Shown: piece after piece, positions 1-64,000 of the stretch | Layout of the letters: each line of letters begins with the position of its first letter | How positions within the stretch are numbered: the stretch's first letter is position 1 | Assembly: GCF_964204645.1 (NCBI RefSeq) | Contig: NC_134031.1 | Coordinates: 8,494,001 to 8,558,000 of the forward strand | Direction: 5' to 3' | DNA: 64,000 nucleotides | Source: Tubulanus polymorphus | Taxonomy: Eukaryota; Animalia; Nemertea | Notes under the pieces: model-generated | The model's input: only the letters and a program-made list of their open reading frames with translations | Told to the model about the DNA's origin: nothing | The model's database searches: none | Position numbers and translations under genes: made by a program

Positions 1-333
1 CAAATGATATTCGCTCCGACAGCCAGCTTCAGACAACAGATATATTGCATGACTGACGTGTATTTGGACTTAAACAGGGTACGTTAGTTACTGATGTGAC
101 AAAACTGCCCTTACATATAGGTTCCATGTGAGTCAAACGTGATAGCCCAAATATGCGTGAGTCATAAAAATGATTATCGCTCCGACAGCCAGCTTCAGAC
201 AACAGATATATTGCATGACTGACTTGTATTTGGACTTAAACAGGGTACGTTAGTTACTGATGTGACAAAACTGCCCTTACATGTAGGTTCCCTATGAGCC
301 AAACGTGATAGCCCATATATGCGTGAGTCATAC
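1..333. repeat. ~166-bp direct tandem duplication (2 copies visible, first at window edge)
   Basis: CGCTCCGACAGCCAGCTTCAGACAACAGATATATTGCATGACTGAC at 12 and 178, with similarity continuing to GCGTGAGTCATA. Confidence 0.85.
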
Positions 334-347
334 AAATTAAAGTTGTC

Positions 348-1000
348 ATGATTGTTGGCATTACCATCCATGTCATCCATGCCCAATCATTATCATTACA
401 GGAAATTGCACAACCAACTACCGTTGCAAATGTGAAAAGAAACAAGGCGAAACGTTTGAACCTGCGCAAAAAGCTTAAGATTAAAAAAGCTAATCTTGTA
501 AAACAACAAAACGAAATAAAAAAGAAACATGAATACGATTACGCGTGGCTCAAATTGGAAAATGCTGAGTTGAAGAAAAAAATTCCGATTAAAAGAACGC
601 AGAATCTTACAATCTCTGTTTTCAAGAGCGATAACCGCAGTTTACACAACGTCGAAATTGATCGATTTCTCGCAAAAAATCCGTCAATCATTGAAATCGA
701 TCCGAATAATATCGACATTGATAATGTCATTGGCTCCGGTAGCTATGGGACCGTTAGAAAAGGCACGTTCAAACTCCTTGATTTACCAGTAGCAATAAAA
801 GCCGGTATAACTGATATTTCGCGATTACAACGTGAGTGCAAGATAATGCAATTGTTGTCGGGGAAAACGCATTTCCCTTACTTGTTCGGTATAAGTAATA
901 AATCCATCGTTATGGAATTGATGGATAAAACGCTCTTTGATTTGTTGAATGAACCGAACACTGACATCGCTCAAGACGTATATTTGTCTATGTGGTTAAA
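348..1000 (+). pseudogene. Truncated intronless protein kinase (N-lobe only)
   Basis: IGSGSYGTV (Gly loop), VAIK (catalytic Lys), LQREC (alphaC Glu), IVMELM (hinge). The sequence breaks into AT-rich element DNA at ~1000, before HRD/DFG. Confidence 0.8.
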
Positions 1001-1170
1001 TTGGTTGAAAATATAAAATATATTGGATAAAAAATAGGAATATGATAAAATTTAGAATTGGAAGAATGGTACGAGTGTACGGATTGGAAGAATGGTACGA
1101 ATGGTACGAGCGTAATAATATATACATATCTTACTTTTAACATACGAATTGGAAGAATGGTGCGAGTATA

Positions 1171-1345
<175 letters not shown>

Positions 1346-2483
1346 TTTATTAAAATAATATTAAAATATAGTATAAAATTGATAAAGTAACTTAAAATCA
1401 AACTCGTACTGTTTTTTAAATTAAAAAAAAAACGTATATAAATTATATATGTTACACTCGTACCATTCTTCCAATTCGTACACTCGTACACTTATCCACA
1501 TTCTAAATTCTATCATATTCCTAATTATGGTTTTACTTTATAAATTTATATTCATATGATATTTTAATTCTTTACATTAAACTAGAATAATACTAACTTA
1601 TTCAAGGTAAAGTTTTTCTAGTTGAATTCTAGTCAAATGTAAAGAATTACAATATCATATAAGAATTGAATAGATTCAATAAGAATTAAAATGAGTTTCT
1701 TTAACAATACTAACTTATTCAATTATAATGTTTTCCTAATTGAATCTATTTGAAATATTATGTAATCCATTTAGCAAATAGAAACAATAACTAATATCAT
1801 TTTTAAAGAATTATATCATATTCTAGTGCTGAATCAAGAATATGATATCTATCATTACTGAATCAAATATATATAATAAATCTGTGAGATAAATAAATAT
1901 TGAAACAGTAATATATATAATAAATCCGTGAGATAAATAAATATCATATTATTAGTACTTGAAAAAATATAATTCCCCCTCGTGTCTTTATGTATTTAGT
2001 AGTCTTAGTACTTTTAGTACATAAAGAATAAATCTTTATATTATTAGTAGTTAGAAAAAATAAAAACATATATAATAAATCTGTGAGATGAATAAATATA
2101 TTATATTATTATTGAAACAGTAATATATAATACATCTATGATATTTATTACTGAATCAAATATATATGATGAATCTATGATATTTATTACTGAATCAAAT
2201 ATATATGATAAAATCTAAAAATATATAATTCAAATTATAGAAACTATTTATATATCTATGTACTAGACGTACGAGTAATAATCCAAGAAAGTAAGAAAGT
2301 AAGAATCCAAGAAAGTAAGAAAGTAAGAATTGGAAGAATTGGAAGAATGGTACGAGTGGTAGAATGGTACGAGTGTAACATATATAATTTATATATGTTT
2401 TTTTTTATTTAAAAAACAGTACGAGTTTGATTTTAAGTTACTTAATCAATTTTATACTATATTTCAATATTATTTTAATTAAA

Positions 2484-2790
<307 letters not shown>

Positions 2791-3581
2791 AAATGAAACC
2801 ATTCCAGATATCATTATAATTAATTTGATATTCTCTTGATTTCTGTATATAAGGTGTAATACATTTACAATACTTTCACTCATTTTTTAGTTAAAATATA
2901 TGAAATAAATTGAATTAAAAGACATCGTCTAAATCTTTTTCTAAATTAACTTTTTTATTTTTTTATGATTATTTCCATTCAACTTCTTTAATTTCTTACT
3001 TAATTTCATATTTTCATTAATCAATTGATATTTTCATAATAAAAGTACAACGCAGCCAATATTAAACCCCAGCAACTAAACAATGTTTCAAATCACTTTT
3101 TCCAGTTGGAATGCTGAAACCATTCTCATTCATTTAATTAAGAAAAAAAACTAAAAGAATGATAAGTAATTTGAAATATCTTATTTTGAATATATAATCA
3201 TTTATAATCATCTTTAAAATATTAGACTTTTAAATGATTAAATCAAATAACAATTAGACTTACAGTCTAACAATTTAACAGTTATTCATTAACTAATTTC
3301 ACAATGTTTTAACTATTATACATTTGAAATTTTCCAATTACTCATTCAGCTTACTCTTATTTCAATATAGAATTATTATTCTTTCCATAATTGATATGTT
3401 TCATTTTCTGATAAGGCTTTGATTTATGTGATATCAAATATTTGCCGCCACAATGATAATACACTTTCCCATTAGGATTAAACTTTTTAAATTCATTATC
3501 TAAATCACATTGAATTCCAATATTTGATGAATTTTCATTATAGATGATTTATTCATTATCAAAATTAAAATAATATAATTG

Positions 3582-4040
3582 TCATTTTTCAATTCTTAAG
3601 TTTATTATATCATTGTAATCTTTAGAAAGTATTAAATCATCATTTCTTTCATTAAAAGGAGTTTCAAGAATACTTATTATGTTTTCATCTAAATTACCTT
3701 TACAATTTAAAAATGTATTGAATACTGTAGGATTTTTTAGGTTGTTTACATAACTTATATCAACCCGCCATCTTATTAGTTCAGTAATTAAACATGTTTC
3801 TTTTAATGATATTTGATTAATCACAGTAATACTATCGATTTTATATTGGCTTCCATACACTAAATTTGTTGCTGAGATATAATTTTTAATGTTAAATAAT
3901 GAAAATAAGTTATCAATTTCTTTGATTTCGATTTTGAATTTAGGTTCTTCTTCTTCTGTCTTCATTTTTATAACAAAACTTTTATTAAAACTCATACAAA
4001 TATAAATATTCAATGTTAAAATATGAATCATTTCAATCAC
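3582..4040 (-). pseudogene. Uncharacterised element ORF-X remnant
   Basis: NLFSLFNIKNYISATNLVYG...KGNLDENII...PFNER...LILSKDYND..NLRIEK matches the 19363-20280 ORF; stop where element C reads R, with homology continuing past it. Confidence 0.75.
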
Positions 4041-4297
4041 ACCTTACTCACACTTTTTATGTTTTAAAATCAAGAATGTAACACATATAAATATAAATAT
4101 TCAATGTTAAAATATGAATTATTTCACTCACACTTTACTCTTTACACTTTTTATATTTAAAATTGATATTTTCATCAAATCGTTAATCACTCGTTACTTT
4201 TTATTTTATTTCACTCACCACTCACACTTTACTCACACTTTTATTCGAAATCTATGATATTCATATAAATAATGTTCATTTATATGAAATTATTAGA

Positions 4298-4393
4298 AGT
4301 AATGGGGAAAGTGTTGTTTCATATCAGAGGTTGAAGGGGAGAGTGAGCTCGACCTTTCGACCTCTGGTATGAAACAACACTTTCCCCATTACT
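4298..4393. repeat. Terminal hairpin of element A
   Basis: AGTAATGGGGAAAGTGTTGTTTCATA ... TATGAAACAACACTTTCCCCATTACT, 26-bp perfect arms plus an imperfect inner stem. Confidence 0.95.
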
Positions 4394-5971
4394 TACGGCG
4401 AAAGTAGGCCTACTGGTACGTTTACGAAAAATGAAAAACATTTTCAGAAGGGCAACTTGATTTTTTGTGATGTTGTGGTCCAAAGTCTGTGGTTTAGGAT
4501 AGCGTGCCTACCAGATCAGATTCAGATTTTTTCCCTTAGATTTTCGATTAGTCAAGGACAACCTGAAAATTTGAGGGGGATCTATAGGCCCCTAAACCCC
4601 CGTCTCAATCCGCCCTTCCTCAATCCACAATTATAGTACTGTCTATCTGAAAGCACCTCTTTCTAGAATGTGAATCGTCAGGATGAGCCTCTACCTCACA
4701 ACGATTCGAAATGACTCAGGGGCGAGGCCAGGATTTTCTAAATGAGTGTGTGGGGGGTCCGTTAGGGGGTTGCCTAGGCCCCTCGCTAATATAATTTGAG
4801 AAAAACCGTTAATGCGTGAGTTTTCAAAAGGTTTTAAAAAGGGCCTGTATCCTTTTTCGTTTGAAGAATATTTTGGGGCCCAAATAAAGGGAAATTCCTA
4901 AATGTTTTCACGTGGTTCAAGCGGTATACTAGGGCTGTCCCTGGGATGGATCCAGCGTCAAAGGCAGAGGTATCCAGGCCTTGTTTCTAAACTTCGCTAC
5001 AATCTCGTCGTTCACATACACATTGATTTTCTAGACTACCTAGAATTGGCAAAACAGCTAATCGCCTCAACAATTTTTGTATTTTTCCAATTTTTTCAAT
5101 CGCAATTTGGATCTTTCTTCAGAAAACAATACTTCCGAAATGAGAGAGGATTAGAAATTTCAAGGAATTTTAGGGGAGGGTCCCGGATCCCCATCAGGCC
5201 CATACAGAGAATTCTTTTGGGGAGTTCTACATGGGGGGAGGATGGTACCAAAAAGGCACCTTAACAAAAGGCAAGATAGCGATTGATCAATTTGAAAGAT
5301 TTGTTCTCAGTTTAATTTTTCATTTTTATTGTCCAGTAGAAAATTTACAACATTCCAGAAAACAAGGTTAAATGGGCGAAAATTCATTTTTGTTGATAGG
5401 TGTGGTTTTGCTACACTGTTGGTTGTATGTTGTATGATAATATAACAATACATGTGAATGGAAATTTCTGCTCATTGGAACTGGTACCGGTCAAAAGAGG
5501 GTTAAAACTGCCGGTCGCCGAACAAGAATGAACGACAACACTGAACTTGAACCTTTGGTGACATTGACATTGAGAGACGACTTAAACGAAAACGCTTCAA
5601 CATCCGACATACGTGTATATTCAAGTTGTGAAGAAAGAGGCAATGTTTAGAAACAAAGAATAGAACATGTGTGTCGAGAGTCGTTGATTCATAAGGTAAG
5701 TTGTGTAAATGTAAAATGCGCTCGTGTGCGGGGGCCTTAAGACCTTGATACACGAATACGAAACTATAATCCAATCCAAGATCAAACATGAAAGACCAAA
5801 CATAAACTCCAGTAACAAACTCGGTTCATTACAAACATGATTACTACATGTATCGTGTATAGAAACTGCATCAACTTCCATTTTTGCAGAAACCTGATAC
5901 TTGAAAATCTAACGATCCGAGCCAATTAGTTTATGAAATGTGAATTTCAATCATGAATTCGTCTGTGTGAG

Positions 5972-7093
5972 ATGTGGGAGCAGAACGAATCAACCAGTTC
6001 AGCCGCGCAGACTACAGTGCAGTTACTGGCAGTCGACTGCTCGTACAGCACTGATGGATTCTTCATGGCTATCATTCGACTCACTGGTGGAACTCTAATA
6101 ACTTTAATGGGAATCATTTTCAATATTTTCAGTATAATAGTATTACGAAGGCAACCAGTGATTTCCGTATCCACCCAATTACTCATATACCTCGCGTACA
6201 CAGATATTGCATTTTTGTTATGTCGCGGTATTCGAGAACCGCTTCGGTATTGGGTCGGTTGGGCCGTCGAGGGTGACTTCATTTTTCGGCAAAAAGTCCA
6301 TCCGTATCCGCGATTCCGGCATATACCGGAAATCCTTTATGTCCAGCCGGATATATATCTGTCGATTGATTTTTTACGCTACGCAACGCACGTCTCACGG
6401 AACTGGTTGACTGTTTTAATCAGCGTTGAAAGGGCCGTATCGCTCGCGTTTCCATTTTTCGCCCGGGCTAAGATAACTAAACGCCGAGTTTTATACGCGC
6501 ATATCTTAACATCTATGATTGTGTCGTCTGTTTATTTACCGCATATTTACGGGTTATGTCATTATGCCGATTTCGTTGGTTATGATATGTGCACAGGTCG
6601 ACCTGTGAGAGGTATTTTACATACGTTTAATTTTTGGGATCGATGGAGATCGGTAAGTCGCACGTATTTGAGTCCGGCAATTAAAGAAGTGCTACCTTTC
6701 ACGATTATCGTAATTTTAAATGTCTACATCGTCGCAAAAGTCCGTCAAATTTCACGAAATCAGAAAAAAATGACGGCAAAAGAAAGTGAATTAGTAGATT
6801 CTATGAAGGCTATTCGTTTGACTGTAGCCGTTTCAGTAATATTTTTGGTATTTGAACTGCCCAGTTCGTTTCAAAGTTATCAAAAATTTATCAGACTTTT
6901 CGTCGATATACAGGGAGTTTCTTTTCACGGAACATCGAAAAATGTGCAGAGATTTTTCGCCGAATTGTTTCCGATCGCGGACTCGTCTGCGAATTTTGTC
7001 ATTTATTGTTTTGTGCACGATCGCTTTAGACACACGGCAAAACAACTGCTGAGTAGACGATGTACGTATAGGGGTGCCACACGTCCATATTGA
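5972..7093 (+). CDS. Rhodopsin-class GPCR, FMRFamide-receptor/peptide-receptor-like (invertebrate expanded type), single coding exon
   Basis: 373-aa intact ORF with 7 hydrophobic segments: TM1 GIIFN, TM2 LAYTD, TM3 SVERA, TM6 FLVFELP, TM7 SSANFVIYC, helix 8 RFRH. Confidence 0.9.
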   Translation: MWEQNESTSSAAQTTVQLLAVDCSYSTDGFFMAIIRLTGGTLITLMGIIFNIFSIIVLRRQPVISVSTQLLIYLAYTDIAFLLCRGIREPLRYWVGWAVEGDFIFRQKVHPYPRFRHIPEILYVQPDIYLSIDFLRYATHVSRNWLTVLISVERAVSLAFPFFARAKITKRRVLYAHILTSMIVSSVYLPHIYGLCHYADFVGYDMCTGRPVRGILHTFNFWDRWRSVSRTYLSPAIKEVLPFTIIVILNVYIVAKVRQISRNQKKMTAKESELVDSMKAIRLTVAVSVIFLVFELPSSFQSYQKFIRLFVDIQGVSFHGTSKNVQRFFAELFPIADSSANFVIYCFVHDRFRHTAKQLLSRRCTYRGATRPY

Positions 7094-7319
7094 CGCCGGG
7101 CCGTCCATAACGGCAAAAACATTTGAAAAAATAAACTGTTCAATTGTCTTAAGCGCTGTTGATTTTTAATCCTGGATCTCGATATGCGTCTGCGAATTCT
7201 GGATTTTACAGAGGGTTGAAAACGAATTTTTAAATCCGTTCTTCAGTTGAACAGCGCATGAAAGCTATTCATTGTCAAAATTGGCTGAATGCAATATCTG
7301 CGTCTAATAAAGGAATCCA

Positions 7320-8208
7320 GGTAATAAAGCCATAGGTAAAAATGGCATAGGTAAAAATGCCAGAAGGAAATATGAGGAAAATTATGTGAAGATTTTATTA
7401 ACATTGTATGGAATTCCTCAAGGGCCATACGACTTACGAGTTACGATTTACGAATTACAATTTATTTTTGTCAACATTTGATAGATTTTGACGCTGTACC
7501 GACCGGCGGCTGGTCACCGCGCAGGATTTTCTGCCGTGATCTCACTATCTACAATACATTCTCTTAATTATTATTCTGTTTGAAATGGCATTTCGACTTC
7601 ATTTCGAAACAAGTTCTCTGAATAACGCGCCCTTCGGATATCTGAAGCCAATTAGTGAAAAACGTGTAAATGTAATTCGTAAAACGTTAGTAGCACGAAA
7701 AATTTGTAAAATAAAGAGAACCACAAATCTATAAAATACAGTCTAACATAGTTGCAATAAAATCATTGAAATTATTGATATTTTCATTTTCAATAAAATC
7801 ATTGAAATTATTGATATTTTCATTTTGAGATCATTGGAAATTGGAAAATTAACACATATTCTTATATAATTGTAATCAAAAAGGGAACATAGTCGTGATA
7901 TATAACACATTTCTAAATTAATGAACTTTAACAAATGAATGCACTGAGTTTACATATTGAATGCACAGTTTATATAAAACATATTTCTAGGTATAATAAT
8001 AGGTACGGTAATTAATTTTTTTAATCAATATAAATTTGTCATTCGTTTTTTAATTTATATGATCATAGGAATATGTTTGTATATCTAAACTGTGCATTCA
8101 TTACGTAAGATCTAGTGTAAATAAGAATATCAGGTCGAATGTTAAAAGATTCTTCGTTTAGTTTCCCTCATATTTCATTCTGGCATTTTTACTTCTGGCA
8201 TTATTACC
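7320..8208. mobile_element. MITE with subterminally repetitive TIRs
   Basis: GGTAATAAAGCC..GGTAAAAATGCCAGAAGGAAATATGAGG versus inverted CCTCATATTTCATTCTGGCATTTTTAC..GGCATTATTACC; a related end occurs at ~24649; TSD not resolved. Confidence 0.6.
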
Positions 8209-9384
8209 CTATAACAATTAACAATACACTAAAATTAACATTTTACTTGGTTTTGCTCAATTAACTACTTTTAGATTATAAAACTTTGGTTTATTTCAAC
8301 AATGAGTATGGCCTGCAAATTTAAATTTCGGGGGGACAAAATATTCATTCATTCTAAAAATTGTATTACTAATGTTCCTAATTTTTGCTGGAATCTAACG
8401 GACTTGGTGATTTATGGTACAACAAAATTACACCGGGCCTGGAGCTTTTTACCGTAAGGGAGCGTCCAAAAACTATGTATCTCTGATTGGGGGAGGGGGG
8501 TTACTGAATTTTGGTACAAAGTGGTACATGGGGGAGGGGGGTCAGCAAAAAAGGAACGTACTTTGAGGGAAGAGGTATTAATCAATCTTGGAACGTACTT
8601 TATGCACCCAAACTCAAATGAAAATAGCCGATACTGGTGTTTAATCGGCTTTTAGTGACTTGTTCAAGCGACTTGTAGTAGACTTCAACTGGGAATTCCC
8701 CATACCAGGTACCGGTATCGATCTTACACGCCGCACTTGTTGGAACCAGGTATTTATATTTTTCATATTTTGTTTTGATTTGTGTTCTTTGCATCAATAT
8801 AATTGGGGGGGGGGGGTCATGGGTATCATGGTACGTACCTATGAGGGGTCAGTGAATTTGGTACAAAGGTGGTACAAGGGGGGTCAGAAAAACGAGAGAA
8901 CTTTTGTTAATTGATTCATACAAGTATATTCTATTCTCATTTTAACTGTGTTAATGTATGTAACTGCATGAATGCGTGTATCATGTATGAGTAATAGGGA
9001 TAATAGGCTTTCAGATCAAAGGTCGAAGGGTCGAGCTCGTAAAAAAATGAAAATAATAATAATTTACAGTTGAATTAGTCGCGCACACTCCTAATTCAAC
9101 TGTAAATTATTATTATTTTCATTTTTTACTCACTCGCCCCTTCAACCTTTAACCTGAAAGCCTATTATCCCTATTACTCTTAAAATAATCATATACATGA
9201 ATAACATTTAAATTGACAGATTATTCAATATAAAAGTATATATTTACAACATTATTTCAATATTCATATTTGTATGAGTTAGATTTTTAAACATTAAAAG
9301 TGTTAGTAAAGTGTGATTGAAATAATACATGATATAAATCATTGAACTTCTAAAATCAATTTAAAAAAAAAATTTGATATTAAA

Positions 9385-10182
9385 ATGGAAGCAAATAAGT
9401 ACTACTGTCCAACATGTAATATCAATATAGATAAATCCCAAAAAGCAAGACACAATAAAACTAAAACACATTTAGAGAATAAATTGAAACTAGAATATAA
9501 AGATGATATATTAGAAACTAAATTAGATGAATTAAAGAATGAAAAAGAAACATACAAATGTGATACATGTAATCAATCATTCAGTGATAAAAGATATTAT
9601 AATGAACATTTAAAATCTAAAAGTCATATTAGAAATATGAATGATGATATTTTAGGTGAAGATTATTTTGATAAAGATAATGATAAGAAACAGAAGACAA
9701 TTAAAAGCATAAAAAATAAATTAAACAATAAAAGACCATACATGGAAGATGTAAGAAATTATATTAATTCATTAGATAATAATAAAGATATAGAGATAAC
9801 CGAAGCATTTAAAAGTGATATTGGTCCAGCAGCTATCGAGTTTAAATTTCATAAAGGAAAAACATTAGAAGAAAATAAAAAACATTTAGAAAATATGAAA
9901 GAAATAATAAAAATAATAACTGATGTTGAATATCCTAAAATAAGTATTTCATCAAAAGTTAAATTCATAAAATCTGAAGATAAACCAATATACAATATAA
10001 ATTCTCATTCACAACATATTATTTCATAACAACATATAGATGATAAATTAGATAAATGTTATAATGAAGTAAAAACTAAAATAGAAGAGAAATATTTTGA
10101 AGGATCTGGTTTAATATTTGATGAAATAATATTTATGACTTTACATGTTTATAACACCAATAAGGGTAAAAAAATATTTTAA
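9385..10182 (+). pseudogene. N-terminal part of a Polinton-type protein-primed DNA polymerase B (two C2H2 zinc fingers plus terminal-protein-like region), truncated by internal deletion
   Basis: CPTC..H..H and CDTC..H..H fingers. Reading through the stop at 10027-10029 gives KIEEKYFEGSGLIFDEIIFMTLHVYN, resembling the conserved EGSGW..(I)..L.I motif of Polinton pPolB N-termini (recalled, not searched). Confidence 0.65.
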
Positions 10183-10252
10183 AGCGTAAGGTTTCAGCGA
10201 ACTCTAACTCTTTTTGAATTTTAACCTATTTTAATAAAAATTTGATATATAA

Positions 10253-11677
10253 ATGTGCTCAAGATTAATTAAAGTTCCCGTGAAAGACATGAGTAATAAA
10301 TATATAAATTCAATATTATATTATCTAACTGTTAACAATAATTTAGCAGATATTTCAGGAGTAAATATAAATAAGTATTATAAATCTGAAAATAATGAAT
10401 TAATTGAAACATCAGATATTTTTTGCGATAATATAATGCTATATAAAATCATGTTAGAAAAAGAAATTATAAAAGAAAATAGAACAACTTTTCTAAACGT
10501 TAATCAGAGAAAGATAACACATTATGAAATTAAAGAATGTTTTAATCAAGGAGATATTATATTGGATAACTTAGCTATAAAAATTACACGTGTTTTAACA
10601 ATTCATGATGATAATTCAAAATCATATATATTAAGTAGAATTAATCAAGAATTGAAATTAACAGATTATATTGCTGTATTTAAAATTTCATTATGCAATC
10701 AAAATTTAAATGAATTAATACAGAAAATGGATAATATTGAAAAATTATTTAATGAAAAAAATTACAATATATTAGATGTAGATGTGACACAAGATTTTAA
10801 AGGATCATTTAATTCAGATGAAATAAAATCAATGTTCGAAAATAGAAAATATAAAGTTCTAAAAGAATTTTCCAATATTTGTGTTTCAGCATTACATAAG
10901 GATGATAAAATAAAGATCTATAATAAAACAGCATGACAATTCAAATCTCCTGGTGTAAATATAAATTTCGGTTCAAATTTAATGAGTTACATAAATTGCT
11001 ATCAAGAGAGGTTAAAAGAATCATTTGAAAAATCAATTGAAACAGGATTGATTAGAATTGAAATAACTAGTATTTCATTTAAAAGAGGATTAAAAGTGAT
11101 GGAAAAAATAAAACAATACTTAAAGAAAGAAAATATTTACTATTCACCTGCATATTTACAACTTAAATCATTATTTGATGAGGTTCAACAGACTGTATGT
11201 ATTTATGACTTGATTGAAAAATGCTTTTATTTCTGTTATTATGGTGATTTATTAGCAAGGAAATTTATAGGATATAAATCTAGGATAAGTAAAAATATTG
11301 AAGAGTCCTCCTTTTTACTTATTTTATCAATGTTTACAATTAAGAATATCCCGTGTTTATACCTAACAATTAATCAAAATGATGATAAATCAGAATTCAT
11401 TATTGAAGCAAAAAAATATATTTAAACTGAAGGAGCAACTGTTATATCTTCAACTAATTCAATGTTTACAGTACTGAATAAATTTATATTTAGATTTAAA
11501 TTACGTGAAACAGGAATTAGTTTTACAACTTTAAAAAAGAGATACAATATAAAATCTAAACCTTTTTATAAATTAGATGCACTTGATATTGAAGAAGATT
11601 TTGATTTAAAATTATTATCTAAAAGTGAATTTAAAAAGTTAGAAGAAATGAAAGAACTTAAAAATAGGCGTTCATAG
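10253..11677 (+). pseudogene. Putative Rep_trans-like (rolling-circle initiator/nickase) protein, ~474 codons with two in-frame stops
   Basis: ORFs 10253, 10982 and 11462 share one frame. Motifs IILDNL, DVDVTQD, IKIYNK, LIRIEIT occur in Rep_trans order. The copy in element C has Cys where this copy has TGA. Confidence 0.55.
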
Positions 11678-12734
11678 CCCTGATAGACACTTTATTTTAT
11701 CAAAATTAGAAAAACCTATTTTCCAAGTAAAGAAAATAACACACAATCATTTTGAAATAATTGATAAAATGGATTTTGAATTGATGAAAAAATATACTGA
11801 ATAATTAAAGATAAATTCTAATGATTTTATAAATGTATGTGATATGCGTAAAGAATCTGATTATTTAAGAAAAATGAAACTTAACAATATGAAAATTAAG
11901 CAATGCGAGCGTTTAGAACTATTGAAAGATAATTCTGAATATAAAATTGAAAGATTTAAATAAAAAAACAATAAGTTAAATAAGTTAGTATTAGATAAAG
12001 TAACTTATTGTTTTTTTATTTAAATCTTTTTGATTTCTATTCACGCTATTGGTTAACAAGAATTGACTAGAATTCAAATAGATTTAACAAGAAATTCAAT
12101 AACTTTAACTGTTAGTATCACTCTTGTATTATTTCATTGAATTATTTCACTCGTTAATTACTCGTTACTTTTTATATTGAAAATAAGAATTTAACGCATA
12201 TAAATATAAATATTCAATGATTTAAATATGAATTATTTCAATCACACTTTACTAACACTTTTAATGTTTAAAAATCTAAATCATACCAAATATAAATATT
12301 GAAATATGTTTAAAATATATCTATATATCTATTTATAAGAGCTCGTTAATTACTCGTTACTTTTTTACTCACACTTTAATAACACTTTTATATTGAATAA
12401 TCTATCAATTTATATGTTATTCATGTAAATTATGTTTATATATATATATGAATATTTTAAGAGTAATAGGGGTGATGGGCTTTCAGGTTAAAGGTTGAAG
12501 GGGCGGGTGAGTAAAAAATGAAAATAATAAAAATTTTCAGTTGAATTAGGAGTGTGCGCGACTAATTCAACTGTAAATTATTATTATTTTCATTTTTACG
12601 AGCTCGACCCTTCGACCTTTGGTATGAAAGCCTATTATCCCTATTACTTGTATGAACCTGTTGCTTTTTGCTTTGTGCCAGTGTAAATTGTTTGTGGAAA
12701 CTAATTGTTACTGTAATTGTAATGTCGGCTAAAT

Positions 12735-13105
12735 TCTGTAATTCATTTGTAATTCATTTCAGCTAGCAACACAGTGTCATCTGCATATAAAAGAATTAGT
12801 AATCTAAACCACAGTGTACCCTGGTCATTAAGAAAAGTAATGCCTTCGCAGCCCTCATTAATGAGATAATTTTCCATATCATTCACAAAAATGGAAAAAG
12901 GTATAGGCGAGAGATTTTCTCCTTGCCTTAAACCTACAAATGATTCAAAATAATCCGATGCCGCTCCGTTTAAGCAATGAAGACTTGGCATTTTGATAGA
13001 TACTGCGAGTAACTCTCAGTATTTTACCTGTAATACCCAAATCAATTACTTTATGCCACATGGCCTTACGCCATATGGTATCGAAGGCTTTACGAAAGTC
13101 TATAA
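12735..13105 (-). mobile_element. Non-LTR retrotransposon (LINE) reverse-transcriptase fragment
   Basis: FIDFRKAFDTI, GLRQGENLSP, LLYADD across a frameshift. Confidence 0.9.
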
Positions 13106-13113
13106 ACATTTTT

Positions 13114-14543
13114 GGCGCTAGTCCAGTATACGACATTATAGTGCGTGCGTAGAGTTACACTGCGTTATTCGGTCAGTGTTCACAGCAGTTGACCGTTGAC
13201 AGTCGACACCTAAAGTAAACTATGAGAACAGGTGGCAACCTGTCAACCCGTCAACCAGCACTGAAGTATAACAGTTTTTCCACCCCTTTAACTGCTATTT
13301 GTCTTCATAATTTTCATTGTCTCTCATAAATCCATTGCGTATTATAAAGTTGCGGATGATTCGGATGATATCGACATTTCGAAACACAAAAAGGCATGTA
13401 TATATAACATTCAAATATAATATATCTAGATAGCTATTAAAATTGGTGGAAGGGTGGTTTTTATGTTGATTTGACAAATCGTTGGTCCTAAATAACCTTG
13501 GGAAGGTTTTTAGCATAGTTAAAAATGTGAATGATTAGGGTTAAGGTTCGGGTTAGGTTTAGAGATAGAGGTTAGAGGACCAAACCGAAGGTTTGGAGAG
13601 ACCCCACTAGTGCACGGGCAGGGGGTTATCCCTGTAAACAAAGTATGAGTTATGTTGTAGTGAGGCGGTCTACGGGACGTTGATGCCTCGGGGCGTGTTC
13701 GTGTCTAGAGTTAAGGGTTACTATGAGGCTTCAATTCAGGAATCAGTGAACTATACCATTGGCAGTTGGGAGACTGTTTCTCTGTTAAGGAACATGAATA
13801 TATCATTTAATATTATAGACGTCTGACGCTGCTGTATGTCTCCACTGATGTGTATGTCTGCACATCAACCAACCTATCGAAGACAAGTTTCCTGCTAGTA
13901 TATGATTAAATGATATATAAAATATTACATCAATTGATTTTAGGGAATAATTAATTAGGAAGATGTCCTCGAAACAGAAGACTAGACGATTAGTATACGC
14001 GTTCACACGGAATCTAGGTGAGAGGCCTATCGTTAACCGTCCGGTACAGTTATCACCTTACTGAGGGTGTCTACCTGTCATCCATCCTGTGCGATCATCA
14101 CCTAACTGTTGTGTAGGGTGTCTACCTGTCAACCGTCCAGTGCAGTCATCACCTAACTGTTGTATTGGGTGCTACCGGTTAACCGTCCTGTGCAGTCATT
14201 ACCTGACTGTTGTATAGGGTGTCTACCTGTCGTCCGTCCTGTGCAGTCATCGCCTAACTGTTATGTAGGGTGTCAGCTGTCAACCGTCCTGTGTAGTCGT
14301 CACCTAACTTGTGTGTAGGGTGTCATCTGTCAACCGTCATTTAGAGTCATCACCTAGTATGTAAGGTGTCGCGTGTCATCAGCTGTAAAATATGATCCCC
14401 AATCAAGGATCTATTTTCATGGAACTTCTTTTAGTTCCATATTACTACGCTTTTATATATTTCAGCTTGCGCATTAATTCCCCGATTTACTCCAAAAGTA
14501 TCTCTACACGTTGCACTATAATGTCGTATATCGGACTTGGGCC
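13114..14543. mobile_element. Non-autonomous DNA transposon, Merlin-like (GG termini, 8-bp TSD, internal ~46-bp tandem repeats)
   Basis: ~41-bp imperfect TIR GGCGCTAGTCCAGTATACGACATTATAGTGC / GCACTATAATGTCGTATATCGGACTTGGGCC; TSD ACATTTTT at 13106-13113 and 14544-14551; tandem units at ~14030-14380. Superfamily assignment is tentative. Confidence 0.75.
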
Positions 14544-14644
14544 ACATTTTTTTGCAGAAAGCTGATACTTGAAAATTTAACGATCCGAGCCAATTACAAT
14601 GGTTTATGATATGTAAAATTCAATCATGAATTCGTCTGTGTGAG

Positions 14645-15570
14645 ATGTGGGAGCAGAACGAATCAACCGGCACAGCCGCGCAGACTACAGTGCAGTTACT
14701 GGCAGTCGACTGCTCGTACAGCACTGATGGATTCTTCATGGCTATCATTCGACTCACTGGTGGAACTCTAATAACTTTAATGGGAATCATTTTCAATATT
14801 TTCAGTATAATAGTATTACGAAGGCAACCAGTGATTTCCGTATCCACCCAATGACTCATATACCTCGCGTATACGGATATCGCATTTTTGTTATGTCGCG
14901 GTATTCGAGAACCGCTTCGGTATTGGGTCGGTTGGGCCGTCAAGGGTGACTTCATCTTTCGGCAAAAAGTCAATCCGTATCCGCGATTCTGGCATATACC
15001 GGAAATCCTTTATGTCCAACCGGATCTTCATTTGTCGCTTAATTTTTTACGCTACGCGACGCACGTCTCACGGAACTGGTTGACTGTTTTAATCAGCGTT
15101 GAAAGGGCCGTATCGCTCGCGTTTCCTTTTCTCGTCCGAGCCAAAATAACTAAACGCCGAGTTTTATACGCGCATATCTTAACATCTATGATTGTGTCGT
15201 CTGTTTATTTACCGCATATTTACGGGTTATGTCATTATGCCGATTTCGTTGGTCATGATATGTGCACAGGTCGACCTGTGAGAGGTATTTTACATACGTT
15301 TAATTTTTGGGATCGATGGAGATCGGTAAATAGCACGTATTTGAATCCGGCGATTAAGGTAGTTCTACCTTTCACGATTATCGTAATTTTGAATGTCTAC
15401 ATCGTCGCTTAAATCCGCCAAATCTCAAGAAATCAGAAAAAAATGACGACAAAAAATTAATTCGTAGATTCTATGAATGCTATTCGTTTGACCGTCGCCA
15501 GTTCATTATATTTTTGTTATTTGAACTGCCCAGTTCGTTTCAAAGTTATCAAACATTTATCAGACTTTTC
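14645..15570 (+). pseudogene. Pseudogenised tandem duplicate of the 5972-7093 GPCR
   Basis: Highly similar from the upstream TTTTTGCAG (~14548). Stops at 14852-14854 and 15410-15412, a frameshift in TM6, and loss of homology after ~15570 (TM7 missing). Confidence 0.93.
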
Positions 15571-16009
15571 TTCGCAGCACAGCAGCGATAACGGGTTTCT
15601 GCCTAATTGGTTCATATGTCGAACTGGGAAGCGTAAGAAGATTTCATCGAAATAATTCTAGCCCATAACATATGACTATTGCCAAGAAGCGCAACCTGGG
15701 TCAACATTATGCTGGATATGATATGTGGATATTAGGAGTCCATTTGTCAAAGCATTGAAGCAATACAGTCCAACTTGTTTATGATGTCTCAGATGGAGCG
15801 CGCGGGGCAGGGCCGTCATTATATTGCTGACTTATCCAAATTACACTTACACAGCGCAACGTCTTTCAGTGTGTAAACTCCGTCGTACGCATTATAGGAC
15901 AGTGAGGAATTGAATTTTAGCCACGAGCCCTTGGCTTGATTGGAGCAAACGACCTTAAATGACTTCACAGAATTTGATACGAGTCTAGGACTTTCTAAAT
16001 TTTTGAAGA

Positions 16010-16444
16010 ATGCTTTCTCTGGTTTTGAGATCAATTCTACGTCGTTTCGGTGCGAACAAAGATGCTAGTTCCGCTTCGCCGCTGGCGACGGAAATTATAC
16101 AGAAAGGAGACTCGCCGTTGGCGGTTTCGGAACAGACTACTTACATTAGTAAGTCGAAAAGTACATCTAAATCACGTTCCAGCACAGCAAGGGGCAAAGC
16201 GCCTGCCAAGAAAAATAGTGCTGCAGACCATAATAATAACAGAACAAATTCGAAAGTTGATGCAATATCCTCAGCCCTAAACACACTGTTCGAAAATCAA
16301 AAAGCATTGTTTGAAAAAGTTGATATCATGTGGAACGCTGGAAATGAAGATAACGAAATGTCGAATTATGAACATTTTGCTCAAGATGACTATGAGAAAG
16401 AAGCTCCTAACAAATTGCCAGGCTCTCGATTCCGGGTGAAATAA
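16010..16444 (+). pseudogene. Probable DIRS ORF1 (gag-like) N-terminal fragment
   Basis: Ser/Lys-rich segment followed by a coiled-coil-like stretch just inside the DIRS left end; position-based call. Confidence 0.45.
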
Positions 16445-16454
16445 CTCATAATTC

Positions 16455-16946
16455 CCCACTGAGTACTGTAGCTTTCTAATGGTGCGCCATGTTTCTTTGC
16501 AATTTGTAATGGGTATTCTTTGGAAAGGGTTCTTTTATATCCGAGAGGGTATTTTTGACCAGGCAATTATGACGCACTTGACGGCCATCTTGGGGTCATC
16601 AGTACTCATTCGTAGGTGGAAAAAAAGTTTTTCCACATCATAATTGATACTTAAGCATATTTTGCTACTATAATCAATTGGAAAGTTGTAGCTCATGACA
16701 TGTTCTATGATCGAGGTGAGTTTCAAGCTCATTGGTTTTTTTTTAATGGCCACCAGGGGGCGTTGAACAATACAATAACTTAGTATTTCTATATTACATT
16801 CGTTCCTGCTGTCTGTGTTAACACACGATTTTACTATGTAAATGATATTGAGCAGGGAGTGTATATTGATAAATATAACCCACAGATTACATCATTTATA
16901 AAAAGCAAATCTGACAGGCTGGCCATTGTGCCCCTTGGGGCTCTTG
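16455..16946 (+). mobile_element. HINE/pearl-like element 3' fragment
   Basis: ~16495-16803 aligns with ~62325-62630; ends in a short GC-rich stem GGCCATTGTGCCCCTTGGGGC. Confidence 0.7.
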
Positions 16947-17776
16947 TTTAAATGAAATACTCGTTATTTCGATTCTAATTAAATCTGTTTCAATTGATTT
17001 TTCAAATGATTCTTTTACCTTTCTTGATAGAAATTTATGTAACTCATTAAATTTGTACCGAAATTTATATTTACACCAGGAGATTTGAATTGACATGCTG
17101 TTTTATTATAGGTTTTTATCTTATCATCCTTATGTAATGCTGAAACACAACTATTAGAAAATTCTTTTATAACTTTATATTTTCTATTTTCGAACATTGA
17201 TTTTATTTCATCCGAATTAAATGATCCTTTAAAATCTTGTGTAACATCTACATCTAATATATTGTAATTTTTTTCATTTAATAATTTTTCAATATTATCC
17301 ATTTTCTGTATTAATTCATTTAAATTCTGATTGCATAATGAGATTTTAAATACAGCAATATAATCTGTTAATTTTAATTCTTGATTAATTCTACTCAAGA
17401 TATATGATTTTGAATTATCATCATGAATTGTTAAAACATGTGTAATTTTTATAGCTAAGTTATCTAATGTAATATTTCCTTGATTAAAACATTCCTTAAT
17501 TTCATAATGTGTTATCTTTCTCTGATTAACGTTGAGAAAAGTTGTCCTATTTTCTTTAATAATTTCTTTTTCTAACATGATTTTATATAGCATTATATTA
17601 TCGCAAAATATATCTGACGTTTTATTTAATTCATTATTTTCAGATTTATTATACTTATTTATATTTACTCCTGAAATATCAGCTAAATTATCATTCACAG
17701 TTAAATAATATAATATTGAATTTATGTATTTATTATTCATCTCTTTCGCGGGAACTTTAATTAACTTTGAGCACAT
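16947..17776 (-). pseudogene. Second copy of the Rep_trans-like gene (frameshifted, 3'-truncated)
   Basis: Near-identical to 10253 onward; DVDVTQD, KTYNK, LIRIEIT retained. Confidence 0.55.
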
Positions 17777-17794
17777 TTATATATCAAATTTTTA

Positions 17795-18393
17795 TTAAAT
17801 TAAATTAAAAATTGAAAAAGAGTTAGAGTTCGCTGAAACCTTACGCTTTAAAATATCTGCTGATTCGATATTATCTGGTTTATTTATTGTAGGTTTGAAA
17901 TTAGAAAATGTTATTACGCCAGTAGAAATTAATATCATTATTCCGCCTAACAGGAATGAAGCGTATCCAACCCATTTTTGTAATTCTGTCATAACTAATA
18001 AATCTTTTTTTAAATCGCTATATAATTTATTTTCATCATCAATTGGTATTACTTGGTTACATAATTTAGAATAACATTTTATAATACCATCACTAATAGA
18101 GTCATTTATTCTTGCTAATCTAGCTTCTTCATATATTTTGAAATGTTTTATTACTTTATCTGGTTTCATATTATCTAATTCTTGAAAAGTAATAATTTTT
18201 CCATAAATTCCTTACATTTACCACTAGCAATTAGTAAATCAAGATGGTGCTTACATGTTAAATAGTATTCAAAATCAATATTATTATTATTTTCAGCACA
18301 ATTAGAAACAACTGTATCTTTATTATCTGTGATACCTAAATCTTCAATTGTCTTTTCAATATCAATATTATTTTTACTCGATTTCTTTGACAT
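17795..18393 (-). pseudogene. Uncharacterised element protein with a C-terminal hydrophobic (TM-like) segment, frameshifted
   Basis: ORFs 18175-18393 and 17795-18169 join through a frameshift (LIASGKCKEFM..ELDNMKPDKV..YEEARL..LYSDLKKD..FLLGGIMILISTGVIT); resembles uncharacterised proteins of invertebrate Polinton-like elements (recalled). Confidence 0.5.
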
Positions 18394-18694
18394 TTATATT
18401 AGAGAAAAAAGCGAAAAAAATATTATAAGTATTCTTCAAATGATACTAGCTAGTTAAATATAAAGAATTTTAAATACTAGCTATTTGAAGTTAAAGAATT
18501 TTTATTCGAATCTTATCAAAATCTATTTAATCTAGTTTTCATAAGAAAATATTAGATTTTGAAAAAAATTAAAATAGAAATAATGGCTAGTTAAAGATAT
18601 GTAATTTTTAATATTTTGTATTTGAATTAGGATTTAGAATATCTCACTACTTTTGTCTATCTATAGGAGCAGTTACTATAACTGTCCAGATAAG

Positions 18695-19417
18695 TCATTT
18701 CGGATCCTCGATAATAAATTCCTCCTCAACGTATCGTTCATTATTTGGATCATTGTTCCATAATTCAATAAATTTCTTTGCTTTATCTAATTGATCCAAA
18801 TATAATTTTATGTCAAGTTTATTTCCTTTCCTAATATTTTCCTTCTTTTCAAGAGGCCTTAAATTCTTCCAATTCCTTATTAATTTCTGGTTGTATTCAT
18901 CATTCATGTTAAATTTAGAAATCGGCAACACATGATCAATGTGGAAATATTCACCATAATTATTCATATTCATTTTTTCATTGAACTGATATATAATCCA
19001 GGATTTGAGAAATTCATATGAACAGCCTAATAAATTAGATAGTGTGGCTGAATGCGTTTCTTTATTGAATAATTTTGATAATCTATTACCTAGACATTGT
19101 TTCAATTTAAAATTAAGATCCGTTTTATATCTTTCTTTTCGATAATTCTTATCGTACACTTTAATATGTCCTCGATTTTTTTCTCTCCATCGTTAATCTT
19201 TTTCTTTACATTTTTCTGCATTAATTGCTCGATATTGTTTATTATTCTGTTTCCAACATGTTTTACAAATATTACGTAAACCATCTTTGTAAAACTTATG
19301 TTTATAATATTCTGCTAATGATTTATTTATTTTACACTTTGAACATTTTTCATTATATATATTTATAACACCAGTATTGTTTGTAATATTGATAGTTTGT
19401 GATTGTTCTGGCTCCAT
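18695..19417 (-). pseudogene. NCLDV-type HNH-like endonuclease with N-terminal CxxC..CxxC finger, frameshifted
   Basis: KCSKCKINKSLAEY..DGLRNICKTC, then LLGCSYEFL..MNNYG..FHIDHVLPISKF..NWKNLRPL..ENIRKGNK. Confidence 0.75.
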
Positions 19418-20280
19418 TTATAATACATATTTTTATTAAAATTTATTTCCATATTTCCATATTTTGAGTTATGATATTCTGATTTAAGATGGTGTGATTT
19501 ATTGCTTCGAGTATAATATTTTCCACAATTACATAAAACGCTTTCATTAGGATTATATTTAGGCGTAACAATTTCATTATCTAAGTTACATTGAATTCCA
19601 ACATCTTTATAAGACTTATTATTATCTAATTCACATTGAATTCCAATATTTGATGAATTTTCATTATAGATAATTTGTTTATTATCAAAATTTAAATAAT
19701 ATAATTGTCTTTTTTCAATTCTTAAGTTAGTCAAATCATTATAATCTTTTGAAAGTATCAAATCACTATCTCTTTCATTGAAAGGAGTTTGAAGTATATA
19801 TATTATGTTTTCATCTAAATTACCTTTATGATTTAAAACGGTATTACATATTTTAGGATTTTTGATTCCATTATCTATTAGTTTAATAATTAAATATGCT
19901 TCATTTGATAATATTTGATTGATTATAGAAATATTATCAATTTTATGTTTTCTTCCATACACTAAATTTGTTGCTGAGATATAATCTTTAATGTTAAATA
20001 ATGAAAATAAGTTATCATTATTCATATTTCTAATATGATTTTTAGATTTTAAATGTTCTTTATAATATCTTTTATCACTGAATGATTGATTACATGTATC
20101 ACATTTGTATGTTTCTTTTTCATTCTTTAATTCGTCTGATTTAGTTTCTAATATATCATCTTTATATTCTAACTTAAATTTGTTTTCTAAGTGTGTTTTA
20201 GTTTTATTATGTCTTGCTTTTTGAGATTTATCTATATTAGTTTTACATGTTGGACAGTAGTACTTCTTATTTGCTTCCAT
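19363..20280 (-). CDS. Chimeric ORF: pPolB N-terminal zinc fingers fused to ORF-X (C-terminal C2H2 finger)
   Basis: The first ~87 aa match the 9385 ORF; from DNLFSLF onward it matches 3582-4040; CNCGKYYTRSNKSHHLKSEYH near the end. Confidence 0.6.
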   Translation of the reverse strand: MEANKKYYCPTCKTNIDKSQKARHNKTKTHLENKFKLEYKDDILETKSDELKNEKETYKCDTCNQSFSDKRYYKEHLKSKNHIRNMNNDNLFSLFNIKDYISATNLVYGRKHKIDNISIINQILSNEAYLIIKLIDNGIKNPKICNTVLNHKGNLDENIIYILQTPFNERDSDLILSKDYNDLTNLRIEKRQLYYLNFDNKQIIYNENSSNIGIQCELDNNKSYKDVGIQCNLDNEIVTPKYNPNESVLCNCGKYYTRSNKSHHLKSEYHNSKYGNMEINFNKNMYYKWSQNNHKLSILQTILVL

Positions 20281-20478
20281 TTTGATATCAAATTTTTATT
20301 AAAATTGATTTTAGAAGTTATTCATATATAAAATATTCATTTATATATGTTATTCATTTATATATGTTATTCATTTATAAAAATATTAAAGTAATTGGTA
20401 ATGTGTTTGTTCAAGTCAAAGGTTGAGTCCAGTGAGTAGAAAAATAATATGGCTTGAACAAACACATTACCAATTACT

Positions 20479-20919
20479 CAGATTATGAAAGCAGAAACTT
20501 CAATGACAATGTTGAGTGGAAGCTGAATAGCCAGGTTTTTTCTGTGATAACCAAGATTTTTGGGTTTCCAGAAATAGATTTATTTGCATCAAGACATATC
20601 GCTCAGTTGGTAGATTATGTGTCTTGGAGGCCAGATCCCTATGCAAAATATATTGACGCATTATCGTTGTCATGGACTAATATGAAATTTTATATGTTTT
20701 CTCCTTTCAGCCTTATCTCTACATGTGTACAAAATCCAGAGGGACTGCTGTCAGGAAGGTATACTCGTTGTTCCCTGTTGGACTACCCAAGCCTGGTTTA
20801 CGCGGTTGAGAATTCTAATACAAAGACCATTAGTTCTACCAAGACTCGAACATTTATTAACTCTTCCCAATCAGGAGAAACTACACCCGTTGCGGGAAAA
20901 ACTACGTAGTTCTTTTGGG
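20479..20919 (+). pseudogene. DIRS pol C-terminus: RNase H end plus methyltransferase-like domain
   Basis: (A)DYESR, EWKL, IDLFAS, DALSLSW, YMFSPF (YxFPPF-like), ILVVPCWTTQAWF. Confidence 0.85.
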
Positions 20920-21926
20920 ATGCAGGGTTTCAGGAATGTCATGGAAACAACAAGAATTTCGCAGAGGACTACCGAAATCATGTGGGAATCGTGGAAATAC
21001 TCTAACTTGATTAACTTTTGTGACAAACGGTCGATTAATAGATTTTGTGTATCTATAGCAGAATTTTTGGATTTTCTGACGGAATTGTACGATGCAGGGC
21101 TTAGTCTTAGTGCTATTAATACTGCAAGGTCGGCAGTGTCAAAAGTAATTTCAGATGATTCTGATGCTGGTGTCTCGGTAGGGGCACATCCATTGGTGGT
21201 TCGTTTCATGAAGGGGGTGTACAATACAAAAACGCCTCAACCCCGATACAGTACAGTCAGGGATGTAAATATTGTTTTAGATTGGATACGTAGAGAGTTA
21301 CCTGATTCGTCGAGTTTATGTTTAAAACGTTTGACAATAAAAACTGTAGTTTTAATCAGTTTAGTGTTAACTGCTAGGAGGCAGTCTATAGGGCTTTTAG
21401 ATATAAAAATGTGTAAAACTTATTCAGAATACAGATTTCAATATAATGTTAATGATCTTAAGCAATCTAGACCAGGGTATAGGCCTCCGGATGCTATTAT
21501 CAAGAAATTCGAGGAGGACTGCAGGATTTGTCCGTATTTAGCATTGACAGAGTATATTTAAAAGTCTAGTGCCATTCGGGGTGATGTTACACATTTGTTT
21601 GTTGGGACGATAAAGCCTTATAGATCACTTAGTTTGGACACATAAGTAGGTGGATTAAGCAAGCACTGAAAGAAGCTGGTGTAGATACATCGGTCTTTAA
21701 GTCACATAGTCTTCGGGCGGCAGCAGCTTCCAAGGCAAATAGCAAAGATGTTCCTATTAATTATATACTGAATACTGGAGGTTGGGCGAAAGCTACGACA
21801 TTTGCTAGGTTTTATTGCAAACCAATTATAGACTCCAGTGCTGTGAAAGATTGGAAATCACATACTTGGTTAAAACATTGGAATTTGAATCAGAGTGGTG
21901 CAAGTAATAGATATACTGGATTCTGA
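20920..21926 (+). pseudogene. DIRS tyrosine recombinase (stop codon and frameshift)
   Basis: SAINTARSAVS, HPLVVRFMKG, TARRQS, KQSRPG, FKSHSLRAAAAS..GGW....FARFY. Confidence 0.92.
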
Positions 21927-22229
21927 TATTATGATAATTTTCTATCAAATAAAGTTGATTTTATTATAAAATTGATTTACTGTTTTGTCGCCACTTTGAA
22001 GTCTCATTGGATCTCTAACTGGGAACCGAAACGACGTAGAATTGGAAAGTTAAACGAGCCTTACCTTAAGGTGAAGTTTGACTGAGATTCTACGGAGTGA
22101 AGGTGAACCAGTTAGAGATCAAATGCCCACCCATCCCTAACCCACAGGTATGTGGTTGGTTCCAAAACAGAGTTGAATACTGATTGGCGCATGCGCAGTG
22201 CATATCTCATTTAATCTCTAACTGGTTCA

Positions 22230-22900
22230 GAGCACAAGTTAAATGTAAAAAACTTTAACCTGAAAGCGGAGTTGCTAGTCATGTATTTCAGACCTAACAC
22301 AATTTTGATTTCGCTAATGCCGAATTAATTTACCCTTGCAGCGATAAAACTACAAGACATATTTTGGAATCTGCATTAATAATTGAAAATTCGAACAACG
22401 TTGTAAATCTTAACAATAGTTTTTCACCCCATAATAAACTTATATCAAAATTCCTCTGTAAACTGGTTAAACTCAACACTTGATTTCCCCTTGATCCTTT
22501 GTTATTTGTCACTCATCAATTTTAGTCTCTCCACTTGTATTCACCATTGTTTTAATTTTAGTGCCCCCTAGTTTGTCTCTTTACTACTGATTTTAAGTTT
22601 CAATTTATATTTATACTCACTATTGTTGTTTATAATCACCCTTTTGGTTTGCTTCCCTTTAATCTATTTTAGCGTGTAACTGTTTCTACGTTAGTTTTCC
22701 TTTAGTATCATCTCTGATTACCGGAATTAGTCTCTTTGTCTCTGGATTGTATATATATCTCATAATTTTTGTAGTATCTCATTATTCCTGAAGATGACTA
22801 TTAGGATATAGTCGAAACGTTGAAATAAACTACTATCTCGAAGTTACATTTTCGGACTTTTTTCGTTATAATTGTGGGATTCTCTCTACATTGTAAGTCT
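22230..22900 (+). mobile_element. Penelope-like element 3' fragment (GIY-YIG endonuclease C-terminus plus T-rich tail)
   Basis: Translation from ~22268: GVASHVFQT*HNFDFANAELIYPCSDKTTRHILESALIIENSNNVVNLN; hammerhead core downstream. Confidence 0.75.
22781..22828 (+). ncRNA. Minimal type I hammerhead ribozyme-like motif
   Basis: CTGAAGA-T-GACTAT(TAGGAT)ATAGTC-GAAA-CGTT, with flanking TTATTC/GAAATAA as imperfect stem I. Confidence 0.65.
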
Positions 22901-23584
22901 GAATTCGCGGTTGAGTTTGACGCTCGAGGTCGTCCGGTAATTTGTAGGCTTTTCGGGATGTACTTTTATCAATGGATGACAATGCTTTGCGTTATTCTTT
23001 TCGCTGTTTAGACCCGGTTATTACACGGGATTAATTCATAAAAGATTACTATACGCAAATTCGAAATGGTCAGGCGCTTAGTTATATTTCTGACAGAATT
23101 TAAAATTACGTTTATAAGCTGTTGGTAGTCGAATCTGAGAGGAGTTACATTTTATGAACAATTTTTGGCTGGAAAGTGGACCATTAATGATAATAATAAT
23201 CAACAGAAATACAAGAGGGTTTCTGCGAAAGCAGCAGAAACCCTAATAAGTTTTCAATTCAGTTCGTTCAGCTGATTTACTGTAATCAATCATTCCAGTG
23301 CGATTTTGATATTACTCCTAGTTTCGCTTATTCGATGAGACGACATTTTAACCTGGAAGTAACTCGATATTGACATGTTTGACATGCATCGAAAATGTAA
23401 AATGGAGGATGGGATCACCCGGTCTCTACCCGACTCAAACTGAGGTTATATACTGGTGTACCAGAACACCAATTCAATATGGCGGCTATCGATGGATTCA
23501 GTGGCGCCACCGTACTACACCCGAGAGAACTTGCGTTGTCTCGGCGCATGTTTCAGTTTGGTCTGATAGGTCACGCCTCAGTAG

Positions 23585-24615
23585 CCAGAGGTGTCAGTGC
23601 TATCGGGCATCAGGGGATCTGATATCGATGGTGGTCAGAGGTGTCAGGGGTATCGGGCATCAGAGGATCTGATCTCGACGGTGGTCAGAGGTGTCACGGT
23701 GTCAGAGGAGTCAGAGGTGTCAGGGGTATTGGACATCAGAGGATCTGATCTCGATGGTGGTCAGAGTTGTCACGGTATCAGAGGAGTCAGAGGTGTCAGG
23801 GGTATCGAGTATCAGAGGATTTGATATCGAGGGTGGTCAGAGGTGTCAGAGGTGTCAGAGGAGTCAGAGGTGTCCGGGGGTATCGGACATAAGAGGTGCC
23901 ATGGTGTCAGAGGTGTCAGGGGTATAGGGCATCAGAGGATCAGATATCGATGGTGGTCAGAGGTGTCAGAGGAGTCAGGGGAATCGGGCATCAGAGGATC
24001 TGTTGTCGATGGTGGTCAAAGGTGTCACGGTGTCAGAGGAGTCAGGGGTGTCCGGGGGTATCGGACATCAGAGGTGTCGTGGTGTCAGGGTATAGGGCAT
24101 CAGAGGATCTGGTATCTATGGTAATCGGAGGTGTCACGGTGTCAGAGGTGTCAGTGGTATCGGGCATCAGATGATCAGATATCGATGGTGGTCAGAGGTG
24201 TCACGATGTCAGAGGAGTCAGTGGTATCGGGCATCAGAGGATCTGGTATCGACGGTGGTCGGAGGTGTCACAGTGTCAGAGGTGTCTGGAGTATCGGGCA
24301 TCAGAGGATCTAGTATCGATGGTAATGGGAGGTGTCAGAGGTGTCAGTGGTATCGGGCATCAGAGGATCTGGTATCGACGGTGGTCAGAGGTGTCACAGT
24401 GTCTGTTCACCCAGCACTGGCAGTGGTTGTCTCCACCAGTGATCTCCGTCGCTCTACGATCCTAGTGTAACCAACTGTGGTACATCAGACACTAAGGTTC
24501 TTGGTGAAAGTGTCAGAGGAGTCAGAGGTGTCGGGGGGGGGGGGGCATAGGGCATCAGAGGATCTGATATCGATGGTGGTCAGAGGTGTCACGGTGTCAG
24601 TGGTATCGGGCATCA
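23585..24615. repeat. Complex minisatellite built from 9-bp (GTGTCAGAG-like) subunits with higher-order units
   Basis: Recurring GGTATCGGGCATCAGAGGATCTGATATCGATGGTGGTCAGAGGTGTCA; explains the overlapping repetitive ORFs. Confidence 0.93.
24406..24508 (-). mobile_element. 103-bp micro-transposon (TTCACC..GGTGAA family)
   Basis: Reverse complement of 54047-54151; TSD AGTGTCTG/AGTGTCAG (7/8). Confidence 0.85.
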
Positions 24616-25074
24616 ATATTTTCTAGTAATAAATTCGGTACGGTACACGGTAATAATGCCAGAGGTAAAAACGCCAGAGGAAAAATGCCAGAAGGATATA
24701 TGCGCTATATTTGTATATTCATATTCAAAACAAAACAACAAAAACAAGAATTCTAATCCAATGCTTTAAACCAAGCTTTTTATTCCATTAATTATGACAA
24801 ACTAGTGTGTAAAATCCTCATGAACTTTTCATTTCATTGTTGATTTGACACCTGTTGATTAAGGAAATTTAATCATGATTTAGGTCCTAATTATAATTAA
24901 AGTTAATTATGCTTTGTGAAACCGGCCCCTGGTGTTGTGAAACTTCTATCTTCCCTAGCTACCACTAGATCCGGCCTCCGATGAGATGGAGACTGATATA
25001 TCCTTGTTTTTGTACGGTGGCGCCACTGAATCCGTCGATAGCCGCCATATTGGATTGGTGTTCCGGTACACCAG

Positions 25075-25472
25075 CATCTTCACCCGTCAAGGGATTCGAA
25101 CCCACTACGCTAAAGCTATTCCCCGAACCCCTATATACTGGTGTACCATCCTCGCTTGCCAGGGGTCCGGTATCACTACCGAACTCGCTTCCACCAGCCC
25201 CCTGGCCTCACGAAGCGTGATTTCATTACTGGCGCTGTTGCGCATGACGTCATATATCGATTTGCGAAATACTTCCTTGTTCAGTAAAACGTTCGCTGAT
25301 TGGTCCATTTAACGGGAAAACCAATAGAAGCCTAAAGTCGTTTGTTACAAGCGCTGTGATTGGTACGACCGGATTCTGGTCGGCTAGTAACCACTCCAAC
25401 GACTCGTGAGGTCAAGGGGTTCGGCGAACAGCTTTAGCGTAGTGGGTTCGAATCCCTTGACGGGTGAAGATG
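25075..25472. mobile_element. MITE with ~57-bp TIRs
   Basis: CATCTTCACCCGTCAAGGGATTCGAACCCACTACGCTAAAGCT.. is inverted at ~25415-25472. Confidence 0.8.
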
Positions 25473-28400
25473 TCGCACTATGAGAATGCCGGTTTGCTAG
25501 CGTATCTATTTAACACCCGTATTGCTCGGGTTAGTTTTACTATCAACGGGTGGCGCTGTGTGTAAATTTCACATAAATCAACGACTTTCGGCTATTAGCG
25601 GTACTTAAGACCACTTGAAAACATCATAGTCAATTACGGTAGTAGTGAACATAAAAAGATACAGTACAAAGATACGGTACGGTGTACAGTTAAGGACATG
25701 ATTCCATAGCACCCATACTAGAGACATTTTGTTCAGACAAGGACTATTAGTTAAACACTAATCTTCATTATCAGCAATTAACGATCTGGTGAATTAATTA
25801 GTGATTCGGTCTTTCGGTGGTTCGAGATAAAATGCCCGCAAAATAAGAACCTAACGAACTAGGGCTGACCACAAATTGCCCAACAGATAAATTTTCGAAA
25901 CGACACAATCCAATCATGTTTGGTATCAAATGTGGCGTGGACCATGGTCTTTTAACTGACCAATGCATGACCAGTACTGACCATATAGTAAATTATTTGT
26001 TTGCAAACAATTAAGTTGTTTGGTGTCAAATAACTAGATATGATGTGGGCATTAACCTAAAAATTGTTTAACTGACCAATGCTTGACCAGTACAGACCAG
26101 TTATCAGTGCTAACCAGAACCCCCATAAGTAATTTATATGTTTAGTGAATCCTTCGTTAGTACTACTAGCTCTTACATTTAAATGTGTCGCTTGAAAAAG
26201 TCTTGTCCGATTTTTGTTGTAGGTGGCGAGCTAACTTTGAAATTCCGCTAAAATGCATAAGATTTTTACGTAGGGTATTGAACGAACAACGTTTCCATTT
26301 GTAATTGTAACGTGCGCATTTGAGCCTGTAACGTGCACATTTCACTCGCGTGAACGTGCGTATCGGTACCAACATGCGAGACTTGTCAAACTTTTACGAT
26401 CAAGACTTTTAAACTGAACAAAGAAGATATCATATCATATTGTATATACATGAATAGATGGAATGATAATGTAGTAGTTTTAAATGTTTCGTAGCTGCTG
26501 TCCACTGACCACAGATCAAAAGCTAATATCCTGATATGAAATATATTTTTGTTATAGAGATGTAGTAGATCAGTGAGAATTCAAACTTATGGTTAATTTT
26601 GAGTGATCACAACGCTAACCAATAGAGAAAGCTATAAGGCCTAAGAAAAGATGCATTAAGTATAACATATCTTTCAATATAATGATGAAGTATTCAACTG
26701 GCCATCTGATCACAACAATAGTGTGACTTATCTTATTGAAAAATACCGGAGTGTTAATGAGAAAACCTTGAATTCGAAACAATTCCACACTCAATCGTTT
26801 ACTTTGAAAACACAATTTGCATTTTGTGGACATGTATTTTTTTCTGCACCAAAAGCATGAAGTATATTATCTTTGCTTGTAAAAATTTGAAATTTTGGGG
26901 AAGATTTTTGGCCTCGTTAACCTGTGAGCACTTCCTTCATATATTTTCTAAGACCGACCCTTGAAATAATGCTGAGAGTTTCGAGGATAATTTTGGTAGG
27001 ATGTAAACTTAGGCTGCTTTGTATCCGTGGAGGGTTGCTAATTATTGATTCTATATACAATAATCATAAGTACCATGAGATTCGATAGAATATCGTTTTT
27101 CAATCATACGTACACGAATTATCGCGATATAAAGATAAATAATATGTTCATATACTTTTTACGTCTTATACTGTATATTTCTTTAGTAGTATAAATAAAG
27201 AGGGGATCAGCAGGCCACCTGAGACCATTCCACGATCTAAGGTCAGTTGCCAAAAGTTAGTAAGTTTACCAGTGGATAGTTAACATTTATAATGACGATT
27301 AAATTTTCATTGCTAAAATAACTTTGTACTTGTTGACTCAAAAGCAGAGAATTGAAAATACGATAATACGATACGAAAACTCAGTGTACAAATTCAAAAA
27401 GATTATCTCTAGTGAGAGATCGAACGTTGTGTCGTAATTTTCTAATGATAAAACATGGTTTGAAATTTGAAATGTGTACATAGTTGATATTTTTCAGTGT
27501 ATTTAGTCATGTATCATATTGGATGATGGTTAATTTAAAGTTTAGCAAGGAGTATTTTTATCTGGAACTGCGGATTGTGTTTTTATGTTTAAATATTGTA
27601 ATCAATATTTTGCCAGGTCATTTGTAGCTAAGAAAACATATTTGTAGATTTTTCCTATGTCCATTAATGGATCTAACCCTTAGTCTTTGTCACTTTTACC
27701 CGGATACCGTTTTGGCAGCTCAAGTAGGCTGTCTTGTTTATTGAGTATTTTGTCTACCTAGCGAACTGGCACTATTTTTGAATAAGTGATGTAATAGCAA
27801 TATAAACAACTCTCAACTCACCTGCCCTCGCAACTAGTTTAGCTCTCATCAGGTAATTAGTGTCTTAATATGTCATTAAGATTTGGATGAACCAATCGCT
27901 TGAAGTTTTGGTCACTAATTTCTTGATGGGAGTGTCTTAATCAACTTGGGTTTTGGCAGCACAGATTTGATCACTCTGTGCCTGCTATCCAACTGATTAA
28001 GACGTAAAATAAACTGGTATTAACACATAAATTCAATCGTTTGAATTTTCAGGTGAGTTACATCCATTTTTCATAGTTAAATCTTATATATGTTTTGGCA
28101 TAAATGTGTACCTAGGCTTAGCTGAGAAATCAGACCTTTATGTAACACGTACATTTGGTACTGAGAGTCAATTTTTATAGATTAGGTATTTAATCTAAAA
28201 TGACGGCTAATGATTATTTGTTTGTAGAAATAGGCCTTTGTATTAAGTATGTAGTTAAAGAAAAGTCATTGTAGGACAATCTCAGTTACGATCTGATGAA
28301 GTATGAGTAATCAAGTAGTATAATATTCGATTCTATTCTGTGTATACTGTAACTAATTATCATAAGACTCTGTGCCTGCTATTCAACTGATTAAGACGTA

Positions 28401-31400
28401 AAATAAACTGGTATTAACACATAAATTCAATCGTTTGAATTTTCAGTTTTTGTAAAATTGGCAACGCGCAAAAAGTCCGTTGCTAAAATGGTGGAGAACC
28501 CGGGCATCTTAAACTATCTTTTGAGAAACGGGTCCCAGAGCTGTATCCTTTACTCCTGTAATAGAGGATGCAATCTATTTGCGACAAACAGCTAGTGCAA
28601 ATAGCTAGAAAAGGTAACAATAGTGCATTGGGAAACTGAGAGCAAGCGTACATTGGTTGTTCAGGTTTTTTGAAGGGGAGAATTTGTGGGAAAATTAATC
28701 ATTACTGAGATATATCCGTGGCGAGCTTTTCCAGGGATTTAAAAAGTTGAGCTGTACACAAGGAATTTTGTGTAGTCCAATATCCGTGATTACCTCTGGC
28801 GTGGAGAGATACAATCTAAAACAAACCCTAGAGTCAAATATTTTACCACAATTTTTTATGATCAATAAAAATATTGAGTAATAGACATTCAAACAGTATT
28901 ATCTAAATTCCACTCCATTTTAAACTCATTCATCTCTTCACAAACTCCAACTTGTTGAACAGTCCACATTAAAATTAGGGACCACTATTCTTGCTCATCT
29001 ACACACTGGCTACCAATCTAACAAAGGATTAAATTTGAGTGTTTGATGTTATAACAATACCAGACTGAGTTATGGATTCGGTTTCTACTTTTTGATTAAA
29101 TATTTATATCACATATTGGGCATCATTTTTACCAGTATATATGGAATAACCTATCCATATATCATGTTCAATTTTATATAATCTGACTTTTGAGATGTCA
29201 TTCAATCAATGCATTCACATGCGGTCGTCGCTTTCAATAGCCACCACGGACTGGCTCCTTATTATTTCTTTGGCGATACCATTGGCGGACGATCCCACAC
29301 GTTTCTTGCTCCAGCCCTAGAATGCTCAATATTCGTCATGAACCCCGATTTGAATTTAAATTCAAAATACTCCTAAAACACACCTGTTAACTAGATTACT
29401 CTAAAACACCTTTATGTGCAAGAATCAGTGAAATTGGGGCTTTATCAGTTGTAGTCATCATTCGTACCCACGAATCTCGTATCGTATCCTATGAATGTGG
29501 AGACCCATCCTCGTAAAGAGAATGAATAGGCTCTGTATCGTTCATAATCATTTGATATGAGGCTACGTGTCATCTTCAATTGAAATCACGTTGTTTTTTC
29601 AAGGGTGGGCGAGAATATATTCTTATGTTTTTGTTTCTCTGAATGTTGCTATTTAAGAGTTCAATAATTTCAGTCTACCAAACAAAGTTTTTTCCGTATG
29701 TTTCGTGACATGTTTTTCCATAACCCTAGGAGAGAATTTTAGGTATTTTTTGCGGATGACCGAAAGCTGCTGTCCCTTTCTAGTAATTTGATGATATCCG
29801 TCGAAATCTAAATTCTAAAAAGGAATCAGGCATATCTTCTTGTTTGACTAAATATGAACTCAACAACAAGTGACACTCCCTTCAAAGGCACCGAAAGTAA
29901 AATCATGTGTCGAGTGGAGATGATATTGTGTCAGAATTTCTTCAAAATCGGAGAAAATTGAATATTTTGAAAATAATCATTTTACATGTATGTTTAAATC
30001 CGTTATAACTGGAGCAATTTTCATGAAAAAATATCTATGGAATCAGCGAAATGTAATTAAGAAGAATACTATGTTTAAAAAGTTATCAAAGACATTGGAA
30101 AAAAGTTTTCTGAATTCGTCAACTGTTAAACTAGTAACAACCAGATGTGTTCCCATTAAACCACCGACCGCGAGCCGAGTCGATGTGAGATGTGCCCTTC
30201 ACTGAAAATCTCAAGTGCTATACAACCGGTTTTTTAGGTGCCTCTGAATGTCGGCCGTTAAAAAACTGAACAATTCCCATTTGGAAAGGGCCTACGTAGT
30301 TAGAGAAAATTCAAGATGTGTATATCGTGTGATACAGGCTCCATATTTATGTGCGTTTGGAATTTAACCTTGTTTATAACGAAACACGCATGTATTTATG
30401 CTATTTTAGATTTAAAAAGAGCGCACGAAAATGTTTCATGAGACCCGCAAATAACGTCAAGTTATTCATGCATTTTTGATTTATATGAATACATTTCGCT
30501 TCGAAATCTTTAAATTTCTCAGGTGGATTATTCAATAAATTCACAACAGTCCATTATGGTTTAGTTTGACGCCAATCGTTCTTTTAAAGATCTTTCTTTC
30601 TCGAAGAAAGATTTTCTTAAAAACTTTGATTATGGCGAATCTTGTGTCCGATAGTTAAACCTTCGGGTATTATACTAGAACACAAATTTTTAAAGATATT
30701 CATAACATACTGAAGGATATCACAGTTTATACCCGAAGATATGCAGTTTGGATAGATCTTTTTGTTTCGACTCGCATGCGACAGTAAAAACGGTACTTGA
30801 TATAATAAGTGAACTTCATCATTGATATTTTCACTAATCTACTTGAATTCCAAAAAAGAACTGACAATGAAAAAGGGTTACAGCTGTGACTGATATCACT
30901 CCAAATTTCAATTCCTATGAACACTTTTCATTTAAAGAAAACTATTAACGAAACAGTTTTTAGAGGCGAAGAATCCGCGTTACCATTGAATTTTCAAAAC
31001 TTGAAGGAATGGTTAATGCCTCGGTGACCACTGGTCTAGGACGCGGTTTTCTGAAATGAAAGTGGCCAAGTCTAAAGAACGACTATTGTATCACATGATT
31101 TCAAATATTAGGAACCCAATGCGTTTAATGATTTAATTAATTGGTATCGCGCAGATTGGTTGAAAGACGAGTGTTAGTCACCTTGTGATTTAATAGTTTT
31201 TCATGCATCGATTAATTAATCTTATTATAACTTATTTGTAGGCGCTTCCCGCAAACATTTTCTATTCGTTGAGTTTTCAATCGCAGTACTGTTCAGATGA
31301 TTCGAGTCAAGTAGTAAAAAAGTTTATGTATTAGCATTACTATGCAGTGAAAATAACGCACTGCGGTAAGTGAGGTGCTGTGATCCAGATGTGTAACCCA

Positions 31401-31509
31401 TTTATGGGTAATAAATTTCCATCATGTCAACGCCATTCAAAATCAGTAGCAAAACTTTCTGCTGGTTTCTAGAAATAGCAATATGACGACAAGCACTTTC
31501 GAATTCGAC

Positions 31510-31900
31510 CACGATATTTGAGAAGTTTCACTTGGGCAGTGGTGGTCAGTGATGGTCAATTTATGAATTTTAATGGCGAATCCTTTCTAGTTTCACACCA
31601 AATGCGGTACCGGTATATCGTTCTTTCAAGAAGATTCAATTGGTCAGTGGTGGTCAGTGATGGTCAATTTATGAATTTTCAATGGCGACTCCTTTCTAGT
31701 TTCACATCAAATGCGGTACCGGTATATCGTTCTTTCAAGAAGTTTCAATTGGTCAGTGGTGGTCAGTGATGGTCAATTTATTAATTTTCAATGGCGAATC
31801 CTTTCTAGTTTGACACCATAACGCGGTATATCGTTTTCATATTCGAGAAGTTTGAATTGGTCATTGGTGGTCAGTGATGGTCAGTGATGAATTTGCAATG
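31510..31900. repeat. ~108-bp tandem repeat (about 4 units)
   Basis: TGGTGGTCAGTGATGGTCA at ~31540, 31648, 31757 and 31866. Confidence 0.85.
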
Positions 31901-34900
31901 ATGATTCCTTAGTAGTTTGAAAACAAACATTACATGATGAATTTCCGAAATTCGAAGTCAAGTGTTCAGACTCGGGGATATCTCAATTGGTCAGTTACTG
32001 ACCATCATGGTGTCACCATTGTGGTCTATAGCTCAAATGAAACATGTGGAACCGACGAAGGGGCCCAAAAGCGTCAAAAAGTCATTTCCTGGAGTGACGT
32101 GATCCAAAAATGCCCTAACTGGAAAAGGCAGTCTCTCAATTGGATGAAACCAAATCGGACAGGACAATTAAAATTTGGGAAGGTCACAGGTAGTGGTCTT
32201 TCTACGAAGCCCACGCGGTGAGCGTATTATTATGAAATCTTTTTTTAAACCACCGGTAGCCCGCTAAAATCTTTCCTCTTTCCTCTTTCTGTTCTTCTCC
32301 CCCTTCTTCCCATTTCTTCTATAGAATTGTATAGAAAATAAATTCATAGATATCATCTGATATCATATCCGTTTCTTTGCTAGAATTTTAGATGATATCA
32401 GAATATTAGCCTGCCCAGATTAGGCAAGCCGCAACTATATACTTTTTTTCTGAAAAAATAAGCTTTAGAGAAAGACTAATTCCTTGCTTAAAAAAGAAAA
32501 AGCAATCTTAATATGAAAATAAACAAGTTGTCTTTTGAGTTCTGATATGGCTACCGCCTGCTTTTCGATTATGCGCATCTTCTTTTTCCCAAAATATCAA
32601 GACATCATATATATAGTTGCGGGACCCATCAAAAATTAGGAATATTTTATAATTCCATGTTTTGATGATAAATTGTGACTTATAGCCAACCGCTTACTTT
32701 CTGGTAAAATAAATCGTTACGCTGTAGAAATGCGCTGTTAGGATTTACGAACAGAATTAGGCCTAACATCCCCAAATGCTTCATTCATAATTCAAAATTC
32801 CGTATAAATGTTAAACATTCGCGCTCGCAACTTGATTTTTTTTGTCATGGTATTTTGATGAGCTGAATTTTTGGAAGTTTCAATTTCCCCTACGCCACCA
32901 ACTAATGATTTGTCTTGGTCTTGTATAAAGTTTTTTCATGAAATGTTTAATATTAGGGAAATTTTGTTCGTCACCTAAAGCAATTTTCAAAAATTGATTG
33001 GATATCATAAGGTGATTTCTAACAATGCGGTTCGTAGGCCTACAATCATCCTCCCAGATTCGGTATTCTTCATGTAAAATGAGATGGCTCCTAAATTCAA
33101 CTGCCTTCAGTTTGACTTTGATTTCTTTTGGGAAACGGCGATTTCATTTCAAAATTATATAGGCCTTCCTCGTTATCGGAGTTGCAATATTTCTATTTCT
33201 TGAAGTGACGGCTTTGTATGCGGACGATATGACAATCAAAAATAGGAGATAATCATATTTTTCTATCTACTAACAGAATAATTTGATTGAACTTCTATGG
33301 TTACGCGTTTTCGAGCGAATATGCGCCGAACCTTAACGCCGAACCAATCATTTTTCAGACTTCCTATTATATCATATTCAATCGTGTGGTAAGTTTATAT
33401 ACTGGCATGTGTTACTGCAACTAGGCCTGGGGAACAGTTGGATCACCGAAAAAACGTATCTGCTGCAGATTATCTGAGCGCTTGTATTTTTTTTTCAAAT
33501 TTTCTGGCACGACCGAGACAATAGGCCTACTCTAGTGCTCAGCTGCTCAGAATCAAATTGTTGCAAAAACATCAACAAACACTATCAAGTCGATGCTCAC
33601 TCAAATAAAACGTACACTATCTTCAGTTTGTGACAAGAATGAACAGGGAGATATGTACCTTTATAAATAAAGATACACGCAAAATTATAATTTTTGAAAT
33701 TGATAATGATCATATATAGTAATTCATGGGACTAACTACGCTATAGTGTACTCCCTATTGAATTCAAAATACATGTATGTGTTAAACTGAGGCAAACATA
33801 CCAACCCTGCCTATGCCAATTAATACATATCACATCACTTTGGCTAGAGTTGAATGATCGATAAATCCATAACAAAATCACAACTAAAACAAAATTCAAA
33901 TTTGAAGTCAGATCGCTATGGGGTCCTGAAAGAAGCACCCATATCATAGAAAACCATTGTCATTATCGAATGTGGGCTATATATTCTGTAGTATAAGTGT
34001 GTGTCGGTGTAATGATTAGGCCCGGATCAGGTTACTGACTAGGAAAACCCACATTGAAAAATTAAGAACCTTGTTCGACTATGATTTCTTTTATTAATAT
34101 TTCATGAAATAAGTTGAGTGATAATATAGACCTTTGAAGAGTAAGACTTTTTACACTAATTGCAATGATTAAGATTTTACATAAGGCTTTATCCATGTTT
34201 GAAGGATTGTTCAATAACAGTTACATAAGCTAGATAGAGGAAATTTAAATATTCAGGCCCAGCTAGTAAGCCTGTCTTTAAGGAGCGCAATTGGATTGAT
34301 TAAGATAGGATCCATTGCGCGTTGATAAAGAATCAATAGATATTGCGGCATTCTAAATTAGATTATTTAAAAACCGCAAGTTTAGGCGTTCAATTGGTCC
34401 TAACATTCATTAGAAACATCAGATTAAAATGATACAGCGTTTCGATACTCGTCATAAAGTACATTGGCTGCATCAATTTGGTGAATTTTATATGGCAAGC
34501 ACAATTTTTCTAAATTTTTAAATGTTAAAGGAAAGTTTAAGGTGCTGGACCAATAGTTATCTACACATTTGTTTGGGTCAAAAATATGCCTCCACAAGGT
34601 GAATGATATGGCAAAAATTAAGAACATTCCAAATCAAGACACATGACAGTCATTTTTGGGGGAAGATGTAGACTTTTCCCAACATAATTCGAGGATTTAA
34701 TTCCCAAACTTTCATTTTTCATTGCGCCTGCATGACCTATAGTCAAGTAGTTTTCACAGCTAGAATCACCAGCCACAGACGCTTTGTTCAAAAAACCCAG
34801 GTTGGTTTATAATATAATCTATGAAATTTGATATGTAATTTGCTTGCTTATTCTTGATATAAATGAACTACCCTGATATTTGGTTCGGTACAGAGGCACG

Positions 34901-35734
34901 CAAAGTAGGTTCATGGCTGGAGGAAAGTAACCTTCATGTCAATGAGATTCACGACAAACATTTTCAGCAGTTTGCAGTTCTGAGGGAATTTTTGCAAACC
35001 GTAGGATCAAAAGTCTGGATATTTATCGGTCAACATGGTAAATAGGCTGAAAATTAAATAGTTCATATTCAAGACAGCGATGACTGACACCATTTTTGTG
35101 AGTGAATAAATGCAGGCTTATTTCGCGTTTGAAGTTTTAGTGGTTTACCACATTGCATCTTAAAACTTTATACATATAGTAAAGTCCGCTGCACAAGGCA
35201 CCGAAAAAAAGTTTTTTCCTCGTGAAAAACGTTTTCGATGTGTCTTGTTATGCCGTGTGCAGCGGACTTAACTAATCTTGTTTTATATTTTAATAACTTA
35301 ACGTACCGGGTGTTTTTTGTCATTTATATAAAAAAGCGTGTTCATGATTATGGATAGTTGGGTTTGTCAAAATAAATTTAAAAAGATAAGTTCTAGTTAT
35401 TTGTGGTTAAAAGTTGGTTTGATTTTCAGGTTTTCATATCCCCATATTTCACACGAATACAAAAGGATCGGTTTAACCATAGAACCACACAGAAACTTGC
35501 TCACTTGAGTAAAAGACTAGCTCAAGGAAACATTTTTAGGACCTTGTTTTGGACGTTTTCGTTATTTCTGTGGGATTCGCTTTAAATTATGCATGGCTAC
35601 ATCCCTGTAGCATGTGAATTAAGTTCCAGAGTAAATTTCCAGACGGCAGATGAAGGCAATGACATAAGTTAGGGGACCCTAAATACTGAAACAAAAAATC
35701 CAATCAAAACGTCTACTAAGTTTATTCTATAATA

Positions 35735-35915
35735 CAGTGGAACTTCGTAACAGCTAGGTTCATGGGACCAGAAAATATGTTCGTTATTACCGATAGTTCG
35801 TTTCGTTATATCCAGTATGAAATTAATAGTTATCTTTCTTACTTGGGACAAAATTCTATATTTGTTATATCCGATGAGTCGTTGTTTTCGAGTTTGCTAT
35901 AACGAGGTTCCACTG
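35735..35915. mobile_element. Tc1/pogo-type MITE
   Basis: TA-CAGTGGAACTTCGT ... ACGAGGTTCCACTG-TA. Confidence 0.8.
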
Positions 35916-38510
35916 TAATGCACGAATAACTGACGAGGTAAACTTAGCAAAAGAGTTCAATATAAGTTCCACAAAGCTAAACAGTTCAAATATCAAAACG
36001 ATACAATTTATTATAAAAAAAACAGAATTATCGGTTTTCCACTTAAAGCATTATTAAGGAATGAAAACTAATACAGCGTATCAAAAACATATATAAAAAG
36101 AAGCGCTAATTAATACAATCTTCGATAATCTTCTGTACAATATTTCTCTCATGCACATCGGTTTTCGAGAATTAATTGATGAAATCGTATACCAGTAGCT
36201 ACAGCTTGTTGGACGTCATTAGTCTGAACAGGAGGCATGAAAGAAGGCATGTGAGACCATCTATCTTGGTTTAGTAATGCAAGATAAAAATTAATATTGC
36301 ATTAATATATAGCATACTGACCCACTACCTGACTCAGCTAAATAACTGCATGTATTCAAAATAATATTGAAAGAGTTTTTTGATACTTTGGATGTTCGTA
36401 GTAATCGAGAATGGGTGCGCAGCGGTAAATCAAGTATTCGTCTAATGGCCGTCCTCCATGCCTTAAAAATGTGTCATACATACATACAAGTAGACATCAG
36501 TCCATTGGTAATACATTTATGAATCCCTATAAGTAATCTGTTTAAACTACTAATAATATATATATGTACATGTACATGAATTTAGGCCACAGGAGGACCA
36601 TCTCAGGTCAGTCCAATTCTGATGAGCCCTTGAGCGATACAAATGTAATAAAAATATCAAGATAATTGATTAAAGCGTTTTCAAAATCTCCCTTCAAAAC
36701 TTCAAAAGTGTGTAAGTGCTAAGTTCAGCAATGCCATATTCCCAATATGGACGGATGGATGAATGCGAAGATAGACAACGGATGAACAGTGAGCACAATA
36801 ATCTGGTGGGACTTAAGTCTCAAGTGGGCTAAAAAGGAAATATCCTGATGCGGACGTGATTTCTATCGACAAAATATTACAACCATTCACAGAGGCTCTT
36901 CGACTTTGACATTCCGTCAACGATATTGGATAACACTTAACGACGTATGTCAGCAGAATTGCTGAGAATCTACAAATCAACTTTTAAGTGGCCTTATATT
37001 GTAATTTTCAATCTTAAAATTTGCCAATCTGTTGTACCGCTCAGCTGTATTTTTTCCTAACGTCGCAGCACAGACTTCATGAGCTTGGTTATCACTGATA
37101 CCAAAATATCTTGCCACCAGGGATCTAATTATGTGTATCCTTATTCTTGCACGTACTGATGAAGAACTGAAAGATGAGAGAAATCAAATAAGAAAAAACT
37201 TCATATCTATCTATCCATATATGTATAAATTTGAATCCTAGATCTGTACCTAACAAACACATTTGAGTGAAGACAAAAATTTAAATACATTGAACTGGTA
37301 TACCAGTCATACAGGGATTCAGGAATTGAAATTTTAATACAATCATTTACAAATGCAATGAAATACCTACCTTAATCTCTTTTGAAGAATTTTGGATACT
37401 AAATGAATTGGTGCCATGAATGGAACTTCCATTTGTGAGTAAGAATACACCATTCTGAAAATGATAGTTTAACGGCTTTAAAGCAAATATTTGTACTGTT
37501 GACCCAACTGTATTTTGAAGGTTAAATTATTGGAGGGTTGTACAAACAAACCGTGAGATATAATGTTTTATTCAATGATGTTTTAATATTTGAACTTGAA
37601 TACCGAGTGCAACATGCTCTTTCAGTAGTACGAAACATTGCTTTACCAAAATAATCTGTGAGAGTGTTCAAATATTTATGTGATTTGAGTAAACTTATAT
37701 TGGATGTACTGTAAATTTTACAAAAAGTGACTCAGCAATCAGTTGAACGACACAGCTGACATTATTTTCGACAACACCAGCACCATACGCATTATCAGAC
37801 AAAATATTTTCCTCCTGCAAGCTGAATGCATAGAGCAATTATCTTTATCGTTAAACAATTGCAAATAACAAGAGAAACTAAAATTATGGCACAAATGGGA
37901 TGTCATAATGATATGAATTTCTCTAGAGTCCATCAGATGATGATTACATGAACTTGGCACCTCCATTTTCTGCCTTAAGCTTTAGATCAGAAATTCATAG
38001 AAATTATGGATGTTGATTATTAATTCATCCATAATATGGGTCGCTACTATGGTCAAGATTCAGATCTGTATTAAATCCCTAGATGTACATGAGCTGATGT
38101 AAATAAATAAATAGAGAATCTTGACTTTCAAGTGCTTTTTTTCAAAAATTAGCCAAATCGATCAAATTTTCAGAATCTCCTGTCATGAAACTTTGTTCTT
38201 ACATGCTTGGTAGACTGAATATCTTCTCAATATCATATCTGAGCTCAAGGAGAACCTGAAAGTATAATAGAGAGTTGAAGTGGTGTACATTTGAAAGTCC
38301 TATAGACATATTAACGGGACACCATGCCACTGCTCAATGGGATCAAAATCTATGAAAGACTACAGCAACACCGTCTGCTGACTAGTTGAAACCGATATGT
38401 TTAATGATCTTAACTAATATTCAATAATAGAAAGTAGGAATAGAAGATCTATGCTATACTGAAGTTGGCTATAGATTAGCCATCTGAGGGCTCAAGACAT
38501 ATATACTCAC

Positions 38511-39925
38511 TTTCCCATTGCTGCGATACAAATATGACAAAGGAACCATTCTTGAATCGTCTACATCGTTTTCATCATCAATGAGTTTATTCAGCTTTTG
38601 CGAACAAATCATACATACAATGCTATCAGACATTCTAAATTTAATGAATAAATACATAACATGTAAGCATCAAAGAAACTGAATTTACAAAATGTAATGT
38701 TAACCATGAACTTAAGATTAATAACCTCGAGCTACTTTTGGAAAAACAGATAATACACGCAGAAGTAATGGACAATCTGACCTCTTCCTTGACCTAGAAG
38801 AAACAAAAGCAAAGAGACCAAATTAGACATTTCTGTAGAATAACTACTGGCAGGATCAATTTGACAATTATAGGTTGATGCTATAAATGATGGACAGTTT
38901 GTAGTAGTACGTATATATGATTTTACCTGATTATAAGCACTGAGCTTTGTTTCGACGATATGTATGGGACATGTGTATGTTCTAATCAAATGACAATCTT
39001 TTTCTTCCAGACCGACACATCCAGGATGAATGAGCCATTTACAACTTACATTCGAACATTCCATAACATGATAGTTGCTATAAAATAAGAAGAGAGTTAG
39101 TTTTTGAATCTATGGAGTGAATAGTTTTCAATTAAGAATTATTGATATCTTCAATGTATCATATTCAGTAACGGTATACTGGTTTGAATTTCATACAATA
39201 ATGAAGGCAAAAAGAAATTATAAAATGAAATCCTTTGATTCAGAGTTTAAGTGGTTTTGTTTCAGGTAAAAAAGAAATAACATATCTTGCAATGTAATAT
39301 AATGCAGTTACGTATTTTGTATTGGTCTTGACTGGAAGTACAACCATAATAAGTCACATATAAGCTATGTGGGGGGGGGGGGGAGATTGTAAGGTGAAGC
39401 ACATGTGAGAATGAATAAAGGGCTAATATGCGCCATGAGTGGTGAAGACCTCTGCAGATCCAAACACAACATTCTTCAAGGGTGGTTCATTCACATAGAC
39501 ATGTAGATTAAATGATATCATTAGGGCGTTTTTAATATACAATTTCAACAATCAAGAACCTTTGGCATTTTATACCAACTCCTAGCTTTCTGATGCATAA
39601 TTTCAGTGAAATTTTTGGCTCAGTCATGTAAATGTTGACAATAAAAAGATGTGCTACATCTTCAAGTCAATCAAGATCAAAATTACTGCAAAGATGACAA
39701 AACGTTCCAACTTCACCACAAGAGTCATCATTATTTTTTCGGTAATCATTTTCCCAAAAAGCTAGTTATCCATTGTTACCATTCTTTCATGTTCATGCTG
39801 CTGATCACTTACTCATTTTTCTGTGCATTACAAAAGCACAATAATGGACGTTTGTTGTCTTCATCCGTTAAATTACGCAGTATATCGAAATTTTGCCTTC
39901 TTTTCTGGACATTTGTACGCTTTAA
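38511..39925 (-). CDS. PHD finger and CxxC..CxxC exons of the integrase gene
   Basis: Exons 39925-39813, 39077-38927, 38793-38726 and 38634-38511 splice in phase: LLCFCNAQKNDNYHVMECSNVSCKWLIHPGCVGLEEKDCHLIRTYTCPIH...CIICFSK...VCMICSQ. Confidence 0.75.
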
Positions 39926-41740
39926 CTTCAGACAAATGGGGTTAAATCATTAATAAAGCATACCATACCACTATCAATTTCTATTTTCACAACTCATGCG
40001 CATATGGCGCTTTATTAGATTTTTCACATACCTGGGAGACCGTTCGATAAGTTCTTCTTCTAAAAGTGGACAAAATTTTCAACAAAAGAAATAAAATAAT
40101 GTATTGATTTTCAAAGTCATTGATATAGTGCTGTGTAAGGATAACCTTGTTAGGAGATACTTAGCAATGCTGACCGATTTCCAAGGTCCAGAGTCTAATG
40201 ATCTAGTTTTCTCATTAATGCTATAGCAAAACTCAATCAATGCTAGAATTCGTTTATATTTTCCCTTCAAAGAATTCACCCAAATTACTTAGTGATAAAA
40301 CTTAATATCATTTTTTAAGTCAATGTACAACACATCTGGTTTTAGGTATCAATCCTGCATACGTATGTTGAAGCATGAATGTAAACCATCTAGTTTGAAG
40401 AGTTTGTTGAGTTATTGATTTTCTATAAATTTGATTAAATTTACTACAATTGGTATCCACTGCACAATTAATACTTACTCTTTACAAATTTTTCTTTTTT
40501 CAATATGTCCATCATCATTGTTCTGTTTCTTATTTTTCACTGGTACTAGGCTAAAAGAAAAATACACAATACACTGGTAAAAAATGAAATGGAAATATAT
40601 GTGTAAATTAGTTTCAAATTTGTTGATACATTTATGGCATGCATCAACTTACAATTCATTCATATTTAACTCATCAAGCTGATACTGCATAAAAAAGAAA
40701 GAATCAAACGAAGATCATGTTCAAATGCAAATCATCTCAAAATACTCCTTTGATAATAATAATAATGATGATTCACATTAATATGTTACAGTGCAAAAAG
40801 CATTCAGCAAAACTTTGATAGGAACAGCAAAAGTAATATGTCTATAATGACTAAATGTATTAAATTCAATTCCTATTATTAATTTGACACAAGAATGAAT
40901 GATAAAATTGATTGTTAAGCGCCATATTTCAAACATTCTTTCATATGGATCTGAAGTGTAGAACACATACACTAATAAAAACAGAAACAATTAAAAACTT
41001 TACCTCATTGACGATTTGATCAACACAATGTCTGATCTCTTCGGGTACAGTTAAGTCATCCCTAAAATGGTGAAAAGTCATCAATTTAACTATCAACTTT
41101 AAATGTTCCATGATTAGGATAAATAAAGTAAGATATTTTCCTGGCCAAAAACTTACAGCATTTCAAAACTTGTTTCCGATGAATCCGAATCGTGAACCGC
41201 AAGGGACTGACACTGTAGGCAAATGAAAATGAACCAGGGGTCCAGTGACACCATACCCACTTAGTGAAATGCATTGCAACCTGACAATTTCAATATTCAA
41301 TGCCCCTGGTAAATATGTATAGAAACCAATGTCCGCGAAACTCACCACAAACATAGAATAAGTCATGGGCTACAATTTTACGTTTTCTGATTGTGTTTTA
41401 CAAAATGTGTAAAGGTACTAATATTATAGGGAACATTATCAAGTATATTATAGGGATTTGAAATGGTTGCATTAAAATAATCTTCAAATATAATGCTAAT
41501 ATCTCACATTTAATCATCAACATATTTCAAGTTCTATGTACAGGATATTTGTATTTAGTTACAGATCACATAAAAGACTTTTCTGTTTGTCTTATTAACT
41601 GGTTAACAAACGTTTGCTAATTATACACTAGTGTCTCAAACTTATCATAAACTTATTCAATAATAATCTGTAGGTAGCTTTCATTAACACCATTGACTAT
41701 ATTAGTACGTTATATGTTTGTAAAATGTAACCAATTACTT

Positions 41741-44700
41741 ACGTTTAACTGTTCTGTATTTTTGTTCATAACATGATTATTTCTAAAAATCACAGATTGA
41801 TATCAAATACATGTAATTCTTCTTTAGATGATTGAAAGCGAAAATCACATCGAATGACCAATAAGACATACTATATAAAATATGAATAAGATGTAGAATG
41901 CAATGTAAACTTACTCGCATGACTTTCCTGAGTGGCAACTAGCTGTACAAATTACACCCCTCTTCTTACACAGACATCTTAAAGTCGAGCAATTTGCTTT
42001 GCAGTGGCATCGGCTAGCTGGTTTCAAAGAGTGTGACATTGCCATCGCAGCTGTTCTTATCGGCAATTTGGGAACTGATCCCCACCCAGCGACAGGAATA
42101 TCAAATTCCCCAACAAACCGTTGCAGCACATCTGCTCGCAAGGCAACATCTAAGACTCCGTACTTGGTTCTAAAAATGAGGATTAACAGAATAAAGAATA
42201 GAGCTGTTAAGACTTTGCTTTACGATTTATGAAATTATCTGACAAACCGTATTATATAAAAGTTTCCATTCTTAAACTTTTTCACTTGGACTACCACACC
42301 AGGGAGTCTACGTAGATCTATTTTGTGGCGGTCTTGCTCAGGAATTTTCACCGTTACAAAATCCCCAACTTTGAATATTAGTTGTTCTTTGTATCCCCTT
42401 TTCAACATCATTTTTGCGCCGTTTAAGGAGGCAAGGTTAGCAGCCATCCTAATTTTTTGGTGAGCTTCCTTAGTTGCTAGCTCATTAGCAACCTTAACTC
42501 TCTTTATTGGCAGCTCACTAAAATCAAATCCCTAGAATGGAAGTGGTGCATTGGTTAGCCAGCTTAAAATAAGGCCAAATGTAGTAAGTAGAGTTTAGGT
42601 TATAGCAAAGTGACAAGTTTTGTGCATTGTTAAAAAGGCTTACTTGCGAAGTGGTTGAGGCATTTGGTTCCATCTGAAAAAAGTTGAGTGATATACAGAT
42701 ATGAAAATTGGTAAACACTGCACTTGCAATAAATGTCAATTTTCTGACACTTGAAAAATTGTTAATTTTTTAAATATACATCTCTTAGAAATGCCACAAA
42801 GTTTACATTAATGAAATACTGTAAGTATCCCTTTATAAAATGCAAGTTGGCAGTTATCTTTTCTCAGGACAAGATTTCAATGAGCCTTATTCTGCAGGAG
42901 ACGAGATAGACATATTTGTATTTAAAATTAAATCGAATATATACACAAGATAATCAATCAAGCATGTACACACCGTAATATCTTCATCACTCTGAATTGT
43001 TATGGCCTATGAAAAAGAATATGGATTACTGATACTTGTTAAGTATTATAAAAAAAACATGCATTAAGATAATATCTACAGCCTGGCTCTGTTTACAAGA
43101 TGTTGATTAATTTTGAAAGGTATTTTGACTTTGTGATACTACTGTATTTGAAACTTAATTTCTTACTACACCCTACAGGGCCATAGGAACGAATTGTGGC
43201 CCATAATGACGGCGTAGCAGGCACAAAGCACTAAATGGTCATAAAATTTTGAAAAATTATATCATTTAGGTACATTCTGAGTACTTCCTGGTTGAAATTA
43301 GGAATGATATAAGCTCACAGTTTCACCATTTCTGCCACTAGGTACTATGGAGACCTACCCTAGGCATGTAGGAAGTCATAGGCAAGAGTCAGAAAATGGG
43401 GGGGGGGGGGCATGGCTCCCCGGTTCCTACAGCCCTGCCCTAAAATAGATTTTAGTGAGTATTAGTACATACTTCTGCATTGCCCTCCTCTTCGTCATTA
43501 TGTTCATTTGACTATAATCAAATACAATTTCTTATAAGGACTGAATAATGATATAAATACCATTTGCTGAAGTAACTACAAATTTTACCTGAAGTGCAAT
43601 ATTTGGGGGTTTTTACCCATACACACATTCATAGGGGGTACATTTTATTCGTGTGGAATACGTAGTGTTGATCATATCTAAAGAAGCAAAAAACATTGAG
43701 CATATAGGGGAAGCATATTATGAATTAATCAAGATATCGTGTTCAATTTTACTTACACATAATTCGTGGTAAATAATGATGCCATGGAAATTCTCCTTTA
43801 CCAGTGAAAGACGCTTTGAATGAGGCAATTTTATCAGCCACGATACGATGACCCCGTTCTACTAAGCCCTGGCTCTGGGGATGACGAGGTCTACCATGGA
43901 CAATTTTACAGCTGGAGGGCCATTCAGACAGAAGATCACCCAGTTCCCGGTCAGAAAATTCACCTCCATTATCACATTGAAGAATTTTGGGCAGCCCAGT
44001 AAAACTGAATAGGATCCTGAGAGCATCTTTCACATCAGTCGCAAATTTCCCCTTCAAGGGCCACAGAAAATGAAATTTGGAGGCATGGTCAATAGCATGC
44101 AATATGAAGCGATAACCTTCTGTTTCTTGACGTTGCATATCAATCAAGTCAACCTGAAATGAATATACATGTATGAATTAACGATAATAGTACTCAGACC
44201 TTAAATAAAAGTTATGTCTTACCTGAATTCTTTCGAATACATTTTGGCTAATGATCGGAATGACTGGGGCTCTGCCAGTTTGCGATGATTTCAGTGTGCA
44301 CACTTTGCATTTTTTCAAGGTATTCCTTACATGAATTCGAATGACACCGAAGTAGTTTTCTTGAACCTGAAAGTTGATCTTTTGAATAAGTGATTAAAGA
44401 TATGATTAACTAAAACCTCAGGGAATAATTTTACCTTTTTAAATGTAGCATTCTCTCCACCATGCCCAATAGCCTCGTGACAGGATAATATGATTTGATC
44501 AAAATCTTCCAAAGGGATAACTCTGAGTTTCCTTGAAACCTGAAACAACCCATTTGGAGCAAATGAATAACTTCTGTACATACTGCAATAAAATGATATT
44601 TTCCATGTAAGATACGTACATCACTTTTGCATGGTGCAACTACATTCTTATCACCGTTTTCCTCCTCTTTTAAAGTAAAACCTTTGGTTTTGACCTGCAA

Positions 44701-45157
44701 AATAAGACGAAGCATCACTTCATAAATCAGTTCTATTATGAGAAAATTGTAGTGATACAAGACGTCAAGCATTCACAACGAGAACATTTACCTGATGTCG
44801 GAATTTGGCTAAGCTTTGGCTGTTGGGAAAATAATTCTTAACATCTGGATGCATTGGGTTTTCAAGAAACTGTTTGACAACATCCAGATATTCTTTATCC
44901 ATAACTGAGCTATTTTTGGCTAAAAAATGAAACACCTCTATTCACATTCATACATAGGCCTAATGCCTTATGAAACCAATCATTTTAATTTGTGGCCTAG
45001 CAGTAAGGAAAAAGATTCATTCCCACCAGGAAATCATTTCTGATTTTATAAAACAAAGGTATTTTATAAAGCAAAGGTGAGAATGTATCTGAATAACCCA
45101 TGCTATCTTAGCTTACCTCTTTTTTTCACATCAGATCTTTTCACATCATCTGTAATT
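41741..45157 (-). CDS. KRBA2/SCAND3/GingerRoot-type retroviral-like integrase (H2C2 finger, DDE core, SH3-like region, CXC)
   Basis: Exons 45157-45117, 44919-44792, 44694-44620, 44539-44435, 44366-44223, 44153-43757, 43677-43589 and onward. Motifs CHEAIGHGG, CKVC, IQVDLIDM, LQCDNGGEF, GRPRHPQSQGLVER, TPYE, FKVGDFV, CHCKANCSTLRCLCKKRGVICTASCH. Confidence 0.9.
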
Positions 45158-47797
45158 CTGTTATAAAATGAATGAAAATTTATTGTAGCGAATAAATTGG
45201 CCAGCTTTTAGTCTCAAGTATCTTACGTAATAAAATGAACAATTTTGTATCCTAAAACAAACTGAACCATAAAGCGAATCTTAGGTTTAACCACCAGCAT
45301 TTGTGGGCATTGAATAATATTTTGTACCAATTGTGCTCTTTTTTTAATCAATAAAGTTTTCTTGGTTAAACTAGTTAAACTGACAACTTCGAAAAATATT
45401 TGACAGCCAAAATTTCAATATTCAACACCCCCTGATGAACAAATACAGCAATAGATGAATGACACTGACTTTTAAATGCCATAGTGCCAATCAATTGAGC
45501 ATATATACCATAATATTCCATGGTTAACATATAGCAGAAGCCATCGCCTTCTAACTCAACATAACCATACCATATCATGGGCTACCAATGTGCAATTGAT
45601 TGGGTTAACAAAATATGCATACGTACCAATATAAAGGGAAAATATTAAATTTAATATCAAACTATCCGTGGTGGGGAGAGAACAAAAGACCACAATTCCG
45701 AGCAAGGAGATGTATCCTACGATAATGCAGTCAATTATTAAACATTAAGACTATCAAGACCTGTTGAAATTTTTCCTGAAAAACCTTTTAGAATATAATA
45801 AGTTTCATAGATAGACTTACTTAGATGATGCTTTCTTAGCAGAGTCATGTGCTTTCTCTGAATGATCTATAGGATTTGTATCTGAAAATCTATCATTAAC
45901 ATGGGATGAAATTCTAGTTTTCTAATGAGCATGTCTCAGTGGAAACGTCATTTCTCAAAACATACTTATCATCATCTGGCATGTGATCACATGACACAGA
46001 AGCTTTAGTGCGACTGTTTGAGGCCTATCAAATATAAAATGTAGAGGGTTGACAAAACTATAAACTACATTCAAATATGGATGCACACAAGTGAGTTCAA
46101 TATGGATGCACACAAGCGAGTGTAAGAGGAAAAAAATCAAGGGCTATAATCTTTAAAAACTAGGTGCGCAATCAGAGTACGTCTGGAACCAGTCCAGTCA
46201 TTCAACCAAATGCAGCAATGAACATCGATGAAACTCCATGAACTAGAGGACTGCAGATAAAAGCATCGGTAAATGACAACAATGCTTAGGCCAACACATT
46301 TTCAGGGATTTTTCACATGCTCTTTCTTCTTTCTCACGAAAAGGTCAGACTCTAAAAAAAGAGCAATGTCTTTAGGGGGGTGCACGTGCCCTCTGCGCAA
46401 ACCCCTGGATCAGCCGCTGACATATCTATATGTACGCACATATAGTGATTGTCCCTATGGTGCCAGTGAAGCCAATGTAGCATGTCCAAAATATCAACGA
46501 AATCCTATGCGCCAGAATCTAAAGGCTTCTTCGTCAGGGCGTGGCTATCTACAAGGGTCCGCCATCGTCAAACAGTCCCGGGGAGTGGTAGTGAAAAGGG
46601 AAAATGTCATCCTCTGAAGGTTGATGAATGAATAATGGCCGACTCCAGGAATAAAAGGTCTAAAAGGGGTAAACTAGTGTCCGAGATGAGTGCGAAATCT
46701 TTCCCAGGTGACTACATTATCTAAATGAAGTCACTTGACCAATCAGGACGAGTGTCTGCCAGGTACTCAATCAAGTCAGGGTCCTTGACAAGATACAAGA
46801 TCAGTCATCCAAACACCGGCTCCTACTTCTCTGGTCCTCGGAGGTGTAGTGTCATTCCAAATGCCTCCAGCACATCACTACTGCAACCAGCCTCTTTGAC
46901 TTGCCCTCACTTACTATGGTCTCACACATAAAATAAGCAAATCAAAAGAGAATTAGTCTTGAAAGATAAACAATATGAATAATGAGAGAAATCTCACAAT
47001 AGATTCAGCCAAAAATGTTAAGTTCTTGAGTAAAATTCTATATACATCGGTATAATCTGATGATGGCTAATAGTATTTAGCATATATGTTGCTCAAAATA
47101 TATACCACTTTGCTATAGAACTTTTCATTTTGGGCTGATTCTATTCTGGGATTTCTCTCGTTAGGCATTGGCTTCCTCCTCTCCTGACAGTGAAAACGAG
47201 AAGAATTATAAACTTAACATATATCGATTATTATTTCATAGTTAACTTGTTCATTTTACAATTTTACAAATAAAATATGCGAATAAAAAAGAATACAATT
47301 CATAAATGAGTAGAGAACTATACATTCATCTTAGTTTAATAATCCTATGTACATATTGCACATGACTGGATACAAGTAGGCCTAGCCTACTGAAATTTAG
47401 CATGATACACTACATCCTCGCACTAATAAAGTAGAGTAAAATGGGCCGCCAAGTTCCACAAAAAGTTTTAACTCTTAAATCGATTTAATTTCTTCATTAA
47501 TTCAGTTTATCTTTTTTTGATCGATTTTGGCTTTAATCCTTTTTGTGAAACTGGGCCCCAGATGGATGGAATAATTAGAAATATACGTACCCGGTAATAA
47601 CATTCTAATCCTTAGCCATTACATACAATTTCATAGCGATACAATAATCTAAAGGTGTGAAAATGATCAGACTCCATTGCAAGATTCAAGATTCAAACAA
47701 GTCACACTGATCTCCACATGAAACCGACCATTTTCCGACACCCGAAATACAACATCTAAACCTACAACTCATAAACACATACAGGGGCGGCTGGGCG

Positions 47798-48341
47798 ACG
47801 TGTAAAATGTTTCACATACCTGAGGATCGGGTTGGTGTGAATTATCTGCTGTAGTCCTTGTCTGAAAAATAATATTTAGACTCATTACAAATATATATTG
47901 CATCCTAAATTCCAAGTTATGACACATTTTTAGAAAAATCAACGTGTAAAATGTTTCACATACCTCAAGATCGGGTTGGTGTGAATTATGTGCCGTAGTC
48001 CTTGTCTGAAAAATAATATTTAGACTCATTACAAATATATACTGCATCGTAAATTCCAAGTTATGACACATTTTTAGAAAAATCAACGTGTAAAATGTTT
48101 CACATACCTAAGGATCGGGTTGGTGTGAATTATGTGCCGTAGTCCTTGTCTGAAAAATAATATTTAGACTCATTACAAATATATACTGCATCCTAAATTC
48201 CAAGTTATGACACATTTTTAGAAAAATCAACGTGTAAAATGTTTCACATACCTGAGGATCGGGTTGGTGTGAATTATGTGCCGTAGTCCTTGTCTGAAAA
48301 ATAATATTTAGACTCATTAAAAATATATATTGCATCCTAAA
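47798..48341. repeat. 144-bp tandem repeat (~3.8 units); each unit is a candidate 42-nt exon plus 102-nt intron on the minus strand
   Basis: TTTTTCAG|ACAAGGACTAC...CAG|GTATGT at 48293-48252, 48149-48108, 48005-47964 and 47861-47820. Confidence 0.85.
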
Positions 48342-48381
48342 TCCTAATTACCGTTGTATCGTGCATTACTGGCGAGTTTAA

Positions 48382-48679
48382 CCCTTAACCTTCTGGCAGC
48401 AAGATCATTTGCATGTTGATGAAATTAAACTTCCGATTTTTGAAAGAGGGGGTACACTGGGTGGGGTCATTTTTGGGGGCCCAGCGCGAAAAGTGAAATC
48501 ACTTCCGGGTTCAGATTCACGAGTATAGGCAGTTGCCATGTCTTAAGAGGCTCAACGCGCTGCGAGGCGCTTGTGACATAAAAACAATCTTTTAATGCGA
48601 GATAGGCCGGGCTATTGACTACAGTTGCCTACGGCAGATCCCCAGTGTGTCGACTCAGTAGCCTGCAGCAAGTTAAGGG
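48382..48679. mobile_element. piggyBac-like MITE
   Basis: TTAA-CCCTTAAC ... GTTAAGGG-TTAA. Confidence 0.75.
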
Positions 48680-48820
48680 TTAACTACATAAAGTTGAATA
48701 TTATATGACAAAATAAGAAAGAACACATACTGGTACTTTTATATAAAATAGCATGTAAGCATTCTGGGATAGGACCCAATCCTTATTGGCTCTCAATACC
48801 TAAAATAAAGATTAAGTTAC

Positions 48821-51800
48821 GTTATATTGTGCAAATGAACGGAACTAACTTCTCTGTCCTCATTTGATATTATGACAAAAATATACAGGATGTATGCTTG
48901 TTTTTCATATAGAGCTTCTGTGGTTCCAAAGGGTTTGTCCGCAGCGATTATTTTATGATAATAAAACTTTTGAGTCACTTTTGCCTGTAATTGCACATTT
49001 TGCATTGGTTTTTTTTATATAATGTGACAGAATGGGCATGAACCAGATTAAAGAATTAGGTGCTGCGTCAGAATGGTGATTCGCCATAGTTATCTGACTC
49101 ATGTTCAAGACATAGCTGCCAGGTGTCTGATGAATAATCAATAAATGATAAAATATTCCTGGTTGCAAATGATCAATGGATTTACAGTACCTTACTGTCA
49201 TTTGTTTCAAACCATTTACCATCAATATCGCAAACAAAAGATATATAATGTCCTCCTTCCAAAGAAGAGCCTTGATGAACCACAACACTGCAAAGTTTAA
49301 AATTCTGAAAAATATGTGACAGTGTTATTTATGTGCAGTATTCCTAAAAAACTAGAATATCTTCAGTAAATGAGCATACCTCGTTGTGGAAGCTAAGAAC
49401 TTCATCAAATCTCACAAAATCATTTCTTTTTTCCAATGTCTTACTGAATCTTAAAAGGACAAGACAGTCTATTAGTTATAACTCCACCAATTAATTCTAG
49501 AGATACTGTTCATACCGTATGCCATGCGTAAAATACCATTCTACAGGGTGCCTCAAAAAATGTGTTTTCAGTTACACAAAAGCAGTTTAAGCAAATTGAC
49601 AGATTAAGTATTTACCTGTTAATTTGAATAGCTAAACATTCAGGAGCCTTCAAAGGTTTAGTAGATTTCCTTGCAACCTTTGATTTGCAATTTCAATGAA
49701 AAATGATGGAAATGAAATCATAGCTAAAAGATAATACCTATAAATATGGAATCAGTACTTATGATCACTACATGAAATAAACATAACAAACTCACTGGGA
49801 ACACTCATAGTCATCCAGTTCCTCACTACAAAAATATGAATTAAGTAACGAGACAAGGGTTGTGACTCCTTTTCCTTTATCCTTCTGAAATACAAAGAAA
49901 ATCTCAAATGTCATATAGGAACTATTTATAGGAAACATATAGAAATATTCAGCGGTTTAAGGGACCAAAAACACAGCTACACACCCCAAGTGATAGACTG
50001 AGGTTTGTGAATCCATCAGTTTGTGTTGATTCAGTAGAACAGGATCTACAGATGACTGAAAGAGAAAGTCATAAAATATTCAAACAGGGCTTACTGATGT
50101 GAAAATTAAGTGTAGTAAAAATGAATGAATCATTGCTTGAAAAGCTTTGCTACTTAAAATACCTTTTGTTTGAAGAGAACCATGGAAAAACTTAACAATC
50201 CGTTTAAAATCAGAACTGAAAAAATAAACACACATTATATTCATCATCTATCTAGCCTCAATTTTTTGATAACTATAAACATAATTGCATTCGTTCATTC
50301 GCTCGTTGCTTCATTCATTTTGTTTACCTTGAATTTTCATCTTCAATTCTACTCATCCAACGAATGAAGAACTCATGGGCATCACACCGACGTCTTGAGT
50401 AGAACCCTATATCTAAGATAAAATGGGGTGAAAATCAGTTTGGTTCAGTAAAGGAAAGTTGAAGAAAGAAGTGAGAAAGAAGCAAAACCACATTTTTTTC
50501 CAGTTCACCACGGTTGTGTATGAACACCAAACCATCCAGCTCTTCATTATAGAACAGATAGGCAAGGGTCTCATTCCTCGAGACATCACCTACATATTTT
50601 GATCATAGTAGTGTATAACATACATGAATAGCATAAAAGTCATGAAGCGAGGCAACATATATAAAACAGAAAACAGATGAAATAGGAGTGAAATATTCAA
50701 TTTGCACTGGTCATTGTGGTCACCTCAAAGTCTTCAGATACAGAAGCAAGTGGCAATGAGGCTCTAGTCATTTAAGACCCTACTCAAAATTAGGGGATAC
50801 CTATGGAATTTCCAAGAAAATAACGCCTATGTGACTGTCATTGGTTTGGCAAGAAATCATACTATAATTAAATATCATATCAAAAGTGTTTGATACAGGC
50901 TATTCCTAGTATAAGCCCATCTGATCACTTTTCCTGAGATAGGCACATAAAATGTTTTCCTAAATCGCTGCAATAAGGTGAAAAAAGACTTTTGGTGCAA
51001 CCACACAACTAGGACACCACGCCTACTGGCGAAATGCTTGACAATCTGAAAATAATCAAATACCACATTATTCCGTTATTCGCCTGGTGATCATACTCAG
51101 AAACGAATTATGTACCTTGAAACTCACCCAGCACGAATTTCAACACATTATAATGGCAAACCATAATCACTACCATTAGGAAGCTACAGGTCTCAGAATT
51201 CAGGGCACAAGTGACCTTTTTTTGTCAAAATATCAAGGAACTTCATTGAAGCATATTCAAGATTTCCCAGCCAGCCATCTGGAATTTGATCAAGCCAGTT
51301 TTTGGCTCCAGATGCATCTAAAGTAGCTATTAACCTAACATCAAAACAAACCATTGAAGCATCAATTACAGTTCAATTTTCCACAAATTACTGGGGCCTG
51401 TCTACAAACAATGAATGAAAAGTGAACAAATTAGGCCCGCTAGGATTTAAGTCCCAAGTGGGTTAAAAAGCATTTGCATTGTAATGAGACATAATCATGT
51501 GGATTACTTAATACTTAATACCCTGAGATGAAGCCTATATGTGTAGAGTATTTACATAGACAATGTGAAGCAAAGAAAATTGATGAAAAACAAATAGGAA
51601 GATTATATAATATACCAACCATTTTGCCATTATTCTGTCAGGAAAAGGAAATTGAAATATAAACATTAGGTCAAAAACACTTTAATTCTCAAATTACACA
51701 ACTAATCTAGTTTACGAATTAGAGATATTTTATTTCAAATGACTAAAAATTGCAGTATAATGAGAAATTTTGATCAAAGTAAATACTTACTAGGCAAAAG

Positions 51801-51907
51801 ACATTTCATGGCACTAGGATTCACTACATGACTAATATTTGCTGATGTACTTCGCAGAACTAGACACAGATCCTCCAGTGTCTGGGTGAAATTATCCTGC
51901 TTTACCC
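48821..51907 (-). CDS. Ubiquitin-specific protease (peptidase C19/UCH) domain exons
   Basis: Exons 51907-51791, 50406-50328, 50215-50163, 50055-49985, 49884-49796, ~49690-49616, 49449-49380, 49304-49191 and 48984 onward. Motifs CDAHEFF, FHGSL, ICRSC..GFTNLSL, YFCSEELDDYECSHC, APECLAIQINRF, VVVHQGSSLEGGHYISF..GKWFETNDSK, QAYIL. Confidence 0.88.
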
Positions 51908-53767
51908 CTAAATCAAAGATGTTATGTTTCAATTCTATGAACAATAGGAATGCTTGGCTGTGAGACGATTAGACAAATTAACTATCATCCCACCCTTAAG
52001 GCTGGCTTGAGGCTGATTAGCGGGATATGAGATCCTCCCAGTTGCTTCCCTGCTTTTGTCCGGTTCCGCTTACTGGCAACTGCACTGGATCACATGGTCA
52101 TGAGCATTTTGAGGATAGATTTAAATTATTTTGAATTGCGAAATATATTTCCAGTTGAAAAGCAGTTTCGTTAAGACTTTTATCTTTCTGATTCTGTTTT
52201 GAATACAATGTGTAAGCGACATCATATAAAGATGGCCGCTCACTACGTAATTCTACCAATTTCGTTTCTAGATCTTTAGTCCAGTCAACTGCAATGCTGG
52301 ACGTTTGGTTTGCGTTTGAAACTACTTGAAATTACCGGTAAATATTTGTGACATGATACAAATGACACTAATGTAACAATCAAAATTTGTACTATGAACA
52401 TTCGGTCTCTAATTGGCTGGTATTCCTGCGCTCAGTTCCATCGCGTCAAGTCAGGAGAGGGAGGTTGTCATACATATAGGATAACATATATACCGGTACC
52501 CATCCTTTATATGGGCTAAGCATAAAGTCAAATTATGGCTCCTCACCGAAATTTGATGATGATGATTAGGCCTATATATCCAATCATAGAACTCATCATG
52601 AGCTACAATTTTGCAAAGTGGTGACAATTTTGCAATTGTGGTAAAAATATGCCTAGGTAACTTGACTAAAATTGAACCGATATGCATTAGGCTATTCCTC
52701 AGGCATTGATATTCACAGGGCTCTGCCCCAAATGACATCCAAGTCAAGTCACGGGGCCGTATATTTTGGTGCAGCTGAAAAGTAGCGATACTTAAAATAA
52801 TATATATAGATGATGATAAATATTTCAGTTAGATATATCATAATAGCATAGGCTATATGGTATCTATAGTTAGTCTGAATACCGGTGGTCGTTTCACGAA
52901 CGCCAGTTAACTTCGAATTCGAAGGTGATAATTAAAAATTCCTCGAATTAGGCATAGATCATTTGATGATTAAATCTGTTTCACTAACGCAAATTAGCGA
53001 AAAATTAACCAATTCAAATTATCTCAGATAATTCTGAATTAGTTGCCCATAATGCATTAGTCCTATAACATGAACAAGGTTTCATTCATATCGTAGGATT
53101 TTTTGGTTGTACAATGAATTGTATAATTGATCGTTCCGTATTTTCTTTGCAATTCTTTCTCCAATGAGATTTTCAATAGGCCCTAAATCTAAAAATGTGT
53201 AGGTGATATATGATAAATATCTTAATTTGCATTTTTGAAATGGGCATCGAAAATTAACCTAAAAATTTTTATTCGAATTGGGCAACTAACCCAAATTAGA
53301 GGCTTAATCCCTGTATGTAAAACCGGGCCCAGGGAGTTAGGGTTAGTTTAAGGGTGCGTTTTACACTTAGAGAGATGAAAGGGTTAGGGTAGGGTTGAGA
53401 TACGATACGTTGAATGCTATATGAATTGAAAACTTACAGCCAGATTGCAAGAACGTATTTTATATTTATATTTAGAGGATATATACACTGGTCCGGGTTC
53501 GAATCCCGCTCTATTTTCTCTAAATCTGTTCAAATTTTCTTGAATTTTCAAAGTTTTGCATTTGCGCAGCATCAATTAGGCAATCAAAACAAGTCATTGG
53601 AAAAATGACATAGTCTAATAATAAGAAAGGCAGCCAATATTTTGCCAATGCGGTATTATTCCTCTTAACACTATTTTGCCAATGGCGCGTTCTGAATGAC
53701 TAATTGCGGCTGCATAGGAAAGTTTGGAGAACAGAGTTAGCCTAGACAAAATAAGAGCATAGACTAG

Positions 53768-53851
53768 AGTGGGATTCGAACCCGGACCACCAGATTACTG
53801 GCCTAACGTCTTTCCACTAGAGTAGACCACTGGGCTCACTGACAACTACCC
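53768..53851 (-). mobile_element. tRNA-derived SINE head
   Basis: The minus strand reads ..AGTGG..GGTCCGGGTTCGAATCCCAC (B box); related fragments at ~53488 and ~54250; no complete cloverleaf. Confidence 0.55.
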
Positions 53852-54046
53852 GTAATTTTTCACTACAGCCTCACCTTTACCAAAACTCTATGGGTAATAA
53901 CGGACACTTAAGTGGCTAAACCTCACCCTAACCGGCGCGATTTTATTGTTACATTTCATAGCCATTGGGCATTGGCAAAATAGCATATCGCTGTGGCTAC
54001 TCGTACGGATTACTCTGGAGGCTATTCATACGGAACTAGGATCTGT

Positions 54047-54151
54047 TTCACCAAGAATCTTAGTGTCTGATGTACCACAGGATTGGTTACACTAGGATCG
54101 TAGAGCGACGGAGATCACTGGTGGAGACAACCACTGCCAGTGCTGGGTGAA
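54047..54151 (+). mobile_element. 105-bp micro-transposon (TTCACC..GGTGAA family)
   Basis: Perfect 8-bp TSD GGATCTGT (54039-54046, 54152-54159). Confidence 0.9.
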
Positions 54152-54281
54152 GGATCTGTATCCTAATAACTGTCGCTGATTGGCCGATAAACGCCCGCCA
54201 TTCAAGGAAAGTGTGGAGAATATAGTTAGAGAACAATAGAGTGGATCAAGCGAGACTCGAACCTGGGCCAGTAAATAACTA

Positions 54282-54823
54282 ATGTCTATTTATTAATGGA
54301 TGAGACCTGTTTTTCTGGGATATTTTGCTTACTTTTTGGGATACATACCTCATTTATGTCTTAACAGAATGCCAAAAGTCGCGGACAACAACTGAATATC
54401 CGATATATTTCCAGTTCTGTACAAATTAGATGGATTGGCAAAAAGACTCCTTAAGTCCAGTTGAATGAGAGAGAAAATCCTCCATTTTGTGAAATTTCTT
54501 GAATTTTTACATTGTCACCATGCCTACAAAATGAAGTTATTTTTCTTGTGGGGTTTCAACAACTTAATCAGGGTGGCGTAGGCATGGTAACAATGTTCAA
54601 ATCTAAGAAATTTCACAAAATGGAGGATTTTCTCTCTCATTCAACTGGACTTAAGGAGTCTTTTTGCCAATCCATGTAATCGGTACAGAACTGGAATAAT
54701 ATCGGATATTCAGTTGTTGTCCGCGATTTTTGGCATTCTGTTAAGACATAAATGAGGTATGTACTCCAAAAAGTAAGCAAAATATCCCAGAAAAACAGGT
54801 CTCATCCATTAATAAATAGACAT
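54282..54823. mobile_element. Near-perfect palindromic MITE (~250-bp arms)
   Basis: TA-ATGTCTATTTATTAATGGATGAGACCTG... and its inverse ending GACAT-TA; interrupts a SINE-like fragment. Confidence 0.9.
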
Positions 54824-55237
54824 TAGCACAGCATCATACCACTGAGCTCACTGACAGTCAGCCGAATGTTTTGACTAGCCTGACCGTACGAATAATTCCA
54901 CAGTAATCCGTACGGGTGCGTACGAATAGCCTACGGAATTATTCATACAGGTACGAATAGCCTACGGAATTATTCGTACGTGTCTGTACGAATAGCCACT
55001 TGGTTTACTAAAATAATGCTGCATTATTGGCAAAATATCCACTTCCATTCTTTAAAGCCTTCAAAATGGGCTTTATATATACTTACGACATCTACTATTG
55101 AAAAGCTCCATTGAATTCTGGCTTTCTGCGGACTTTTTAGAGAACACTACTACAGTTTGAAATGTTCTGCTTCACACTTAACCGATTGAATAACGCTGTT
55201 CATATAACAAGACTGCCCATAATTAGCAAGACCACGA

Positions 55238-55864
55238 TTCACCAAGAATCTTAGTGTCTGATGTACCACAGACACTAAGATGCGAACGACATTTTCTCGA
55301 TACTTTTAGATCACTGCAGCTTTAAACCACCAGAAATCCGGTTTCACTAAACCGATTGTGAAAAATAAACTATCGTTACAAACCTCATACATTAAGTTTT
55401 CTTATTATTATATTCATTCGGAGGTTCCTTCATCATAGTCTGTGCTTGATGCGATATAAATACAGAAATAGCAAAAATGACACCATTTTTTCACTTTGAA
55501 ACTAGGCATTGTAACACTGTAGTTCGTTAGCAACAAGACAACTTGAGCGGTGCGTGTCTCGTCGCTAAACAGCGCATCATTTTTGTATCTTAAATTTAAT
55601 CGTACTAAAATCAGATTTATCGTCAAAATGATATAATGAACTAACGTAAGACATCATAAAGGTTAGTGTAGATAGTTTATTCATCAAAATCGGTTGTTTA
55701 TTTGCTGAGATATCGCAGTTTGAACACGGACAAAAAAGCCGACCAAATTCTGGTCGGCAACTGTACAGCGAATTTGAATGCACGCGTCTGGGTGGTTGGT
55801 TACACTAGGATCGTAGAGCGACGGAGATCACTGGTGGAGACAACCGCTGCCAGTGCTGGGTGAA
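55238..55864 (+). mobile_element. 627-bp longer member of the TTCACC..GGTGAA family
   Basis: Same 5' ~34 bp and 3' ~68 bp as the 105-bp copy; perfect 8-bp TSD GACCACGA (55230-55237, 55865-55872). Confidence 0.9.
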
Positions 55865-56352
55865 GACCACGAGTGTATTTTGAAGGCCTCTTAGAAAATG
55901 CCCAAGCAGTAGAACCTAAGAACATCATATTGTATGTTGAAAACTGAAAAAAACTGTTAAATCGCTGAGTCGAAACTTGTCGAAAAAGTTATTCCAACTT
56001 GGCGCAAGTATCCGTGGCGCCTCCTACTATTGCCAACGTTTCAGTATAGGATGTTGTTTGCATTTTGATTCTTACTCTGGCATGCACTTCCGCCGATAAT
56101 TCTTACTTGGCACGATATTCCAGCCGATATTCCCACTTGGCGCATAACATCGGCATCAATGCGGTGACTCCCCAACATCCTTTCTCGCACGCTTCGACTT
56201 AAAAAACTACAAAAATTGTTCGTTCTGTCAACAGAAATAGGTAAATATCACTTTAAAAACAGGTTAGGCCTACCCCATTTAGTTAAGTTCATTACATTAG
56301 GCCTATTTTACACCCACAAGTCCACCGGGGCTCGTATGAGTGAGTGTAATAA

Positions 56353-58966
56353 ATGTCTATTTCAACCTGACTTTTGAGCAGTCAGGAACACTTTCCAAAA
56401 ACGGCTTATTCTGCCAATTTCGGCATTTTCCGCCAATTACGGCAGAATCAGCCGTTTATGGATCACTCAGTTTTGAAACTTTCACAGTCGTTTATGGCTT
56501 AATCAGCCAGTTTCAGCTCACTAAGTTTCGAGTTTTGCTTTAAAGTTTTTTGCGCACTTCCGGTTCAATTAGCGCATGTTGCCGATGACGTCATAATCTC
56601 GAGCAGAAGATAAGCTTTCATATGACGCTAGGATGGAAATTTTTGAGCTAGGTAAAGTGGTCAAATTTACGTTTTTTCTAAATGATTACGTCATATGAAG
56701 CCCAAAAACTCCGGGAAAACTCTCAAAACTACTACAGCATGAAACAAGTTTATTAATCATGATTTTTGTTAAAAATAAATTTGGGAACTAGTTTTAAAAA
56801 CTATTATAAAGTTTTCAAGTAAACGTTGCCATGGGTACACATAAAAACATTCGCCATTTCTGGCGTATTCCGCCGTTTTTGGCGTAGTTAGTTTTATAAT
56901 CATAAACTATTAAGCCATTATTGGCAGTCCACTTGTTATATATGAGGATTCCCCCACCCACTTAGACGTTTTCCCTAGTGTCTACACGGTACCTTTTTTT
57001 GGAATAAAATAATTAATTTGCTGAGGTGAACGGATGTGTAAATATTATATGGTAAAAATAAAAATAAAATTATTATAATTATCATTCTCATAAGACAAAT
57101 CAATCATGGATGTATAAACTAGTGTATCAAAAATCTAGTTTTAAGTTTTGCCCATGGTCTTATCTTGCCTAATAAAGCATAGAATGGTTGAGGGATATAT
57201 TGGACTGCATATGATGTTGGTTAATTGAAGGTAATTAACATCTTCGATACCTCCAAGCTAATTGATGGATTCTTGTGATGGATAGTGATTGAATGAATTG
57301 GTGGCCGATGACGTTACAACTCAAAATCGATACAGCTGTATCTAGACTCATTTCAAAATACAACAAACATTTTCGAAACAATTTGGGATACATGTATGTA
57401 TATATTTATTTCATAGAATACAGGTATACAGAAAGAACAGAATTCAAATACATTTGCCATCGGAAACCCATACATTAATATTTAATTCTTTCTTGAAGCC
57501 TGGCACGGATCAATGAGATTAATTTTTCGGCGCAAATATACAAATGTATGCCAGCAGAAAAGCGATGATGTCATAATAGGGACTCCCATCGAACTAAGCA
57601 TTATAAATAGCACCTGTAAAACTGTCTAAGCTAAAAACGCCGTTTCTGGCGATGTAGTTTTAAAAACTGTAACAGCTGAAAACGGCGGAAATGGCGGTTT
57701 TTTAAAAACAAGCCAAAAATGGCTGAAAACGCCGATTTCGGCTAAATTGGCTGAAGCAGTTTAAAACTGAGTAATCCATAAATGGCTGATTCTGCCGTTA
57801 TTGGCGGAAAACGCCGAAATTGGCAGAATAAGCCGTTTTTGGAAAGTGTTCCTGACTGTTGAGAGCATTCCGGATGGCCTAGCTCTCTCATTTTTGATAG
57901 TTCATACCTGATAAAGGTCTTAATAGGACCAGAAAGGACTGGCAGTCGACCTAAATCATAATTTTTTAATCCTTATTAAACTGTATTGAAGGATATGCAA
58001 AAAGTCTTCACTGAAAGGGATTAAATGAAGAGAAGTGACTCCATGATTTGAAAGTTTAACCACAGGCACTTGAATGGGCTTTGATAATGGATAAATATTT
58101 AATATTTCACCAGCGATACGTTGTTCCTACTTCGATAATCCGCCACGTTTTATAATATTTCACCCATGATGTAATGCGCGCCCGTCGTTTAACTATACCA
58201 TACAGAAAGGCTGGAAACGATCCTATCTCCGTAATGCTTAAATCTACCCGCAATTATCGGGACAGCCGAACACTGCCGATGATTGCCGAAATATGCCCTT
58301 AGTGTCAATTTTAATCCTGAAATATAAGGAGCGCCCATAATTTCAATTGTAGATGATTTTTTTGGAAACATTGACACTGTTTTAGTTCCATTAAAGATTT
58401 TAACTGGCAACAAAATTTATTTTTGAAAATTCGCGATGCCTCTTCGGGATTGCTGTGACGTCATCTGTCCCGATATTTGCGGTTAGATTTAAGCATTACG
58501 GAGATAGGAGCGTTTCCAGCCTTTCTGTATGGTATAGTTAAACGAGGGATGCGCATTGGATCATGGGTAAAACAGTTGCATCATGGATAATTAAGATGGC
58601 AACCCCATTGGTGTTTTTATCGTAGATTACGATAAATTTTATCATTTTTAACACACCAACAAGGTCAAAGCCCATATTCAAGTGCCTGTGGTTTAACAAT
58701 ATATCTCCATGCCTACCAACTGAAGTTTGGTACGTAGGCATGGAAACATATTGTTAAACTTTCAAATCATCTCTATTTCTTTAATTTAACCCCTTTCAGT
58801 GAAGACTTTTTGCATATCGTTCAATACAGTTTCAAATGGATTAAAAAATGATGATTTAGACTGCCAGTCCTTTCTGGTCCTATTAAGACCTTTATCAGGT
58901 ATGTACTACCAAAACTGACTGAGCTAGGCCACCCTGAATGCTCTCAAGTCAGGTTGAAATGGACAT
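56353..58966. mobile_element. Long-TIR foldback element with nested insertions
   Basis: ATGTCTATTTCAACCTGACTT / AAGTCAGGTTGAAATGGACAT ends; arm 57859-58060 is inverted at ~58752-58947; inner palindrome ~58160-58570. Confidence 0.85.
56379..57858. mobile_element. CAG..CTG TIR element inserted in the left TIR of 56353-58966
   Basis: ~95-bp TIR CAGTCAGGAACACTTTCCAAAAACGGCTTATTCTGCC; apparent 5-bp duplication TTGAG. Confidence 0.85.
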
Positions 58967-60114
58967 TAGTCTGAATACCAGTCGTTGTTACGGTTCCCTA
59001 CAATGTCTGACGCTTATAAGTATCATATAGAGGTTAACTCCTGCTAATTGCAATGCAACAACTGATTTTAGTGTCAAATCAAACCTTTGTACTAAAATAA
59101 ATTAATTAGTTACCTTGTTGACTTTGAAAACGTGTTTTATAATAATATTTTTGATGATTTAAATCGCGAACCTGAGAATTTATTGATTTGATTTGAATTG
59201 AATTGATTGTCACAATCGGGATTTCCAATACGGACTAAATTAATAAAATGTGAAAATTCAAAATGTCTCTCTAAAATTACTCTAAATGTTAATTTTTGTT
59301 GATAAAACGCATATATTTTGGTCAATTTTAACCTTAAGAATTTGAAACAAGAATAATATCTGCATTGACATCAATGTCAGTCCAAGTTCAAGTCCGAATC
59401 CGTAATTTACACTTTCCTCATGCACAAAAGCCGCCATATTTGTTATGTTGCTCACTTCAACTATTTTTTGAGGCGACTAGTCAAAAGTTTTGAGCTACCA
59501 CAATCGTCAAAAGCTACTTAGGATTACAAATTTATGCACAAACAATAGTTAACTCCCGTCTGATTACAGAACAGTCAGTTTGAGGTAAGTTGATGGTGTT
59601 TTAAGGGGTGAAATAGACGCTCAAAGCCTCGTCCCTCATTTTACCTTATATGAGCACTTTCGCCCTAGACGTTGTTTGAGGAACAACGGCTAGACGTTGT
59701 TTGAGGAACAACGGCTAGATACTAGACTAGTATGAGTGCAAATTCAAATTATATTTTATTGTGCGAATTTTCTGAGGAATATATTCGCGACAGTTTTGGT
59801 AGTTTAAAATACAATCCTTTTGATAAGATCCACGTCGAATACAACTTCAATGATCTAACGCAACGGGATTAACTAAAGTCTATTTATTTTTGATTTTCCA
59901 TTGTCTGAATACCAGTCGTTGGTGCCTGTTCCCTACTACACTAGGGATTTCAGGTCACGTGATCAAAATGGGTTATAATTAACGTTTTCCACGCTTCAAA
60001 TTTTCAATCGCTTATAAAAACATAGCCTATATTCTATATCCGATTAAAGCAAAACTCCTATTCAATTTACCGGTTATTTGTTGTGGTGTAAATTTCATGA
60101 GTGTATCTTGCATA

Positions 60115-60584
60115 GTTACGGAGCAATAAGTCGTAGTTCAGCGCGCGTCAGCGGTCATCCTTATTACCGAGATCAACCGAGATGAAATGAAATATAACAT
60201 ATTTATTTATTCCTTATCGATTTTAACACTTGAAATCATATTATATCAGTAATAAATGCCTGCTGGAGTCATATTTTATATATTTTGTCGGATATTTTTG
60301 TAGAAAAATAACTTAACTTTACCGAGATGAGATCGTCGATCAATCAAATTCAATGAAATTTTATTGCTAACCGAGATTACGTATTTGAAGTCAAATTTTT
60401 TTTACAAAATATCCGGGAAAATATGACTAGAAGGTATTTATTACTGATAGGCCTATAATATGATTTCAAGTGTTAAAATCGATAAGGAATATATAAATTT
60501 GTTATATTTCATGTCATCTCGGTTTATCTCGGTAATAAGGATGACCGCTGACGCGCGCTGAACTACGACTTATTGCTCCGTAAC
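60115..60584. mobile_element. Palindromic MITE, TA TSD
   Basis: TA-GTTACGGAGCAATAAGTCGTAGTTCAGCGCGCGTCAGCGG... inverted to ...CCGTAAC-TA, arms ~200 bp. Confidence 0.9.
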
Positions 60585-61847
60585 TAACACCGGTGGAAAT
60601 AGCTCATCAATCATGGCGCACATACTGGCGGGAATCTGAAAGTTTGTGACATCATTTCATAAATAAATAAAGAAGGAAGGCTCCGAGAATATCCAAATCA
60701 CAGGTTGCCGTGAATAACTGGGGTTCGACCATTCACAAGTTAAAAATGTACTTCCTTGTTTGTGAAGGAAGTTTATTCATACTGTTATTAAAAGCAGTTC
60801 CTTTTAAACAACCTATAATACGTAGTATAGTTTTGTTTGTGGATATCAATACTTCGAAAAATCAACAGCGGTTTATTTATTTATTGTACCGGTACGCGTT
60901 TTCTTAATTGAATGGAATTGGTGCGGTCCAAAAGGCGGGTCATACTAGTAAGCGTCAGAAAATGTCAGCGTCTGTGATACCTTGTTATCGTCGATATTAA
61001 ACGGTCTAAAGTCAGTTTATACATCACATACATTACAAATTGGAGGTCCCTTGTACATGTAGCCTACATCACATCGTGACGTAGCGGCGATTGTAATGTC
61101 ATAGAATAACAAAGTCAGTTGAAAATACCTACCCACTGCACTGATAAAGAATGATTGCTAGCCAGAGACCAATGACAGTCAGAAATGGGGAGTGATGGTA
61201 CCGTGATCGCATCCCTGAACGACATTTTATCCAGAAAGGCAGAAACCTGTTATCACTGCTTGCAGCTATATTTATTATTATGATTATTATTTTTTCCACA
61301 CTTTTTTTGTCAAAAGTACATAGGCTTTTTTACATTACCGCTGTTGCCGATACAATCCGTCTGATATCATTCAGCTCACTTCGATCTACAAATACTCGTA
61401 TTTTGAAGAATCAACGTTACAAAAGCACTGTCGGGCCGTAAACATCAAAAATTGAGCCCCATTCAAAGAGCCGACATGTTTTTCTAAGTCGTCTTTCCGA
61501 AATCTACCGCACGTTTCTTGTCACGTCGGTTATCAATTCAAGCATAAATTAACAAATTTATTACCCAAACATTGCACATTCCGTCGCGGTTTTTAAAAAA
61601 CTAATTTTAACAATAGCCCATTTTCCTCATCAAATCATATTACCGATACACAGGAAATTTACTACTGTAGATTTTAAAAGCACTGTCGAGCCGTAAACAT
61701 CTACGAATCGACGTGTGTCACTACATCGTCGTTCCGGGGATAGGCTGCGAGTTTCTCCTCATCATGATAATCAAATCGAGTACAAATTAATTTATTACTA
61801 CCAGTGATTTGGCTGCGGGCTTCAAGCAGTTAGTTTAACAATACCTA

Positions 61848-63125
61848 TTTTTTAGCCCACTTGGGACTTTAGTCCCAGCGGGCTATTGCGTTCACTTTTC
61901 GTCCGTCCGTTCGTCCGTCCGTCGTAGCGTCCGTCCGTAGACGGAATCCAGTTATTTTAGGAAGTTTTGAAGACGCTTCAAGGTAATGTCTTGATATTTG
62001 GGTTACACATGTATCTACCCTAGACACATCTTCAGCCCAAAAACTGGCCCTGTCAGATTCAAGATGGCCGATGGCCATTGTTGTTTGCCAAAATCTGCAC
62101 TTTTTACACATTTTTGAACTTTTTGAGGGAAATTTTGAAGACAATTTGATCAATTACCTTGATCTTTCGGATATATGTGATTTCCCCCAGGGCCCATCAG
62201 CAAAACAAAAATTGGGTCGATCGGACTCAAGATGGCCGTCCTATGACCTTTTTAGTGCCCAAAAATGTTAATTTTGGCCCAAATTCTGAGTCCTTTAGCT
62301 TCCTACAGGTTTATCATTTCTCATTACAATTTGTGATGGGTATTCTTTGGAAAGGGATGTTTTATACCTGAGACAGGTATTTTTCATCAGCCAATTATGA
62401 CGCAATTGGCGGCCATCTTGGTGTCAGCAGTACTCATTCGTAAGTGGGAAAAAGTTTTTCCACATTATATTGATACCTAAGCCTATTTTGTTACCACAAT
62501 CATTTAGAAAGTTGTAGCTCATAACGTGTTCTATGATTGTGGTGAGTTTCAAGGTCATTGGTTTTTGTATATGGCCACCAGGGGGCGTTGAATAATGCAA
62601 TATCTTAGTATTTCTATATTATATTCGTATCAATGCATATTTTGTAACCACAATCAATTGCAAAGTTGTAGCTCATGACATCATCTATGATTGTGGCAAG
62701 TTTTAAGGCCATTAGTTATTCTATATGGTCACCAGGGGGCGTTGAATAGTAGAATAACTAAGTATTTCCTTATTATATTGGTACCTAGGCATATTTTGTT
62801 ACCATGATCAATTACAAAGTTATAGTTCGTGACATGTTCTATGATTGTGGCGAGTTTCAAGGTCATTGGGTTTTGAATATGGTCACCAGGGGGCGTTGAA
62901 TAGTAGAATAACTTAGTATTTCCATATTAAAGTGGTAACGAGGCATATTTTGTTATCACAATCAATTACAAAATCGTAGTTGCTGAGATGTTCTATGATT
63001 GTGGTGAGTTTCAAGGTCATTGGATTCTGTATATGGTCACCAGGGGGGTTGAATATTAAAATTGTTAGATTGTTGAGCATTTCGAACCACTTCCCAAGTG
63101 GGCATGGTGTCCCTGGACCCCTAGT
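61848..63125 (+). mobile_element. HINE/pearl (Helentron-associated)-like non-autonomous element with a 154-bp internal tandem array
   Basis: 5' T-run, AGCCCACTTGGGAC..GTCCCAGCGGGCT hairpin, (GTCC)n microsatellite, four 154-bp units, 3' CCCAAGTGGGC sub-TIR plus short stem. Fragments of the family at ~16455-16946, ~36810-36835, ~41230-41460, ~45360-45660 and ~51434-51468. Confidence 0.8.
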
Positions 63126-64000
63126 CTTCACCAAATTAACCGTGTATTTACTAAGATAAATCATTAGTGTACCAGGGAGTCGTAGGCCTAAACTAAACGC
63201 GCCGAAGAGATAGTGCGGAGAAAAGCTGTTGTGTCGACAAGTATCAAAATCAAAAGAATATATATTACTTTATTCGGCTGCTGGCTTCAACCTCTATATC
63301 AATACCATCAATACTCTATATTTCCTACAGCACATACCGATCATTGTCAAATGCACAAGGTATTTACTAAATACAAGTATATAACACACTCCTATCCGTA
63401 TGCTGGACTCGCACTTGACATTCGGAGTAAGCGTTCGCTGTGGGGGGTAAGGAGATCGTTTGCTGTCTAGGCCTACGACCAATTTGTCCGGATCTTTTGA
63501 TCTTGAAATAGGGATTGTCCCTGTTATTTATTTGGTTGGTAAATTTTGTTTGATTTTCTGATTGAGTGTCCCTTACAGACCCACCACACCTGCCGGGAGC
63601 AAAACAGGGGGTTTGATTTTGAAATCGGAAATCGAAGTACAGAAATAGTTGTGTGATCGGCGGTCGAGTTTACATATTTTTTTGTTGTTGTTTAAATCGA
63701 AGTACATGATTGGGAAATTCGGTTCCGGTTCATTCAAACAATCTTCCAACCAGTCTGAACCGGCAAGCGGCTGATTGGGGTGAATTTTTCTGGCTGCCTA
63801 ATTTAATACATTTGTCCGGATGTTAGGCCTACGCATATACATAGGCTAGTAGCCTCGACTAGGTTAAAGCTAAGTTCACTGTAGAGGAGGAATCAGATTT
63901 ATTAAAATGCACGTTAACTAGAGATTAACTGGTTGTGACTGTGGTAATCGCAATTATCAATTTTATTGCCAAAAATGAAGATTTTTTTGAAAATTTCGTC

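Follow-up and report, generated by a model that had tools for sequence, protein, structure and literature searches.

Analysis of a 64,000-nucleotide stretch of Tubulanus polymorphus DNA (the window) revealed that its terminal hairpins form the tips of terminal inverted repeats (TIRs) in deleted Polinton/Maverick copies belonging to a high-copy family. Each end consists of two tail-to-tail copies, outer and inner, of one spaced signal, AGTAAT-N14-TTCA-N4 followed by tandem AGGTYGA-like boxes; the two arms covary, and the asymmetry of their boxes has one fixed orientation. The explanation that we favour, and to which we give an even chance, is that the 3' strand at the tip folds back and rebuilds the duplex end signal for protein-primed replication. 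The assignment to Polintons is based on the TIR and target-site duplication (TSD) of copy 2, the pPolB remnants in copies 2 and 3, and a relative, L001, in which pPolB is joined to an rve integrase.

A preliminary description had placed three such hairpins at 4298-4393, 8990-9178 and 20390-20478, and its coordinates and stems proved correct: the perfect stems measure 26, 25 and 26 bp, respectively, while in 50 local shuffles of the window every stem stayed below 25 bp. All three ends are present, but a fourth, at 12462-12648 with a perfect stem of 10 bp, had been omitted. The spaced arm motif occurs seven times in the window without a mismatch (eight times with at most two; chance mean 1.14). 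Within each of the three noted ends the 14-nt segment is matched at 14 of 14 positions, as had been claimed, versus 7, 9 and 4 of 14 between copies; the fourth end reaches only 11 of 14, with three G.T wobbles inside the segment. The supposedly common motif GGTTGA...GTGAG is found in the inner arm of all four ends, but the outer arm differs, reading GGTCGA...GAGCTC in the three ends that have retained this region; inner and outer arms are not interchangeable. Likewise, the proposal that structure is conserved and sequence is not holds for the spacer and the inner A+T stem, but not for the AGTAAT, TTCA and AGGT boxes, which are conserved in sequence at fixed positions. The AGTAAT tip is kept on both arms in all five complete hairpins. 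The left hairpin of copy 2 (8990-9178) comprises outer arm, A+T stem, loop and inner arm, and its right hairpin is the fourth end. Copies 1 and 3 have short hairpins with loop or outer box deleted: that of copy 1 (4298-4393, terminus at 4393) lacks the inner A+T stem and loop, and that of copy 3 (20390-20478, terminus at 20478) has lost the outer-arm box. This shortening may represent post-insertion decay; a deletion class matching the short hairpin of copy 1 (joint 9036-9131) was seen in 15 reads.

Copy 2 extends from 8990 to 12648, its hairpins directly abutting 6-bp duplications of TGTATG (8984-8989 and 12649-12654). Its left TIR (8990-9346, ~350 bp including the hairpin) is partnered by 12213-12648. 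The plus strand carries a 5' remnant of pPolB (9385-10170), which encodes two zinc fingers and a predicted terminal-protein domain, is interrupted at codon 215 by a stop and is cut off near 10157-10170. It is followed by a broken Rep_trans-like gene (10253-11963, plus strand, stops at codons 228 and 391, homology to ~11948) with a modelled TBP-like fold and the motifs DxTxD, KxKxYNK and RxE. At 11936-12043, by the 3' end of this gene, lies an internal A+T palindrome, possibly a transcription end signal; further fold-back palindromes lie at 1032-1526 and 1554-1660. In copy 1, the subterminal TIR interior (3963-4297) is homologous to that of copy 2, and an A+T-rich segment (1617-1747) to 11952-12082 of copy 2. 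Its coding segment on the minus strand (3495-3941) recurs in copy 3 (19621-20042, 82%), and no function was found for it. The other ends of copies 1 and 3 are missing; neither the far end of copy 1 within the window nor a TSD for this copy was found. A hexamer flanking copy 3 was rejected as a TSD, as it recurs at 16883 and 17641 with no element tip after it.

Copy 3 has the same gene order as L001. On its minus strand are the zinc-finger start of pPolB (20013-20280), an ORF homologous to L001:4079 (18695-19417), a broken ORF (17795-18393) homologous to L001:5149, the gene between pPolB and integrase in L001, and the 5' part of the Rep_trans-like gene (16947-17776, 94% identical to copy 2), beyond which the copy is lost. 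The ORF at 18695-19417, without a Pfam match, is presumably HNH-like, judging by its motif. The rve integrase is absent from the deleted window copies and present in the syntenic L001 (Pfam rve, E 6.5e-9). No HUH family was detected among the 17 window ORFs scanned, with the copies incomplete, and an Rfam scan of 900-21000 gave no matches.

Reads from another sample of T. polymorphus suggest ~800-900 ends: 862 junction reads were counted before 8990 and 1033 behind 12648, with 1590 in a narrower mapping. These junction reads agree at only 0.34-0.35, which indicates many insertion sites; only 79 of 7647 reads fitted two places. Among 25 typed variants at paired positions, for 16 the list also contained the complementary change at the partner position, giving eight mirrored pairs, three of them transversions. 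These pairs flank the conserved asymmetric box on both sides. This covariation is a population-level signal, unphased on molecules and drawn from 40 of 61 entries, and the mirrored frequencies are unequal (for example, 38% versus 53%). The compensating changes probably arise by local copying between the arms.

The mismatches within the hairpins indicate which strand folds. In five hairpins, 19 G.T and no A.C mismatches were counted on the 3'-terminal strand, corresponding to 11 distinct sites against none (binomial p 0.001; the hairpins are related and the sites are not fully independent), while eight other palindromes of the window gave 17 versus 20. The TIR interior of the 3'-terminal strand is not G-rich. 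As transition mismatches are G.T at 11 of 11 distinct sites on this strand, it is likely the one that folds back on itself, although in the c3R hairpin of copy 3 and in that of L004 both strands fold almost equally well. Selection on the fold-back, as suggested in the preliminary description, is supported by the eight mirrored pairs and by wobbles confined to the 3'-terminal strand. The bias shows which strand folds and not for what purpose; a self-priming hairpin predicts the same bias.

The same architecture is found in metagenomic relatives, the closest of which are partial contigs of 3.6-7.2 kb. The ORF at 9385 is 59-67% identical to three full-length pPolBs (P0138-P0140). In L004, a 257-nt AGTAAT..ATTACT hairpin (190-446), with the 6+14+4+4 spacing of the window, lies upstream of a full-length pPolB; L002 begins inside a hairpin of this type and encodes a near-identical enzyme with a predicted terminal-protein domain. 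The hairpin spacing is kept in contigs whose pPolB is only ~60-67% identical to that of the window. In a model of the L002 N-terminal region, nearly all top matches were Y-family polymerases, including an isolated little-finger domain (best E 2.8e-3), a signature of terminal-protein domains in the text consulted (PMC11161782); we predict such a domain in the pPolB of both L002 and the window. All 25 sequences compared share the putative vOTU Cys, and P0138 contains an endonuclease-VII-like stretch (E 2.3e-4, under the Pfam cut-off). From motifs and this weak match, the family may belong to Polinton group 2 (pPolB1 clade). L005, a relative with full-length pPolB, has one arm-like motif and no partner arm, and the more distant pPolB loci L007-L040 have hairpins without the AGTAAT architecture. 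An exact scan for the end motif found none in viral or metagenome contigs; six viral matches to a relaxed motif had no partner arm (best 12-14 of 24) and were dismissed as chance. Searching for loci with protein queries recovered no relative from either viral contigs or prokaryotic genomes.

The Rep_trans-like gene carries the family's upstream motif in copies 2 and 3, but its read depth is ~5% of that at the pPolB start (37 versus 781), and none of the 40 metagenomic loci, themselves partial, contains it. Structural models support a TBP-like catalytic fold: the model of homologue P0003 (pLDDT 93) gave TBP Z ~7.8 over ~150 residues with rmsd 3.8-4.8, Foldseek ranked RepDE (4cwc) second (E 1.1e-3), and a structural match to inovirus G2P was obtained (E 3.1e-5). 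Among 70 aligned sequences, Y204, K206 and D162 are conserved in all 70, D158 in 69, R249 in 68, and E251 and D46 in 66 each. They include the presumed catalytic Tyr in YxK and acidic metal ligands. This pattern fits the residues of RepDE named in the text consulted (PMC4797284, PMC13107129), by order and spacing and not by superposition. The product is a candidate tyrosine nickase, judging by these motifs and models. As the PF02486 profile matched neither the window ORFs nor the homologues scanned, the gene is filed as Rep_trans-like and not as a member. No significant match to a solved structure came from a profile search with the family, RepDE was not among the 50 matches listed in either VIA-align search, the ESM Atlas returned no usable match, and tblastn with P0003 found none in phages or plasmids. 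Homologues are annotated in Planococcus citri. A relationship between the Rep-like C-termini and a small ORF upstream of pPolB in L002 and L004 (E 0.013 or worse) was dropped.

To our knowledge, neither the exit of Polintons from the chromosome nor the initiation of their replication has ever been shown, and we saw no replication intermediate or free genome. Adenovirus replication includes a panhandle step. In the mechanism that we favour, strand-displacement synthesis from one end would leave a single strand, whose far 3' end would snap back locally without waiting for a genome-long panhandle. In the folded end, AGTAAT, TTCA and the tandem boxes would be double-stranded and set at constant distances; the terminal protein-pPolB could load there, and the end would be protected. 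In the 14-nt spacer and the inner A+T stem only length and pairing would matter, and hence both could drift between subfamilies, while selection and local template switching would keep the arms matched. The conserved mismatched box might mark the working arm for priming and for the integrase.

Alternatively, the 3' end itself may be the primer, after which a nuclease would resolve the dimer or closed end on a single arm, in the manner of an MVM-type left end; this we consider possible but doubtful. Once folded, the 3'-terminal strand would offer a paired 3'-OH with its own sequence as template, and it is precisely this strand that carries the G.T bias. Single-orientation fixed asymmetry is described for parvoviral left ends in the pages consulted (PMC1185569), and the text seen of a preprint on Halocafeteria proposes hairpin priming for terminal palindromes (10.64898/2026.07.28.741278). 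The nuclease could be the Rep_trans-like tyrosine nickase, whose gene in copies 2 and 3 is preceded by the family's upstream motif, or the endonuclease-VII-like pPolB insert, as in the sub-threshold stretch of P0138. However, in hairpin-ended relatives pPolB is complete, with both the vOTU Cys and a predicted terminal-protein domain, the Rep-like gene is scarce in reads and missing from the partial metagenomic loci, and no tip-to-interior joint was present among the 15 joints listed. A more specific idea, improbable in our estimation, is that one Polinton sub-lineage recruited a Rep_trans-type (non-HUH) tyrosine nickase, of a class known to date from bacteria and archaea alone, to nick or resolve the asymmetric, single-orientation 3'-strand hairpin, in the slot where L001 has its integrase; if true, this would be a eukaryotic rolling-hairpin replicon combining Polinton ends with a plasmid-type initiator.

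It is also unlikely that the hairpin is an integration or excision signal, in which a chromosomal cruciform or looped-out strand would place the rve integrase or a resolvase for excision and priming would be independent of the hairpin. The hairpin abuts the target duplication exactly, the AGTAAT tip stands on both arms in five of five complete hairpins, and the text consulted of the same preprint links terminal palindromes to particular RVE integrases (10.64898/2026.07.28.741278). Yet a cruciform folds both strands, so that a one-strand bias of 11:0 is unexpected, and solo hairpin scars account for at most 8% of inner-arm reads. Still less probable is a neutral by-product, an ancient snap-back that duplicated the end, with template switching keeping the arms alike without function. 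The family is prone to fold-back rearrangement (1032-1526, 1554-1660, 11936-12043), L005 has no partner arm, and G.T-sparing repair in a transient fold could yield the strand bias without selection; but the box asymmetry is fixed while the stems on either side are homogenised, and the spacing persists across the divergence in pPolB noted above. AAV-type ends exist as flip and flop, and hairpin transfer of this type should leave ~50% of the ends inverted. Such transfer, or independent MITEs at the ends, both raised in the preliminary description, is scarcely credible, in spite of the perfect 25-26 bp stems, the formal AGTAAT..ATTACT boundaries and small opposite-strand joints in the reads (8-14 reads each). 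The read-depth ratio is 0.09 across the outer end versus 0.92 across the inner, without a depth break there; at most 8% of the inner-arm depth ends at 9178, a ceiling for flip/flop isomers (expected near 1:1) and solo hairpins together. No reversed loop occurred among the 12 read inserts listed, and the inner-type box lies inside in all four window ends. None of five hairpins (four in the window and that of L004) has its own target duplication, which speaks against both self-contained mini-elements and inserted MITEs.

The ends thus provide a cis-signal that is short and open to testing, in which compensatory changes have arisen naturally over hundreds of copies and one strand is indicated as folding. 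Polintons have 6-bp TSDs and AG...CT tips. In the accounts consulted, Polintons/Mavericks (Polintoviricetes) carry pPolB with TP-vOTU-Exo-Palm organization, an rve integrase and TIRs (PMC11296320, PMC11161782). The family described here resembles them in its pPolB remnant, long TIR, 6-bp TSD and AG...CT tips, as well as in the rve gene beside pPolB in L001. It differs in that each TIR starts with an asymmetric palindrome of 89-257 nt, for which our literature search found no description in animal Polintons; capsid genes were not seen either, but the window copies are internally deleted. Terminal palindromes are already known from protists, namely from Halocafeteria seosinensis virophages (subtypes 1, 2, 5 and 6) and PLV subtype 4, according to the text consulted (bioRxiv 10.64898/2026.07.28.741278). 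There, too, they lie inside the TIR and adjoin the TSD, and a replication role is proposed, untested. Those palindromes, 52 nt long in subtype 5, prefer non-pPolB replication genes in that text, whereas in the animal lineage studied here they occur together with a full TP-pPolB; terminal palindromes can evidently coexist with intact protein-priming machinery. The palindrome section of the preprint contains no analysis of inner/outer asymmetry or strand-specific wobbles. What is new is the strand-specific asymmetry, the coexistence with protein priming and the gene for a candidate Rep_trans-like nickase in ~5% of copies.

The left end of MVM/LuIII parvoviruses, with a single flip form and asymmetric dimer resolution, similarly combines a terminal palindrome, a conserved mismatch and one orientation in the pages consulted (PMC1185569). 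Unlike parvoviruses, the present family shows no HUH/NS1 gene or ssDNA capsid in its incomplete copies, integrates with a 6-bp TSD and has no flip/flop. The spacing of factor sites is a feature of the adenovirus ITR. With the adenovirus origin, as outlined in the text consulted (PMC9863843), the family would share protein priming, strand displacement and an origin at the tip, here proposed; yet the adenovirus ITR is not palindromic, whereas here an origin-like signal is duplicated tail-to-tail at each end. Finally, Rep_trans proteins are bacterial, with an archaeal sister family, in the account consulted (PMC13107129). The predicted TBP-like fold and the D46, DxxxD, RxYxK, RxE order are those of Rep_trans initiators (PF02486; RepDE, 4CWC) and archaeal Rep-Arvir in the text consulted (PMC4797284, PMC13107129), but the cargo gene, without a Pfam match, is carried by a eukaryotic Polinton and preceded by the family's own upstream motif; with it, the range of Rep_trans-like nickases would come to include mobile DNA of eukaryotes.

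All three hairpins of the preliminary description (4298-4393, 8990-9178 and 20390-20478) are present, with perfect stems of 26, 25 and 26 bp, and the covariation claimed for them holds: within each end the 14-nt segment matches arm to arm at 14 of 14 positions, whereas the copies match one another at 7, 9 and 4 of 14. No stem of at least 25 bp arose in 50 local shuffles of the window. A fourth end absent from that description, the right end of copy 2 (12462-12648), is matched at 11 of 14 positions. The arms share one layout, AGTAAT followed by 14 free bases, TTCA or TTGA, 4 bases and two tandem AGGTYGA-like boxes. All seven intact arm motifs of the window keep this spacing (6+14+4+4), as do, among metagenomic contigs carrying pPolB relatives, L004:190-446 in both its arms, L002 in the inner arm that survives and L005 in its lone arm; in the eighth window arm, the copy 3 outer arm, a box is lost. 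The difference between the arms is constant, with GGTCGA...GAGCTC in the outer box (tip side) and GGTTGA...GTGAG in the inner box (element-interior side). The variable A+T stem and loop lie internal to the boxes, and deletions within this part produce the 89-189 nt range of hairpin length. X5, a set of raw reads (about 12% of the run) from another sample carrying the same species label, also contains a deletion resembling that of copy 1 (joint 9036-9131, 15 reads) and stem variants of reduced length. At loop position 9086, 399 reads have loose letters before the position (agreement 0.8), representing either a loop variant or a rearranged subfamily. The single outer-type arm at L005:157-208 matches the outer arm of copy 1 with 96% identity across 28 nt.

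Copy 2 (8990-12648) is flanked on both sides by TGTATG and has TIRs of about 350 bp; the host DNA of the window is animal and includes a 7TM GPCR gene. Its first ORF, translated with X at its stop codon for comparison, shares 59-67% identity with the N-terminal parts of three proteins (1319-1365 aa) in which family-B polymerase motifs were read by eye, and a metagenome scan with these pPolB proteins gave at least 40 loci from at least 592 pattern matches. One contig, L001, contains pPolB, two ORFs that copy 3 has in the same order, one more ORF and an rve integrase. Nearly all top structure matches of the modelled N-terminal region of the L002 pPolB (pLDDT 79) are Y-family polymerases, an isolated little-finger domain among them, with no match reaching E 0.001; such likeness is a mark of terminal-protein domains according to the accessible text of PMC11161782. 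All 25 sequences compared have the putative vOTU cysteine. Taken together, the TSD and TIRs, the pPolB N-terminus, the L001 synteny with rve, the terminal-protein-like model and the vOTU cysteine identify the window copies as Polintons with internal deletions. In X5, 862 and 1033 reads cross the two tips of copy 2 into unrelated flanks, and the ratio of tip to flank depth suggests some 800-900 ends, a rough figure, since few reads underlie the flank depth of 3.0-3.4.

The left part of copy 3 seems to have been removed by deletion, and this copy adjoins a tyrosine-recombinase element (15800-16450 and 20479-21926; Phage_integrase E 4.4e-5, weak Dam-like match) that is presumably DIRS/Ngaro-like. 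A (TA)n tract forms the centre of a large palindrome that lies, with an inverted second copy, in or beside copy 1 (1032-1526 and 2320-2700); this is a fold-back rearrangement or an assembly artefact. A truncated protein-kinase-like ORF (348-1016; Pfam E 8e-4) ends abruptly at the A+T-rich region of the same copy. The GPCR gene (Srw family) occurs twice, at 5972-7093 and, broken, at 14630-15591, and its region looks tandemly duplicated. Tandem or satellite-like repeats, with units of 154, 59-76, 108, 144 and 166 bp, are found at 16643-16803 and 62452-63047, 23560-24610, 31514-31927, 47654-48347 and 2-333, and one unit of the 154-bp family adjoins copy 3. Immediately 3' of element genes lie A+T-rich segments, palindromic or related (11936-12043, 1554-1747 and L004:5890-6010), that resemble the transcript-end hairpins of giant viruses and virophages.

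Covariation was also seen in X5 at the population level, with variants unphased on single molecules. At the copy 2 left end 7647 reads aligned, 79 of them fitting two places; 40 of 61 variant rows were listed, and dropping 3 flank and 6 interior rows left 31 within the hairpin. Paired positions account for 25 of these 31, and 16 of the 25 have a complementary change listed at the partner, making eight mirrored pairs (9000/9168, 9005/9163, 9014/9154, 9057/9112, 9060/9109, 9066/9103, 9067/9102 and 9069/9100), three of them transversions, located both outside and inside the asymmetric box. Nine paired-position variants have no listed partner, four being at or adjoining the box (9028 twice, 9140 and 9039); partners of the other five may be among the remaining 21 of the 61 rows. 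Frequencies within a pair are unequal (38% versus 53%, 61% versus 32%), and therefore the arms are not perfectly copied each cycle, as copy 2 right also shows.

In five hairpins the outer spans were aligned and their mismatches scored on the strand written with its 3' end at the tip. Besides 10 transversions there are 19 G.T and 0 A.C transition mismatches (distinct sites 11 versus 0, p 0.001, the 11 not being fully independent of each other). Eight other window palindromes, taken as controls on the + strand, gave 17 versus 20; the TIR interior lacks a G excess on the same strand, and each of the three changes at the right end of copy 2 is G.T. Folding energy favours the 3'-tip strand by 5-11 kcal/mol in three hairpins and is equal in two. 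G.T-sparing repair would leave an identical bias, and the 3'-tip strand folds either way; deamination of the displaced strand would be expected to bias the 5' part, the opposite of that seen. Other long inverted-repeat, MITE-like elements (54279-54826, 60113-60586, 58158-58572 and 25075-25472) are unrelated to the Polinton ends and served only as controls.

Flip/flop hairpin transfer, raised earlier as one alternative, finds no support in the reads. AAV-type inversion would place about half of the flank-entering reads on the inner arm, breaking at 9178, whereas in X5 9% of the depth remains across the outer tip and 92% across the inner tip, where less is lost than in the next bins (87% and 86%). 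Position 9178 is not among the 6 of 158 loose-end rows listed, and the loop has one orientation in every loop-containing read among the 12 read inserts listed. The suggestion of self-contained mini-elements or solo hairpins fares no better, as the five complete hairpins all lack a TSD of their own and depth does not break at the inner tip. We give almost no credence to a flip/flop or MITE reading of the ends.

With roughly even confidence, we favour the hairpin as an origin of protein-primed replication that forms by local fold-back. One strand is displaced in adenovirus-type replication (PMC9863843, in its accessible part); that strand would have to start from its own 3' end, where a snap-back would immediately restore the duplex signal with its spacing. 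Such an origin agrees with a spacer of free sequence and fixed length, with the strand-biased mismatches, with the one orientation of the hairpins and with retention of the terminal-protein domain. Its chief rival, a self-priming hairpin with asymmetric resolution, has counterparts in the available portions of two sources, hairpin self-priming being proposed for Halocafeteria virophages (bioRxiv 10.64898/2026.07.28.741278) and asymmetric resolution described for parvoviral left ends (PMC1185569). Sequence cannot separate it from protein-priming fold-back, and we hold it to be rather unlikely. An integrase or excision signal appears improbable. L005, which shows a single arm, speaks against the hairpin being essential in any role; its 157-208 motif has no partner and lies upstream of a full-length pPolB. 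That the hairpin is a neutral by-product we consider very improbable.

Copies 2 and 3 also carry a broken Rep_trans-like gene (10253-11963 and 16947-17776), which in copy 3 comes after an ORF whose L001 counterpart is followed by a small ORF and then the integrase. Its homologues number 5 close and 132 distant (E <=0.001); in an alignment of 70 proteins drawn from both searches, the invariant residues follow the Rep_trans pattern. The model of one homologue, P0003 (pLDDT 93), shows a TBP-like fold, and Foldseek ranked RepDE second (E 1.1e-3) and, in the viral library, inovirus G2P fourth. Because the gene has no Pfam match and RepDE is not among the VIA-align matches listed, its predicted relationship is classed as Rep_trans-like only. 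Two of ten homologues looked up are annotated as Planococcus citri. An A+T-rich upstream motif common to this gene and pPolB precedes pPolB, Rep-like and other element genes and is probably a family promoter or translation signal; it stands directly 5' of ATG at 9355-9387, 10223-10255, 17774-17806 and 20278-20310, and also in L002 and L004. Read depth over the cargo gene is about 5% of that at the pPolB start; it therefore cannot be a general partner of the hairpin, and may act on it in one sub-lineage. Together with the homologues (P0002-P0137) it makes up an unnamed TBP-fold, catalytic-Tyr family, many members 600-1200 aa long, that is found in metagenomes and in the mobile DNA of eukaryotes; the family may represent a eukaryotic element or a Polinton gene and merits separate study. 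Rep_trans itself is bacterial, with an archaeal sister family, in the accessible text of PMC13107129, and the literature searched yielded no eukaryotic case.

Animal Polintons with terminal palindromes were not found in the literature searched, most subscription papers and Repbase reports lying outside its scope. The string 'palindrom' is absent from the available text of Jeong et al. (10.1101/2023.08.22.554363), and the accessible part of PMC11296320 mentions hairpins for poxviruses only. Terminal palindromes have already been published for protist virophages and PLVs.

Follow-up and report, generated by a model that had tools for sequence, protein, structure and literature searches.

Does a Polinton-like element whose ends fold into hairpins depend on the Rep_trans-like nickase gene that it carries, or is that gene an add-on? 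The question is raised by the element at 8990..12648 of a 64,000-nucleotide stretch of Tubulanus polymorphus DNA (the window, that is, the whole stretch analysed). An earlier note on this DNA had tentatively joined gene and hairpins into one candidate replication and resolution system.

A deleted Polinton copy

The element at 8990..12648 (copy 1) is a deleted, dead Polinton/Maverick copy. Direct reading of the flanks gave the hexamer TGTATG on both sides (8984..8989 and 12649..12654), a match expected by chance at 4.7e-4 under the local base composition. The left TIR lies at 8990..9346 (plus strand) and the right TIR at 12213..12648 (minus strand). These TIRs of about 360-440 bp align, with indels, in two blocks, 8990-9237 against 12384-12648 (88%) and 9238-9346 against 12213-12320 (92%). 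The perfect 6-bp TSD, the long TIRs and the AG..CT ends claimed earlier were thus all recovered. The termini read AGTAAT..ATTACT; the ends are indeed AG..CT, but the hexamer AGTAAT is one base away from (AGT)2, the motif of vertebrate Mavericks (PMC8097293).

ORF1 (9385..10182, plus strand) comprises 265 codons from the start of a gene for a protein-primed DNA polymerase B (pPolB), the remainder of which is deleted, with an in-frame stop at 10027-10029. It is 67% identical over 267 residues to P0177, a protein of 1,365 aa, and the copy is regarded as a deleted Polinton because ORF1 corresponds to the first 265 residues of such a polymerase. The pPolB-N-like frame of the earlier note therefore holds. 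ORF1 appears to begin with two zinc fingers, followed by the part that serves Polintons as terminal protein. P0177 had no Pfam match to DNA_pol_B_2, and its exonuclease and polymerase motifs were identified by eye. Taken together, the 6-bp TSD, the long TIRs with 5'-AG..CT-3' ends and the N-terminal part of pPolB found in copy 1 are those of a Polinton/Maverick, in agreement with the origin first suggested.

As had also been stated, integrase, capsid and polymerase core are missing from the deleted copies. No retroviral-type integrase was seen in the three deleted copies of the 64-kb window, nor any capsid, ATPase or protease gene, and the pPolB core is deleted in copy 1. No integrase or capsid gene linked to the element family was found, and viral-contig scans returned no relatives of the pPolB-side queries. 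An rve fragment lies 31 kb from the element and shows no linkage to the family.

Hairpin ends are conserved

Each TIR of copy 1 opens with a fold-back palindrome of about 190 bp, as the earlier note had described. The left fold-back (8990..9178, plus strand) spans 189 bp (-70.6 kcal/mol, z -19.0), and the right one (12462..12648, minus strand) spans 187 bp (-60.3 kcal/mol, z -15.0) in the same orientation; none of 200 shuffles folded as well. The left fold-back is built of a perfect 24-bp outer stem, a mismatched G+C-rich middle, an A+T-rich inner stem and a 12-nt loop. A separate A+T-rich palindrome (11936..12043, z -8.4) lies inside the element, at the end of the nickase-like gene remnant. 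Loose-end reads numbered 862 and 1,028 at the outer ends of copy 1, and none of the six rows listed for X5, the smallest of which holds 380 reads, lies at 9178 or 12462; a further 1,185 rows stand beyond that list.

Two further family members lie on the minus strand of the window. Copy 2 (16947..20478) is truncated. It has an 89-bp hairpin end (20390-20478), a zinc-finger ORF (19363-20280), a gene resembling HNH/endonuclease VII that is split over two frames (18695-19417), a pair of small ORFs (18175-18393 and 17795-18211) and the 5' part of the nickase-like gene (16985-17776, 94% to copy 1). Copy 3 (3495..4393) is a remnant with a 96-bp hairpin end (4298-4393, z -12.5) and part of an ORF that is 82% like the zinc-finger ORF of copy 2; no nickase-like gene was seen in it. 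Neither a partner end nor a TSD was found for copies 2 and 3.

The hairpin ends are conserved, and their outer stems diverge among three sub-families with pairing retained. The three ends differ from one another at 7, 10 and 5 of the 24 outer-stem positions. With the left end of copy 1 as reference, every change is compensated on the opposite arm and the arm asymmetry is maintained; with the right end as reference, 6/7 and 8/10 changes are compensated. The four ends in the window are all in the same orientation, a weak observation at this number (p 0.125, two-sided).

A broken gene for a predicted tyrosine nickase

The nickase-like gene of copy 1 occupies a 474-codon frame at 10253..11677 (plus strand), which is predicted to encode a Rep_trans-like, TBP-fold tyrosine nickase and is broken by two in-frame stops (10934-10936 and 11423-11425). 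It retains D59, D177, D181, Y223, R268 and E270. A second remnant of the gene in a different frame (11679..11948, plus strand) matches residues 563-640 of the 716-aa protein P0009 (31%, E 2e-7), and a gap of about 105 residues, counted along P0009, separates the two pieces. The gene of about 474 codons noted earlier thus exists as a frame but is not whole; judged from this alignment, it is the remnant of a protein of at least 716 residues. Between copies 1 and 2, 252 codons gave a dS of 0.18 and a dN/dS of 0.15 (p 4e-8), which shows past purifying selection on the gene. Upstream of it, 7 bases resemble the pT181-family nick site, too short a stretch to carry weight.

The nickase-like proteins form an unnamed family of 552 clusters, with proteins of about 800-950 aa that have an extra middle domain and OB-like C-terminal barrels. 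An AlphaFold2 model was obtained from 142 sequences (pLDDT 94.4, pTM 0.92). Foldseek matched it to TBP (1ais, prob 0.99), to inovirus G2P (prob 0.99, E 7e-5, rank 3) and to RepDE (4cwc, prob 0.94, E 2.8e-3, rank 4; also 4cwe and 4cij), with low TM-scores (0.27 by target for 4cwc). For residues 51-297, VIA-align gave TBP chains a middling Z of about 8, with 140-155 residues aligned at an rmsd of 3.5-5. The highest rows of both searches were unrelated folds. In a full-length relative, L007, the C-terminus was modelled as a helix and two OB-like beta barrels, for which the best Foldseek rows were POT1, HIN, RPA and PrgE and VIA-align reached Z <=4.5 to OB-type chains.

The putative active site is strongly conserved. 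Among rows with a residue at the position, conservation is 98% for D59, 97% for R268 and 99% each for D177, D181, K221, Y223, K225 and E270, and every one of these residues falls on a beta strand of the model. Their order parallels D43, D139, D143, R186, Y188, K190, R209 and E211 of RepD, a correspondence drawn from motif order and strand position rather than superposition; PMC13107129 numbers RepD residues as D46, D142, Y191 and E214. The position of RepD R137 is mostly D in this family.

Sequence comparison gave no such link. The hhalign probability to RepD was 1.0%, and the RepD HMM score was equalled or beaten by 19 of the 1,957 reported shuffles. The proteins matched no family in Pfam (including PF02486), PHROGs or NCBIfam. 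A PDB sequence search returned one chance row and then none, and in the ESM Atlas P0002 drew only weak THUMP rows and P0015 no usable row. No HUH family was matched, and the predicted fold is TBP-like. The Rep_trans-like motifs first reported stand as a predicted TBP-like fold with a D/D/Y/E pattern, but not as a Pfam or sequence-level match to RepD.

Could the protein be a TBP-fold DNA-binding protein or some other enzyme, whose residues merely resemble those of Rep_trans? TBP chains ranked above RepDE in VIA-align, where RepDE was not among the best 50 rows of either run, viral TBP-like proteins were among the best viral Foldseek rows, and the missing sequence-level link to RepD points the same way. 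However, the acidic triad, K-x-Y-N-K and R-x-E are near-invariant, and follow each other as in RepD, across 142 sequences that are about 20-25% identical. According to PMC13107129, moreover, the archaeal family Rep-Arvir showed the same pattern of hits, with TBP as top match and no sequence link, and was proved a nickase-type initiator by mutagenesis. We therefore regard this alternative as very improbable, and the family is likely to be a Rep_trans-like tyrosine nickase, as predicted from the model and the conserved residues.

The gene is rare by read depth

Same-species reads gave a depth in copy 1 of 35.8 for the nickase-like gene, 819 for pPolB-N, 1,254 for the left end and 11.7 for the flank, and in copy 2 of 41.5 for the nickase-like gene versus 469, 518 and 1,172 elsewhere; internal genes of the family lie at 470-520. 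The nickase-like gene is thus 11-35 times less abundant than the remaining genes and the ends of the family, as counted from reads at least 85% alike, a measure that misses diverged gene copies. Amplified deletion derivatives need not mirror which genes the active element carries. By read depth, most hairpin-ended copies look to be without the gene; the earlier note had named full-length relatives with hairpin ends but no gene as speaking against its proposal. With a gene depth of 36-42 against 470-1,250, four of four ends in one orientation and the terminal-protein region retained, the claim that gene and hairpins act as one system is not supported in that form.

That claim corresponds to dedicated hairpin resolution, in which the excised element would prime itself from its 3' hairpin and the nickase, supplied in trans by a few helper copies, would cut a palindrome arm marked by the conserved mismatched middle, regenerating the ends. 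Cutting asymmetrically, as minute virus of mice does at its left end, would preserve one orientation. Such a role is suggested by the outer-stem changes matched on the other arm with arm asymmetry kept, although copying of one arm onto the other could produce them too, and by selection on the nickase-like gene in two elements. Terminal palindromes also accompany non-pPolB replicases in Halocafeteria viruses (bioRxiv 10.64898/2026.07.28.741278), and distant homologues of the gene sit on the palindrome-ended contigs L010-L012, but these form a single lineage (22-24% identity), and a palindrome at a contig end may be an artefact. The rarity of the gene argues against this role, as does the terminal-protein region, which was retained under selection equal to that on the nickase-like gene (82 codons of pPolB-N between copies 1 and 2, dS 0.24, dN/dS 0.15), and the uniform orientation argues, weakly, against an AAV-type flip/flop. 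We consider dedicated resolution possible, at about one chance in four. The equal dS and dN/dS of the two genes, in two elements whose hairpins differ, fit long co-inheritance and suit this model too.

The low copy number would equally suit a selfish passenger, a mobile nickase or small-replicon core that recombined into a Polinton and spread for itself with no part in replication. The upstream neighbours of the gene differ between copy 1 (at 10174) and copy 2 (at 17856), an HNH-like gene is present in the same element family (copy 2), relatives sit on short contigs that hold little else, and gene exchange is common in Polinton-like viruses (bioRxiv 10.64898/2026.07.28.741278). On the other hand, any two copies share some boundary, no terminal structure or TSD was found around the module, and the nickase-like gene has diverged as much as pPolB-N. 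A fixed 5' boundary marking a mobile unit is unproven: the third junction consists of 9 reads with 2 starts, was attributed to chance likeness with DNA upstream in copy 1 (34/1,000 shuffles score equally) and probably represents misplaced copy 1 reads. A pure passenger is thus unlikely, somewhat less probable than dedicated resolution.

Relatives elsewhere

No relatives of the nickase family appeared in viral-contig scans, and P0015 had no match in phage and plasmid records. Among prokaryote genomes, a pattern scan of limited sensitivity gave 196 matches and one locus, on a 1.4-kb contig of an assembled genome. The related loci lie on short contigs where further genes are few; none of 18 carried pPolB or copy-2 genes, none of 18 had a circular overlap, and in 6 of them no Rfam family was matched. 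The TIRs of L010 reach the contig ends and L011 and L012 terminate in palindromes; these three belong to one distant lineage (22-24% identity) of small contigs without a polymerase. Palindromes at contig ends may be artefacts of assembly or amplification. The nickase module likely originated in a distinct group of small replicons of eukaryotes.

A proposed mechanism

We give about an even chance to the reading that copy 1 is a hairpin-ended Polinton in which the broken Rep_trans-like gene was an accessory replication module of a sub-lineage, and not the enzyme that the hairpins need; the gene is likely an add-on because it is rare among the element's relatives. The family would insert through a retroviral-type integrase supplied in trans, as the 6-bp TSD suggests, and its ends would be copied faithfully by terminal-protein priming, leaving all ends in one orientation, while the hairpins may be end-recognition or back-up priming structures. 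In gene-bearing copies, Y223 would cut one strand at an origin within the element and remain bound to the 5' end, freeing a 3'-OH for strand-displacement synthesis, and the C-terminal OB-like domains might hold the displaced strand.

Comparison with known systems

The element shares with Polintons/Mavericks the 6-bp TSD, long TIRs, AG..CT ends and a pPolB with an N-terminal terminal-protein region. Unlike them, its TIRs begin with fold-backs of 89-189 bp and some copies have a Rep_trans-like gene. Like the hairpins of the window, the terminal hairpins of parvoviruses, which replicate by a rolling-hairpin mechanism, are imperfect with a fixed asymmetry; parvoviruses differ in their HUH nickase-helicase, ssDNA genome and lack of an integrase. 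Resolution of the AAV type yields two end orientations, whereas one was seen at the four ends of the window. Replitrons, Helitrons and the circovirus-Rep-like nickases of Gulliviroviridae likewise combine eukaryotic mobile elements, rolling-circle-type nickases and terminal hairpins or palindromes, but their nickases are HUH enzymes of a different fold, and Replitrons mostly lack TSDs.

The words hairpin and palindrome are absent from the vertebrate Maverick survey (PMC8097293). Endogenous virophages of Halocafeteria seosinensis and PLV subtype 4 do have palindromes inside TIRs beside TSDs, and hairpin-primed replication has already been proposed for Polinton-like viruses, in a preprint that does not mention a nickase (bioRxiv 10.64898/2026.07.28.741278). 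The Halocafeteria palindromes (52 nt, subtype 5) occur in a protist with non-pPolB replicases, whereas the window element keeps pPolB. Of the combination for which the earlier note knew no description in eukaryotic transposable elements, hairpin ends beside TSDs are in that preprint. In a search of the openly accessible literature, Repbase aside, no account turned up of any eukaryotic element, Polintons included, that carries a Rep_trans-like gene. The supplements of two 2026 preprints may list the nickase-like family among unnamed gene groups.

With Rep_trans PF02486 (pT181/pC221 RepC/RepD, inovirus gII and MOBT) the family shares the predicted two-lobed TBP-like fold and, in the same order, the D, D, Y, E pattern and IYNK motif; it differs in lacking an HMM or profile match, in its larger size, in residing in an animal genome and in its absence from phage and plasmid collections. 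Rep-Arvir (DUF7845; PMC13107129) is likewise a TBP-fold initiator with a tyrosine and three acidic residues, linked to Rep_trans by structure alone; it has KHYYM and a winged helix where the window family has KxYNK and OB-like domains, and the hosts differ. The C-terminal model of the window family consists of a helix and beta barrels, and fold searches barely covered residues 300-450.

Implications

The accounts of TBP-fold rolling-circle initiators in two 2026 papers (PMC13107129 and PMC13595969) are confined to bacteria and archaea. The 552-cluster family, with its predicted Rep_trans-like fold and active-site pattern, its occurrence in an animal Polinton and its near absence from prokaryotes, quite probably fills the gap in the third domain. 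A more speculative and rather doubtful extension is that a eukaryotic branch of TBP-fold initiators runs small linear hairpin-ended replicons, from which some Polintons adopted the nickase for HUH-free hairpin resolution. The small TIR- or palindrome-ended contigs with a nickase-like gene may represent a new replicon class, and the nickase-like protein is a candidate enzyme for how the palindromic ends of Polinton-like viruses replicate.

Copy 1 is a deleted Polinton with fold-back termini

The element at 8990-12648 (copy 1) is a real element. It is flanked on both sides by TGTATG (chance of a 6-mer match, 4.7e-4 at the local composition) and ends in AGTAAT..ATTACT (for Maverick end motifs, see the relevant passages of PMC8097293). 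Its terminal inverted repeats (TIRs) align at 88% (267 columns) and 92% (110 columns), the two blocks being separated by indels, and both begin as fold-backs, 187-189 bases long (z -19.0 and -15.0; 0 of 200 shuffles equally stable). The target site duplication, AG..CT ends, long TIRs and terminal fold-backs described in the earlier note are thus upheld, as is its N-terminal polymerase frame: ORF1 (9385-10182, one in-frame stop), the start of a protein-primed polymerase, is 67% like residues 1-267 of a protein of 1,365 aa. All three longer ORF1 matches are proteins of 1,319-1,365 aa, and all three carry, by eye, what we take to be family B exonuclease and polymerase motifs, with no Pfam call for them. 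By the domain order in part of bioRxiv 10.1101/2024.03.18.585575, ORF1 has kept the zinc fingers and the terminal-protein region. At 10157, near the end of the polymerase match, 413 reads depart from the window sequence, as expected if the polymerase continues in most copies. We conclude that copy 1 is a deleted Polinton, and not contamination, since a separate genomic run with the same species label covers it entirely. P0175, a 256-aa relative of ORF1 on a 16.9-kb contig, stops exactly at the end of the terminal-protein region; it is a broken gene or else a terminal protein encoded on its own, of the kind reported for a coral Polinton.

The window holds two further family remnants. Copy 2 (16947-20478, minus strand) has a hairpin, a zinc-finger ORF, an HNH-like gene, two small ORFs and the 5' part of the nickase-like gene; copy 3 is marked by a family end at 4393. 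The HNH/endonuclease VII-like gene (18695-19417) is split across two frames, and reads cover it about 12 times as often as the nickase-like gene. In the ORF at 19363-20280, residues 1-93 of the polymerase, the zinc fingers, are joined to a C-terminal region other than the polymerase's own; a piece of this region reappears in copy 3 (3582-4043), and no family match was found for it.

Retroelement debris lies near copy 1, and an intronless Srw-type GPCR gene (5957-7093) has a 97% identical partial duplicate across it (14602-15412); the GPCR gene and the debris together point to an animal host. Directly adjoining the end of copy 2, ORF pieces at 20448-21561 (no Pfam match) look like the methylase-like and tyrosine-recombinase parts of DIRS-type retroelements. 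An rve integrase fragment (43749-44177, Pfam E 3e-9) lies 31 kb from copy 1; its motifs look, in our judgement, Ginger/KRBA2-like, and it is not linked to the Polinton. Inverted repeats flank long (TA)n tracts at 1031-2800; the A+T-rich DNA between them has sub-terminal motifs in common with the Polinton, 1617-1747 being 72% like 11952-12082. A protein-kinase-like ORF piece (327-1016, below the Pfam cut-off) and a 548-bp fold-back (54279-54826; 249-nt arms, 95% complementary) were also seen.

The hairpins are conserved structures

The outer stems of three distinct ends differ at 7, 10 and 5 of 24 positions. With the left end of copy 1 as reference, every change is paired on the opposite arm (7/7, 10/10 and 5/5); with the right end, where three pairs have decayed, the figures are 6/7 and 8/10. 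The shorter hairpin ends fold at z -12.5 and -7.5. Paired changes can arise by selection or by copying of one arm off the other; under either origin the fold-back belongs to the family's biology, and the hairpins are real conserved structures. The mismatched hairpin middle has the same polarity in all four ends. A single orientation is the outcome given by faithful protein-primed copying. An asymmetric cut, of the kind made at the left end of minute virus of mice, would also leave one; AAV-type resolution would leave two. With four ends, the single orientation is weak evidence (p 0.125). Terminal palindromes adjoining target site duplications, with a hairpin-priming model, are described for Halocafeteria virophages and one PLV subtype in passages of bioRxiv 10.64898/2026.07.28.741278; for these viruses, replicase swapping and, in one group, circovirus-Rep-like nickases appear in parts of bioRxiv 10.64898/2026.10.13.758929 and PMC11296320.

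The nickase-like protein is predicted to resemble Rep_trans initiators

The gene of about 474 codons noted earlier is present as a frame (10253-11677), but with two in-frame stops and a further piece at 11679-11948 that matches residues 563-640 of a 716-aa relative (P0009), about 105 residues being absent in between. A word-indexed search returned 5 relatives at 27-54%. A profile built from 7 sequences matched 552 clusters out of 1.84 billion (E 0.001 or better), and many of these are 800-950 aa long; all 15 clusters looked up are on 2-9 kb contigs. Pfam, PHROGs and NCBIfam hold no matching family.

Our alignment of 142 sequences comprised both window copies, 6 close relatives and 134 further sequences drawn from the 150 top rows, with short fragments left out. 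Among rows with a residue at the position, D59, K144, D177, T179, D181, K221, Y223, K225, G240, G265, R268 and E270 are 97-100% conserved. RepD of pC221 has counterparts in matching motifs (D43, D139, D143, R186, Y188, K190, R209, E211), the catalytic ones being D46, D142, Y191 and E214 in the numbering used in part of PMC13107129. In the AlphaFold2 model (pLDDT 94.4), the conserved residues lie on a two-lobed sheet, distributed over four strands. Among the matches listed by Foldseek were TBP (prob 0.99) and RepDE (4cwc 0.94, 4cwe 0.84, 4cij 0.77), together with unrelated rows; the top row was an enzyme of no relation, at prob 0.41. The viral rows included inovirus G2P (prob 0.99) amid viral TBP-like proteins. 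VIA-align gave Z 8-9 both to TBP chains, over ~150 residues and both lobes, and to a phosphoglucomutase domain, over 82 residues and one lobe, with RepDE absent from its best 50 rows. The model of the C-terminal 293 residues of a relative, L007, shows a pair of beta barrels and a long helix (pLDDT 93), with weak but consistent matches to ssDNA-binding OB folds.

The Rep_trans-like motifs claimed earlier are therefore supported: given the matches in fold and active site, the protein is predicted to work like a Rep_trans initiator, yet it is not a PF02486 member, as no sequence-level link to RepD and no library family was found. A non-nicking product is very improbable.

Eighteen related loci show no pPolB gene

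A metagenome scan with 287 pattern matches yielded 17 loci. In 185,579 prokaryote genomes, 196 pattern matches yielded a single locus, which lies on a 1.4-kb contig, and scans of phage, plasmid and viral-contig collections yielded none. The setting of L017, a decayed copy amid immunoglobulin-domain and LINE-endonuclease sequences, is animal-like. Neither pPolB nor copy-2 genes occur in any of the 18 loci; the only row, a weak one at E 0.004, overlies the nickase ORF. Three contigs with the gene, L010 (1-9506), L011 (1-5661) and L012 (1-4782), form one lineage. The 9.5-kb L010 carries TIRs of ~1 kb that extend to its two ends; L011 and L012 terminate in palindromes. All three are candidate free linear replicons on which no polymerase, integrase or capsid gene was recognised, although palindromes at the ends of contigs may be artefactual. 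Members of this lineage have, as well as the nickase-like gene, a conserved convergent 145-aa ORF, TIRs that reach 1 kb in length, ends formed by palindromes and several copies of a 250-bp repeat. Such ends were not seen on the remaining 15 loci (1.2-4.7 kb), which says little because most are probably fragments. Tandem repeats upstream of the gene at L004:1-550 and L019:200-490 are possibly origin repeats.

HUH enzymes serve Replitrons and Helitrons (in part of PMC10288648), and the passages on TBP-fold initiators in PMC13107129 and PMC13595969 place them in bacteria and archaea only. Our literature search found no description of the nickase-like family in eukaryotic elements, and the family is very likely a new eukaryotic one of predicted Rep_trans-like initiators.

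Most hairpin ends do not travel with the gene

Depth was taken from raw reads of run X5, from the same species, at 85% likeness, in bins that we chose from the depth tables. In copy 1, mean depth was 35.8 at the gene, 819 at pPolB-N, 1,254 at the left end and 11.7 at the right flank. In copy 2 the gene stands at 41.5, a small ORF at 469, the HNH-like gene at 518 and the zinc fingers at 1,172. By these depths, the gene is at about three times the flank, and the other family parts sampled exceed it 11- to 35-fold. In this genome, most hairpin ends thus do not travel with the gene, and the proposed pairing of the two as one system is not supported as first stated. Diverged gene copies less than 85% alike, and rare helper elements acting in trans, may exist. 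A dedicated hairpin-resolving role, which the palindromic ends of L011 and L012 would suit and the read depths would not, is possible but unlikely.

Between copies 1 and 2, the gene has dN/dS 0.15 at dS 0.18 (252 codons, p 4e-8). pPolB-N gives the same ratio at a similar dS (0.15 at 0.24; 82 codons, two window copies). The gene was thus at work while the two lineages split, and this constraint counts against a mere fossil passenger. A selfish passenger, with which the rarity of the gene would accord, is quite unlikely. Our leading reading, an even call, is that a protein-primed Polinton acquired the gene, in one sub-lineage, as an accessory replication module that was functional in the past.

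Follow-up and report, generated by a model that had tools for sequence, protein, structure and literature searches.

A dead gene of an AT-rich inverted-repeat element encodes a putative Rep_trans-like nickase

Positions 10253–11677 of the window (the whole 64,000-nucleotide stretch of DNA analysed here) hold a decayed gene, the principal one of an AT-rich inverted-repeat element. From the conservation of its residues among homologues and the predicted fold of an intact relative, we consider it probable that this gene specified a Rep_trans-like, metal-dependent nickase/ligase of TBP-like fold with counterparts of four catalytic residues of RepDE. Rep_trans enzymes have a TBP-like fold, and RepDE uses Y191, D46, D142 and E214 (PMC13107129).

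On translation, the plus strand of this region reads as 475 codons in one frame with two in-frame stops (TGA at 10934–10936 and TAA at 11423–11425), and the open reading frames 10253–10936, 10982–11425 and 11462–11677 all share that frame. The first-pass annotation had merged the three into a single gene, a step borne out by P0002, an intact 427-aa metagenomic homologue that aligns with the window gene at 51% identity over 425 residues and reads through both stop positions. It was also right that the first stop is a cysteine codon in a further copy of the element (copy C, at 17015–17776 on the minus strand, where the DNA is 94% identical). With its two stops and internal deletions the window gene, which belongs to element copy B, is a pseudogene, and it is without most of the ~400-aa C-terminal half present in full-length relatives. 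An alternative genetic code with TGA read as tryptophan was rejected, as intact relatives of 427–957 aa are free of stops in the standard code and copy C has an amino-acid codon where copy B has the TGA. The pieces of the window gene were searched separately, and the structure was predicted for P0002 as a natural intact homologue. The gene and its motif codons are located as follows.

10253–11677, plus strand: Rep_trans-like pseudogene (translation, homologue alignment, tblastn)
10427–10429, plus strand: putative catalytic-residue codon, Asp in FCDNI (codon count)
10775, 10781 and 10793, plus strand: first positions of the Asp codons of DVDVTQD (codon count)
10781–10783 and 10793–10795, plus strand: putative catalytic-residue codons, both Asp (codon count)
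10919–10921, plus strand: putative catalytic-residue codon, Tyr of KIYNK (codon count)
11054–11056 and 11060–11062, plus strand: putative catalytic-residue codons, Arg and Glu of IRIE (codon count)
11682–11948, plus strand: remnants of the C-terminal half of the gene, after internal deletions (tblastn with the long ORF of locus L003 and the next ORF of locus L001)

Counting codons gave 45 residues from the tyrosine to the arginine, as first proposed; the 42-aa gap proposed between DVDVTQD and IKIYNK holds from the last aspartate to the tyrosine, whereas 38 residues separate the motifs themselves.

Copy B of the element, in which the pseudogene lies, has the following features.

8984–8989, no strand: target-site duplication TGTATG, left copy, 6 bp (flank comparison)
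8990–12648, plus strand: element copy B, 3,659 bp, decayed and internally deleted (composition, self-BLAST, terminus alignment)
8990–9346, plus strand: terminal inverted repeat at the left end, palindromic over its outer ~190 nt (8990–9179) (BLAST)
9370–9380, plus strand: upstream motif AAATTTGATAT, whose 3′ end is 4 nt short of the zinc-finger ATG (exact matches)
9385–10029, plus strand: zinc-finger gene, 214 aa, two C2H2 (U1/matrin-like) fingers (ORF list, Pfam)
10238–10248, plus strand: second occurrence of this upstream motif, ahead of the Rep-like gene, whose start is TAAATG (exact matches)
11936–12043, no strand: AT-rich palindrome, a terminator-like hairpin downstream of the gene remnants (self-inverted BLAST, 79.6% over 108 nt)
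12213–12648, minus strand: terminal inverted repeat at the right end, palindromic over its outer ~190 nt (12462–12648) (BLAST, terminus alignment)
12649–12654, no strand: target-site duplication TGTATG, right copy, 6 bp (flank comparison)

Similarity between the two termini of copy B begins exactly at AGTAAT, with TGTATG on both flanks, and BLAST aligned the inverted repeats in two segments (8990–9237 with 12648–12384 at 88%; 9238–9346 with 12320–12213 at 92%). Folded as single-stranded DNA, the left terminal palindrome reached −72.6 kcal/mol (z = −20.4) and the right −60.3 kcal/mol (z = −14.2). The element genes are all on one strand with a strong purine skew, and the upstream motif is matched exactly before both genes in copies B and C. 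Pfam matches of the zinc-finger protein (zf_UBZ, 1.5e-5; zf-met, 5e-4; zf-C2H2, 2e-3) were all just under the curated cut-offs. Copy B has ~21% GC versus ~35% for the host, a gap that suggests a replicon with an extrachromosomal life.

Three insertions (A, B and C) are found within 17 kb; copies A and C comprise the following.

3495–4394, minus strand: copy A fragment, made up of one terminal region and a stretch of the zinc-finger gene (self-comparison, BLAST)
16947–20479, minus strand: element copy C, fuller in the middle, ending inside the Rep-like gene at ~16946
16947–17776, minus strand: copy C Rep-like gene, with a 253-aa ORF (17015–17776), a frameshift, RIE in another frame and a truncation
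17795–18169, minus strand: gene of copy C whose 124-aa product has a single hydrophobic, membrane-like segment (ORF)
18695–19417, minus strand: copy C HNH/endonuclease VII-like gene, split into ORFs of 74 and 154 aa (PHROG 1035)
19363–20280, minus strand: copy C zinc-finger gene, 305 aa (ORF)
20390–20478, minus strand: copy C terminal palindrome, beginning AGTAAT as in B (sequence comparison)

By self-BLAST the Rep-like genes of B and C are 94% identical over 911 nt; the C-terminal part of the zinc-finger gene of B is unlike that of C. The two HNH ORFs hit consecutive parts of PHROG 1035 (positions 64–110, E 7.8e-8; positions 128–222, E 1.7e-4), and the 124-aa protein had no family match. There is no integrase gene in the element, and Pfam and PHROG scans of copies A–C found neither a family-B polymerase nor a retroviral-type integrase. 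A GPCR encoded nearby shares 82% identity with a protein of Tubulanus polymorphus, in keeping with the earlier description of the gene as eukaryote-resident, and the element thus sits in an animal chromosome, probably that of the nemertean Tubulanus. The zinc-finger, HNH and membrane-protein genes of the window element were absent from all other retrieved loci, and a search of viral and metagenome collections with a tight alignment returned no related loci. A related element in locus L002 has a palindrome at its boundary (z = −7.6).

The gene defines an unnamed protein family whose members occur in animal genomes, including those of insects. When 1.84 billion representative proteins were searched with a profile, 263 representative clusters were found at E ≤ 1e-3 and 100 at E ≤ 1e-10; members are mostly 600–1,000 aa long and are matched over their N-terminal ~400 aa. 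Among them are proteins of Planococcus citri, which has tandem paralogues, one an intact ORF of 939 aa. The family has no Pfam, PHROG or NCBIfam domain. Pfam detected Rep_trans neither in the window pieces nor in 97 family members, in the latter case even at E ≤ 10, and PF02486 was also absent from ten long homologues; families of replication proteins or nucleases did not turn up when window pieces and family members were scanned with Pfam, NCBIfam and PHROGs, and searches of PDB sequences with two family profiles gave nothing relevant. HUH families were likewise absent from the Pfam scans, no His-hydrophobic-His was present among the conserved columns, and no transposase or integrase family was found by Pfam, PHROG or NCBIfam in window pieces or family members. 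The C-terminal half of the family has 12% column identity and zero invariant columns, and matches nothing in Pfam or the PDB. A Walker A-like string was present in 3/59 long members at inconsistent positions, and no helicase family matched the long members or their C-terminal half.

Conservation was counted over 97 sequences with ~22% identity to P0002, the numbering of which is used here. The tyrosine and acidic residues on which the original proposal depended proved invariant or nearly so among these homologues: D158, D162, Y204 and K206 are each present in 96/96 and E251 in 90/92, accompanied by T160 (91/96), R200 (90/96), K202 (94/96), N205 (94/96), G246 (94/94) and R249 (93/94). A fourth residue that had not been listed, the acidic D46, is conserved in 87/88, as is F44. 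Conservation thus reaches 98–100% at D46, D158, D162, Y204, N205, K206, R249 and E251. The lysine lies at +2 from Y204, the +3 position of a YxxK form being usually phenylalanine in the family.

An AlphaFold2 model of P0002 built with the 97-sequence alignment was confident (pLDDT 92.7, pTM 0.91); a six-sequence alignment gave a pLDDT of only 34. When this model was compared with 350,542 PDB chains by Foldseek, the first two ranks went to RepDE (4cwe_A, E 4.7e-4, probability 0.97; 4cwc_A, E 1.3e-3, probability 0.82), followed by TATA-binding proteins such as 1ais (probability 0.99, TM 0.46 on the target). Foldseek TM-scores were low (0.20/0.28, rmsd 8.4 Å). Among viral models an Inoviridae G2P replication protein ranked fourth (E 4e-5), and ranks 1 and 3 belonged to the A0A345M/N accession series, which are Inoviridae Rep_trans proteins (PMC13107129). 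Giant-virus proteins of similar length were also matched (mimivirus R327, IIV3 016R and 'early transcription factor large subunit-like' proteins). No HUH protein, transposase or integrase was among the 50 PDB matches listed, and HIV reverse transcriptase was matched at probabilities below 0.3. On this model the conserved N-terminal ~270 aa of the protein, which reaches 800–950 aa in intact relatives, appear to form a TBP-like domain of the kind found in Rep_trans initiators. The structural resemblance to Rep_trans that the first-pass annotation had predicted is thus present in a confident model, which matches both RepDE and Inoviridae initiators.

The pT181 motifs from which that proposal started (RLDLAFD, IRIYNK and WRVEIE) are correct and contain D142, Y191 and E214 respectively (PMC13107129). 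Across 18 Rep_trans sequences from plasmids and inoviruses the motifs xxD, TRxDxAxD, RxY[ND]K and WxRxE are conserved, and the acidic residues D46, D158 and E251 of the family are, at the sequence level, collinear with RepDE D46, D142 and E214 in matching local contexts. Blocks of RepC, each with one of the four published catalytic residues at its centre, were slid along the ~420-position family profile: the Y191 and E214 blocks fitted best at Y204 and E251 (both rank 1), the D142 block placed D158 at rank 2–3 with two wider blocks and 17 with the narrowest, and the D46 block placed D46 at rank 6–9. Tyr204, Asp46, Asp158 and Glu251 therefore appear to be the counterparts of RepDE Y191, D46, D142 and E214. 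Two departures noted at the outset were also found, namely that Arg140 of Rep_trans is mostly Asp in the family and that the spacer after the tyrosine is longer, with 47 residues from Tyr to Glu versus 23 in RepC.

Profile comparison by hhalign did not reach significance. The 97-sequence profile gave a probability of 0.35% (E 0.17) against nine Rep_trans sequences and 0.5–0.8% (P 0.07–0.13) against 18, with P at 0.07–0.17 and probability below 1% across all comparisons. With the narrow nine-sequence profile under variant settings, the best local match was between the RxE strand of the family and the RxD strand of Rep_trans; with the 18-sequence profile it was the Tyr motif, and a relaxed path paired D46–D46, D158–D142, Y204–Y191 and R249/E251–R212/E214 in order, at an insignificant score. 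A search for RepC homologues returned only relatives at least 86% identical. The original Rep_trans interpretation is thus supported as a whole by conservation and fold, although profile methods are blind to the link; because Pfam and hhalign miss it, the family appears to be a distant new branch and not a member of PF02486.

Taken as such an enzyme, the protein would be a metal-dependent, site-specific single-strand nickase/ligase that cuts one strand at or in the terminal hairpins of the element, its likely substrate. The tyrosine would keep the enzyme joined to the 5′ phosphate and a 3′-OH would therefore be available for strand-displacement copying, presumably in rolling-hairpin or rolling-circle style; the protein may also contribute to mobilisation of the element. 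Inverted-repeat ends with a target duplication do not fit a Helitron-like rolling-circle transposon. Such ends with a 6-bp duplication are hallmarks of insertion by an integrase or transposase, which Rep_trans enzymes are not known to us to perform, and to our knowledge no element has been described that combines such an enzyme with hairpin ends, inverted repeats and a duplicated target site.

The protein might itself be the transposase of the element, a tyrosine nuclease that recognises the terminal hairpins for excision and insertion, of a single or a double strand, and makes the 6-bp staggered target cut. We regard this as unlikely, given that we know of no Rep_trans-type enzyme that transposes or produces target duplications, that transposons with tyrosine nucleases (IS91, Helitrons, IS200/605) leave no such duplications, and that the low GC content relative to the chromosome suggests a replicon living outside it. 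It would nevertheless agree with the precise ends and target duplication, with three insertions lying so close together, with the tandem P. citri paralogues and their intact ORF, and with the status of this gene as the only large conserved one in the element; HUH tyrosine nucleases, moreover, act as hairpin-guided transposases in IS200/IS605.

Slightly less likely still is a TBP-fold protein without catalytic activity that binds DNA or acts in transcription, of the type found in giant viruses (viral TBP or the TBP-like part of the large subunit of the poxvirus/iridovirus early transcription factor), in which case the likeness to Rep_trans would be one of shared fold only. The Foldseek matches to cellular TBPs and to many giant-virus proteins are consistent with such a factor, as are the AT-richness of the element, its TAAATG-type gene starts and its HNH and zinc-finger genes, which are common in giant viruses and their satellites. 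However, a DNA-binding TBP domain has no need of an invariant tyrosine and three invariant acidic residues, these residues follow the order and local contexts of the RepDE catalytic set, and the best PDB match by E-value is RepDE rather than a TBP.

In locus L018 a gap of 575 bp separates the distant family member P0015 from a downstream 1,353-aa protein matching DNA_pol_B_2 (E 1.4e-51), which hints at a different replication mode there and would, with the linear-looking form and inverted-repeat ends of the window element, be compatible with a terminal protein whose tyrosine primes a protein-primed family-B polymerase on a linear replicon. As an account of the family this is very improbable: among about a dozen loci inspected, just one has such a polymerase beside a family member, and the window element lacks it, three invariant acidic residues near the tyrosine fit a metal-dependent nuclease, and the fold matched is that of a nickase. 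We dismiss a chance order of motifs in a junk frame of AT-rich DNA, for even though the window copy carries stops and deletions and YNK and similar short motifs occur often in AT-rich coding sequence, this is ruled out by the number of homologous clusters, motifs 94–100% conserved at ~22% identity, a confident predicted structure and the first rank, among all PDB chains searched, of a family named beforehand.

If the Rep_trans-like nickase reading is extended beyond the window, it is conceivable, and we offer it tentatively as falling somewhat short of probable, that animals (the nemertean, the mealybug and the hosts of the metagenomic contigs) harbour unrecognised small AT-rich linear replicons that carry a nickase of a eukaryotic Rep_trans branch and are copied by nicking of their own terminal hairpins. 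Rep_trans has been reported only from bacteria, archaeal Rep-Arvir being the first extension beyond them, whereas HUH enzymes occur in all three domains of life (PMC13107129). A eukaryotic family with a canonical-looking active site would, if real, mean that the Rep_trans superfamily spans all three domains, and would complete the picture for a second, independent type of rolling-circle nickase. The rolling-hairpin scheme would then have been reached via a fold other than that of the HUH enzymes that act as nickases in parvoviruses, Helitrons and Replitrons, and an enzyme class would be added to the eukaryotic mobile-DNA list of DDE, tyrosine and serine recombinases, reverse transcriptase and HUH. 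It would also offer an initial clue to the function of several hundred 'hypothetical' proteins of 800–950 aa without domain assignment, annotated insect genes among them.

Compared with known systems, the element resembles DDE cut-and-paste transposons in its inverted repeats and in having TGTATG on both sides; no RNase H-like DDE/DDD transposase was found in it. Polintons/Mavericks likewise have terminal inverted repeats and duplicate 6 bp of their target, and the distant member P0015 adjoins a protein-primed family-B polymerase, but the window element has no polymerase, integrase, capsid or packaging genes and measures 3.7 kb (perhaps ~7–9 kb when complete) against their 15–20 kb. Like Helitrons and Replitrons it is eukaryote-resident mobile DNA with a tyrosine nuclease, here putative, as its key enzyme. 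These, however, use HUH enzymes and have neither terminal inverted repeats nor a target duplication, so that the window element differs from them in both its ends and its enzyme fold.

Parvoviruses and AAV are likewise small and linear, with both ends full palindromes that are mutually inverted, one large tyrosine nickase (putative in the element) and integrated copies that keep complete terminal palindromes. The nickase of the element is by contrast predicted to be TBP-like, rather than HUH as in NS1/Rep78, without a helicase domain; the element has no capsid gene, and its inverted repeats, of 360–440 bp, reach beyond the palindromes. Transpovirons are 7-kb linear giant-virus episomes with ~22% GC and terminal inverted repeats, and they integrate; the element is like them in being small, AT-rich, linear-looking DNA with inverted-repeat ends, in carrying zinc-finger and small membrane-protein genes and in being integrated (PMC11788076). 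The defining large gene of transpovirons encodes a helicase, whereas here it encodes a TBP-fold protein without an NTPase motif, and membership of that group was rejected because a helicase motif is absent. We know of no giant-virus partner for the element.

Members of Rep_trans (PF02486) include RepC of pT181, RepD of pC221, RepDE (4CWC/4CWE), filamentous-phage proteins of the gpII or CTXphi RstA type and the MOB_T relaxases of ICEs. The family shares with them a TBP-like fold, which is the best structural match of its model; a tyrosine, within R-x-[KR]-x-Y-N-K, where a β-hairpin ends; an acidic residue on the first strand (D46); a D-x-[TA]-x-D strand with the spacing of D142/A144/D146; and an R-x-E strand equivalent to R212/E214. 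The motif order is the same, the D-to-Y spacing is 46 in the family versus 49, and in both the catalytic domain is followed by a C-terminal part that varies. It differs from them in a 24-residue insertion between Tyr and RxE, in the substitution at Arg140, in going undetected by PF02486 or hhalign, in being 2.5–3 times longer with an unrelated ~400-aa C-terminal half, and in its animal hosts and a linear-looking replicon with inverted-repeat hairpin ends and a target duplication in place of a circular plasmid or phage.

Rep-Arvir (DUF7845, PF25227) comprises initiators of archaeal viruses and plasmids that are TBP-fold tyrosine endonucleases with a solely structural kinship to Rep_trans (PMC13107129). 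It resembles the present family in drawing Foldseek matches of the same kinds (giant-virus TBPs and Inoviridae initiators) and in its variable C-terminal regions (PMC13107129). The origin of Rep-Arvir is an adjacent DNA hairpin (PMC13107129), a role that the strong terminal palindromes of copies B and C and of the related L002 element may have here. PF25227 was not among the Pfam matches of the 97 family members at E ≤ 10, and the two differ in domain of life, one being eukaryotic and the other archaeal. Rep-Arvir has a tyrosine in a KHYYM-type context and a central winged-helix domain (PMC13107129), whereas the YNK and RxE contexts of the family are canonical and much closer to the bacterial motifs.

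The Rep-like gene of copy B (10253-11677, + strand) translates as a single frame of 475 codons with two in-frame stops (TGA, 10934-10936; TAA, 11423-11425). The first-pass annotation had merged three same-frame ORFs here into one gene, and this was borne out by an intact homologue: the copy C ORF, used as query, matched three metagenomic proteins, among them P0002 (427 aa), which is 51% identical to the window frame over 425 residues and aligns unbroken at both stop positions, so the three ORFs are one gene that is broken in copy B. The motifs quoted in that annotation are present in the frame, and codon counting places their residues as follows.

10427-10429, + strand: Asp codon of the FCDNI motif
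10775, 10781 and 10793, + strand: Asp codons of the DVDVTQD motif
10919-10921, + strand: Tyr codon of the KIYNK motif
11054-11056 and 11060-11062, + strand: Arg and Glu codons of the IRIE motif

The distance from the KIYNK Tyr to the IRIE Arg is 45 residues by the same count, as had been annotated, and the copy C counterpart (17015-17776, - strand, 94% identical DNA) does encode Cys at the site of the first copy B stop. Past this codon the copy C gene is frameshifted and then truncated near 16946. The copy B gene lacks most of the C-terminal half of full-length relatives, with remnants only at 11682-11948; it is a dead gene copy carried by a small element. An AT-rich palindrome directly 3' of these remnants (AAAAAAACAATAAGTTA...TAACTTATTGTTTTTTT, 11936-12043) looks like a hairpin transcript-end signal.

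The element around the gene forms an island of 21% GC in host DNA of ~35% GC, and is present in the window in three copies with the following features.

8990-12648: copy B, 3,659 bp
8990-9346 and 12213-12648: inverted-repeat ends of copy B (about 360 and 440 bp, 88-92% identical)
16947-20479, - strand: copy C, whose terminal palindrome differs from that of copy B but has the same AGTAAT start
18695-19417, - strand: HNH/endonuclease VII-like gene of copy C, split into 74-aa and 154-aa ORFs
3495-4394: copy A, a fragment
9370-9380 and 10238-10248 (copy B), 17781-17791 and 20285-20295 (copy C, - strand): upstream motif TTTTAATAAAAATTTGATAT

The copy B ends become similar precisely at AGTAATAGGG on each side, and TGTATG on both flanks is a 6-bp target duplication. 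At each end the outermost ~190 nt are palindromic; folded as single-stranded DNA, the two gave -72.6 kcal/mol (z = -20) and -60.3 kcal/mol (z = -14). Copy C has more genes than copy B, all on one strand and in this order: the gene for a 305-aa protein carrying two C2H2 zinc fingers, the HNH/endonuclease VII-like gene, a 72-aa ORF, a 124-aa ORF that has a hydrophobic segment, and finally the Rep-like gene. The HNH/endonuclease VII-like gene is also judged to be broken because its two ORFs match consecutive parts of one PHROG profile. The motif AAATTTGATAT precedes the zinc-finger and Rep-like genes in both copies B and C, with 4 nt from motif end to ATG, and TAAATG is the start context of many genes in this element and its closest relatives (loci L001-L003), as in poxvirus and giant-virus late promoters. 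By this analogy, the upstream motif and TAAATG starts hint at viral-type transcription machinery.

The first-pass description of the protein as eukaryote-resident is upheld by an intronless Srw-type GPCR ORF (5972-7090) that is 82% identical to a protein of Tubulanus polymorphus (a nemertean), making the host an animal; reverse-transcriptase fragments and satellites also occur in the neighbourhood of the element. Copies A, B and C are interspersed with duplicated host segments in mixed orientations, retroelement fragments adjoin element copies, and one 154-bp satellite unit adjoins the truncated end of copy C. The surrounding repeats are listed below.

5929-6228 and 14602-14901: duplicated 300-bp host segment (97% identity), overlapping the start of a Srw-type GPCR ORF at both sites (5972-7090; 14888-15412)
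12743-13136, - strand: reverse-transcriptase piece with a YADD motif, immediately right of copy B
20454-21561, + strand: ORFs without Pfam match just past the copy C end, listed with the retroelement fragments
1100-1470 and 2435-2800: long microsatellite blocks rich in (TA)n, inverted relative to each other, on the left flank of copy A
47654-48347; 62452-63047 (related copy 16459-16803); 23562-24610; 31514-31927: tandem arrays, comprising two satellites (144-bp and 154-bp units), a G-rich array (59-76 bp) and a fourth array (108 bp)
54279-54527 and 54578-54826: 249-nt inverted repeat (95% complementary, 50-nt spacer), foldback or MITE-like and with no relation to the element

Among 1.84 billion representative proteins, a profile search recovered 263 family members at E<=1e-3 (100 at <=1e-10), mostly of 600-1,000 aa, with the match covering the N-terminal ~400 residues. 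No Pfam domain was found in 10 long members scanned and no NCBIfam match among 8; the C-terminal half has a column identity of 12%, no invariant column, no recognisable domain and no shared NTP-binding motif. Look-up of 30 clusters gave public names or informative context for three (P0008, P0010 and P0018). P0008 and P0010 are each an 'uncharacterized protein' of the mealybug Planococcus citri (XP_065207965.1, XP_065207970.1), in which one locus (L013) carries three paralogues within 25 kb (473-2212, 13017-15833 and 21757-25137 of L013), one an intact single-exon ORF of 939 aa with the usual GC content of the host; this suggests recent activity or domestication. The 201-kb contig of P0018 is eukaryotic, since a LINE retrotransposon adjoins the gene, and the other looked-up clusters lie on AT-rich metagenomic contigs of 3-9 kb. 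The gene family is real, and animal genomes harbour it. One ~7.5-kb element was assembled from four metagenomes (L014, L015, L016 and L017); its last ~600 bp, with a 175-aa gene, lie between perfect 132-140-nt inverted repeats (L014, 7996-8854) and occur in both orientations, and may be a terminal segment that inverts or flip-flops.

The pT181 motifs cited in the first-pass annotation are present in RepC: RLDLAFD (R140, D142, A144, D146), IRIYNKK (Y191) and WRVE (R212, E214). A 9-sequence Rep_trans alignment shows no variation at these residues, and the motifs are also kept in an 18-sequence set with seven Inoviridae initiators added. The putative family counterparts, including the Tyr and acidic residues whose conservation was at issue, are near-invariant, and the conservation test proposed at first pass was thereby passed.

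Conserved family residues (P0002 numbering) and their RepC/RepDE counterparts; counts are rows covering each position in a 97-sequence alignment (~22% identity to P0002)
F44 (87/88), D46 (87/88): F-x-D46, matching F-D46
K125 (91/96)
D158 (96/96), T160 (91/96), D162 (96/96): D142, A144, D146, with identical i, i+2, i+4 spacing
R200 (90/96), K202 (94/96)
Y204 (96/96), N205 (94/96), K206 (96/96): Y191, N192, K193
G221 (91/96), G246 (94/94)
R249 (93/94), E251 (90/92): R249-x-E251, matching R212-x-E214

The D-to-Y distance is 46 residues in the family versus 49 in RepC/RepDE, whereas Y-to-E is 47 versus 23, in keeping with the longer spacer noted at first pass; the insertion is modelled as two short helices, and in every sequence where a simple pattern scan picked up both motifs, the YNK-to-RxE spacing is a constant 45 residues. 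When preset RepC blocks around the four published catalytic residues were slid along the ~420-position family profile, the Y191 block scored best at Y204 and the E214 block at E251. The D142 block ranked 2-3 at D158 for two wider blocks and 17 for the narrowest, its top match being the pseudo-symmetric E251 strand, and the RepDE-D46 block ranked 6-9 at family D46. The proposed equivalence of the four residues is one of sequence order and context.

P0002 was modelled confidently by AlphaFold with the 97-sequence alignment (pLDDT 92.7, pTM 0.91; pLDDT 34 with a shallow alignment). Among 350,542 PDB chains, Foldseek ranked 4cwe_A first (E 4.7e-4, probability 0.97) and 4cwc_A second (E 1.3e-3, probability 0.82), both being RepDE, the pT181-family rolling-circle initiator of Staphylococcus aureus, with TATA-binding proteins next. 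TM-scores were low (0.20/0.28), so this is fold similarity and not a close match. Rep_trans enzymes have a TBP-like fold, and RepDE uses catalytic Tyr191 with metal ligands D46, D142 and E214 (PMC13107129). Best matches in the viral library included an Inoviridae 'replication-associated protein G2P' (E 4e-5), the A0A345M/N series, viral TBPs and several uncharacterised giant-virus proteins of 770-1,140 aa; Inoviridae Rep_trans proteins fall within the A0A345M series (PMC13107129). The N-terminal domain is TBP-like in this model, with RepDE, a Rep_trans initiator, as nearest solved relative. The anticipated likeness to Rep_trans held for structure but not for profiles: hhalign of the family against both Rep_trans profiles (9 and 18 sequences) was not significant (probability <1%, P 0.07-0.17), although with the broader profile the Tyr motif was the best local match and a relaxed path paired all four residues in order. 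The Rep_trans interpretation is supported at the level of predicted fold and catalytic constellation.

We infer that the protein would act as a metal-dependent single-strand nickase forming a 5'-phosphotyrosine link, with the terminal palindrome as its likely substrate; nicking would prime strand-displacement copying, either of a linear element in rolling-hairpin fashion or of its circularised form. An integrated copy with both terminal palindromes complete, gene order confined to one strand and purine skew fit, but do not prove, such a replicon. The 6-bp target duplication suggests staggered cutting at insertion, and no enzyme for this step is encoded in the element copies seen; it could be supplied by the Rep-like protein, by a helper element or by host repair. 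A transposase role with the same chemistry fits the element ends and target duplication, and would be inseparable from an initiator role by sequence. The fold matches and the element's viral flavour are also compatible with a DNA-binding factor of giant-virus type that has a TBP fold but no catalytic activity, although such a factor leaves the invariant Tyr-plus-acidic set unexplained. A priming-protein role is suggested by one locus only (L018, 153-7662, on a contig of 7.7 kb assembled from a sequencing run), where the distant member P0015 (957 aa) adjoins a 1,353-aa protein-primed family-B DNA polymerase (PF03175, E 1.4e-51); replication modes may accordingly vary within the family. Chance resemblance was excluded as an explanation.

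The modelled protein appears Rep_trans-like in every residue- and fold-level feature tested. Since the sequence definitions failed (no PF02486 membership, no significant profile-profile comparison), the family is placed outside PF02486 and filed within the TBP-fold Tyr-endonuclease superfamily as a putative new and distant branch, on a par with archaeal Rep-Arvir, whose kinship was revealed only by structure and which gives the same kinds of Foldseek matches (PMC13107129). Rep_trans 'appear to be restricted to bacteria' (PMC13107129, 2026), and in the literature covered by full-text searches no eukaryotic protein or element of Rep_trans-like kind was described. If correct, a second class of rolling-circle nickase enters eukaryotes and a new kind of eukaryotic mobile element is defined. 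In size class, base composition, inverted repeats and its zinc-finger and membrane-protein genes, the element is like the transpovirons, but it lacks the helicase that these carry (PMC11788076). Its terminal palindromes are similar to those of parvoviruses, although the fold of its enzyme differs, and its target duplication is similar to that of Polintons, whose genes it lacks.

What the first reader, a model, noticed from the sequence alone, without database searches (positions are those of the whole stretch)
36977..51907. Hidden ~15-kb intron-rich gene joining a USP deubiquitinase, a DDE integrase, CXC and a PHD finger
Seen: about 30 small GT-AG exons on the minus strand. Phase-consistent chains encode a USP/C19 domain (51907-48821), linker exons (48293-47820, ~47181-47104, ~45881-45821), a KRBA2/SCAND3-type integrase (45157-41741), a PHD finger (39925-38927) and a C-terminal region ending TGA at 36977. 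Established: Ginger-type integrase transposons contain introns and can carry Ulp1, OTU or PHD domains. A USP-class protease on such a transposase is not something I know of. Inference: a chromatin-reading, ubiquitin-removing transposase or a domesticated gene. The USP-to-integrase and integrase-to-PHD joins are plausible but unproven.
Basis: partly seen in the sequence, partly recalled or inferred. Interest (0 to 1): 0.86.

Follow-up and report, generated by a model that had tools for sequence, protein, structure and literature searches.

The report
Giant Ginger2 transposon carrying a deubiquitinase
The region is a damaged copy of a very large (about 23.6 kb), recently active cut-and-paste jumping gene of the ribbon worm Tubulanus polymorphus. 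Its intron-rich transcription unit encodes a complete ubiquitin-removing enzyme (USP) ahead of its integrase-type transposase, a pairing I did not find described for this transposon group.

Summary
The small minus-strand GT-AG exons are real. Seven USP introns appear as spliced contigs in one public run, and 16 integrase introns match RefSeq models.

The locus is not a hidden host gene. It is one of at least 8 copies, about 99% identical, of a 23.6-kb DNA transposon. The element has imperfect TIRs that start TGTTR and 4-bp target-site duplications (CAGG, CCAC, AATA). Its integrase has H2C2 and DDE motifs and lacks YPYY and GPY/F. These are the hallmarks of metazoan Ginger2.

The USP has its catalytic Cys, His and Asp.

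The window copy is dead:
- the left terminus is lost;
- a 625-bp insertion and frameshifts break exon 1;
- one splice acceptor is mutated;
- there are two in-frame stops.

The USP-to-integrase join is in frame (phase 0 to phase 0) through strongly predicted mini-exons, but no RNA shows it. The integrase-to-PHD join is weaker, because a strong RefSeq exon ends the frame first.

None of about 280 integrase relatives carries a USP. Other notes in this scan report USP-bearing transposons elsewhere in this genome.

The parts
32253..56149 (-). Truncated, decayed copy of the ~23.6-kb Ginger2-type transposon (gene on the minus strand). The first 109 bp of the left end, including the left TIR, are missing.
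   Evidence: Megablast against the copies on C5, C1, C4, C11 and C77 gives 98.8-99.5% identity. Ends were defined on C5, C1 and C4.
56093..56149 (.). Right (gene-proximal) terminal inverted repeat, ending ...GCGCATAACA (read inward TGTTATGCG...). The window copy has a 12-bp internal duplication. GCC-N5-RGAAT motifs repeat near the end.
56150..56153 (.). TCGG, the right half of the presumed 4-bp target-site duplication. The left partner is lost with the left end.
   Evidence: The full copies show CAGG, CCAC and AATA on both sides.
55863..55928 (-). USP exon 1, first piece, with the ATG at 55928 (MMFLGSTAW...).
55238..55862 (.). 625-bp nested insertion of a high-copy short repeat that splits exon 1 in this copy only.
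55087..55237 (-). USP exon 1, second piece, holding the Cys box (GLANYGQSCYMNS). It is frameshifted in this copy.
54279..54826 (.). 548-bp foldback element (249-nt arms) inserted in an intron of this copy only.
51791..51934 (-). USP exon 2, predicted. AG/GT sites and phases fit exons 1 and 3. No RNA contig covers it.
   Evidence: X4 depth here is 0.
50328..50412 (-). USP exon 3 (QDAHEF box). The donor is RNA-supported and the acceptor is predicted.
50163..50215 (-). USP exon 4
   Evidence: X4 joints on both sides
49985..50055 (-). USP exon 5 (first CxxC of the zinc ribbon)
49796..49884 (-). USP exon 6
49616..49690 (-). USP exon 7. Its acceptor reads AA in the window and AG in the other copies and in the reads.
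   Evidence: (49691 T>C)
49380..49449 (-). USP exon 8
49191..49304 (-). USP exon 9, the His box (GGHY ... NDSK)
48731..48799 (-). USP exon 10 (...AYMLFYIKVP). The acceptor is RNA-supported. The predicted donor at 48731 ends in phase 0.
47820..48293 (-). Four 144-bp tandem units. Each is a predicted 42-nt phase-0 mini-exon (TRTTAHNSHQPDPQ) followed by a 102-nt intron. The second mini-exon ends in a stop in this copy (48110-48108).
47106..47183 (-). Predicted basic linker exon (ERRKPMPNERNPR...), phase 0 to 0.
45966..46024 (-). Linker exon L3. It starts in phase 0 and is the first exon of the 5'-partial RefSeq model.
45821..45889 (-). Linker exon L4
45117..45157 (-). Exon I0 (basic stretch)
44792..44919 (-). 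Exon I1 (integrase N-terminal region)
44620..44694 (-). Exon I2
44435..44539 (-). Exon I3 (the His pair of the H2C2 finger)
44223..44366 (-). Exon I4 (the Cys pair of the H2C2 finger)
43757..44153 (-). Exon I5, the DDE catalytic core (D, D, E all present)
43589..43677 (-). Exon I6, with a TAA stop at 43615-43613 in this copy (Gln codon in the other copies).
42644..43511 (-). Three small acidic exons: I7 43511-43473, I8 43006-42974 and I9 42673-42644.
42248..42531 (-). Exon I10, the SH3-like C-terminal integrase module
41915..42169 (-). Exon I11, with the Cys-rich CXC cluster conserved in this integrase clade
41004..41061 (-). Exon I12, which ends in phase 0
40915..40950 (-). RefSeq terminal exon (strong acceptor). 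It ends the frame after 11 codons and competes with a join to the PHD exons.
39813..39925 (-). Predicted PHD exon 1 (basic stretch plus CxC). The acceptor is weak and starts in phase 0.
38927..39077 (-). Predicted PHD exon 2 (C..C..H..C...C..H)
38203..38255 (-). Candidate exon that links PHD exon 2 in frame to the last exon.
36977..37166 (-). Candidate last exon (strong acceptor, 62 codons, TGA at 36979-36977). No recognisable domain.
32253..36976 (.). Left 4.7 kb of the element. No ORF with a recognisable domain was found on either strand.

Best explanation
Window 32253-56149 is a dead copy of a ~23.6-kb cut-and-paste DNA transposon of the Ginger2 kind in the nemertean Tubulanus polymorphus.

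The family has imperfect ~45-bp TIRs that begin TGTTR and makes 4-bp target-site duplications. It amplified recently: there are at least 8 loci, about 99% identical.

One strand is almost filled by an intron-rich unit of at least 35 exons. The unit starts about 200 bp inside the right terminus.

I propose that it makes one long protein with these parts, in order:
1. a complete, catalytically competent USP/C19 deubiquitinase;
2. a disordered linker, built from tandemly repeated 14-residue mini-exons plus basic exons;
3. a KRBA2/SCAND3-type integrase (H2C2 finger, DDE core, SH3-like and CXC modules);
4. in a longer splice form, a PHD-like finger.

Shown:
- the element's boundaries and copies;
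- USP splicing for exons 3-10;
- the integrase exon structure;
- intact catalytic motifs.

Inferred:
- the integrase part excises and inserts the element;
- the USP part removes ubiquitin from the transposase itself, from chromatin or from repair factors at the cut sites, and so protects transposition, as proposed for the OTU and Ulp1 domains of Ginger1 and the VTD/OTU domains of Helitrons;
- the PHD finger, if it is included, reads histone H3 tails.
For: Element:
- Collinear copies on C5, C1, C4, C11, C77 and C8 are 98.8-99.5% identical to the window.
- The ends are identical in C5, C1 and C4. The flanks differ and are bracketed by CAGG, CCAC and AATA.
- Metazoan Ginger2 is defined by TGTNR ends, 4-bp TSDs, and H2C2 plus DDE without YPYY or GPY/F (PMC2836005). 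All of these were checked here.
- NCBI names the models SCAND3-like or KRBA2-like. PMC3575427 derives those genes from Ginger2.

USP:
- Pfam UCH matches.
- The Cys box aligns with USP8 and the His box with Ubp6/USP14.
- Seven introns appear as spliced X4 contigs that are absent from the DNA-like runs X1 and X2. The spliced frame is open.
- There is no close host paralogue of the His-box exon.

Join:
- USP exon 10 ends in phase 0 and linker exon L3 starts in phase 0.
- All the strong candidate exons between them are symmetric and open in phase 0.
- Exon candidates of that strength occur 0 times on the element's opposite strand and 0 times in 64 kb of other window sequence.
- One RefSeq model is 5'-partial and open through the linker exons.

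Decay:
- Disabling mutations differ from copy to copy. Only the C5 copy keeps all 27 tested exons open.

Independent repeat of the arrangement:
- A second family, 40% identical in the integrase core, has UCH boxes and an integrase collinear at three loci.
Against: - No RNA joint links the USP to the integrase. My single read-laying run covered only 48400-54280.
- RefSeq gives integrase-only models that start at MDKEYL, MAFKTK or MSAADPG on near-identical copies, not fusions.
- X4 shows no contig on USP exon 2, and one contig runs unspliced upstream of exon 3. So even the full USP is not shown on one mRNA.
- A strong acceptor at 40950 leads to a stop after 11 codons. The main product may therefore end before the PHD exons.
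- The PHD match is below Pfam's cut-off.
- None of about 280 relatives of this integrase carries UCH, so the fusion has no precedent in the clade.
- Placement in Ginger2 rests on structural hallmarks and database names, not on a tree with reference transposases.
- Ubiquitin-cleaving activity and mobility are untested.
Confidence: 0.65

Rival explanations
1. The transposon is the same, but it carries two or three separate genes on one strand: a stand-alone USP that ends ...LFYIKVPVCVLSYFVI-stop at about 48701, an integrase transposase with its own promoter and start, and perhaps a PHD gene. The USP acts in trans as an accessory factor.
For: - The RefSeq models begin at the integrase and never include USP exons.
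- USP domains normally end just after the AYxLFY motif, and the frame of exon 10 reaches a stop 9 codons past the predicted donor.
- X4 has contigs at 48450-48684, downstream of exon 10.
- No relative of this integrase has a fused USP.
Against: - The three RefSeq start sites disagree on 99%-identical copies, and one model is flagged 5'-partial with an open frame. That suggests the starts were chosen without support.
- The spacer holds very strong, symmetric, phase-0 exon candidates on the gene strand. Nothing comparable is found in control sequence.
- The linker exons are hydrophilic or basic, like an interdomain linker.
- The listed X4 pieces at 48450-48684 have depth 4-5, as retained-intron pieces do, against 14-30 on the spliced exons.
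Confidence: 0.25
2. The USP exons are a passenger. They were captured from a host gene, as in Pack-type elements, have no role in transposition, and are merely carried along.
For: Integrase-type DNA transposons such as GingerRoot often carry host gene fragments (PMC6839031). The clade otherwise lacks USP.
Against: - The domain is complete, with catalytic Cys, His and Asp. It opens the transcription unit next to the terminus, and it is spliced into an open frame.
- The genome has no close host paralogue of the His-box exon.
- A second, diverged integrase family in the same genome shows the same USP-then-integrase order.
Confidence: 0.08
3. It is a domesticated host gene, a KRBA2/SCAND3-like integrase fused to a USP, and no longer a mobile element.
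For: NCBI names the models after the domesticated vertebrate genes. The structure is intron-rich, like a host gene.
Against: - There are at least 8 near-identical copies on different chromosomes, with TIRs, TSDs and unrelated flanks.
- The copies carry independent stops, frameshifts, deletions and nested insertions.
- The window copy itself is broken in four places.
Confidence: 0.02

Closest known systems
Ginger2/TDD DNA transposons of metazoans (Bao, Kapitonov & Jurka 2010, PMC2836005)
   Same: TGTNR termini, 4-bp TSDs and short TIRs. The transposase is a Gypsy-like integrase with an H2C2 finger and a DDE core, without YPYY or GPY/F motifs.
   Different: - Known families are 2.8-6.7 kb and are not described with protease domains. 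This one is 23.6 kb.
- It has at least 35 exons, an N-terminal USP, a tandem mini-exon linker and PHD-like exons.
- The three TSDs seen here (CAGG, CCAC, AATA) do not show the AT-rich RTATAY preference.
Ginger1 transposons with OTU or Ulp1 (with or without PHD) domains (same paper)
   Same: An integrase-type transposase combined with a cysteine protease of the ubiquitin/SUMO system and sometimes a PHD finger. Introns are present. The termini are TGTNR and the TSD is 4 bp.
   Different: - In Ginger1 the protease is C-terminal and is OTU or Ulp1, not an N-terminal USP.
- Ginger1 integrases have YPYY and GPY/F motifs and strongly prefer CCGG targets. None of these is seen here.
- Ginger1 elements have at most 4 introns and are at most 7 kb long.
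KRBA2 and SCAND3/ZBED9 (vertebrate genes derived from Ginger2, PMC3575427)
   Same: The integrase is of the same type. RefSeq names the Tubulanus models after these genes.
   Different: Those genes are single-copy, domesticated and without termini. This one is a multicopy mobile element with TIRs and TSDs.
Deubiquitinases on other transposons: OTU and VTD domains of Helitrons/Helentrons (PMC9741609), and a peptidase C19 domain on an IS5-like transposase in Trichomonas vaginalis (cited in PMC2836005)
   Same: A transposon-encoded ubiquitin-removing cysteine protease, presumed to protect or promote transposition.
   Different: The transposition enzymes and, mostly, the deubiquitinase classes differ. 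No case in an integrase-type (Ginger) element was found in the papers searched.
USP-bearing Mutator and other elements noted by this scan in the same genome (s1-500192, s1-506667, s1-492753, s1-487458)
   Same: Same organism and the same kind of pairing (USP plus transposase). For the Mutator case another agent reports a single spliced mRNA.
   Different: The Mutator cases belong to a different transposase superfamily. The Ginger2-type notes are unchecked first readings on other DNA. I did not test any of them.

Membership tests
Ginger2/TDD | Termini follow TGTNR (5'-TG...CA-3') | tested here: met
   The left end reads TGTTG. The right end read inward is TGTTA, identical in four full or right-end copies and TGTTC in the C4 copy.
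Ginger2/TDD | 4-bp target-site duplication (metazoan members) | tested here: met
   CAGG (C5), CCAC (C1) and AATA (C4) flank both ends. The window copy has lost one end.
Ginger2/TDD | Terminal inverted repeats of about 50-180 bp | tested here: inconclusive
   Only about 45 bp align, at roughly 70% identity with indels. Known members range from 45 to 297 bp.
Ginger2/TDD | Transposase with an H2C2 zinc finger and a DDE core | tested here: met
   Pfam Integrase_H2C2 and rve match on P0001 and P0158. D157, D216 and E254 are present in P0158.
Ginger2/TDD | Lacks the YPYY and GPY/F motifs of Ginger1 | tested here: met
   A pattern search of P0158 found none.
Ginger2/TDD | Integrase clusters with Ginger2 transposases in a phylogeny | not tested
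   No Ginger1 or Ginger2 reference transposase was available. The only proxy is the KRBA2/SCAND3-like naming of the models and their relatives.
Ginger1 | YPYY and GPY/F motifs; CCGG or CCGT target; C-terminal OTU or Ulp1 | tested here: not met
   The motifs are absent. The TSDs are CAGG, CCAC and AATA. No OTU or Ulp1 match was found in the exons scanned.
GingerRoot | 6-bp TSD, 100-150-bp TIRs, mostly TA...TA termini | tested here: not met
   The TSD is 4 bp and the termini are TG...CA, against the definition in PMC6839031.
USP / peptidase C19 (Pfam UCH PF00443) | Cys box and His box with catalytic Cys, His and Asp/Asn; a match above Pfam's cut-off | tested here: met
   The His-box exon scores 38.9 bits and the Cys-box exon 24.3 bits, against a cut-off of 23.9. 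The alignments to USP8 and Ubp6 keep the Cys and His. The QDAHEF box, the zinc ribbon and the AYMLFY motif lie in the spliced frame.
USP / peptidase C19 | Cleaves ubiquitin conjugates | not testable with these tools
   This needs an enzyme assay.
PHD finger | C4HC3-type zinc-binding pattern; a Pfam match above cut-off | tested here: inconclusive
   PHD_NSD scores 18.7 bits against a cut-off of 23.9 on the second half alone. The Cys/His pattern is complete only if the two predicted exons are joined, and its last ligand is His.
Domesticated integrase gene (KRBA2/SCAND3-like) | Single syntenic locus without TIRs or TSDs, under purifying selection | tested here: not met
   There are at least 8 loci with TIRs and TSDs, and each has decayed independently.

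The most novel reading that the evidence does not exclude
The element makes a single protein of about 1,200 residues in which a USP deubiquitinase is the N-terminal domain of an active Ginger2 transposase (with a PHD-bearing splice form), and the deubiquitinase activity is needed for transposition. Mutator and other superfamilies in this worm also carry USP domains. Together this would point to repeated recruitment of USP by unrelated transposons against a ubiquitin-based host control of transposases.
Probability: 0.3. Interest if true: 0.8.

Novelty: new variant of a known kind. Interest (0 to 1): 0.62.

Why it matters
Cysteine proteases of the ubiquitin and SUMO systems (OTU, Ulp1, VTD) recur on unrelated transposons, but their role has never been shown.

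This family adds the USP class to integrase-type elements, in a young family with at least one copy whose tested exons are all open. That gives a natural system for asking whether deubiquitination is part of the transposition reaction.

It also stretches what a Ginger element can look like: 23.6 kb, at least 35 exons, and a linker apparently built from tandemly duplicated exon-intron units.

For annotation, the RefSeq 'SCAND3-like' and 'KRBA2-like' genes of this worm are transposon copies, not host genes.

Tried and rejected
- RNA proof of the joins. Only one read-laying run was allowed and I spent it on 48400-54280. It confirmed USP splicing but could not reach the USP-integrase spacer. Run X5, the only run guessed to be RNA, held nothing.
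- A RefSeq USP or fusion model. Searches with P0001, P0158 and the integrase region of P0207 found only integrase-only Tubulanus models and no UCH-bearing relative. The USP exons are too short for the length window of that tool.
- The look-up of encoding contigs returned nothing for P0001 or P0158, because the genome's own records are withheld.
- The second USP+integrase family. Only the integrase parts (L028-L030) were read, and the family-1 Cys-box exon does not detect the family-2 USP.
- Empty-site proof of the TSD. The C5 flank is unique in the genome, so there is no paralogous empty site.
- A home-made exon-chain predictor recovered all confirmed exons but over-predicted elsewhere, including inside an RNA-confirmed intron. 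I kept only the candidates with strong splice scores.
- Pfam Znf_SCAND3 does not match the CXC cluster. In relative P0160 that domain lies elsewhere. The Tesmin CXC match is insignificant (E = 0.31).
- Nothing recognisable was found in the left 4.7 kb or in the last exon.
- Rejected readings: segmental duplication (unrelated flanks, TSDs) and a domesticated gene.
- The joined spliced model was never searched or folded. Exons were searched one by one by reference, and database proteins were used as returned.


Full report
**What is in the window**

The window is G000:C7:8494001-8558000. RefSeq names on exact-matching proteins identify the organism as the nemertean Tubulanus polymorphus.

On the minus strand between 36.9 and 56 kb, stop-free pieces carry these recognisable motifs:
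- Pfam rve, 3.2e-9, on 43752-44177.
- Integrase_H2C2 on the exons upstream of it.
- UCH, 9.7e-10, on 49185-49328.
- A PHD_NSD match below cut-off on 38735-39109.

**It is a repeat with transposon ends**

The integrase-core exon occurs at 100-99% amino-acid identity on C5, C11, C77 and C4, and broken on C1. The USP His-box exon occurs at 7 places and the PHD exon at 5. Where several of these exons occur at one locus they have the same order and strand. A deletion derivative on C8 places the USP next to the PHD exon.

Megablast of fetched copies shows that the window from 32253 to about 56150 matches them at 98.8-99.5%.

In the C5, C1 and C4 copies the similarity stops at the same bases. The left end reads TGTTGCGTGCC... 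and the right end reads ...GCGCATAACA. The flanks are unrelated, and the same 4 bp stand on both sides: CAGG, CCAC and AATA. The two ends align as imperfect inverted repeats of about 45 bp. The full element is 23,635 bp.

These features match metazoan Ginger2 as defined by Bao et al.: TGTNR termini and 4-bp TSDs, and an integrase with an H2C2 finger and a DDE core (D157, D216, E254 in model P0158) but without YPYY or GPY/F (PMC2836005).

They do not match Ginger1, which has YPYY and GPY/F motifs and CCGG targets. They do not match GingerRoot, which has 6-bp TSDs (PMC6839031).

NCBI names the models SCAND3-like or KRBA2-like, and so are many relatives. Those vertebrate genes are held to derive from Ginger2 (PMC3575427). 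I could not build a tree with reference transposases, so that criterion is untested.

**Exon structure and its support**

Laying public runs on 48400-54280 gave seven joints with CT..AC ends, which is GT..AG on the minus strand. They appear in run X4 only. X1 and X2 cover the stretch contiguously, as DNA would.

The joints define exons 50215-50163, 50055-49985, 49884-49796, 49690-49616, 49449-49380 and 49304-49191, and an exon that starts at 48799. Read in phase, these exons give one open USP frame. It contains the QDAHEF box, two CxxC pairs, the GGHY His box and the AYMLFY motif.

Pfam UCH positions 1-42 match about 265-390 bp inside the right end of every copy. On the C5 copy the frame opens with an ATG about 208 bp from the terminus and reads GLANYGQSCYMNS. 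This scores above the Pfam cut-off and aligns with the catalytic-Cys box of USP8. The His box aligns with Ubp6/USP14.

A predicted second exon (51934-51791) fits in phase between exon 1 and the QDAHEF exon. X4 has no contig on it, and one X4 contig runs unspliced upstream of exon 3. The 5' part of the USP is therefore inferred, not shown.

For the integrase side, four RefSeq models of the family were returned by searches. One of them, P0157, maps to this window without a single mismatch. All 16 of their introns are GT-AG with good consensus.

**The two joins**

*USP to integrase.* USP exon 10 has a donor at 48731 that ends in phase 0. The first linker exon of the 5'-partial RefSeq model P0151 (46024-45966) starts in phase 0.

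I built splice-site matrices from the 23 supported introns and scanned the 2.7-kb spacer with them. The spacer contains very strong sites inside a 144-bp tandem repeat. Each repeat unit is a 42-nt exon candidate, open in phase 0, encoding TRTTAHNSHQPDPQ, followed by a 102-nt intron. A basic 78-nt phase-0 exon follows at 47183-47106.

Candidates of that strength occur nowhere on the element's other strand and nowhere in 64 kb of other window sequence. The number of repeat units varies from 3 to 5 among the copies, and the frame stays open in all but the window copy.

Any combination of these exons keeps the USP and the integrase in one frame. This is good indirect support for a fusion, and I put it at about 0.7-0.75. 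No RNA joint was seen.

RefSeq starts the integrase separately, at three different places on 99%-identical copies. I read that as start sites picked without support rather than as evidence for a separate gene.

*Integrase to PHD.* Exon I12 ends in phase 0, and the PHD exons form a coherent in-frame chain: 39925-39813, 39077-38927, 38255-38203, then 37166-36977. However, the strongest acceptor after I12 (40950) leads to a stop after 11 codons, and that is how RefSeq ends the C5 model. A short main form and a longer PHD-bearing splice form is my best guess. I put the chance that the PHD finger is on the same protein at about 0.4-0.5.

**State of the copies**

I tested 27 exons in six copies.
- **Window:** the left terminus is lost. 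Exon 1 is split by a 625-bp insertion and frameshifted. The acceptor of exon 7 reads AA, while the reads and the other copies read AG. There are stops at 48110-48108 and at 43615-43613.
- **C1:** a mutated acceptor, two frameshifts and a stop.
- **C11:** a frameshift, and its left part is replaced.
- **C4:** a stop and an internal deletion.
- **C77:** a stop, and the contig ends inside the element.
- **C5:** all 27 exons open, and both ends present.

The lesions differ from copy to copy, as expected for transposon copies decaying after insertion. This rules out a domesticated gene.

**How unusual it is**

I examined about 280 relatives of this integrase for precomputed or scanned Pfam domains. 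None has UCH. A few have OTU, some have the SCAND3 zinc finger, and one has a PHD finger.

The SH3-like and CXC tail is conserved in the clade: 33% identity over 154 residues with P0160, E = 3e-20.

The literature I searched describes OTU and Ulp1 (with or without PHD) on Ginger1, a C19 domain on an IS5-like transposase of Trichomonas, and OTU and VTD on Helitrons. It describes no USP on a Ginger element.

Within this genome, a second family with a 40%-identical integrase core shows UCH boxes and the integrase collinear at three loci. Notes of this scan report USP-bearing Mutator and Ginger-type elements elsewhere in the genome. I did not test those notes.

**Verdict**

The domestication half does not hold.

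The single-polypeptide claim is probable for USP plus integrase and open for the PHD finger.

The joined model was not searched or folded.

Noticed in passing
G000 C5:12458446-12468552; C31:35835-43956; C3:14447416-14464471 (L028-L030 hold only the integrase parts): A second, diverged repeat family. Its integrase core is 40% identical, with no obvious H2C2 finger in the ORF I read. A UCH Cys box, a His box and the integrase lie collinear on one strand at the C5 and C31 loci; at C3 only the Cys box and the integrase were listed.
   Followed up: partly
G000 C4:26324953-26325882, C2:24203117-24204046, C3:8471009-8472409: Full-length UCH matches without introns inside very long open frames: 1758 aa twice, with identical scores, and 791 aa. 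These may be further transposon-borne USPs.
   Followed up: no
window 54279-54826: A 548-bp foldback element (249-nt arms, 95% complementary) is inserted only in this copy. The same element sits at a different place in the C11 copy.
   Followed up: partly
window 53916-54290 and 55238-55862: A high-copy short repeat, with read depth about 30 times that of the element. It is present in an intron of all copies and is also inserted in exon 1 of the window copy.
   Followed up: partly
window 47798-48342: The 144-bp tandem repeat looks like a duplicated exon-intron unit (a 42-nt exon plus a 102-nt intron). The number of units varies from 3 to 5 among the copies.
   Followed up: yes
element positions about 82-128 on C5, C1 and C4 (window 32253 is its midpoint): A 19-bp-arm palindrome (GATTTTAGCGGGCTACCGG ... 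CCGGTAGCCCGCTAAAATC) lies near the left end. The window copy is truncated exactly at its centre.
   Followed up: partly
window 31521-31918: A 109-bp tandem repeat (3.7 copies) lies just outside the truncated left end.
   Followed up: no
proteins P0012, P0093, P0124, P0137: Long relatives of the integrase carry Cys...His stretches between the core and the CXC tail. By eye these look OTU-like, and in P0137 USP-like. Pfam gives no match.
   Followed up: partly
proteins P0175, P0310: Integrase-like proteins of endogenous crustacean nimaviruses fall among the relatives of this integrase (36-50% identity in the core).
   Followed up: no
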